Positions 1 through 18,068 of a stretch of DNA of 18,068 nt are shown here, in pieces; within the stretch, counting starts at the first letter, position 1, and each line of letters starts with the position of its first letter. Source of the stretch: an uncultured Bacilli bacterium. Its GTDB lineage: Bacteria > Bacillota_I > Bacilli_A > RF39 > UBA660. The stretch spans positions 1 to 18,068 of the forward strand of contig CAKOMC010000028.1 in the NCBI GenBank assembly GCA_934096535.1, in the 5' to 3' direction. The notes under the pieces are model-generated. The model was not told where the DNA came from and did not search any database. It saw only the letters and a list, made by a program, of their open reading frames with translations. A program made the position numbers and the translations under genes.

Positions 1-195
1 GATGTTATCGCTGTTAAAGAACAATCTTTAGACCATCCTGCTATTAAAGCTGCTGTTGAAGCTACTTTAAATAGACCAGCTTATGTTGAATTTGATGCTA
101 ATAAGTTAACTGGAAAATATCTTCGTTTCCCTGATAGAAGTGAATTAAATCCTGATATTAATGAAGCATTAATCGTTGAATACTACAACAGATAA
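1..195 (+). CDS. rpsD: 30S ribosomal protein S4, C-terminal part (5' end outside window)
   Basis: Frame 1 translates to [64 protein letters not shown]. This matches the conserved S4 C-terminus (..KLTG.....P.RSEL...INEALIVE[FY]Y.R). TAA stop at 193..195. Confidence 0.8.
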
Positions 196-197
196 TA

Positions 198-226
198 AAA
201 AGTCTCCAAAGTGAGGCTTTTTATTT
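198..226 (+). terminator. Rho-independent terminator after rpsD
   Basis: Stem AAAGTCTC (198..206) / GAGGCTTT (213..221) with one G-U pair, running into a T-rich tract. It lies 3 nt after the rpsD stop. Confidence 0.45.
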
Positions 227-455
227 AACTTTTAAAAATCTGAAAAGATCACTTTCGGATTTTTAAGCAATATAGTTTATAATCATTAAAACTAGTCTAA
301 TGATATCTATATTATATATTTAGGTAAATTGCCAAGGACTAACCTTGTTTCCAATCTATAATAGATTATTTTCTTAAAAGAAAATTACTTCTTATATTAA
401 TAGTCGTAACCATTAATCACTAGTGGCATAAATCTAAATCTATCTTAGTAGGAAT

Positions 456-568
456 CTGGGCGGGCACCAAAAGTGTTATCCACATTGTTCCAAGGGTTCA
501 GATAACCAGCGCTATTCTGATTCCACTCACGAGCATTGCCGTTCGTCGCATCAAAGTTAGAAGGGGAC
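456..568 (-). repeat. DGR template repeat TR1 (113 nt)
   Basis: The - strand reads SPSNFDATNGNAREWNQNSAGYLNPWNNVDNTFGARP in the VR frame. It starts GTCCCCTTCTAAC and ends GGTGCCCGCCCAG like the VR, then continues into the TR-type flank ATTCCTACTAAG. Unit signals: TATAAT (- strand) at 632..637; hairpin 239..259 followed by a T-run. Confidence 0.75.
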
Positions 569-881
569 CAAGAGCAAGGCAAGTAAATAGCAACATAAAA
601 AGGTTAATCCTAGAGCCTATGCTCCATCCTCATTATAAGCTATTTTTTTATAATTTAAAATACTTCCCTATCACTAATTTTGATAAGGAAGTAAATAATA
701 CAGTATCTAACTATTAAATCTCGTCTAACAGTATCTATATTTTATCTTCTGACATAGTCATGGTAATATCTTGTTTCCAATCTATAATAGATTATTTTCC
801 TAAAAGAAAATTACTTCTTATATTAATAGCCGTAGCCATTAATCATTAGTGGCATAAATCTAAATCTATCTTAGTAGGAAT

Positions 882-994
882 CTGGGCGGGCACCAAGACC
901 GTTAGCCACATTCCAGTTGTTAGTCAGATAGCCAGCGCTATTCTGATTCCACTCACGAGCATCGCCCCATGTCGCATCAAAGTTAGAAGGGGGG
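882..994 (-). repeat. DGR template repeat TR2 (113 nt)
   Basis: The - strand reads PPSNFDATWGDAREWNQNSAGYLTNNWNVANGLGARP. The 5' end carries a C7 run (G7 on +, 989..995) instead of GTCCCC. It has the same GGTGCCCGCCCAG end and TR-type flank. Unit signals: TGGTAATAT (- strand) at 1023..1031, the least certain promoter of the seven; hairpin 662..692 (12 bp, one G-U on the - strand). Confidence 0.7.
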
Positions 995-1384
995 GAGAAA
1001 AATCTTGGACATGAATGTAAGGATATTACCAAGAATCTTAAAATATTTTACTCACAAATGCAAATTAACTATATTTTTTAGGCTGTATAACGATAATTTT
1101 TTACTACCACAATAAATATTTTAATATTCCAATAACATTATAATATATTTTTTAAAATAAAACACTCCCCTATTAATATTTTTAATAGAAAAGTGCAACA
1201 ATATAGTTTATAATCGCTAAATCATGTTCAGTGATATCTATACTTTATCTTTAGGATACCCTAGGATAAGCCTTGTTTCCAATCTATAAATAGATTATTT
1301 TCTTTAAAGAAAATTACTTCTTATATTAATAGCCGTAACCATTAATCATTAGTGTCATAAATCTAAATCTATCTTAGTAGGAAG

Positions 1385-1494
1385 CTGGGCGGGCACCAAG
1401 AGTGTTGTTAACACCCCAATTGCTCAAGTAGCCAGCGCTATTCTGCATCCACTCATTAGCATTGCCGTTCGTCGCATTAAAGTTAGAAGGGGAC
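1385..1494 (-). repeat. DGR template repeat TR3 (110 nt, one codon shorter)
   Basis: The - strand reads SPSNFNATNGNANEWMQNSAGYLSNWGVNNTLGARP. There are 9 rather than 10 codons between GYL and GARP. The flank after CCCAG is CTTCC rather than ATTCC. Unit signals: extended -10 TGATATAAT (- strand) at 1571..1579; hairpin 1163..1195 (14 bp with three G-U pairs, pairing only on the - strand) plus a T-run. Confidence 0.75.
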
Positions 1495-1809
1495 AAACGG
1501 TAAAACCAGTAAGGCCAATCAATCATTAATAGACTTACCCCGAGATTACAAACTTTTGTAACTCTTCTTGATTATATCATAACTTGTAAAAAAAATAAAA
1601 GAACCACCTAGTAGGTGGCAGCAGCATAGTATCTAACTATTAAATCTCGTCTAACAGTATCTATACCATATATTTAGGTTAATACCTAGGCTACACCTTG
1701 TTTCCAATCTATAAATAGATTATTTCCTTTAAAGAAAATTACTTCTTATATTAATAGCCGTAACCATTAATCACTAGTGTCATAAATCTAAATCTATCTT
1801 AGTAGGAAT

Positions 1810-1922
1810 CTGGGCGGGCACCAATACTGTTGTTAACACCCCACCAGTTGTTGAGATAACCAGCGCTATTCTGATTCCACTCATTAGCAGCGCCGTTCGT
1901 CGCATTAAAGTTAGAAGGGGAC
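1810..1922 (-). repeat. DGR template repeat TR4 (113 nt), cognate template of the current VR
   Basis: The - strand reads SPSNFNATNGAANEWNQNSAGYLNNWWGVNNSIGARP (10 AAY codons). It aligns without gaps to VR 5043..5155 with 11 mismatches, all at adenines of the TR. Unit signals: TATAAT (- strand) at 1994..1999; hairpin CCACCT-AGT-AGGTGG at 1604..1618 followed on the - strand by TTCTTTTATTTTTTTT. Confidence 0.9.
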
Positions 1923-2249
1923 AAAGTAGTACGCTGAAAAAACAATAAGGATTTAGATGTAGCCTAAAGGCTTTATGCCTTCTTCTAAATTATATTATAA
2001 CTTCACGGTTTTTAAAACAAATATTTTCTAATAATCAAAAAGCTCTCCGAAGAGAGCAACCAACATAGTATCTAATTATTAAATCATGTCTAATAATATC
2101 TATGCTATTTATTTAGGAATAAATTCCAAGAAAAAACCTTGTTTCCAATCTATAATAGACCATTTTCTTAAAAGAAAATTACTTCTTATATTAATAGCCG
2201 TAGCCATTAATCACTAGTGTCATAAATCTAAATCTATCTTAGTAGGAAT

Positions 2250-2362
2250 CTGGGCGGGCACCATACCAGTCAGTAACCCAAGTCCATTGATTAAGATAAC
2301 CAGCGCTATTCTGTATCCACTCATTAGCAGCGCCGTTCGTCGCATCAAAGTTAGAAGGGGAC
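2250..2362 (-). repeat. DGR template repeat TR5 (113 nt)
   Basis: The - strand reads SPSNFDATNGAANEWIQNSAGYLNQWTWVTDWYGARP. An in-frame TAG lies immediately upstream. Unit signals: TATAAT (- strand) at 2416..2421; hairpin GCTCTC-CGAA-GAGAGC at 2042..2057 followed on the - strand by TTTTT. Confidence 0.75.
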
Positions 2363-2655
2363 TAATAATCCCGTAGTTCTGTAGGCTTTCTCTAGAGCAC
2401 TTTTGCTCTACTTCTATTATAGTACATTTTTGATTATTTAAAACCACCTTAATCGGTGGTTAAAATTTAGTATAGTTAATAATTATTAAATCATGTCTAA
2501 TAATATCTATACTATTTATTTAGGAATATTTCCAAGAAAAAGCCTTGTTTCCAATCTATAATAGATTATTTTCTTAAAAGAAAATTACTTCTTATATTAA
2601 TAGTCGTAGCCATTAATCATTAGTGTCATAAATCTAAATCTATCGTAGTAGGAAT

Positions 2656-2768
2656 CTGGGCGGGCACCAAAAGTATCATGTATCCAAGCCCAAGGATTGA
2701 GATTGCCAGCGCTATTCTGATTCCACTCATTAGCAACGCCGTTTGTCGCATCAAAGTTAGAAGGGGAC
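2656..2768 (-). repeat. DGR template repeat TR6 (113 nt)
   Basis: The - strand reads SPSNFDATNGVANEWNQNSAGNLNPWAWIHDTFGARP. Unit signals: TATAAT (- strand) at 2822..2827; hairpin AACCACC / GGTGGTT at 2442..2461. Confidence 0.75.
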
Positions 2769-3073
2769 CAAAAGTAGCTCCTTGGTTTTGTAGACTTTCT
2801 CTAGAGCTCTGCTCCACTTCTATTATAATACAGTTTTATAATTTATATTATTTAAATTTTAAAAGACTCTCCGTAGAAAGTCTTAGCAACATAGTTTCCA
2901 ACTAATAAATCATGTCTAATAGTATCTATGCTATATCTTTAGGCAAATTGCCATGGTTAAACCTTGTTTCCAATCTATAATAGATTATTTTCTTAAAGAA
3001 AATTACTTCTTATATTAATAGTCGTAGCCATTAATCATTAGTGTCATAAATCTAAATCTATCTTAGTAGGAAT

Positions 3074-3186
3074 CTGGGCGGGCACCAAGACTGTTAGTAA
3101 CGTCCCACCAAGTATTGAGGTTGCCAGCGCTATTCTGATTCCACTCATTAGCATTGCCCCATGTCGCATCAAAGTTAGAAGGGGAC
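3074..3186 (-). repeat. DGR template repeat TR7 (113 nt)
   Basis: The - strand reads SPSNFDATWGNANEWNQNSAGNLNTWWDVTNSLGARP. Unit signals: TATAAT (- strand) at 3257..3262; hairpin 2864..2883 (8 bp, one G-U on the - strand) followed by a T-rich tract. Confidence 0.75.
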
Positions 3187-3323
3187 TGGATAAGGCGCTG
3201 TAACAGACAATGAAGGTTTTAGGTAAAACCAGAAGACCAAATAGCCTTCGTTTAAAATTATAATATAAATAATTGAAGCTTAAAATACCTCACCTACTCT
3301 TGCTAATTATTTAGTCTAAATAG

Positions 3324-3427
3324 TGTCAAAAAAATGTCAAATTTAGAAAAAGTTTGGCATTTTTTAAATTTTTGAAGGAAATTAGACTTCACTTACCAAT
3401 ATATATAATTAGGAGAGTAAATAATAA
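3324..3427. repeat. Left arm of inverted repeat: conserved 5' region of the Rpn-like genes
   Basis: TGTCAAAAAAATGTCAAATTTAGAAAAAGTTTGGCATTTTTTA..AATTTTTGAAGGAAATTAGACTTCACTTACCAATATATATAATTAGGAGAGTAAATAATAA matches the reverse complement of 10501..10617 almost base for base, apart from a ~9-nt indel. It contains a TGTCAAA direct repeat and TATAAT-like boxes. Confidence 0.85.
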
Positions 3428-3499
3428 CTCTCTTAAGAAACGGAGGTGAATCTATGAGAAATTTTGCCAAAAGCAATATGGAAAAGGAAGTGATGATTA

Positions 3500-4435
3500 A
3501 TGAAAAGCAAGAAAGAAATCCAAAGAACATTAAAAGAAAATAAAGGTGCCGATTTTGTTCTACCGATGACTTGGGATGTAATGTTCGAGCAAATGTTTAT
3601 TTCTGAGGAAGCCATGCCCTTACTTGAGTGTATTATTTCAATATTCGGTAATGTCGATATAAAAGATGTTAAAGGTAAAGTTAGATTATTACCAAACGAA
3701 TTAAAACAAACATCGGCAAAAGATACGAGGAGTAAAAGCGATATAATTGCTGATTATTTTAAAGACGAAAAAAATATTGATAAGTATATTGTGGAAATGA
3801 ATTCATCAAGGAAGATGCCTTGGCATAATGTTTTCTATGCTTATAAAGTAGCTGGTGGCGGTATTTCTATTAATGATGATAAATATGTTAAGGCTTACGA
3901 CACTATCTTAATTGATTTTAACACATTTGCGGATAGCGAAAATGACTTGGTAGAAATGATCACTATGCGTTACAAAACTTGTAAAATCTTTGATGATAGT
4001 ACTAAAATATTCGAAGTAAATATGGCAAAAGCAAAAGATATGAGTTATAATTATGTCGATAAACAAGAAGAACAAGTAGCCATAATTAGTAGAATGTTTA
4101 TGACTACAAGTTCACTTGAGTTGGATAAGGAGTCAGATAAGCTTATGAGTAAAAAAGATACAGAAAAATTAGTTAGTCGTGCCAAAGAATTATCGAGTGA
4201 TGATGGTTATATTAGACTTTTTGATGAAGAAGAAAACTATAAGGAGCTAATTCGTAATACCGAGTTAGCAGAAGCTCATGAAAAAGGTAAATTAGAAGGC
4301 AAGTTAGAAGGCTCTGAAGAAAGAGCATTAGAAATTGCTAAAAAGTGTTTAGAAAAAAACATGAATATTGATACAATTGCAGAACTTACTAGCTTATCAG
4401 TTAAGGAAATTGAAGCTTTAAAGAAAGAAGCTTAA
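3500..4435 (+). CDS. PD-(D/E)XK nuclease-family putative transposase (Rpn / PDDEXK_2-like), left copy
   Basis: 311-aa ORF. Its N-terminal WDVMFEQMF...SKSDIIADY...KYIVEMNSS pattern fits the D...(D/E)xK-type core of this family. The C-terminal EKGKLEGKLEG..ALEIAKKCLEKNMNIDTIAELTSLSVKEIEAL tail is typical of Rpn/YhgA-like proteins. It is a paralogue of 9466..10440. The assignment comes from remembered family patterns and has not been checked by a search. Confidence 0.6.
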   Translation: MKSKKEIQRTLKENKGADFVLPMTWDVMFEQMFISEEAMPLLECIISIFGNVDIKDVKGKVRLLPNELKQTSAKDTRSKSDIIADYFKDEKNIDKYIVEMNSSRKMPWHNVFYAYKVAGGGISINDDKYVKAYDTILIDFNTFADSENDLVEMITMRYKTCKIFDDSTKIFEVNMAKAKDMSYNYVDKQEEQVAIISRMFMTTSSLELDKESDKLMSKKDTEKLVSRAKELSSDDGYIRLFDEEENYKELIRNTELAEAHEKGKLEGKLEGSEERALEIAKKCLEKNMNIDTIAELTSLSVKEIEALKKEA

Positions 4436-4478
4436 TAAATAGTTATTTTACAACTTATACCATGCACACCATACCATG

Positions 4479-4789
4479 ACAAAGGGGCTGAGTGGAAATG
4501 AATAATTTCTACTTGGCTTCTTTTTTTAAACTTTAAAATCCGAAAAAGCCCCAGAAAACAACTTCTGGAACCATATATGATACAATCTAATTAACAAAAT
4601 AAGATATATTTCACAAATAAATTTAAGATAAAAACAACCATTTTAATATTATCCTCACATAAAAGAAGTGAGGAAGTAGTCCAAAATTTGAATTTTAATG
4701 AAAGTGTTTTAAATTAACTACTTCAGTTATGCTAAATAAAATAATTAAGTCAATAAAATCGATTTTTTATTTCCACTCAGCCCCTTTGT
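4479..4789. repeat. Perfect 21-bp inverted repeats flanking a 269-bp AT-rich segment
   Basis: ACAAAGGGGCTGAGTGGAAAT (4479..4499) is the exact reverse complement of ATTTCCACTCAGCCCCTTTGT (4769..4789). The enclosed segment has an extended -10 TGATACAAT on + (4578..4586) and small hairpins, and no ORF. Confidence 0.8.
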
Positions 4790-4901
4790 TTTAAAAGGCT
4801 CTGCCGTTTTGCTTTTTGTAGAAGCAAAACGGCAGTCCATCTCCATCAAGTACCTGCCAAGCATATTGTTTTATTTGTACTTCTCTACCCTGTTTGTTCT
4901 T

Positions 4902-4940
4902 AAAAAAAAGGCGTCCCCAAATGATGAGTCATTTGGGGAC
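4902..4940 (-). terminator. Rho-independent terminator of the DGR target gene
   Basis: 12-bp stem GTCCCCAAATGA (4913..4924) / TCATTTGGGGAC (4929..4940) with a 4-nt loop, followed on the - strand by GCCTTTTTTTT. It lies 28 nt after the stop of 4968..6995. Confidence 0.85.
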
Positions 4941-4967
4941 TAATTTGGTTTACTTCTCATTACTTTT

Positions 4968-6995
4968 TTACTGAACAACATATGGATCAGAACTTGTTCC
5001 AATACCGGAAGTTATCAGAGTATCAGATTTCAGATTGATAACTGGGCGGGCACCAAGACTGCCGTTAACACCCCACCAGTTGCTGAGATAACCAGCGCTA
5101 CTCTGACGCCACTCAAAAGCAGCGCCGTACGTCGCATCAAAGTTAGAAGGGGACATGGTCCAATAGTGTTGAGTTGAATAAACCCATGCCAATTTATTTA
5201 CATGATCATAATCCATACCAGCAAATACTAATTCGTCATATGTAACTAAACCAACTGGATATGTTAAAGCTTTATTACCTATACTTGAATCGGTTGTTGT
5301 GTATAAATCTCTCTCTTTGTTTGGACATGTAAATTGAGGACTTTTAGTTTGATATCTTTTAAAAGGTCCAAAATAACTATACACATTAGTGCTTATACCA
5401 TCTCCACCTGTCAAAGTTCTGTCGCCACAGAAACCAACGGCATTTGATACATAGTTACTATATCCTTTATCAACGATATTAGTTTTGTACCAATTATCTA
5501 CAGTTGTTTTAATTGTTGACGATGTTGTGTTTGTATGGACTTCATCAAATGTTGTACCATCCGGATTTCCATACATATATCCGACATAAGCAGGATCATT
5601 ATAATTACTATTAAATTGGTAAGTTCTATTATTAATTGATTGTTTTGTACTAGTTGCATTTTTTTCTGTACCATTATACATCAATCTTATTGAACCATCA
5701 CCATTAATACGAACTATTTGCCAATAGAAACCAGCAAAATATACATTATTATTTTTTATATTGCCACGATAATAATAAGTTGTACCATAATCATCTGTTC
5801 CTTGATACAAGCCCCTATCAGATTTATCGGTTTCCAACTCAGTTTCTGTTAAAGTAATAGCATTTAATTTATAAGTTACACTATCATATGAAACATTATT
5901 CCATGTTGTTTTGCCTGTTGTCTTTGTAGCACCAGTAACCTGATATACAGTTAGACTACCACCACTAGATGAAGTATATAATTTTTGATTTACTTTGTTA
6001 TATTGAATACTTTCAGCTTGAAAATAATATTTTATATCACCGCTATAATCAAGAGTTGTTGGATCAACATATACTGGATTTGACAATGTATATGTAGCAG
6101 TTGCACTATTAAATGACTTCGTTTTAAATAAACGTAACTTTGTATCATTCAATGCCAAGTTGCTAGCCTGCGTTGCTTTATCAACTGTACCAGTATCTTT
6201 ATTATAAGAATTTATAACACTTTCTGCTGGCTTTGTAGATGATACTGTTGTTGTACCACCCGTTTTTTCTACCCATTTTATTACTGGAGCTGTATTAGTT
6301 ACATCAACAGTTTGTTTAGCAGCAATCTTAGTTTTAGCTATAGCAGGTGTTGTTTGATATTCATTAGCTAAAATTGCTTCTCCTAGCTTATTATAACCAG
6401 CAGATACAGGACTGTAATTACCTGGTTCTGATACAATAACTACTTTTGATTTAAAAATTTTATTCATTACATCATCATTAATCGTCGCATCTTCATCCAT
6501 CCAGAAGGATACAGTATAATCAACTGTATCATCAGCGCCCAAATAACCTTCGGCAATTGTCCTTGCCTCAGTTGATCCCGTCATTGTTGTTGTCGCTGTT
6601 TTATATTTATCTAATGTAGTAATTGCATCACTGTTAATCTTAGTAGCAACCCATTTACTATTTAAAGTTGTACCCTCTAACATTTCTAAATTAACATAAT
6701 AATGAGCAAAAATCGAACAACTATTCCTTAAAGTAAAACTAAATGGTTTTAATTTTAACCCTTCAGCATCAGTTATTGGATAAGCATTAGTTAAGTTAAT
6801 TTCATCTTTTTGATCAGTAAGTTCAATATTAAAACATCCCGATGTTGCCGTATTTGCTTTATCAGCAATATAAGTAAAACGCCAATAAGCATAAGAAACC
6901 CCCACAGTTGCAAGCCCAATAATACAGCATGTTAAAACCAACATTAAAACATGATATTTATTAGGTGTATTTTTTTTAATTCTCTTATCATTCAT
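4968..6995 (-). CDS. DGR target (variable) protein: N-terminal membrane anchor/signal, Thr/Ser-rich extracellular region, C-terminal lectin-like variable domain
   Basis: 675-aa ORF. The N-terminus is KYHVLMLVLTCCIIGLATVGVSYAYW, a hydrophobic anchor followed by an AYW motif reminiscent of TasA/camelysin-type signals. The C-terminus is ...HYWTMSPSNFDATYGAAFEWRQSSAGYLSNWWGVNGSLGARPVINLK and contains the VR. The W..S....A...G...ARPV layout resembles the CLec/DUF1566-type DGR variable domains. Confidence 0.85.
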   Translation of the reverse strand: MNDKRIKKNTPNKYHVLMLVLTCCIIGLATVGVSYAYWRFTYIADKANTATSGCFNIELTDQKDEINLTNAYPITDAEGLKLKPFSFTLRNSCSIFAHYYVNLEMLEGTTLNSKWVATKINSDAITTLDKYKTATTTMTGSTEARTIAEGYLGADDTVDYTVSFWMDEDATINDDVMNKIFKSKVVIVSEPGNYSPVSAGYNKLGEAILANEYQTTPAIAKTKIAAKQTVDVTNTAPVIKWVEKTGGTTTVSSTKPAESVINSYNKDTGTVDKATQASNLALNDTKLRLFKTKSFNSATATYTLSNPVYVDPTTLDYSGDIKYYFQAESIQYNKVNQKLYTSSSGGSLTVYQVTGATKTTGKTTWNNVSYDSVTYKLNAITLTETELETDKSDRGLYQGTDDYGTTYYYRGNIKNNNVYFAGFYWQIVRINGDGSIRLMYNGTEKNATSTKQSINNRTYQFNSNYNDPAYVGYMYGNPDGTTFDEVHTNTTSSTIKTTVDNWYKTNIVDKGYSNYVSNAVGFCGDRTLTGGDGISTNVYSYFGPFKRYQTKSPQFTCPNKERDLYTTTDSSIGNKALTYPVGLVTYDELVFAGMDYDHVNKLAWVYSTQHYWTMSPSNFDATYGAAFEWRQSSAGYLSNWWGVNGSLGARPVINLKSDTLITSGIGTSSDPYVVQ
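5043..5155 (-). repeat. DGR variable repeat (VR) with 3' GC-rich IMH-like element
   Basis: 113 nt, collinear with TR4 1810..1922. The - strand reads SPSNFDATYGAAFEWRQSSAGYLSNWWGVNGSLGARP. It ends in GGTGCCCGCCCAG (5043..5055 on +), then diverges from all TRs (TTATCAATCTG versus ATTCCTACTAAG). Confidence 0.9.
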
Positions 6996-7093
6996 AACAC
7001 TTCAATACTCCTCTATTTTATCTATTACTAAAATAACACATAATCTTCAAAAAGTAAATCTTATTTAAAGTAAATTTTCCTTTTAAAAATTTA

Positions 7094-7471
7094 TTATCTT
7101 AAGATATCTAAAATATTTTCTAATTGTTTATTAACTTCTTCTAAACTTAATCTATTTAATTTATATTTTATTAAATCAACTTTTTTATCTATTTCTACTT
7201 GTAATAAACCTTCATTTAAATATTTTTGATAAGTATTATTTTCTTGAAAATCTTTAGATATTTCTAATTCTTTTTTATAATATATTTGATAATTAATCGA
7301 TAATTCTTCTAATTTTTCTATTATTTTATCTATTATAGTACTAGGAAATCCTAATTTATCATTTTTACCCTCTCCTACTAGTTTATAATTAAAAATACTA
7401 TGTAAAATATAAGCATCTTCATTATAACAAGTTATAAATTTTCCATCATTTTTATATAATTTTATAAACAT
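7094..7471 (-). CDS. Small DGR-associated protein resembling MutS mismatch-binding domain I (MSL-type accessory candidate)
   Basis: 125-aa ORF between the RT and the target gene. GKFITCYNEDAYILHSIFNYKL..GKNDKLGFPSTIIDKIIEKLEELSINYQI parallels the MutS N-terminal pattern GDFYELFxxDAxxxSxxLxIxLT....xMxGxPxxxxxxYxxKLxxxGxxVxI. The similarity was judged by eye only. Confidence 0.45.
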   Translation of the reverse strand: MFIKLYKNDGKFITCYNEDAYILHSIFNYKLVGEGKNDKLGFPSTIIDKIIEKLEELSINYQIYYKKELEISKDFQENNTYQKYLNEGLLQVEIDKKVDLIKYKLNRLSLEEVNKQLENILDILR

Positions 7472-7481
7472 ACTCTACTCC

Positions 7482-8681
7482 TTAATCGTAAATAACTATT
7501 ACTTCATCTTTTTTCTTTTTAACTTTCATATCCATTCCTTTAAACCAAGGGTGTTTTCTAATAAATGAACCGCTGCAACAATTACTTAGATAGCCTTTAT
7601 AACTAGCTAAGACACTTGTATAGTTTTCTGGGGGATTCTTTTCTAATTTATTTAGTTTATGGGTTATTCTTCTTTTCGTTTGACTATTAATAAGTACTAA
7701 TAGTTTTTTATTTTTTAAAACAAAACGATATCCTAAGAAATTAAGACCATCTTTCATCGATATTATTTTTGTTTTTTGATTCAATTTTAATTCTTCAGCA
7801 GCTACTTTTTTTCTGATTTCTTCTAAACAATATTTTAGATATTCTCTATCAGGATGCATTAGAATAAAATCATCCATATAACGAATATAGTATTTAATAT
7901 GTAGTTGTTCTTTAATAAAATGGTCTAAGTCATTTAAGTAATAAATAGCAAATAGTTGACTAGTCATATTCCCTATTGGTAAACCTCTTCCTTCTTGATA
8001 ATAAGGAATAGTACTTAGTTCTTCAAACCTTTTTTTCATATAAGGATTATTAGCTTTTCTTAAGATTTCTTTTTCACAATCAACTAATCTTTTTATTTGA
8101 CTATTAGTATTATTTTGATAAGTTGAAGTTAAAATACTCTTAATTGCCTCTATTACTTCTTCATCAGGTAAAATATTACGCAGTTTTTCAATTAATTTTT
8201 CATGACTAATACTATAAAAGTATTTATGAATATCACATTTTAATATATAGAAATTATCATATTTTCTTTTTAAATGATTAATATAGTCTTTGGTGTAAGA
8301 CAGTCCTAATTTAAGACCTTTATCTCTTCTTGTTGCCACATTCATAGGAATAAGTCGTGGTTCAATTAAGGGTAATAAGATATATTCGCTTATTAAATGG
8401 TTAACAACTTTATCAAAGATATTTTCGCTCATTATAATACGATATTTCGGCTCTTTTACTAAGAAAACATTGTAGTTACTATGATGATAAGATTTAGTTT
8501 TTAAGGTTTCATAAATATTTATGATATTACTCATATAATAGGTTTCAAAGTTAACAATTTTACTACGATGTTTGGTTTTTAATCTAACTTCATAATACAT
8601 ATTTTCAATATATGGAATATTTACAATTGAATCATAAAGATTAGTTTTGTTCTTTAGATTCAGAACTTCTGATGATGCCAT
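7482..8681 (-). CDS. DGR-type reverse transcriptase
   Basis: 399-aa ORF. Motif 4, LPIGNMTSQLFA (IGNMTSQ encoded at 7956..7976), carries the [ILV]GxxxSQ signature of DGR RTs. The catalytic YMDD is encoded at 7869..7880, followed by LNFLGYRF. The gene sits directly downstream of avd, overlaps it by 41 nt, and lies upstream of a VR-bearing gene. Confidence 0.92.
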   Translation of the reverse strand: MASSEVLNLKNKTNLYDSIVNIPYIENMYYEVRLKTKHRSKIVNFETYYMSNIINIYETLKTKSYHHSNYNVFLVKEPKYRIIMSENIFDKVVNHLISEYILLPLIEPRLIPMNVATRRDKGLKLGLSYTKDYINHLKRKYDNFYILKCDIHKYFYSISHEKLIEKLRNILPDEEVIEAIKSILTSTYQNNTNSQIKRLVDCEKEILRKANNPYMKKRFEELSTIPYYQEGRGLPIGNMTSQLFAIYYLNDLDHFIKEQLHIKYYIRYMDDFILMHPDREYLKYCLEEIRKKVAAEELKLNQKTKIISMKDGLNFLGYRFVLKNKKLLVLINSQTKRRITHKLNKLEKNPPENYTSVLASYKGYLSNCCSGSFIRKHPWFKGMDMKVKKKKDEVIVIYD

Positions 8682-9012
8682 AGGCTATCTTTCTCGCTTC
8701 TATTATTATATTTGATAAACATTCTAACTGATGGGAACTTATATATTTTTTATGATACAATTCTCTTGCATAATAATCATACATGGATAATTTTACTATG
8801 TAATCATAGAGATGTTTTTCTTTAACACGATTCGTCCTTTGCAAATTGTAAGCAAAGATATTTTCCATCATATCATATTGACATTCTTCAATATGTCTTT
8901 TGAGATTGGAAGCTTTCTTAGGAACATTTGGTAAAAGTCGATTTAGATAAGCTAAAGCCCTCTCCGTTTGGGATAATAATCTAAATTTATTTTCCATTAT
9001 TTGGGTTGTCAA
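8641..9012 (-). CDS. avd: Accessory variability determinant (Avd-like, helical bundle)
   Basis: ~120-aa basic, helix-rich ORF immediately 5' of the RT and overlapping it, which is the canonical Avd position and size. The start is uncertain. The ORF-track start at 9012 is TTG and overlaps a TATAAT box; ATG at 8997 (MENKFRLL..) is the more likely start. Confidence 0.7.
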   Translation of the reverse strand: MTTQIMENKFRLLSQTERALAYLNRLLPNVPKKASNLKRHIEECQYDMMENIFAYNLQRTNRVKEKHLYDYIVKLSMYDYYARELYHKKYISSHQLECLSNIIIEARKIAYGIIRSSESKEQN

Positions 9013-9037
9013 TTATACTCATAGTATCATTGTACCA
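9012..9037 (-). promoter_or_regulatory. Candidate promoter(s) of the avd-RT operon
   Basis: On the - strand there is TGGTACAAT (extended -10, 9029..9037) and TATAAT (9012..9017), just upstream of the avd ATG at 8997. Confidence 0.3.
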
Positions 9038-9100
9038 GATTTTTATCAGATTGGAAGATTTTTTTATTATTATTGATATTAAAAAGGAGTCTAGATTGAT

Positions 9101-9445
9101 TTAGTCTAAACTTCCATTTTTGGATTTTAAGCTTTCTATTTCTTTAATTGATAAGCCAGTTAATTTAGATATTGTTTTTTGCATCTAACCCAGTATTTAA
9201 AGCATTTTTAGTTAAATTTATGGTTGCAGCCTTTAAACCTTTTTTCAATGTCACGCCTCTCAGCTTCTTCCCTAGCTTCTGCAAGTTCCGTATTACGAAT
9301 TAACTCTTTATAGTTATCTTCTTCACCATTTTCAAACAGTCTAATTATTCATCATCATTTGATAATTCTTTGGCTCTTACCACAATTTTTTTAGTTTATT
9401 CTTTACTCATAATTTCTTTTACATTTTTCTTAAATATACTATATA
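9101..9445 (-). pseudogene. Decayed 3' fragment of an Rpn-like gene (tandem partial duplicate of 9466..10440)
   Basis: 9230..9420 aligns with 9610..9800 (..GCTTCTTCCCTNGCTTCTGCAAGTTCCGTATTACGAATTAACTCTTTATAGTTATCTTCTTCACCATTTTCAAACAGTCTAAT..) but has a 1-nt deletion (AATTATTC versus AATGTATTC) and further substitutions. 9110..9180 still encodes ..ISKLTGLSIKEIESLKSKNGSLD*. Only the C-terminal third is present and the frame is broken. Confidence 0.8.
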
Positions 9446-9465
9446 TAAATTCAATTTTAACTGAG

Positions 9466-10440
9466 TTAGCATAAATCATTTATTTCTTTAATGGATAAAC
9501 CTGATGACTCAGAAATAATGTCTATGCTAATGCCCGCTTTTTTTAAATTTTTAGCTATATCTATTGCTTTTATTTTAGAACCCTGAATTATTCCTTTTTC
9601 TATTCCTTTTTTAATTCCTTTTTCAAGACCGCGCTCCTCGGCTTCTTCCCTGGCTTCTGCAAGTTCCGTATTACGAATTAACTCTTTATAGTTATCTTCT
9701 TCACCATTTTCAAACAGTCTAATGTATTCATCATCACTTGATAATTCTTTGGCTCTTGCTACAATTTTTTTAGTTTCTTCTTTACTCATAATTTCATTTA
9801 ACTCTCTTTCTAATACTTTAATATCGCATGTAGTTAAAATCCTACATATTCTTGCCATTTTCTCTTCCTGTTCATTAAAATAAGTATACCGCTTATTTAA
9901 AGCTTTATCTATATTAACATTAATAATTTTAATGCTATCTTCAATAATTTTACCAAAATCAGTTTGAAATATTCCAATTTCAACTAATCGTTCAGATTTA
10001 TGATGATAGGAATTAAAATTTACTACGATAGTGTCGAATATTTTTCTATATGCTCCATTTTTTATTTTCAAATCGCTACTTGCAATTTTATAAGCATAAA
10101 AGGCATTTCTCATTACCATAATATGTGATGAATTCATTTCTAAAATACATTTAGTTTCTTTTTTTCCATTAGGATAAGAAAGTAATAAATCACTTTTACT
10201 ATTGGTATCAATTATTGAATGCTGTGGTAAGTCTTTAGGCAGTAATTTAACTTTGCCTTTAAAATTTTGCTTAGTTGTATCTTCTATGGTGGAAACTATA
10301 TACTCTATTAAAGGCATAGTATCACTGGAAATGAACATCTGGTTAAACATAACATCCCAAGCAAGTGGAAAACTAAAGCCGGTAATGTTATGTTCCTTAT
10401 TGTAATGCCACATCTTTATGATTTTCTGTTTTTCTAGCAT
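9466..10440 (-). CDS. PD-(D/E)XK nuclease-family putative transposase (Rpn / PDDEXK_2-like), right copy
   Basis: 324-aa ORF, homologous along its whole length to 3500..4435. Compare WDVMFNQMFIS / WDVMFEQMFIS, SKSDLLLSY / SKSDIIADY, ILEMNSS / IVEMNSS, and the AKELSSDDEYIRLF..NYKELIRNTELAEA block. AGGAGGGAG lies 7 nt upstream of the ATG. Confidence 0.6.
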   Translation of the reverse strand: MLEKQKIIKMWHYNKEHNITGFSFPLAWDVMFNQMFISSDTMPLIEYIVSTIEDTTKQNFKGKVKLLPKDLPQHSIIDTNSKSDLLLSYPNGKKETKCILEMNSSHIMVMRNAFYAYKIASSDLKIKNGAYRKIFDTIVVNFNSYHHKSERLVEIGIFQTDFGKIIEDSIKIINVNIDKALNKRYTYFNEQEEKMARICRILTTCDIKVLERELNEIMSKEETKKIVARAKELSSDDEYIRLFENGEEDNYKELIRNTELAEAREEAEERGLEKGIKKGIEKGIIQGSKIKAIDIAKNLKKAGISIDIISESSGLSIKEINDLC

Positions 10441-10500
10441 GTCTAAACTCCCTCCTGTTGTAAATAATTATCATATCTTGTCACCTCCTTTTTTAGAAGG

Positions 10501-10617
10501 TTATTATTTACCATCCTAATTATATATATTGGTAAGTGAAGTCTAATTTCCTTTAAAAATTTTAAAAACATACTAAAAAATGCCAAACTTTTTCTAAATT
10601 TGACACTTTTTTGACAT
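10501..10617. repeat. Right arm of inverted repeat: conserved 5' region of the Rpn-like genes
   Basis: The reverse complement matches 3324..3427 (see the left arm). Confidence 0.85.
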
Positions 10618-10661
10618 ATTTTTCTAAAAATAAGAGGTATTAGCTATATTAATAATCTATT

Positions 10662-11888
10662 CTACTTTTTATAATTAATTGTATATTTATTTAATTCTAA
10701 GGTTTTATTTATTTCGCAATATTTAACTGCAACAATAGTATATTTTCCTGAATTATCAGGTAACTTATTATATTCTGTAGTTGTTTCATTAAAAATGAGA
10801 TAATAATCACCATTAATAATGAAAGAATTAAGAGGTAATAACAACTCCATTTGGTTAATTGTTTCAATGTCATTTGTCCAATTCGGATTATTTTCAATTT
10901 CCTTAAGGATTGCCCCATCATCATTACCTTTATAATCAATAATAATATGAGTAACATCACTTTTTTCTTCTTCAACTGCCGAATAACTACTACTTATAAA
11001 CTTACTACTTGGAATCGTAAAACCAATAACATCATTAAATTTATAAATATCTTCATCATTTATGGTTAAAGAAAATGAACCTAAAAATCCAAGAAGAAAA
11101 ATAGCAAGAAAACTAATTACTAAATTTTTATGATTATTACATCTTTTCTCCCAGAGAAAACTTAAAATAAGGGAAATAATAGGAATTGGCAAGAAACACC
11201 AAGCAATCCAGAAATACTTAGTATTAAAAAAGCCAGTACTTGGAAACTTACTAGTTAAATGAATAACTAAATAAAAGGCTGCAAAAATACTTAATAAACT
11301 TAAGCAAAACAAGATATCCATTATCTTTTGCTCTTTTTTATTATATCTATTTATTAAATCAAATTCTTTTTTAAAAGGAAGACCAGAAAACTTACGGTTA
11401 ATAAACTTATTTAAATCACCAGAAATACTTTCTTTTTTTAAAATGATAAACCCTTTATTACTTCTAATTTCTAAGTAAAAATTGTCTTCTGTTTCAATAA
11501 ACTTAACTATATCTTTATAAAATACTTTTCTAGCTTGTAAACTACTACTAGCAATTAAATAATCAATATAAAAATCATACCTATTAGAAATCTTACCTTC
11601 TTCATTGTATTTTCTAAATTTTTTCGTCATTACTTTATCATAATTAATAGTTAAACTTATCAAATTAATAATCTCTAAAATTACTAAAGAAATTAAAAAG
11701 TTAAAAAGACTATGATAATAAGTACCTAGTAGAATACTTACTAAAATAAGAAAAATAGAATTTATTAAAACCTTTAGCCAATATACTTTTGGAAAATACT
11801 TAAGACACAATAAGTAATCACTCGTATTAACCTTCTCTTCTAAGGTATAAATAGCCTTATCTTTAATTTTTAAAATATTATCATTCAT
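10662..11888 (-). CDS. Multi-pass membrane protein with N-terminal YcxB-like region
   Basis: 408-aa ORF. It has two hydrophobic helices after residue ~35, then ..VFYKDIVKFIETEDNFYLEIRSNKGFIILKKE.., which resembles YcxB-family domains. Further TM helices and a C-terminal soluble domain follow. Function unknown. Confidence 0.5.
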   Translation of the reverse strand: MNDNILKIKDKAIYTLEEKVNTSDYLLCLKYFPKVYWLKVLINSIFLILVSILLGTYYHSLFNFLISLVILEIINLISLTINYDKVMTKKFRKYNEEGKISNRYDFYIDYLIASSSLQARKVFYKDIVKFIETEDNFYLEIRSNKGFIILKKESISGDLNKFINRKFSGLPFKKEFDLINRYNKKEQKIMDILFCLSLLSIFAAFYLVIHLTSKFPSTGFFNTKYFWIAWCFLPIPIISLILSFLWEKRCNNHKNLVISFLAIFLLGFLGSFSLTINDEDIYKFNDVIGFTIPSSKFISSSYSAVEEEKSDVTHIIIDYKGNDDGAILKEIENNPNWTNDIETINQMELLLPLNSFIINGDYYLIFNETTTEYNKLPDNSGKYTIVAVKYCEINKTLELNKYTINYKK

Positions 11889-11930
11889 AAACTACACACT
11901 CTTTTCTAAGATATTATTAAGATTATTATA

Positions 11931-11964
11931 GCAAAAAAACTACTTATCAAGGCCAATAAGTAGT
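11931..11964 (-). terminator. Rho-independent terminator after the YihY-family gene
   Basis: 9-bp stem ACTACTTAT (11939..11947) / ATAAGTAGT (11956..11964), followed on the - strand by TTTTTTGC. Confidence 0.6.
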
Positions 11965-11969
11965 TATAA

Positions 11970-12785
11970 TTATTTAATTTTTTTCGTTTCACTTTTCCGA
12001 TAGTTTAGAGCCATTCCTATCACAAAAATATTAGCTAACAAATAAAACCATAACAAGAGAATTACTAAGTTAGCAAGACCACCATAAAAAACAGAATAAT
12101 GAGCATAATGATTGATATAGAATGAATAAATCCAAGTTATAACTAACCACCCAATAGATGTAAAAATTGCCCCATAATTAACATTTTTAGATGGTATTCT
12201 AACATCGGGAGCCATGGCATAAATTATCTTAATAAACAAAAAGATGATAAAAAGGGCAAAAGGACCTTGTAAAAAATCAAATATTTTTTTTAGTTCTTCC
12301 GTAACTTTAGCATTTAAGTTAACATAGGTTACTAGTTCAACTATTTTGTTACCAAATAAAGGGAATATTAAGATAAATAGAAACAAGAAGACAATAAAGA
12401 CGGTCATAACTAGGGCTTTAATTTTACGATAGATATAACCTTTATCCTCAATACCATAAATCATATTAGATGTTATGATGATAGCAGATGCGCCACTAGA
12501 TGCGGTAAAAAAGCCGATAAATAAGGTTACAAAGAAGGAAAACGATAACCCACTTACCGAAACAATAGGGATAATCATTTGACTAATGGTACTCCCAAAA
12601 GCTTTCGTGATAAATTCTTCTATAAAACCAATTGATAGATTTAAACCGGCAGCTCCATACCCAATTAATGTTAAGATAGGAACGATAGAAAGGATAAAAG
12701 AAAAAGCAAGATGTCCAGGCAGAATCAGCATTTCTCTTCTATTAAGCACTTCCCAAAAGTTTTTAATAAACTCTTTTACTTTCAT
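11970..12785 (-). CDS. YihY/BrkB-family (ribonuclease BN-like) integral membrane protein
   Basis: 271-aa ORF. The N-terminal ..REMLILPGHLAFSFILSIVPILTLIGY.. segment and the ~6 TM layout are characteristic of this family. Confidence 0.7.
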   Translation of the reverse strand: MKVKEFIKNFWEVLNRREMLILPGHLAFSFILSIVPILTLIGYGAAGLNLSIGFIEEFITKAFGSTISQMIIPIVSVSGLSFSFFVTLFIGFFTASSGASAIIITSNMIYGIEDKGYIYRKIKALVMTVFIVFLFLFILIFPLFGNKIVELVTYVNLNAKVTEELKKIFDFLQGPFALFIIFLFIKIIYAMAPDVRIPSKNVNYGAIFTSIGWLVITWIYSFYINHYAHYSVFYGGLANLVILLLWFYLLANIFVIGMALNYRKSETKKIK

Positions 12786-12787
12786 TG

Positions 12788-14827
12788 CTACTCCTTAAGA
12801 CTATTTTCTTGCTTTTTGATTTTCATATCTTCAACTGCTTCGTTTAAAGCGTCTTCGACTAATTTTTTATCACTATCAATCATACTATGACCAATAGATG
12901 CCCCAAAATCATATGGCATATTTTTTAATTCTTTGGTTAATTTTTTTATGTAACTAACAACTTGTCTTTCATCATAACCAACTAAGTAGATTAAGAATTC
13001 AGTTCCATCAGTACGAACAATATCACTATTATCTAGTTGAGTTCTAATTAAGATATTGGCCGCAGCTTTAATTTGGGCATCACCCTTTTCATAACCTAGG
13101 GTATCATTAATTTCTTGAATACGATTTAAATCTACAACCACCATAGCTTGCGGATAAATAGTATTCTTATTCCAAGATGAGGCATTTTCCATTAAATAAT
13201 TACGATTCTTTAATGAAGTTAATTGGTCAATATATCTAATTTTTTCTTCTTTTTTAATTTTTTTCGATATTTTAATTTTTCTTGCTCTTTTAAATAAGAT
13301 ATAAATTAAAACTACAAAGACTATTAAAAAATATAAAATATATTTAGCAATAGTTCCTAAAATAGTCCCACTATCTAAGGTTGTTTTATAACTATTTAAG
13401 CCATCAATTCTTATAATACTTGCATCACTTAAAGTTATATAAGCTTTAAATAGTTTCGTAAAGGCATTATTTTCTCTAAGTTTAAAAGTATATGGAGTAT
13501 TAAGACTACCCGTATATCTTGGACTATAATCTTTTAAAGTTGTACTAGCTACATCTAAATAAGTATCATAGTCAACAACCGCAATAATGTCATTATTAGC
13601 TAATGATTTTAACTCACTAGTCTTTTTATAAGTCTTTAAGTCAATCCCATTAATATTTTTCAAATTCTCATAGATAATACTATCTTGCATAACATAAACA
13701 GTCTTATTTTGTAAAGAGTTTAAGGAATTAACAACTAAGTTATTTTTACGACTAGCTATAACATAATATTTAATATCCATATTAGTAGTAATAGTTTCAT
13801 AATTATTAGTTAAGTTATAATAATTAAAGTATAAATCTATTGAATTATTATTAATAGCATTTGTTAATTGTTTATAAGTACGATATTTAATATATTTAAA
13901 ATCAACATCCGCCATTTCACTAAAGTTTTTTAAGTAAATAGAGACAATTCCCCCATAGTTACCCCCTAAAATAATTTCATAAGGGTTATTATTAACAAAA
14001 CCATAGTTATAAATACGAGATTTAATTTCTTTTTGTTCAACTTCGCTTAATTTAATACTCTTAACAATAGTATTTTTTAAATTAGTATTAAAGGCATTTT
14101 TATATTTTTTATTTTGCCATTTACTATAATATTTCTTAATAATACTACTAAAATTATCATCTAACATATAGTAACCATAATATTTTTTAATATCACTAAA
14201 TTCATAAACAATACTATAGTTATTTTCTAAGGTTTCCCCGGCAAATTCGTATTTAGGTACAATAATATATTCTAAGTCTTTTTTGAAGGCTTCTTTTAAA
14301 GTTTCATAAGTATCATATTCTTTAAATTCTATATTACTATCTTCCTTAAAATAGCTCTTGATATAATCAAGGTCTTTTTTTAAGACTCCGACTTTAATAT
14401 TTTTAATAGCTTCTAGATTATTATAATATACATAATCTTTTTTAATTAATGCGTAGTTATCAGCATAAAATTCCACAAATTTATCGTTTTTAGTATTAGT
14501 GGTAATAAATCCACTAGTAGCACTTTCATCTTTACTCGTATAAGTTACAGGATTGATTTTAAGATTATACTCTTTACCTAAATCATTTAAAAAGTCATAA
14601 AAGATACCAGTCCCACCATTACCAAAGATATCTAAATCATTAATAACATTAACATTTAAAACGGTCGATAGGTTATTATTTATCCATTTATTTTCTTCAA
14701 CTGTCAGTTTATTTTCATCATTTAAGATATGGACAACCACTAAAGATACGATTGTTATAATGATAATACCTAAAAAGGACGCAAAAATCAGTCTTACTTT
14801 TTTGGCCATACTATTCACCATCATCAC
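12788..14827 (-). CDS. Membrane sensor with large extracytoplasmic region and C-terminal degenerate GGDEF domain
   Basis: 679-aa ORF with an N-terminal TM, ~480 aa of extracytoplasmic sequence, and a second TM (ILGTIAKYILYFLIVFVVLIYIL). These are followed by DQLTSLKNRNYL...VVVDLNRIQEINDTLGYEKGDAQI...RTDGTEFLIYL, a GGDEF fold whose signature reads DGTEF. The likely true start is ATG 14809 (MAKKV..), preceded by GGTGA. Confidence 0.75.
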   Translation of the reverse strand: MMMVNSMAKKVRLIFASFLGIIIITIVSLVVVHILNDENKLTVEENKWINNNLSTVLNVNVINDLDIFGNGGTGIFYDFLNDLGKEYNLKINPVTYTSKDESATSGFITTNTKNDKFVEFYADNYALIKKDYVYYNNLEAIKNIKVGVLKKDLDYIKSYFKEDSNIEFKEYDTYETLKEAFKKDLEYIIVPKYEFAGETLENNYSIVYEFSDIKKYYGYYMLDDNFSSIIKKYYSKWQNKKYKNAFNTNLKNTIVKSIKLSEVEQKEIKSRIYNYGFVNNNPYEIILGGNYGGIVSIYLKNFSEMADVDFKYIKYRTYKQLTNAINNNSIDLYFNYYNLTNNYETITTNMDIKYYVIASRKNNLVVNSLNSLQNKTVYVMQDSIIYENLKNINGIDLKTYKKTSELKSLANNDIIAVVDYDTYLDVASTTLKDYSPRYTGSLNTPYTFKLRENNAFTKLFKAYITLSDASIIRIDGLNSYKTTLDSGTILGTIAKYILYFLIVFVVLIYILFKRARKIKISKKIKKEEKIRYIDQLTSLKNRNYLMENASSWNKNTIYPQAMVVVDLNRIQEINDTLGYEKGDAQIKAAANILIRTQLDNSDIVRTDGTEFLIYLVGYDERQVVSYIKKLTKELKNMPYDFGASIGHSMIDSDKKLVEDALNEAVEDMKIKKQENSLKE

Positions 14828-15296
14828 TTACCGGATTGTTATTGTTCCAGATTAAGTTTGTACCATTAACATTTTTAGAACCCATGATAGTAAAGCCATC
14901 ACTGGATTCATCCTTAGCACTTACTAAGGTAAAATGAATGTCATAAAAGCCTTTTTCCTCATTACTAAATTGCTCTAAAGTTTTAGCCGCTACCGCCTTT
15001 GATGTAGTAAGATCAGCCCCAGCTTTAAAAACAATACGAATATAAATGATTTTACCACTTACTTCAACTTTAGCATCATCGACATTTTTACCTTCTTTAA
15101 TGCTATTTACAAGACTTTCTTTTTTAGTATCATTAATCTCTACGGCCTCAATACCATCTAAACGATCACCATATTTAGACCCTCCATTGCCAAAGTAAAA
15201 GTACTTAAGTAATAAGGCAACGCTAATACCAATACAAGCGATAATTATTAAAACCATGAAACAAATTGCTTTATTATTACGAATAAATTTTTTCAA
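14811..15296 (-). CDS. Small membrane-anchored hypothetical protein
   Basis: 161-aa ORF with a TTG start at 15296 preceded by AAGAGGTG. It has an N-terminal TM (AICFMVLIIIACIGISVALLL) and no recognisable motif. Confidence 0.55.
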   Translation of the reverse strand: MKKFIRNNKAICFMVLIIIACIGISVALLLKYFYFGNGGSKYGDRLDGIEAVEINDTKKESLVNSIKEGKNVDDAKVEVSGKIIYIRIVFKAGADLTTSKAVAAKTLEQFSNEEKGFYDIHFTLVSAKDESSDGFTIMGSKNVNGTNLIWNNNNPVSDDGE

Positions 15297-15336
15297 AATT
15301 ACACCTCTTTCTGTAAATTGATTATACTATATATTT

Positions 15337-17364
<2,028 letters not shown>

Positions 17365-17388
17365 TTATTTTATCACTTTTTAGGAACT

Positions 17389-17417
17389 TAAAAAAGTACA
17401 AAGGACTAACTTTGTAC
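17389..17417 (-). terminator. Rho-independent terminator upstream of ligA
   Basis: 8-bp stem GTACAAAG (17396..17403) / CTTTGTAC (17410..17417), followed on the - strand by TTTTTT. Confidence 0.6.
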
Positions 17418-17471
17418 CCAATTTCAATATGATTTTTATACCCCAGAATATTTTATTAAACACTTTATTAC

Positions 17472-18068
17472 TTAATGAAGTTCCCATAAAGGATCATGAT
17501 AAGTCATTGCCAAATTGCGTTTATGTTCAGCCTGAATAGTTCTATCTAAATTTTGCATACCAACTCTATATTGTCTTTGTAATAATTGAAATTTAACATA
17601 CCTAATAACCGGTTTTGGCGAATCACTTACAAGTTCAAGACAGTCTGCAATTTTTTCTTCTGACCCCGAAACAATATCTTCAAATAACTCATCGGCCTCG
17701 CATCGTTTTAAATCGGACAATTTTTGAAGAATTAACTTTTCAATGCTATTAGTTAAATATTTATCAATTAGTCTATAATCTGCATCATTCCATCTTTTCT
17801 TAGGATATTTTTTTAAAACTTTTAAAAGTTCTAATTCTTCCTGATAGCGATCTAAGATTTCTCGTTCTTTTTTATTTACCTTAGAAGCCTTCTTTGCTCC
17901 TATTCTTTTAATATTTTCTTTTTCATATTCACTTATATATGATAGCCAGAAACACCATTCCTTAATCAAATTATCAATGTTCATAAACAACATTAAATCA
18001 GGACTTTCAATCATTATGACATCGCTATTTTTTCTCATTTCTTTAATAATCATATCATTTATACTCAT
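17472..18068 (-). CDS. Hypothetical protein (may extend beyond the window edge)
   Basis: An open frame of 198 codons reaches the window end. I recognise no motif in it. Confidence 0.4.
   Translation of the reverse strand: MSINDMIIKEMRKNSDVIMIESPDLMLFMNIDNLIKEWCFWLSYISEYEKENIKRIGAKKASKVNKKEREILDRYQEELELLKVLKKYPKKRWNDADYRLIDKYLTNSIEKLILQKLSDLKRCEADELFEDIVSGSEEKIADCLELVSDSPKPVIRYVKFQLLQRQYRVGMQNLDRTIQAEHKRNLAMTYHDPLWELH

Follow-up and report, generated by a model that had tools for sequence, protein, structure and literature searches.

Diversification by diversity-generating retroelements (DGRs) has been viewed as confined to the adenines of one fixed template, with the scaffold around them changing by ordinary mutation only. 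The locus described here, in which seven template repeats (TRs) accompany a single variable region (VR), raises the question of whether all of these templates can write to that VR, whether they serve other genes, or whether only one of them is in use. The window, by which we mean the whole stretch of 18,068 nucleotides that was analysed, carries what its sequence identifies as a chromosomal DGR of an uncultured human-gut Bacilli bacterium (Table 1). An initial annotation of this DNA had proposed that the seven repeats are separate RNA units, forming a template library able to overwrite the single VR, and we followed this proposal through the window and its relatives.

The DGR core and its target

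The genes for Avd, the reverse transcriptase (RT), the MutS-domain-I-like protein (MSL) and the target follow one another closely, with avd and the RT gene overlapping, 10 nt between RT and MSL, and 98 nt between MSL and target. No repeat lies in these gaps, and a TR adjacent to the RT, as in the canonical cassette, was found at none of the avd-RT-MSL-target junctions. The RT contains a motif of the [I/L/V]GxxxSQ type, which we take to mark DGR-type RTs. Exactly one VR was counted across the window, as the initial annotation had noted. Searches of the target protein against Pfam, NCBIfam and PDB sequences gave no match, and one homologue matches DUF6273 at E 0.005. A model of the C-terminal domain from a diverse alignment reached a pLDDT of 96.8 (a full-length AlphaFold model from a shallow alignment, with pLDDT 43.6, was discarded), and its best viral matches in a structure search were DUF6273 proteins (E 6e-5 to 1e-3, probability 1.0, TM 0.36-0.45); its matches to PDB C-type lectins, the variation-tolerant kind of fold looked for at the C-terminal VR of a DGR target, were weak (E about 1).

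Table 1. Coordinates of the template units, the VR and the genes of the locus
Feature	Initial label	Position (strand)	Description
Unit 1	TR7	2864..3262 (-)	-10 TATAAT 3262..3257; leader hairpin; TR 3186..3074; module ~3073..2890; terminator 2883..2864
Unit 2	TR6	2442..2827 (-)	-10 2827..2822; TR 2768..2656; module; terminator 2461..2442
Unit 3	TR5	2042..2421 (-)	-10 2421..2416; TR 2362..2250; module; terminator 2057..2042
Unit 4	TR4	1604..1999 (-)	cognate template of the window VR; -10 1999..1994; TR 1922..1810; module; terminator 1618..1604
Unit 5	TR3	1163..1579 (-)	110 nt, one codon shorter; TGATATAAT 1579..1571; TR 1494..1385; module; terminator 1195..1163
Unit 6	TR2	662..1031 (-)	TGGTAATAT 1031..1023, without TATAAT; TR 994..882; module; terminator 692..662
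Unit 7	TR1	232..637 (-)	-10 637..632; TR 568..456; module; terminator 259..239
VR		5042..5154 (-)	last 37 variable-scaffold codons of the target (SPSNFDATYGAAFEWRQSSAGYLSNWWGVNGSLGARP); residues 615-651 of 675
IMH-like element (IMH, initiation of mutagenic homing)		5026..5054 (-)	GGTGCCCGCCCAG at 5054..5042, then VR-specific flank TTATCAATCTGAAATC at 5041..5026; assigned at sequence level
Target gene		4968..6995 (-)	675 aa; hydrophobic helix at the N-terminus; DUF6273-like C-terminal domain of 286 aa, with the VR at its end
MutS-domain-I-like accessory gene (MSL)		7094..7471 (-)	125 aa; PF01624, E 5e-4, 20.7 bits against a cut-off of 20.6; cf. Wu et al. 2018
DGR reverse transcriptase		7482..8681 (-)	399 aa; RVT_1 1.3e-18; LPIGNMTSQ and YMDD motifs
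Avd accessory gene		8641..9012 (-)	bAvd 1.6e-8; NF033474 DivGenRetAVD 2e-8; both below curated cut-offs, full-length matches
Rpn-family nuclease / putative transposase-like gene		3500..4435 (+)	between target and array; TIGR01784 3.4e-11, below cut-off; association only
Second Rpn-family paralogue		9466..10440 (-)	other side of the DGR core; TIGR01784 4.6e-9

Seven template units of one anatomy

Some 1.9-4.7 kb downstream of the VR, and with TRs 3.6-6.9 kb from the RT gene, seven direct-repeat units of ~420 nt each occupy positions 232..3290 of the minus strand. We number them 1 to 7 from the VR-proximal end, so that the TR7 of the initial annotation is unit 1 and its TR1 is unit 7. A repeat search of the window returned seven copies, in families of 159-242 nt spaced 406-503 nt apart, and the 114-nt core turned up once more, as an eighth copy, at 5042..5155 within the ORF 4968..6995(-). 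Our extraction placed all seven TR cores exactly where they had first been annotated, on the strand of the DGR genes. Every unit consists of a promoter-like -10 box, a 5' leader hairpin, a TR of 110/113 nt, a conserved structured RNA module of ~190 nt and a terminator. A whole-window Rfam scan at E <= 1 left the array without any match, and a tRNA scan of the window found none. We also weighed an assembly artefact, with population variants set in tandem, and dismissed it, since the leaders and terminators peculiar to each unit, the order of the units and their flanks reappear in assemblies made independently in several studies.

TRs and VR begin alike with GTCCCCTTCTAAC (CCCCCCTTCTAAC in unit 6, TR2) and all end in the GC-rich GGTGCCCGCCCAG, the ends shared by units and VR measuring 16-25 nt; units and VR also have a central conserved block in common. 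Past the core, the units continue into ATTCCTACTAAGATAGATTTAG (with the variants CTTCC in TR3 and ACTACG in TR6), and ATTCCTACTA occupies, in each of the seven units and throughout the related loci, the place at which the VR has its own flank, of the type TTATCAATCTG, which is identical in L001, L006, L009 and L015. Common ends and a TR-type flank distinct from that of the VR, both described initially, were seen again in this sequence comparison.

The TRs of the window contain 24-28 adenines each, 22-27 of which fall at codon positions 1-2, as well as 5-10 AAY codons, and stop-capable codons are absent from all seven. Their frames are closed by stops shortly past the core (..GARPDSY and stop), that of TR6 running 19 codons longer, and none of the seven has a start codon, just as had been claimed. 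These frames, together with the RNA-type covariation downstream of each TR, led us to reject the reading of the units as coding genes. The units can be told apart by non-adenine markers, among them TGG at codon 9, the missing codon of unit 5 and CAATGGACTTGG of unit 3; such differences are numerous, so that each unit encodes a loop scaffold of its own, seven in all. The GC element has a one-base deletion in some units, and one unit of L013 is degenerate, so that some units may be inactive in some strains.

Signals for separate template RNAs

A TATAAT box lies 53-76 nt upstream of six of the seven TRs, and TR2 (unit 6) carries TGGTAATAT in its place, with no consensus -10; all these positions, TGGTAATAT included, coincide exactly with those first annotated. 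Since a generic sigma-70 promoter scan of the AT-rich window showed no enrichment (27 found, 25.2 expected in shuffles), the promoter argument rests on the position of the box, which is conserved within and between species and is kept while the surrounding sequence diverges. At L018, TGATATAAT follows directly after each terminator hairpin. Terminator-like sites are enriched in the window (10 against 3.2 +/- 1.8 expected); of the seven stem-loops with T-runs that had been listed, four pass the thresholds of our scan and the other three can be seen in the alignment as a hairpin followed by a T-run.

The module 3' of the TRs shows RNA covariation: 46 pairs were found, with 98.5% of cells paired against 34-47% when the structure is slid, and with compensatory changes in 14 pairs against 1-6; none of 500 shuffles reached the observed score. 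Besides a TTCC...GGAA helix, the module has a core, AGATTGGAAAC, which occurs once per TR unit, even where the RT of the array shows no more than 55-76% identity. A scan of viral contigs for the signature of the TR and module gave three matches, none accompanied by repeats and one (L041) lying within an ORF, and these were judged to be chance. Taken by their sequence, the units each appear to make an RNA of ~390 nt, comprising leader hairpin, 110/113-nt TR, module and terminator, and we infer that they are transcribed independently. By analogy with the BPP-1 spacer, the module may be the region at which Avd and the reverse transcriptase recognise the RNA and at which priming takes place.

Different units wrote the VR in different strains

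The VR of the window differs from unit 4 by 11 substitutions, 11/11 at TR adenines and none elsewhere, and from the other six TRs by 10-16 non-adenine differences (10 for the next-best unit). We compared this with related loci from metagenome assemblies, which come from different hosts and not from one clonal lineage. L006 and L007 have the same synteny and seven-unit array, and their target differs at 5/614 aa outside the VR; their VR is a derivative of unit 1, the VR-proximal TR7, with 14 adenine and 0 non-adenine differences, and it carries a variant private to the TR7 of that strain. The VR of L009 comes from unit 6 (12 adenine differences, plus 2 non-adenine ones at the extreme 5' edge). 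Protein P0123 equals the window protein at 614/614 non-VR residues and is encoded in the same ligA..Avd-RT-MSL-target locus, with a TR1-type VR. The window, L006 and L009 keep all seven units in the same order and differ in which of them is cognate; the strains compared share this locus and array and have target proteins 98-100% identical outside the VR.

VR alleles bearing the non-adenine markers of other TRs, which the initial annotation had suggested looking for, are thus present in L006/L007, L009 and P0123, and its template library gains support from units 4, 1 and 6 being cognate in different strains. Because the VR is, depending on the strain, an adenine-only derivative of unit 4, 1 or 6, at least these units act on it; and as its substitutions (10-17 per strain) fall exactly at the adenines of the cognate unit, there is no doubt that units 1, 4 and 6 have all supplied cDNA. 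Targets that are identical or differ at 5/614 positions outside the VR yet carry different scaffolds make the switch recent relative to point mutation.

The pattern extends beyond this species. Arrays of 2-12 TR units, each TR followed by the same RNA module, accompany RTs down to 55% identity and recur across independent human-gut assemblies; in related loci, 4-12 TRs occur with one VR. Cognate units in other species are unit 2 in L013, unit 2 in L014 as against unit 5 in L015, unit 6 in L028 and unit 1 in L035, and the adenine-only relation of TR and VR was found in 10 further loci. At the protein level, all seven scaffold types are present in VRs of target orthologues (the 90%-identity cluster and neighbouring clusters). 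Four VRs look like 5'/3' mosaics, with the two segments from different units in 4/4 and each call concerning one or two codons; one allele, P0134, fits no known unit.

Template switching and its alternatives

We regard it as very probable that this is a chromosomal DGR in which seven self-contained TR RNA genes converge on a single VR through template switching and adenine mutagenesis. The RT would copy whichever TR RNA it has engaged, randomising adenines, and the cDNA would home to the single VR by way of the VR-specific IMH flank, the TRs being spared by their different flank, in keeping with the one-way transfer of DGRs whose TR has an IMH* that differs from the IMH of the VR. Template switching together with adenine hypermutation would diversify the VR on two levels: on the first, the non-adenine scaffold would be replaced as a whole or, where the switch is confined to the IMH-proximal 3' part, as a mosaic; on the second, hypermutation would open up 10^13-10^16 peptides per template. 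That the switch depends on the RT, and that mosaics arise by partial retrohoming, we infer from the sequences compared.

It might be objected that the extra TRs mainly serve cognate VRs in other genes, the array being a shared template depot. Remote targets and multiple TR-VR pairs have been recorded among DGRs (Wu 2018; Yan 2019), the family of the target C-terminal domain is very large (6130 representative clusters), and the genomic view spans 18 kb here and at most 10 kb on either side in relatives. A genome-collection scan used the 5' TR/VR pattern, which mutated VRs escape, so that its hits do not count the VRs of a genome. Against this objection, no second VR lies within 10 kb at any locus examined, seven TRs stand beside one VR in the 18-kb window with the same pattern in related loci instead of one matching VR per TR, and P0119, a homologue away from a DGR, is invariant across 20 contigs. 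The initial annotation had itself raised the version in which the remaining six TRs act on other genes alone, against which the strain VRs derived from units 1 and 6 argue, since in same-species strains the one VR follows unit 4, 1 or 6. We consider such a depot unlikely as the main explanation, and it could hold in addition to switching, not instead of it.

Alternatively, TR DNA might replace the VR by gene conversion, perhaps aided by Rpn, after which the RT would mutagenise only from the matching TR. The shared ends and central block could support recombination, homologues of Rpn-family recombination-promoting nucleases flank and interrupt arrays (they lie between or inside arrays in L002, L014, L015 and L018), and mosaic VRs are also expected from gene conversion of the pilS/vls type. 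We nevertheless think this quite improbable: the VR substitutions sit exactly at the adenines of the cognate unit, which means that cDNA of units 1, 4 and 6 was used, and retrohoming alone explains the switch, the homing ends and the RNA module being common to all units. The mosaics, with their ends from different units, point the same way if their IMH-proximal 3' segment is the newer one, an order that sequence data do not give and that we take from BPP-1, where retrohoming proceeds from the IMH end.

Very improbable, finally, is a single active template per strain, with the other units as relics or regulatory decoys and strain differences reflecting old divergence: defective GC elements, degeneracy and the lack of a consensus -10 in unit 6 would fit it, but different scaffolds occur in nearly or wholly identical targets, 7/7 TRs have kept their adenines at the first two codon positions and remain free of stop-capable codons, and three strains retain the whole ordered array while the cognate unit differs.

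Comparison with known systems

The locus resembles the BPP-1 DGR (avd-TR-brt, with the mtd VR) in having Avd and a DGR-type RT, a TR and VR that differ only at TR adenines, a VR at the 3' end of the target, a shared GC-rich element with an IMH flank that differs between VR and TR, and a structured RNA region past the 3' end of the TR, which invites comparison with the BPP-1 spacer as reportedly characterised by Handa et al. (2018). It departs from BPP-1 in that it is chromosomal and not phage-borne, has the additional MSL gene, and has no TR beside the RT but seven, each equipped with a separate promoter-like box, leader hairpin, module and terminator. With the MSL-containing DGRs of Legionella and Bacteroides (Architecture D) it shares Avd, RT and a small MutS-domain-I-like protein; for those elements one TR is described (Wu et al. 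2018, PMC5758913), whereas here there are 2-12 TR units per RT.

Loci with more than one TR per RT are also known from surveys (Yan et al.), where the TRs were paired with VRs of their own or the cases were flagged and dropped from analysis, and a 2024 survey mentions VRs matched by two or more TRs. Such loci were counted in surveys and left uninterpreted; in the DGR literature examined, we found no description of tandem TR-unit arrays, of a 7:1 TR:VR ratio, of a cognate TR changing from strain to strain or of template switching. DGRs of the Treponema denticola type likewise have unequal numbers of TRs and VRs for one RT, but there one template serves many targets, and here many templates serve one.

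Outside DGRs, the nearest likeness is to pilE/pilS of Neisseria and vlsE/vls of Borrelia, in which promoterless cassettes enter the expression site by RecA-type gene conversion. A tandem cassette library beside one expression site, and whole or mosaic replacement of a variable segment, are common to both. The units here, however, are not promoterless: they resemble expressed RNA genes, with a conserved -10 box, module and terminator, and the VR differs from its donor at adenines specifically. As the information would pass through error-prone reverse transcription, every switch would also be mutagenised at adenines.

Implications

If the array acts in this way, it lifts the limit set by one fixed template, and the reachable space would take in seven or more scaffolds, one of them of a different length, together with the mosaics formed between them. 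TR RNAs would be suppliable in trans from stand-alone genes kilobases away, given the compact conserved module, which would define a minimal portable template unit and help in engineering DGR mutagenesis whose templates can be exchanged. Any locus with at least two TRs is at present flagged or dropped by automated DGR pipelines (PMC11661182), and arrays of this class are therefore probably under-reported. The locus is present in many public gut metagenomes, from which switching rates are directly measurable.

For the lineage as a whole, we think it probable that human-gut Bacilli have replaced the single template of the DGR by an expandable set of 2-12 independently expressed template-RNA genes that compete for one VR, with whole or 3'-anchored retrohoming swapping its scaffold or making it a mosaic. 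If true, such a set would amount to an RNA-templated counterpart, natural and two-tiered, to cassette antigenic variation, possibly tunable through the individual promoters of its units.

The locus and its template array

The window is chromosomal, low-GC bacterial DNA whose two closest genome records are MAGs from Hadza gut metagenomes, and by every sequence-level test the element that it carries is a DGR. Its set of Avd, reverse transcriptase (RT) and MutS-domain-I-like protein (MSL) matches 'Architecture D' of Wu et al. 2018 (PMC5758913). A repeat search of the window found no repeat adjoining the RT. It did confirm the initial annotation of a seven-unit array of template repeats (TRs) beside a DGR with one visible VR: there are seven direct-repeat units, spaced 406-503 nt apart, and an eighth copy of the 113-nt core, the VR, lies within the 3' end of the target gene.

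Features of the window
Feature	Position	Strand	Remarks
rpsD 3' end	1..195	+	
Seven direct-repeat TR units	232..3290		
Rpn-family nuclease / putative transposase-like gene	3500..4435	+	TIGR01784 3e-11, below cut-off
Stretch with 14-bp hairpin	~4790..4900	-	downstream of target gene
Target gene	4968..6995	-	675 aa
VR-bearing C-terminal domain	4971..5828	-	286 aa, residues 390-675
VR	5042..5154		
MSL	7094..7471	-	125 aa; PF01624, 5e-4
RT	7482..8681	-	RVT_1 1.3e-18; IGNMTSQ and YMDD
Avd	8641..9012	-	bAvd 1.6e-8; NF033474 2e-8
~205-nt duplicate	9232..9436 and 9610..9815		87-90% identical
Rpn-family nuclease / putative transposase-like gene	9466..10440	-	TIGR01784 5e-9, below cut-off
ligA	15337..17358	-	

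The TR cores, -10 boxes and terminators had all been placed correctly, as extraction from the window showed. Each unit has, on the minus strand, a -10 box (TATAAT in six of the seven, TGGTAATAT in TR2), a 53-76-nt leader containing a hairpin of varying stem sequence (GGAGC/GCTCT, AAGGC/GCCTT, AAGAC/GTCTT), and a TR of 113 nt (110 nt in TR3), followed in order by a near-invariant segment of ~120 nt, a variable hairpin, a conserved ~60 nt and a hairpin with a T-run. Terminator-like sites are enriched in the window (10 against 3.2 +/- 1.8 expected). Promoter-like sites showed no enrichment in a generic scan of this AT-rich window; therefore the case for promoters rests on TATAAT, whose position is kept from unit to unit and from species to species although the sequence around it has diverged. 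At L018, a more distant array, nine units have TGATATAAT directly behind the terminator hairpin. All TRs share the 5' end GTCCCCTTCTAACTTT and the 3' end GGTGCCCGCCCAG, the GC-rich element; after the latter the VR continues into TTATCAATCTGAAATC and every TR into ATTCCTACTA..., which corresponds, judged by sequence, to the usual IMH/IMH* asymmetry (IMH, initiation of mutagenic homing).

The Rpn-family recombination-promoting nuclease paralogues stand on either side of the DGR core, and in several species such genes lie between or inside TR arrays (L002 3750..4676, L014 12286..17657, L018 15680..16977); cassette mobilisation or array rearrangement are possible roles. The chromosomal context of the DGR itself varies by species (rpsD/ligA; pilus genes/atpE; capsule genes; Cas9). 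The ~205-nt duplicate copies the 3' part of the Rpn-like gene directly downstream of it, where other strains have a separate 116-aa ORF. In the intergenic region that follows the target gene, a stretch conserved between species (L001 counterpart, ~215..330) includes a perfect hairpin of 14 bp (CTGCCGTTTTGC..GCAAAACGGCAG). A small ORF (..KQYAWQVLDGDGLPFCFYKKQNGRAF*) can also be read through this stretch, and the amino-acid changes seen in L001 are conservative. The stretch may represent a mini-gene, what is left of a gene, or an RNA element.

One VR, many templates

The window VR differs from TR4, at array position 4, at 11 sites, and 11/11 are TR adenines, whereas each of the other five 113-nt TRs shows 10-16 non-adenine differences (TR3, one codon shorter, was left out of this scoring). 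The use of the other templates becomes apparent in related strains. Among 3077 target-protein homologues, the best 120 are full-length orthologues (77-97% identity), and when their VR peptides were typed by the codons that adenine mutagenesis cannot alter, all seven window scaffolds were present in these best 120, several without an incompatible codon. In the 90%-identity cluster of the window protein, members that differ at 0-12 of 614 non-VR residues have VRs of type TR4 (P0121, the window protein, with P0133, P0124 and P0126/P0130), TR7 (P0122), TR6 (P0125/P0131), TR2 (P0129, P0132), TR5 (P0001/P0127) and TR1 (P0123). P0133 and the window protein are one substitution apart (Asn to Tyr at an AAC codon), the kind of variation that a DGR ordinarily makes. 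The genes of P0123, P0122, P0125 and P0129 each stand behind RT and MSL with an Rpn-like gene downstream, Avd being present too wherever the contigs extend that far, and the wider flanks of the window recur on longer contigs (the ligA side in L003, L004 and L010; the TR array and then rpsD, as in the window, in L006 and L009). The VR-type variants are alleles of one locus, not paralogues.

Where a contig spans the array, template assignment at the DNA level is decisive. With units counted from the VR side (unit 1 = TR7, unit 7 = TR1), the seven units of the window recur in L006/L007 with their order unchanged, and the VR there is unit 1 with 14 changes at adenines and none elsewhere, including the strain-private unit-1 variant CCATGGTGGGAT; the L009 VR matches unit 6 (TR2), from which it departs at 12 adenines and, at its very 5' edge, by 2 mismatches. 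Further cognate units, in other species and with adenine and non-adenine changes, are unit 2 in L013 (12/0), unit 2 in L014 (12/0) and unit 5 in L015 (10/0), these two being one species in a chromosomal context unlike that of the window, unit 6 in L028 (16/1), and unit 1 in L035 (17/0) and L029 (14/0). The next-best unit has 7-16 non-adenine mismatches in every strain and species compared. Near-identical strains thus show adenine-only descent of one VR from different units. The initial annotation had considered that TR4 alone might explain all VR alleles; since the VRs of L006/L007, L009 and other loci come from other units, it does not. Its own reading, alternative templates overwriting a single VR, gains independent comparative support.

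Four VR alleles (P0123, P0001/P0127, P0132, P0002) need one switch between units, and in 4/4 the 5' segment is of one unit and the 3' segment of another. In phage BPP-1, partial conversion begins at the IMH. The mosaics fit such a process, and are only suggestive of it because each call is based on 1-2 codons and the strains' own arrays lie off those contigs. The VR of P0134 fits none of the units (6 incompatible codons).

Spread and dynamics of the arrays

Through RT homologues we reached further arrays: L018 (RT 76% identical) has 12 TR units of ~385 nt and one VR, best matched by unit 11; L019 (RT 62%) has five ~335-nt units between target gene and avd, and its VR is the first unit with 8 adenine and 0 non-adenine changes, against 21-26 non-adenine differences for the others; L020 (RT 55%) has two TRs. 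The L019 DGR directly adjoins a type II-A CRISPR-Cas locus (Cas9, Cas1, Cas2, Csn2; 11712..17605). A junction-specific pattern retrieved 19 further stretches, 19/19 from human-gut metagenomes, with 5-6 units on several contigs. Array content is dynamic: in L002 there is an eighth unit and an Rpn-like gene interrupts the array, and L013 has four intact units plus a fifth, TR7-type, whose GC element and junction are mutated (GGTGCCCGCTTAAGACTTCTC, 6771..6900) and which is probably inactivated. Several otherwise intact units, the cognate unit of L013 among them, read GGTGCCCGCCAG, with one C fewer in the GC element.

An RNA module behind each template

Alignment A3 of 48 distinct units from eight loci covers 250 nt from the GC element onward, and RNAalifold predicts from it eight helices with 46 pairs. 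Paired cells reach 98.5%, against 34-47% with partners slid by 1-3 columns, a percentage inflated because the structure was derived from the very sequences counted; less affected are the compensatory changes, found in 14 pairs, compared with 1-6 after sliding. The score for covariation is 0.225, compared with 0.035-0.07 after sliding, and 0/500 shuffles reached the observed value. Directly behind the TR stands an invariant TTCC, which is paired with the GGAA in TAGATTGGAAACAAG, likewise invariant. Every array has exactly one copy of the module core AGATTGGAAAC for each TR unit, with 12 copies in L018, 5 in L019 and 1 in L020, where two TRs precede one module and only the module-adjacent TR is an adenine-only match of the VR. 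No Rfam family matched the module in a scan of the window. In BPP-1 the Avd-RT complex recognises the spacer RNA, from which cDNA is primed; by analogy, the module would be the counterpart of that RNA. Two variants of the post-TR segment, GATAGATTTAGATTTATGACACTA.. and GATAGAAAATAGTTCTATGAACTG.., occur together in single arrays (L001, L014, L015; A3 columns 30-100), the cognate unit being of the GATAGAAAATAGTTCTATGAACTG type in L015 and of the GATAGATTTAGATTTATGACACTA type in L014.

The target protein

Residues ~13-36 of the target form a hydrophobic helix at its N-terminal end. Its C-terminal domain is one of a very large, unnamed family (6130 clusters at 50% identity), in which proteins of 2000-4900 aa can have as many as 11 copies in tandem; modelled from a diverse alignment, the domain reaches a pLDDT of 96.8. 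The best viral-model matches are DUF6273 proteins (E 6e-5 to 1e-3, probability 1.0, TM 0.36-0.45), DUF6273 being a reported lectin-like DGR target domain of gut phages (bioRxiv 10.1101/2024.10.15.618418); among PDB folds, only the Thomasclavelia ramosa IgA peptidase (9qa6) matches significantly. The likeliest role of the target is that of a surface-anchored ligand-binding protein. Within 10 kb of P0119, a full-length homologue ending in GVRP, not GARP (L016 10001..12025, L017), there is neither RT nor Avd nor TR. Its sequence does not vary across 20 contigs, and it is a non-diversifying relative of the DGR target.

Proposed mechanism and alternatives

We propose that the RNA of any unit would be bound through the common module and reverse-transcribed with adenine randomisation. 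The shared GC element and the flank specific to the VR would direct homing of the cDNA to the single VR, and the 5' junction would be resolved in the common GTCCCCTTCTAACTTT or, in some events, deeper within the repeat. One event would then replace the scaffold, in whole or in its 3' part, and randomise the adenine-encoded positions. Separate transcription of the units, RT dependence of the scaffold switch and some determinant of unit choice would all belong to this scheme.

Remote cognate VRs may exist in addition to switching; they cannot replace it, as units 1, 4 and 6 have acted on one VR, and the view that other genes are the sole targets of the remaining TRs is contradicted by DNA for at least these units and by protein for all seven types. 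DNA gene conversion, perhaps with the Rpn-family nuclease homologues by the locus (TIGR01784, 3e-11 and 5e-9), could be a first step, yet it is not needed because cDNA of different units demonstrably reached this VR. That the extra units are relic copies is contradicted by the scaffold differences among proteins identical outside the VR and by the template quality of all seven TRs: each holds 24-28 adenines, 22-27 of them at codon positions 1-2 and 1-3 at position 3, with 5-10 AAY codons, none of the seven has a codon that could become a stop through adenine substitution, and each can specify a computed 10^13-10^16 peptides. Such a pattern marks every unit as selected to serve as a template.

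DGRs with several TRs, each having its own VRs, are known (Yan 2019), and one DGR survey flagged genome sequences with at least two TRs, removing nine such cases from later analysis (PMC11661182). Searches covering 7.7 million PMC papers and bioRxiv, together with the main surveys and related DGR papers, yielded no description of arrays of complete TR units, of many TRs serving one VR, or of a change of cognate TR between strains. Against this literature, the DGR of the window appears to have a new architecture, with an added mode of diversification.

Follow-up and report, generated by a model that had tools for sequence, protein, structure and literature searches.

How can a single reverse transcriptase (RT) make use of seven TRs that lie apart from its own gene? 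This question is raised by a DGR locus in a window of 18,068 nt (the whole stretch of DNA analyzed here) from contig CAKOMC010000028.1 (GCA_934096535.1) of an uncultured Bacilli bacterium belonging to RF39/UBA660. The original prediction, made from this DNA, was that a conserved module 3' of every TR is a BPP-1-type recognition and priming RNA for the RT and its accessory protein Avd, and that its portability allows the TRs to multiply away from the RT gene. We followed up this proposal by means of comparative sequence and structure analysis of the module across related loci.

A DGR locus with seven tandem repeat units

All the relevant DGR features of the window lie on its minus strand (Table 1). 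The RT recovers the 8ub7-8ube series, labelled 'Reverse transcriptase', as its best PDB match (E 1.4e-30), and its homologs number in the thousands in sequence searches. Its immediate upstream neighbor, kept throughout the clade, is the Avd-like gene, whose ORF matches the bAvd and DivGenRetAVD models with scores that are both under the curated cut-offs, weak but consistent; compared with the solved BPP-1 Avd (4dwl), its sequence falls short of significance (E 0.75). The locus further comprises a MutS-like (MSL) accessory ORF, MSL having been described in Wu et al. 2018, and a target gene that carries the VR. It is flanked by Rpn-family nuclease genes. Between position 196 and ~3270 lie seven tandem units, each with one TR of 108-111 nt. 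TR4 shows 11 mismatches to the VR, every one of them at a TR4 adenine; the other six TRs show 21-28 differences each, many of which are non-adenine. With its single VR and seven TRs, the locus qualifies as a bona fide DGR.

Seven copies of a module of ~190 nt are found on the minus strand, each starting at the nucleotide that follows a TR with the terminal sequence ...GGTGCCCGCCCAG. The coordinates originally given for these seven conserved blocks were confirmed, and the sequence quoted for the TR4 copy (1697..1809) proved exact. Conservation is distributed unevenly along the units. The mean pairwise identity of the seven is 95.3% in the 113-nt module core, which had been described as nearly identical in all copies, and 98% at the two TR ends. 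It is 71% in the TR middle and 69.8% in the distal ~75 nt of the module, in agreement with the looser conservation noted before for ~70 nt after the core, and comes down to 36% in the leaders and 27.5% in the terminator regions. Given a core at 95% next to leaders at 36% and terminators at 27%, recent duplication alone is not sufficient to explain the conservation, an explanation that the original prediction had likewise set aside. Each unit in the window has its own TATAAT-like box upstream of the leader, a 5' hairpin and a terminator-like hairpin, all identified as consensus matches only. A search of the whole window against Rfam release 15 (E<=1) returned no matching family, the only hit being a chance miRNA match elsewhere.

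Table 1. Positions of the genes, repeat units and RNA elements of the locus in the window; helices are given for unit 4, and stop-duplex sequences as leader:module
Feature	Coordinates	Strand	Remarks
DGR-type reverse transcriptase (RT)	7482..8681	-	Hallmark LPIGNMTSQ (IGNxxSQ); RVT_1 match
Avd-like accessory protein	8641..9012	-	Pfam bAvd E 1.6e-8; NCBIfam DivGenRetAVD E 2e-8 (scores under curated cut-offs)
MutS-like (MSL) accessory ORF	7094..7471	-	Weak MutS_I match; adjoins avd/RT in relatives too
Target gene, 675 aa	4968..6995	-	Carries VR at 3' end
VR	5042..5152	-	3' end of target gene; ~110 nt, end of the target's variable part
Rpn-family gene	3500..4435	+	Between target gene and TR array
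Sp module unit 1	266..455	-	TR1 456-566; leader stop strand 600-612; covariance-model match
Sp module unit 2	694..881	-	TR2 882-992; leader stop strand 1019-1032; covariance-model match
Sp module unit 3	1197..1384	-	TR3 1385-1492; leader stop strand 1530-1542; covariance-model match
Sp module unit 4	1620..1809	-	Copy named in the original prediction; covariance model 212 bits
Sp module unit 5	2059..2249	-	TR5 2250-2360; leader stop strand 2382-2394; covariance-model match
Sp module unit 6	2466..2655	-	TR6 2656-2766; leader stop strand 2791-2803; covariance-model match
Sp module unit 7	2885..3073	-	TR7 3074-3184; leader stop strand 3220-3232; covariance-model match
TR4	1810..1920	-	Current VR donor; A-only mismatches
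Promoter-like site, unit 4	1989..2016	-	TTTAAA-16-TATAAT; consensus match only
Putative intrinsic terminator, unit 4	1603..1619	-	Consensus match only
UUCC, template-side strand of candidate template:primer duplex	1805..1808	-	One nt past TR end (CCCAG-A-UUCC)
P1 hairpin, AUAGAU-UUAG-AUUUAU	1782..1797	-	6/6 pairs with double changes (114 distinct sequences)
P2 hairpin, 9 bp, UACG (UNCG) tetraloop, apex GGYUACGRCU	1750..1771	-	7/9 pairs with double changes
P3 hairpin, ATTTTCT..AGGAAAT	1722..1739	-	7/7 pairs with double changes; recovered by MAFFT + RNAalifold
P4 hairpin, AAUCUA-UUUA-UAGAUU	1706..1721	-	Covariation; recovered by MAFFT + RNAalifold
GGAA, candidate primer strand	1702..1705	-	Pairs with UUCC 1805-1808
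ACA linker	1699..1701	-	Directly after GGAA
Module strand of 'stop' duplex, AGGUGUAGCCU	1688..1698	-	Pairs with 1954-1967; covaries unit by unit
Leader strand of unit-4 stop duplex, UUAGGCUACAUCUA	1954..1967	-	~34 nt upstream of TR4; -19.7 kcal/mol, 12 bp
P6 short hairpin	1675..1688	-	5/5 pairs with double changes
A-rich UAAAUAUA stretch after P6	1669..1675	-	Conserved UAAA
P7 long hairpin, interior loop, outer 8 bp + inner 9 bp	1622..1668	-	17/17 pairs with double changes; recovered by MAFFT + RNAalifold
Stop duplex, unit 1			AGGAUUAACC:GGUUAGUCCU
Stop duplex, unit 2			GGUAAUAUC:GAUAUUACC
Stop duplex, unit 3			GGGUAAGUC:GGCUUAUCC
Stop duplex, unit 4			AGGCUACA:UGUAGCCU
Stop duplex, unit 5			AGAGAAAGCC:GGUUUUUUCU
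Stop duplex, unit 6			AGAGAAAGUC:GGCUUUUUCU
Stop duplex, unit 7			GGUUUUACC:GGUUUAACC, two mismatches

The module is a widespread structured RNA

The seven copies in the window are too alike to test the core for structure; hence, we retrieved relatives, namely 80 genomic loci collected via an RT alignment, all of them from uncultured gut Bacilli MAGs or CAG genomes (e.g., Mycoplasma sp. CAG:956). A sequence HMM of the module found matches in about 45 of the 80 loci, always on the RT strand. A covariance model, built from the seven window copies with seven hand-specified helices, recovered 120 copies (E<=0.01) in the window and the 80 related loci, every one of which shares the strand of the RT and adjoins the 3' end of a TR-like repeat (120/120). 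Homologs of the module are retained in loci with RTs that are only 45-60% identical. The same model had no match in 713 kb of unrelated viral DNA picked for the presence of the 14-mer AGATTGGAAACAAG, the most conserved of the module; the matches of this 14-mer in viral contigs are chance ones, and the set was of use only as a negative control.

In an alignment of 114 distinct sequences, which was fitted to the covariance model so that its pair counts are inflated, standard pairs occupy 93.7% of the pair cells, as against 30-43% when the partners are slid by 1-3 columns. Double-sided changes are seen in 46 of the 50 modeled pairs (1034 cells), and none of 500 shuffles attains any of the observed covariation measures. 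The effect of the fitting is mitigated by an unfitted duplex test (see below) and by a structure-blind test, in which a MAFFT alignment of 29 diverse copies folded with RNAalifold yielded the same helices (the P2 apex, P3, P4 and both the outer and inner parts of P7). Further, G.U cells (463) far outnumber A.C cells (59), indicating that it is the RT-sense RNA that folds. We conclude that the module is a genuine and widespread structured RNA; joint folding of the copies and a search of genomes with related RTs had both been put forward as checks on the original prediction.

The structure comprises seven local and two long-range helices. P2, which comes second and not first among the hairpins that follow the TR, is the candidate Avd-binding stem-loop; its apex, GGCUACGGCU, is also found in the predicted Avd-binding stem-loops of other Bacillota DGRs (Handa et al. 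Table S3). On the distal side of the module, P6 is followed by the conserved UAAA, and a stem-loop followed by UAAA is the cPRT-Stop signature in the same table of Handa et al. Between UAAAUAUA and P7 lies a conserved single-stranded UAUAGAU, and P7 itself occupies the position of the RT-binding stem-loop in the BPP-1 Sp. RNAalifold on the seven near-identical copies had also offered a long-range pairing, GAUAGAUU:AAUCUAUU, which was dropped, as the diverged homologs favor the local hairpins P1 (AUUAGUA..UACUAAU type) and P4 (AAUC-GAAA-GAUU, the counterpart in L006 and L011). The three hairpins named at the outset are all present (1750-1771, 1722-1739 and 1706-1721), and the closing pairs reported for the first of them are correct (C-G, U-G and C-A in two copies each, U-A in one). 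That inventory was nevertheless incomplete: it had missed P1 (1782-1797), two covarying distal hairpins and both of the long-range pairings, UUCC:GGAA and the leader:module duplex.

Two long-range helices bracket the TR

The first long-range helix, UUCC:GGAA, encloses the hairpins P1-P4. GGAA and the adjoining ACA lie inside the near-invariant GAUUGGAAACAAG, ~100 nt downstream of UUCC. The helix has 4 bp and is nearly invariant, and its support consists of two types of compensatory variants, each seen twice: UACC:GGUA, in two copies of L078, and CUCC:GGAG, in two copies of another single locus. A competing primer duplex between CACUAR of the module and UUGGUG at the 3' end of the TR was dropped; the structure-blind alignment pairs C[C/U] with [G/A]G across P2, and UUCC:GGAA is preferred because the compensatory support lies with it.

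The second is a duplex between the leader and the ~11 nt of the module that come after GGAAACA, termed here the stop duplex, which is found in 7/7 window units with 10-13 bp and a different sequence in each (Table 1). For a test across all loci, we took the 14-nt segment after GGAAAC and determined with duplexfold its best duplex within 240 nt upstream. In 86 of the 106 units from all loci, the site so found lies 120-165 nt ahead of the module and shortly before the TR; the stop strands comprise 54 distinct sequences. Cognate leader:module pairs have a mean of -12.9 kcal/mol, as opposed to -7.8 for non-cognate ones (Mann-Whitney p = 2e-39). Duplexfold runs of 45-nt leaders against whole modules gave heavily bulged, uninterpretable pairings; it was the restriction to 14 nt that gave the clean result.

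Since the leaders hold the covarying partner of the module, the TR is looped out between two helices. The functional unit is leader plus TR plus module, not the module alone. The leaders had been described as unconserved, which is true of their sequence (36% identical) but not of their pairing, in that each carries a strand of 10-13 nt complementary to its own module. A point against the mechanism proposed below is that the leader strand is ~34 nt upstream of the TR/VR homology; a cDNA ending there would have a non-homologous tail for which there is no obvious need.

A proposed mechanism for the copying of TRs in trans

Based on the above, we consider it very probable that each repeat is a self-contained DGR template-RNA gene, in which the module is the cis-acting handle for recognition by Avd-RT and for copying of the TR in trans. 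Such a gene would be laid out as a promoter, a short 5' hairpin, the leader strand of 10-13 nt, a spacing of ~30 nt, a 111-nt TR, the ~190-nt Sp module and a terminator. Its RNA would be recognized in trans, via the module, by the Avd-RT complex encoded 4-8 kb away. P2 would dock on Avd, to judge by its position and by the apex motif of the predicted Avd-binding loops of other Bacillota DGRs, and P7, to judge by its position, on the RT. The UUCC:GGAA pairing, backed by compensatory changes, would make the final adenosine of GGAA, A1702 in unit 4, the cis-primer, in analogy to A56 of the BPP-1 Sp, and the nucleotide after CCCAG (A1809 in unit 4) would be the first templated base, in analogy to G117 of the BPP-1 TR. 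The VR has a T at the position matching A1809, and the TR/VR homology ends there, which fits the predicted start of synthesis. The leader duplex, with its unit-specific covariation, loops out the TR and, together with P6 and UAAA, would constitute an element like the cPRT-Stop, required for synthesis and ending the cDNA. By the same analogy, synthesis would traverse the TR and stop near the leader duplex, and the adenine-mutagenized cDNA would replace the VR through the identical 22-nt 5' and 15-nt 3' ends.

We infer RT/Avd binding and priming by the module from its architecture, by analogy with BPP-1. The original reading of it as a BPP-1-type recognition and priming RNA holds up as regards the element order, the covarying helices and the constant TR/RT/Avd context, and needs to be extended as regards the leader, which is also part of the functional RNA. 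The live uncertainty within this model concerns the priming nucleotide and the assignment of hairpins to proteins. The best-surviving alternative, which we hold to be unlikely, keeps the module as an Sp-type RT/Avd-binding RNA and has priming occur from elsewhere than the GGAA adenosine, be it the 3'-OH of a nicked RNA, another nucleotide or the target DNA, with UUCC:GGAA only closing the P1-P4 domain. The BPP-1 literature itself holds two models of priming, that of Naorem et al. (PMC5703328) being the 3'-OH of a nicked RNA, and the shortness and near-invariance of UUCC:GGAA would sit well with such a closing role. Against this, the topology is exactly that of BPP-1, with the primer strand 2-3 nt before the stop strand and the candidate Avd-binding loop enclosed; the compensatory variants preserve the pairing; and the TR/VR homology ends precisely at the predicted start. 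Priming from GGAA remains the preferred reading.

Much less probable is a role of the module mainly in the expression or stability of the TR transcript, as a processing site, protective 3' structure or attenuator, and not in RT recognition. The promoter-like and terminator-like sites of each window unit could be cited for it, as could the tightly packed arrays of L006-L008, which would need processing if co-transcribed. However, such a role would need neither a nearly invariant core of 113 nt nor a helix at the 3' edge of the TR nor a unit-specific duplex looping out the TR; moreover, elements predicted to bind Avd or to act as cPRT-Stop in other DGRs show matching motifs, and the module occurs only beside the TRs of one RT clade. 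Least credible of all is a reading with no function at the RNA level, in which recent tandem duplication or gene conversion left the conservation behind as a by-product, or in which the conservation marks a DNA recombination site: tandem units with identical TR ends do make gene conversion plausible, and Rpn-family nuclease genes are at hand, but leaders, TR middles and terminators have dropped to 27-71% while the core stands at 95%, homologs persist where RTs share only 45-60% identity, and the covariation is extensive and strand-specific, with G.U far above A.C.

Arrays of TR-Sp units as possible alternative templates

The clade mostly displays the gene order target(VR) - [TR-Sp]n - (MSL) - avd - RT, with n = 1-8; in the subclade of the window (the window itself, L001, L004 and L005), the order is avd - RT - MSL - target(VR) - [TR-Sp]n, with n = 6-11. 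The placement of the array downstream of the target gene is the special feature here. Nowhere in the clade is the module fused to the RT gene; mostly avd, often along with MSL, stands in between. Hence, the detachment from the RT gene that had been singled out in the window is genuine, but it is the normal state of the whole clade and no special feature of this locus. Arrays arose or expanded in several branches of the clade, those of L006-L008 being tightly packed with a period of ~335 nt.

The VRs record which array members have served as donors. A sister contig (L081), with an RT 99% identical to that of the window and the same gene order, has a VR with 14 differences from a TR7-like unit, all of them at adenines and none at other bases; the donor in the window is TR4. 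Seven further metagenomic VR alleles point to donors that are either TR7-like or TRs absent from the window. In four loci (L001, L005, L008 and L047), one and only one array member fits the single adjacent VR without any non-adenine mismatch; in three others (L006, L007 and L009), the best array member shows 1-2 non-adenine mismatches to the VR. The position of the donor in the array differs between loci. TRs and VR have identical 22-nt 5' ends and identical 15-nt 3' ends, and since all the TRs possess the exact ends of the VR, any unit can donate.

That at least two different array members, TR4 in the window and the TR7-like unit in L081, have donated to the same VR implies that the TR-module units are portable and work in trans, as had been predicted of the module. 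These observations suggest that the array is a set of alternative templates for one VR. We think it rather likely that the TR-Sp units, 7 in the window and as many as 11 or more in relatives, serve as a library of autonomous template-RNA genes that act in trans and are used interchangeably by a single RT-Avd on one VR. By this means the cell would switch between protein scaffolds, which are defined by the non-adenine TR differences, and hypermutate each of them, in an RNA-mediated analog of silent-cassette antigenic variation that operates via a portable leader-plus-Sp handle. In sister strains, different array members have left their mark on the same VR, and the array context suggests that DGR diversification extends beyond the adenine positions of one template. 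The minimal portable unit would consist of the leader strand, TR and spacer, acting in trans on an RT kilobases away. Such a unit may be of use in engineering programmable DGR mutagenesis, and the covariance model in the annotation of TRs.

Comparison with known systems

In BPP-1, cDNA synthesis depends on the 140-nt Sp on the 3' side of the TR and on ~20 nt at its upstream side (Handa 2018, PMC6182149; Naorem 2017, PMC5703328), with priming from Sp A56 and TR G117 as the first templated base (Handa 2018, PMC6182149). As seen by cryo-EM (bioRxiv 10.1101/2023.10.23.563531), the elements along the Sp are, in order, an Avd-binding stem-loop with a UNCG tetraloop, which is followed by the primer strand on the 3' region of the TR, four base pairs being essential in this template:primer duplex. 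Next come two linker nucleotides, the strand that pairs with an upstream segment (~11 bp, 'cPRT Stop') and a short stem-loop, and after these the unpaired adenosines with A-minor contacts, a single-stranded 'thumb ring' and a long RT-binding stem-loop with interior loops (bioRxiv 10.1101/2023.10.23.563531). Re-forming the stop duplex failed to rescue activity in BPP-1. The module resembles this RNA in that it adjoins the TR on the 3' side and shares its strand, in the order of its elements (P2, GGAA:UUCC, ACA, leader-pairing strand, P6, UAAAUAUA, UAUAGAU, P7) and in the context of a DGR RT, Avd and A-specific TR-to-VR differences. It differs in having no detectable sequence similarity to the BPP-1 Sp, and in its length of ~190 nt, as against 140 nt, with P1, P3 and P4 as extra hairpins between the TR and the primer strand. 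Its UUCC lies just outside the TR/VR homology, whereas the template-side strand of BPP-1 is inside the TR; and its upstream partner belongs to a non-coding leader, at a distance of ~34 nt to the TR, whereas that of BPP-1 is in the end of avd. Further, the module RNA is not contiguous with the avd or RT gene, and there are seven autonomous copies, each with promoter-like and terminator-like sites. The 120 copies, with 114 distinct sequences and heavy covariation, amount to a naturally replicated data set from a distant Gram-positive gut lineage and lend support to the RNA architecture known from the cryo-EM of one phage, comprising the template:primer helix, the TR-looping stop duplex, the tetraloop hairpin and the long 3' hairpin.

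Further counterparts are found among other Bacillota DGRs, of which we compared those of Faecalibacterium prausnitzii A2-165, Lachnospiraceae 7_1_58FAA, Clostridium sp. CAG:575 and CAG:798. Many Bacillota entries in Handa et al. Table S3 combine the duplex AGGGUUAUCUCU:AGAGGUAAUCCU with a subsequent stem-loop and UAAA, and with a predicted Avd-binding loop whose apex reads GGCUACGGCU. Shared with the module are the form of the stop duplex (AGGnnnnnnCU:AGnnnnnnCCU), the subsequent stem-loop with UAAA directly after it, as well as the GGCUACGGCU apex of the predicted Avd-binding loop with its UACG tetraloop. Their stop strand, however, lies 56-97 nt past the TR, as compared to ~113 nt here, and they have one TR, where the window has 7 TR-Sp units and its relatives 2-11. 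The predictions for them come from the folding of single sequences, whereas those for the module rest on covariation over 114 distinct sequences.

Retron msr-msd RNAs are likewise structured non-coding RNAs that recruit their RT, with a 2'-OH primer from an internal purine and the template in the same molecule. In contrast to them, the system described here has a DGR-type RT with Avd, its template is a protein-coding repeat partnered by a VR, and it is devoid of the retron-type a1/a2 flanking inverted repeats; the retron RT family model scores the window RT at 46.6 bits, far under its 235-bit cut-off. In silent-cassette antigenic variation (pilS/pilE, vls, VSG), non-expressed and partly divergent template copies feed one expressed locus. 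The transfer there takes place by gene conversion at the DNA level, whereas here it would use RNA and error-prone reverse transcription, and each cassette here has an RNA handle.

Taken together, these comparisons identify the module as the form that the known DGR spacer RNA (Handa et al.) takes in this lineage, enlarged and multiplied, with its stop strand ~113 nt past the TR instead of ~60, and not as a new kind of element. What has been less described so far is the array of autonomous TR-spacer genes, which, along with the strong comparative support for the BPP-1 architecture, is the main addition of this locus to the known systems.

Template repeat donors of a single variable repeat

In the window, seven divergent template repeat (TR) units (196-3270, minus strand) serve a single variable repeat (VR; 5042-5152), of which TR4 is the source. 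In the 99%-identical sister strain (L081), the VR (8520-8640) instead derives from a TR7-like unit. Arrays in relatives comprise 2-11 TR units. In each of seven other array loci (L001, L005-L009 and L047) the VR agrees with a single member of the array; non-adenine mismatches to this best member number zero at four loci and 1-2 at the remaining three.

L003 (Mycoplasma sp. CAG:956; 8127-15862) has an avd-RT-MSL set surrounded by three target-like genes. The Sp module, the structured RNA found directly 3' of TRs, was not found within 16.7 kb of L003 sequence; its TR units may be located past the contig end.

Predicted transcription of the TR units

The predicted 5' end of every TR transcript in the window is a short hairpin differing in sequence by unit. 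A TATAAT-like box immediately precedes this hairpin, and the leader stop strand, the segment that pairs with the unit's own Sp module, either follows it closely or overlaps with it. The TR-Sp unit period is ~335 nt in the more distant relatives L006-L008 (7122-9642), leaving no space for separate promoters and terminators per unit; hence, in contrast to the window units, these arrays may be co-transcribed and then processed.

Genes around the array and the target site

The avd-RT-MSL-target core is flanked by two mutually inverted paralogues of the Rpn family (recombination-promoting nuclease/putative transposase). Directly downstream of the second lies a 205-nt partial copy of it (9232-9436 versus 9610-9815). 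L081 shares this arrangement.

Selected features of the window
Feature	Position	Strand	Remark
5' hairpin, unit 4	~1968-1985	-	predicted transcript start
5' hairpin, unit 5	2393-2410	-	predicted transcript start
5' hairpin, unit 7	3232-3249	-	predicted transcript start
Rpn-family paralogue 1	3500-4435	+	flanks core
Target protein, 675 aa	4968-6995	-	N-terminal hydrophobic segment; carries VR
125-aa ORF	7094-7471	-	between RT and target gene
Rpn-family paralogue 2	9466-10440	-	flanks core

The 125-aa ORF has a marginal match to MutS domain I; its place adjoining avd/RT is conserved in relatives and fits the MSL accessory gene of Architecture D (Wu et al. 2018). The target protein is without a match in Pfam or NCBIfam; its VR codes for ...SPSNFDATxGxAxEWxQxSAGYLxxWWGVxxSLGARPV.

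Directly 3' of the VR lies a short inverted repeat, TATCA-N10-TGATA (5021-5040). The Bordetella phage BPP-1 system needs a target-site hairpin for homing; although the window repeat is AT-rich and of 5 bp only, its position is reminiscent of that hairpin.

Follow-up and report, generated by a model that had tools for sequence, protein, structure and literature searches.

A Diversity-Generating Retroelement with One Variable Region and a Remote Array of Seven Template Repeats

Introduction

How does a diversity-generating retroelement (DGR) with a single variable region (VR) make use of seven template repeats (TRs), none of which lies near its reverse transcriptase (RT)? In the usual DGR, one template bounds the search: the positions that it encodes with adenine vary, and the scaffold stays fixed. 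The locus described here lies on contig CAKOMC010000028.1 of an uncultured Bacilli bacterium. It was analyzed as a window of 18,068 nt, the whole stretch of DNA considered, and all coordinates refer to that window. A first-pass annotation had singled out one repeat, TR4, as the distant template of the VR and had set the other six aside. That exclusion is right for this VR. It misses that the other TRs are alternatives that serve sister strains, so the finding is a template array and not one distant TR.

A Complete DGR

The locus is a complete DGR, with an intact RT, an avd gene, a MutS-like (MSL) accessory gene, and a target gene that contains the VR (Table 1). The RT has a YMDD box (residue 268) and IGNMTSQ (residues 235–241), and the motif [ILV]GxxxSQ is specific to DGR RTs. 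Matches of the RT to the group II intron RT, Drt3a, and retron RT models of NCBIfam were all under the cut-off. The RT is intact in every relative compared. Avd is full-length and in the canonical position, and it is intact at 77–100% identity across 15 related loci; its profile matches are under the curated cut-offs (PF22296 bAvd, E = 1.6e-8, 35.5 bits against a cut-off of 40; NF033474 DivGenRetAVD, E = 2e-8, 34.4 bits against 80). The MSL gene keeps its position straight after the RT in relatives. With avd, the RT, and a small MutS-like accessory protein (recognized at the Pfam threshold only: MutS_I, E = 5e-4, 20.7 bits, cut-off 20.6), the window resembles the MSL-containing DGRs known as 'Architecture D', which include the Legionella DGR (Wu et al. 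2018, PMC5758913).

TR4 as the Donor of the VR

The gap-free alignment of VR 5043..5155 to TR4 on the minus strand, described in the first-pass annotation, was reproduced with TR4 at 1811..1923. The interval given there, 1810..1922, is one base off, and its literal use results in a frame-shifted comparison. The full repeat is 114 nt long in both copies (Table 1). In the correct register, all 11 mismatches fall on an A of TR4 (six A>G, three A>T, and two A>C), as had been claimed. Given 28 A in the 114 nt of TR4, the hypergeometric probability of this outcome is 3.3e-8. The same eight codon changes were also recovered: AAT>GAT (N>D), AAC>TAC (N>Y), AAT>TTT (N>F), AAT>CGT (N>R), AAT>AGT (N>S), AAC>AGC (N>S), AAC>GGC (N>G), and ATT>CTT (I>L). 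Since CTT is already present at that site in the TR4 orthologues of the near-identical strains L054 and L055, the last change is possibly a TR polymorphism and not a mutagenesis event; discounting it leaves 10 of 10 mismatches at A.

None of the remaining six TRs could give the VR by A-only changes, again in agreement with the earlier claim. In gapped alignments they differ from the VR at 18–29 positions, of which 8–17 are non-A, and TR3 requires a 3-nt gap besides substitutions. The whole VR of this strain is derived from TR4, the sole template that accounts for all of it. TR4 was therefore correctly named as the last donor, and its distance of 3.1 kb from the VR was reproduced.

Seven Stand-Alone Template Units

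Only eight copies of the repeat occur in the window, and seven of them form TR units downstream of the target, 1.8–4.7 kb beyond the VR. Within 4 kb of the RT, we found no TR and no copy of the domain that follows each TR on its 3' side (the 3' domain). A canonical cassette has one TR beside the RT and co-transcribed with it. Here no TR lies by the RT and seven units lie past the target, so the locus departs from canonical DGR architecture.

In layout, each unit resembles a gene for a small RNA, about 380 nt long, with a -10 box, then a short leader, a TR of 111–114 nt, a 3' domain, and a terminator. TATAAT (TATAGT in the TR2 unit) stands 52–75 nt upstream of the TR in every unit, and a hairpin with a T run follows every 3' domain; a scan picked out 10 terminator-like sites, where 2.6 would be expected. 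The other units are 73–83% identical to TR4. At 111 nt, TR3 is shorter by one codon. The TRs of the window have 23–27 A and 5–10 AAY codons per 93-nt core, against three AAY codons in the VR, and open reading frames in the TR frame reach just 41–53 aa, as befits the non-coding, AAY-rich template of a DGR. The ends common to all TRs and the VR are intact (5' GTCCCCTTCTAACTTT and 3' GGTGCCCGCCCAG). The latter is GC-rich, and divergence begins right after it. Internal blocks are also common to all TRs.

Table 1. Positions of the DGR genes, repeats, and template units in the window.
Feature	Position	Strand	Details
TR1 unit	194..637	-	-10 box 637..632; TR1 569..456; 3' domain 455..259
TR1 terminator hairpins	~266..232 and 225..194	-	
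TR2 unit	661..1073	-	-10-like TATAGT 1073..1068; TR2 995..882; 3' domain 881..687; terminator 693..661
TR3 unit	1162..1576	-	-10 box 1576..1571; TR3 1495..1385; 3' domain 1384..1190; terminator 1196..1162
TR4 unit (VR donor)	1603..1994	-	-10 box 1994..1989; TR4 1923..1810; 3' domain 1809..1613; terminator 1619..1603
TR5 unit	2042..2421	-	-10 box 2421..2416; TR5 2363..2250; 3' domain 2249..2052; terminator 2057..2042
TR6 unit	2440..2827	-	-10 box 2827..2822; TR6 2769..2656; 3' domain 2655..2459; terminator ~2461..2440
TR7 unit	2860..3262	-	-10 box 3262..3257; TR7 3187..3074; 3' domain 3073..2878; terminator ~2883..2860
Rpn-family recombination-promoting nuclease / putative transposase	3500..4435	+	between target and array; association uncertain
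Hairpin	4913..4940	-	12-bp stem, 4-nt loop, then T run; just past target stop codon
Target gene	4968..6995	-	675 aa; N-terminal hydrophobic helix; VR close to C-terminus
VR	5042..5155	-	114 nt; GGTGCCCGCCCAG at end
MutS-like (MSL) accessory gene	7094..7471	-	125 aa; weak MutS_I match
DGR reverse transcriptase	7482..8681	-	399 aa; RVT_1, E = 1.3e-18
avd (DGR accessory variability determinant)	8641..9012	-	123 aa; overlaps RT start
Second Rpn-family gene	9466..10440	-	upstream of avd; association uncertain

A Structured RNA Domain Shared with Canonical Relatives

The 3' domain is about 200 nt long and has 47 base pairs, of which 22 show compensatory changes among 40 units from 5 loci. Paired cells amount to 97.6%, compared with 88.6% after shuffling and 34–47% in slid controls. 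The 3' domains of all seven units in the window are full-length and score 197–205 bits. An Rfam 15 scan of the whole window, with E up to 1, returned nothing relevant, the TR 3' domains included.

With the covariance model, we found the domain once, directly after the single TR, in L013, L018, and L020. A single copy lies upstream of the RT in L010, L011, and L012, and L009 has two tandem units of TR plus domain upstream of avd-RT. More distant relatives have the same RNA element as the array, behind their single TR and upstream of avd-RT, and in canonical relatives it occupies the position of the BPP-1 spacer. Within the same RT clade, the canonical DGRs with a single TR (L013, L018, L014, L017, and L020) and the two-unit L009 have RTs that are 41–59% identical to that of the window, and L013, L018, L020, and L009 share with it the domain after the TR. 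Their one TR (two in L009) lies between the target and avd-RT, whereas the array of the window lies elsewhere. The array clade, with RTs at least 77% identical, has relocated and multiplied the module of TR plus domain.

Arrays of 6–12 units are present at L002, L003, L006, and L007, which are loci of GTDB species representatives; the L002 array has 11 units. Metagenome assemblies are the source of all the arrays, and in several cases the contig breaks at the array. The contigs of L001, L048–L050, and L053 end at the array or within the VR, as they might if the array or the VR assignments were artefacts of collapsed or chimeric repeats. We find this explanation barely credible. The window, L051, L054, and L055 are four independent assemblies that agree on all seven units and their order, between the same unique flanks (an Rpn-like gene on one side and rpsD on the other). 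At 73–83% identity to TR4, the units are also distinct enough to assemble, and arrays recur at the four further related loci named above.

Different Templates in Sister Strains

Orthologous arrays of near-identical strains show 0–4 differences per TR, and the VRs of these strains lead back to different units. The VRs of L051 and L052 match their own TR7 (14–15 A changes), that of L054 matches TR2 (12 A changes), and that of L055 matches TR4 (10 A changes, with substitutions unlike those of the window), each with no non-A change. At the further array loci, the VR of L002 comes from its TR#2 (13 A, 0 non-A) and that of L007 from its TR#5 (13 A, at most one non-A). At the protein level, the 90% cluster of the target (21 members) includes VR scaffolds of the TR1, TR2, TR4, TR5, TR6, and TR7 types, and TR3-type VRs occur in L001 and P0090. 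Between them, closely related strains have drawn on all seven templates. Outside the VR, the P0133 and P0123 targets have no differences from that of the window; within it, P0133 differs in one A-templated codon, and P0123 has a VR of the TR1 type.

These data lead us to reject TR4 as the only functional unit. The broader explanation, in which only one template works per genome (here TR4), the others are decaying duplicates, and scaffolds spread by recombination between strains, seems very improbable to us. It would fit a VR for which TR4 alone suffices, a target protein that is identical on several contigs, and the degenerate units of some arrays, such as the truncated L002 #8 and L007 #7. 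However, all seven TRs of the window keep their A content, AAY codons, ends, 3' domains, -10 boxes, and terminators, and the four independent assemblies keep all seven units within the 0–4 differences per TR given above. Strains that have the same array match their own TR7, TR2, or TR4 without non-A changes, and targets that are identical outside the VR bear different scaffolds.

Some VRs are mosaics. That of L003 combines its own TR#6 (5' 44 nt) with TR#4 (3' 61 nt) and leaves no residual non-A mismatch. In L048–L050, a TR7-like 5' part is joined to a TR1 3' part, and the target outside the VR is identical to that of the window. Strictly 3'-anchored partial conversion was considered as the cause of mosaics and was not adopted, since P0129 and P0132 have identical 3' parts and different 5' parts, a pattern that purely 3'-anchored replacement does not predict. 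Against the TRs of the window, the VRs of some close strains need one or two non-A changes: L047 (TR5), L048 (TR1), and P0125 (TR6). In these three the strain's own array lies outside the contig, which leaves mosaics indistinguishable from local TR variants. For the VR of L006, none of the six TRs captured at that locus is a donor (11 residual non-A mismatches).

The exact target protein of the window is present on 5 contigs, so a VR is able to stay stable. The first-pass annotation had also proposed that the element is active or was recently so. Recent activity is supported by VR variation among independent assemblies, as distinct from reads, and the RT is intact; we infer that the element is currently active.

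A Model of Template Choice

Our reading, to which we give a probability of roughly 80%, is that one protein machine (Avd, RT, and the MutS-like protein) serves one VR from seven alternative templates. Each unit would be separately transcribed, and its 3' domain would recruit RT-Avd and prime cDNA synthesis, in the manner of the Bordetella spacer (Sp). The RT could then copy any of the seven unit RNAs in trans into adenine-mutagenized cDNA. This cDNA would replace the VR by way of the GTCCCCTTCTAACTTT and GGTGCCCGCCCAG ends that TRs and VR have in common, and the shared internal blocks would permit partial replacement and hence mosaic VRs. Each TR sets its own non-A scaffold and its own randomizable codons, and TR3 its own loop length. 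Since there are seven templates, each with its own scaffold, the array multiplies the sequence space that can be reached.

Silent-cassette systems (Neisseria pilE/pilS, Borrelia vlsE/vls, and chicken Ig pseudo-V genes) also have one expressed site, an array of unexpressed variant cassettes, and mosaics, and in birds hypermutation forms an additional layer. By analogy, homologous recombination or gene conversion by RecA or by the neighbouring Rpn nucleases could copy a TR cassette into the VR at the DNA level, and the DGR would only add A mutations from the TR that then matches. Mosaic VRs, the P0129/P0132 pair (alike in the 3' part and unlike in the 5' part), and the Rpn-family genes that flank the DGR and occur inside arrays of relatives would all suit such a route, but we think it improbable. 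No VR was found to be a TR copied without change. All switched VRs have 10–15 A-site changes over their full length and no non-A change, so that donor and recipient are not faithful copies of each other, unlike those of pilE/pilS. The cassettes of the silent systems are promoterless DNA, whereas those of the window look like RNA genes, and a donor that acts only as DNA needs neither a promoter nor a structured RNA domain and terminator in each cassette.

The Rpn-family genes themselves match TIGR01784 under its cut-off (E = 3.4e-11 for the gene next to the array and 4.6e-9 for the one upstream of avd). Homologous genes occur next to or within the arrays of L003, L004, L006, L051, L054, and L055. 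The interval between VR and array in L002 has no Rpn-like ORF, and just a partial match lies upstream of the RT there; 11 units and a clean donor are nevertheless present at this locus. Because of L002, and because positions elsewhere vary, we dropped the Rpn-family genes as core parts, and the one at 3500..4435 probably lies outside the core of the element.

A further and more tentative idea, which on balance we doubt, is that the array is writable too: mutagenized cDNA, or a selected VR allele, might be written back into a TR unit. Consistent with this, the TRs of units #4 and #11 in L002 differ at 15 positions, all at A of #11 (P = 5.7e-11). The 3' domain of #4 belongs to the lineage of its neighbours (94–96% identical to those of #3, #5, and #6, and 80% to that of #11). 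L002 units #4, #5, and #8 are A-depleted and VR-like, and TR polymorphisms between strains are located at A sites. If write-back does occur, the array would accumulate, duplicate, and store explored binding-site scaffolds as a heritable memory, and the expressed VR could be re-programmed by a cassette switch and then renewed by hypermutation.

Comparison with Known Systems

The DGR of Bordetella phage BPP-1 (mtd VR, avd, TR, Sp, brt) resembles the window in its RT and Avd, its A-specific TR-to-VR substitution, a VR that lies late in the target ORF and ends in GC-rich sequence, and a structured RNA on the 3' side of the TR. It differs in having a single TR that adjoins the RT and is transcribed with avd and brt, where the window has seven remote, stand-alone units. 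Both homology ends of the single VR recur in all of these units. The window also has the additional MutS-like gene, and some 100 nt separate its target hairpin, whose loop is not GRNA, from the VR.

Published multi-TR DGRs, like the window, have more than one TR per RT. In those reports, every TR was paired with one or more separate VRs, or such loci were tallied or set aside unanalyzed; in the window, seven TRs (6–12 in relatives) share one VR and are used alternately between strains. Template arrays are not described in the survey of Wu et al. 2018 (PMC5758913), and our literature search, which reached little of the subscription literature, turned up no earlier account of a single VR supplied by many templates.

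The array lifts the limit that a single template sets. It adds further scaffolds and further sets of variable codons, another loop length, and the mosaics that templates can form with one another, and it would have the RT of a DGR served in trans by several competing RNAs from kilobases away. Cassette switching and hypermutation together are otherwise known from the diversification of bird antibodies. The TR and its covariation-supported domain of about 200 nt form a portable template module, which would be useful for engineered multi-template DGR mutagenesis. DGR-finding pipelines that expect one TR per VR, or that discard multi-TR loci, will misread such elements.

The Target Protein and Its Hairpin

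The target is a surface protein, and the element rewrites its tip, where the VR encodes residues 614–651 of 675. It has more than 3000 homologues, in which variation is concentrated in the VR. Searches of Pfam and NCBIfam placed it in no family, even with E allowed up to 5, and sequence searches of the PDB with two profiles gave chance matches only. A model of the full-length protein built from 30 close homologues was unusable (pLDDT 45). In its place, we modeled the C-terminal domain of 281 aa from diverse representatives (pLDDT 96). VRs of DGRs are displayed on a ligand-binding fold of the C-type-lectin-like or Ig-like kind. Foldseek matched this model to DUF6273 phage proteins with a probability of 1.0 and a TM of just 0.40–0.43, and to DUF1566/Lcl and CD23 lectin domains at E of about 1–2 only.

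The hairpin just past the target stop codon looks like the terminator of the target gene. At known DGR target sites, the VR has at its 3' end a GC-rich IMH that differs from the TR, and the hairpins have a GC stem of 7–10 bp and a 4-nt GRNA loop and lie 4–34 bp from the VR (Guo 2011, PMC3240598). The hairpins considered here, about 100 nt from the VR, have stems of 12–14 bp and the loops CTCA, ATCA, TCTT, and CTCC. The hairpin is kept in L002, L003, L004, L006, and L007, with compensatory changes in its stem, and it is possibly a DGR target-site hairpin as well.

Locus Organization

On the defining features tested, the element is a diversity-generating retroelement (DGR), with the exception of single-TR architecture, which it lacks, and of the target hairpin and the fold, which are ambiguous. 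A repeat of ~114 nt is present in eight copies on the - strand of the window, seven within 456..3187 and one at 5042..5155. The latter, the variable repeat (VR), sits toward the end of a 675-aa ORF whose coding sequence continues after it, while the seven template repeats (TR1 to TR7) run into a common non-coding sequence, ATTCCTACTAAGATAG... The canonical arrangement with one TR is absent from the window. No TR there adjoins the reverse transcriptase (RT), the nearest being TR7, 4.3 kb off. The 125-aa ORF fits the "MSL" (MutS-like) class of accessory proteins (Wu et al. 2018). The locus comes from an uncultured gut Bacilli bacterium related to "Mycoplasma sp. CAG:956", and Hadza gut MAGs are the closest genome matches.

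Features of the DGR locus, listed in - strand order
Feature	Position	Strand	Remarks
Rpn-family gene	9466..10440	-	TIGR01784, below cut-off
avd	8641..9012	-	
RT	7482..8681	-	RVT_1, YMDD, IGNMTSQ
MSL, 125-aa ORF	7094..7471	-	MutS_I match at threshold level
Target gene with VR	4968..6995	-	675-aa ORF
Strong hairpin-terminator	4940..4913	-	
Second Rpn-family gene	3500..4435	+	opposite strand; TIGR01784, below cut-off
Seven TR units, TR7 to TR1			last in order

Comparison of the VR with TR4

The first-pass annotation derived the VR from TR4 by changes at template adenines only, and our alignment bears this out. Without gaps, TR4 (1811..1923, -) and the VR (5043..5155, -) differ at 11 positions, every one an A of TR4. 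With 28 A in the 114 nt of TR4, the probability of 11/11 is 3.3e-8. The TR4 interval originally given, 1810..1922, is out of register by one base if taken literally; in the correct register, the eight codon changes listed there are reproduced exactly. The other six TRs were rightly said not to be related to the VR by A-only changes, as each would need 8-17 non-A changes. One of the eight codon changes, I>L (ATT>CTT), may reflect polymorphism among TRs and not mutagenesis, because in two sister strains (loci L054 and L055) the orthologous TR4 already has CTT, against ATT in the window. The annotation also called the DGR active, now or until recently, with TR4 as its last donor. The A-only signature stands; current activity in the window strain is inferred, as are transcription, trans action and priming.

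TR Units and Their 3' Domain

Alignment of the seven units gives one order. A TATAAT box and a short leader precede the TR, which is followed by a strongly conserved stretch of ~200 nt and then by a hairpin with a T run. The -10 box (TATAGT for TR2) lies 52-75 nt upstream of the TR in all seven, and the TRs are 114 nt long, except TR3 (111 nt). A scan of 1..5000 found 10 terminator-like sites vs 2.6 expected by chance. These signals suggest that every TR belongs to a stand-alone, transcribed RNA gene of its own. The conserved state of the units, together with the collinear arrays described below, contradicts the view that only one TR is functional.

The conserved segment after each TR, here called the 3' domain, was analyzed in an alignment of forty 3' regions from five loci. 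Its consensus has 47 base pairs, with compensatory changes in 22. Paired cells reached 97.6%, vs 88.6% for column shuffles and 34-47% when partners were displaced by 1-3 columns. Covariation scored 0.337 vs 0.158, and 0/500 shuffles reached the observed score. No Rfam family matched the domain. A covariance model built on it detected the domain seven times in the window and 6-12 times in each of the related loci L002, L003, L006 and L007. Three canonical DGRs, L013, L018 and L020 (RT 42-46% identical), have one copy directly 3' of the single TR. In L010, L011 and L012, a single copy lies upstream of the RT. Because the model finds the domain after the single TR of canonical DGRs, the 3' domain is the counterpart of the TR-to-RT spacer in canonical DGR RNA. 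The array, in turn, is the canonical TR-plus-spacer module after duplication and a move to the far side of the target, downstream of it. By analogy with the Bordetella Sp region, the domain may recruit RT-Avd and prime cDNA synthesis.

Locus L009 (RT 59% identical) looks like an intermediate between the two architectures, with two tandem TR-plus-domain units (L009:258-1312) between target and avd-RT. Unit numbers among the loci run from one to two to 6-12. The 3' domains of the L009 units are identical over 207 nt. Its VR shares 84% identity with the second-unit TR but 61% with the first-unit TR.

Template Use across Strains

The 90%-identity cluster of the window target holds 21 sequences. 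Outside the VR, members differ from the window by 0-14 residues (37 in one member), and their VR peptides represent scaffold types TR1, TR2, TR4, TR5, TR6 and TR7. TR3-type VRs occur in L001 and in protein P0090. An orthologous seven-unit array is present in three other assemblies, with 0-4 differences per TR. It could be argued that the array is an assembly artefact, but this is contradicted by arrays that are collinear in four independent assemblies.

Clean donors could be assigned in several strains. In the three assemblies with the orthologous array, the L051/L052 VR comes from TR7 (14-15 A changes), the L054 VR from TR2 (12) and the L055 VR from TR4 (10, at sites that differ from those of the window), all with 0 non-A changes. 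Among more distant loci, the L002 VR has its own TR#2 as clean single donor (13 A, 0 non-A) and the L007 VR its own TR#5 (13 A, <=1 non-A). All data are metagenome assemblies, and for some donor assignments the array of the window stands in for the strain's own unsequenced array. These comparisons indicate that several templates are used in nature. The L006 VR (L006:13640-13744) has no donor among the six captured TRs (units up to 17384), and 11 residual non-A mismatches to its own TRs persist even when mosaics are allowed. Its donor may lie elsewhere or be lost, or the L006 DGR may be inactive.

Other VRs are mosaics. That of L003 combines its own TR#6 (5' 44 nt) with its own TR#4 (3' 61 nt), leaving 0 non-A mismatches. 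In L048-L050, the target is identical to that of the window outside the VR, and the VR joins a TR7-type 5' part to a TR1-type 3' part. The L001 VR (RT 99% identical) is one codon shorter and matches TR3 except for a motif present in TR2 and TR7. Within the 90% cluster, P0129 and P0132 have an identical VR 3' part, EWHQRSAGCLAHGWSVASGL, and different 5' parts, a pattern not predicted by purely 3'-anchored cDNA replacement. Because of it, internal or 5'-side conversion, or between-strain recombination, must also occur.

The contigs of L048, L049, L050, L053 and L001, from short-read assemblies, end within the VR, shortly before the TR array or inside it. Since several assemblies break there, array loci are likely under-represented or truncated in metagenome-based DGR surveys. 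Multi-TR arrays are not discussed in the large surveys of Wu 2018 and Roux 2021. We found no description of many templates for one VR, between-strain template switching or stand-alone TR RNA genes, in a literature coverage that was incomplete; prior publication is possible.

A Model for Template Choice

The best-supported reading of these sequences is that one RT-Avd(-MSL) machine acts in trans and would copy any of seven competing template RNAs. The A-mutagenized cDNA would then swap into the VR via the ends common to all TRs and the VR, with partial replacements via internal blocks common to TRs (GAGTGG, CAGAATAGCGCTGG). Each TR has 5-10 AAY codons. Because both the non-A scaffold and the set of randomizable codons differ from TR to TR, the array would multiply the reachable sequence space.

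In the main alternative, recombination at the DNA level would switch the scaffolds, perhaps with the aid of the Rpn-family nucleases, and the DGR would mutate the VR afterwards. This is less economical. A VR with an unmutated cassette copy was never seen, RNA-gene features are kept in each cassette, and the 11-unit locus L002 has a clean donor without an Rpn-like ORF between VR and array.

Changes within the Array

The TR of L002 unit #4 (15194-15305) differs from that of unit #11 (17959-18070) at 15 positions, all of them adenines in #11 (P = 5.7e-11). In the 3' domain, unit #4 is 94-96% identical to its neighbors #3, #5 and #6, and only 80% to #11. Because an A-only derivative of #11 sits beside a neighbor-like 3' domain, the #4 TR was overwritten in place by mutagenized sequence whose source was a different unit or a VR descended from it. 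Units #4, #5 and #8 of L002 are depleted in A as VRs are, others are duplicated (#3 = #10, #6 = #7), and TRs that vary between strains do so at A sites. Along with the overwritten #4, these observations hint that the array may be not only read but also written. The codon pair CAGAATAGC is replaced by CAGTTTAGC (AA>TT) in L054 TR6 and L055 TR2 (window 2656..2769 and 882..995).

TR#1 (5710-5823) and TR#2 (6120-6233) of L003 have TGA, in frame, where tryptophan is expected. The target frame would be open only with cDNAs in which that A is mutated, which would make mutagenesis there obligatory.

Target Protein and Accessory Genes

The VR-bearing domain is the C-terminal 281 aa of the target (residues 395-675; window 4971..5813, -). 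Its relatives form 6097 clusters at 50% identity in a representative library, and proteins of 2000-4900 aa often carry it in multiple copies, as many as 11. There is no Pfam model for it and no PDB match by sequence. A structural model based on diverse homologues had a pLDDT of 96. Foldseek matched it to DUF6273 phage proteins (probability 1.0, TM 0.40-0.43); the best solved structure was the Thomasclavelia ramosa IgA peptidase 9qa6 (E 1.8e-5, TM 0.35), and matches to DUF1566/Lcl and CD23 lectin domains were weak. A lectin-like ligand-binding fold is plausible from this model, though not established.

Both avd and RT are intact in 15/15 related loci. MSL is also intact in these loci, with two exceptions: L007 gave no match to MSL, and the L054 MSL (L054:2369-2743) has a premature stop at codon 64. 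The L054 VR is nevertheless derived cleanly from TR2, so MSL may be dispensable, unless its lesion arose only recently.

Genes of the Rpn family (recombination-promoting nuclease/putative transposase) flank the window DGR. In relatives, they occur beside or inside TR arrays (L003:4571-5461, L003:10342-11238, L006:15026-15916 and L004:4825-5757), with more fragments upstream of the RT. Rearrangement of the array could be their role, or they could simply be mobile.
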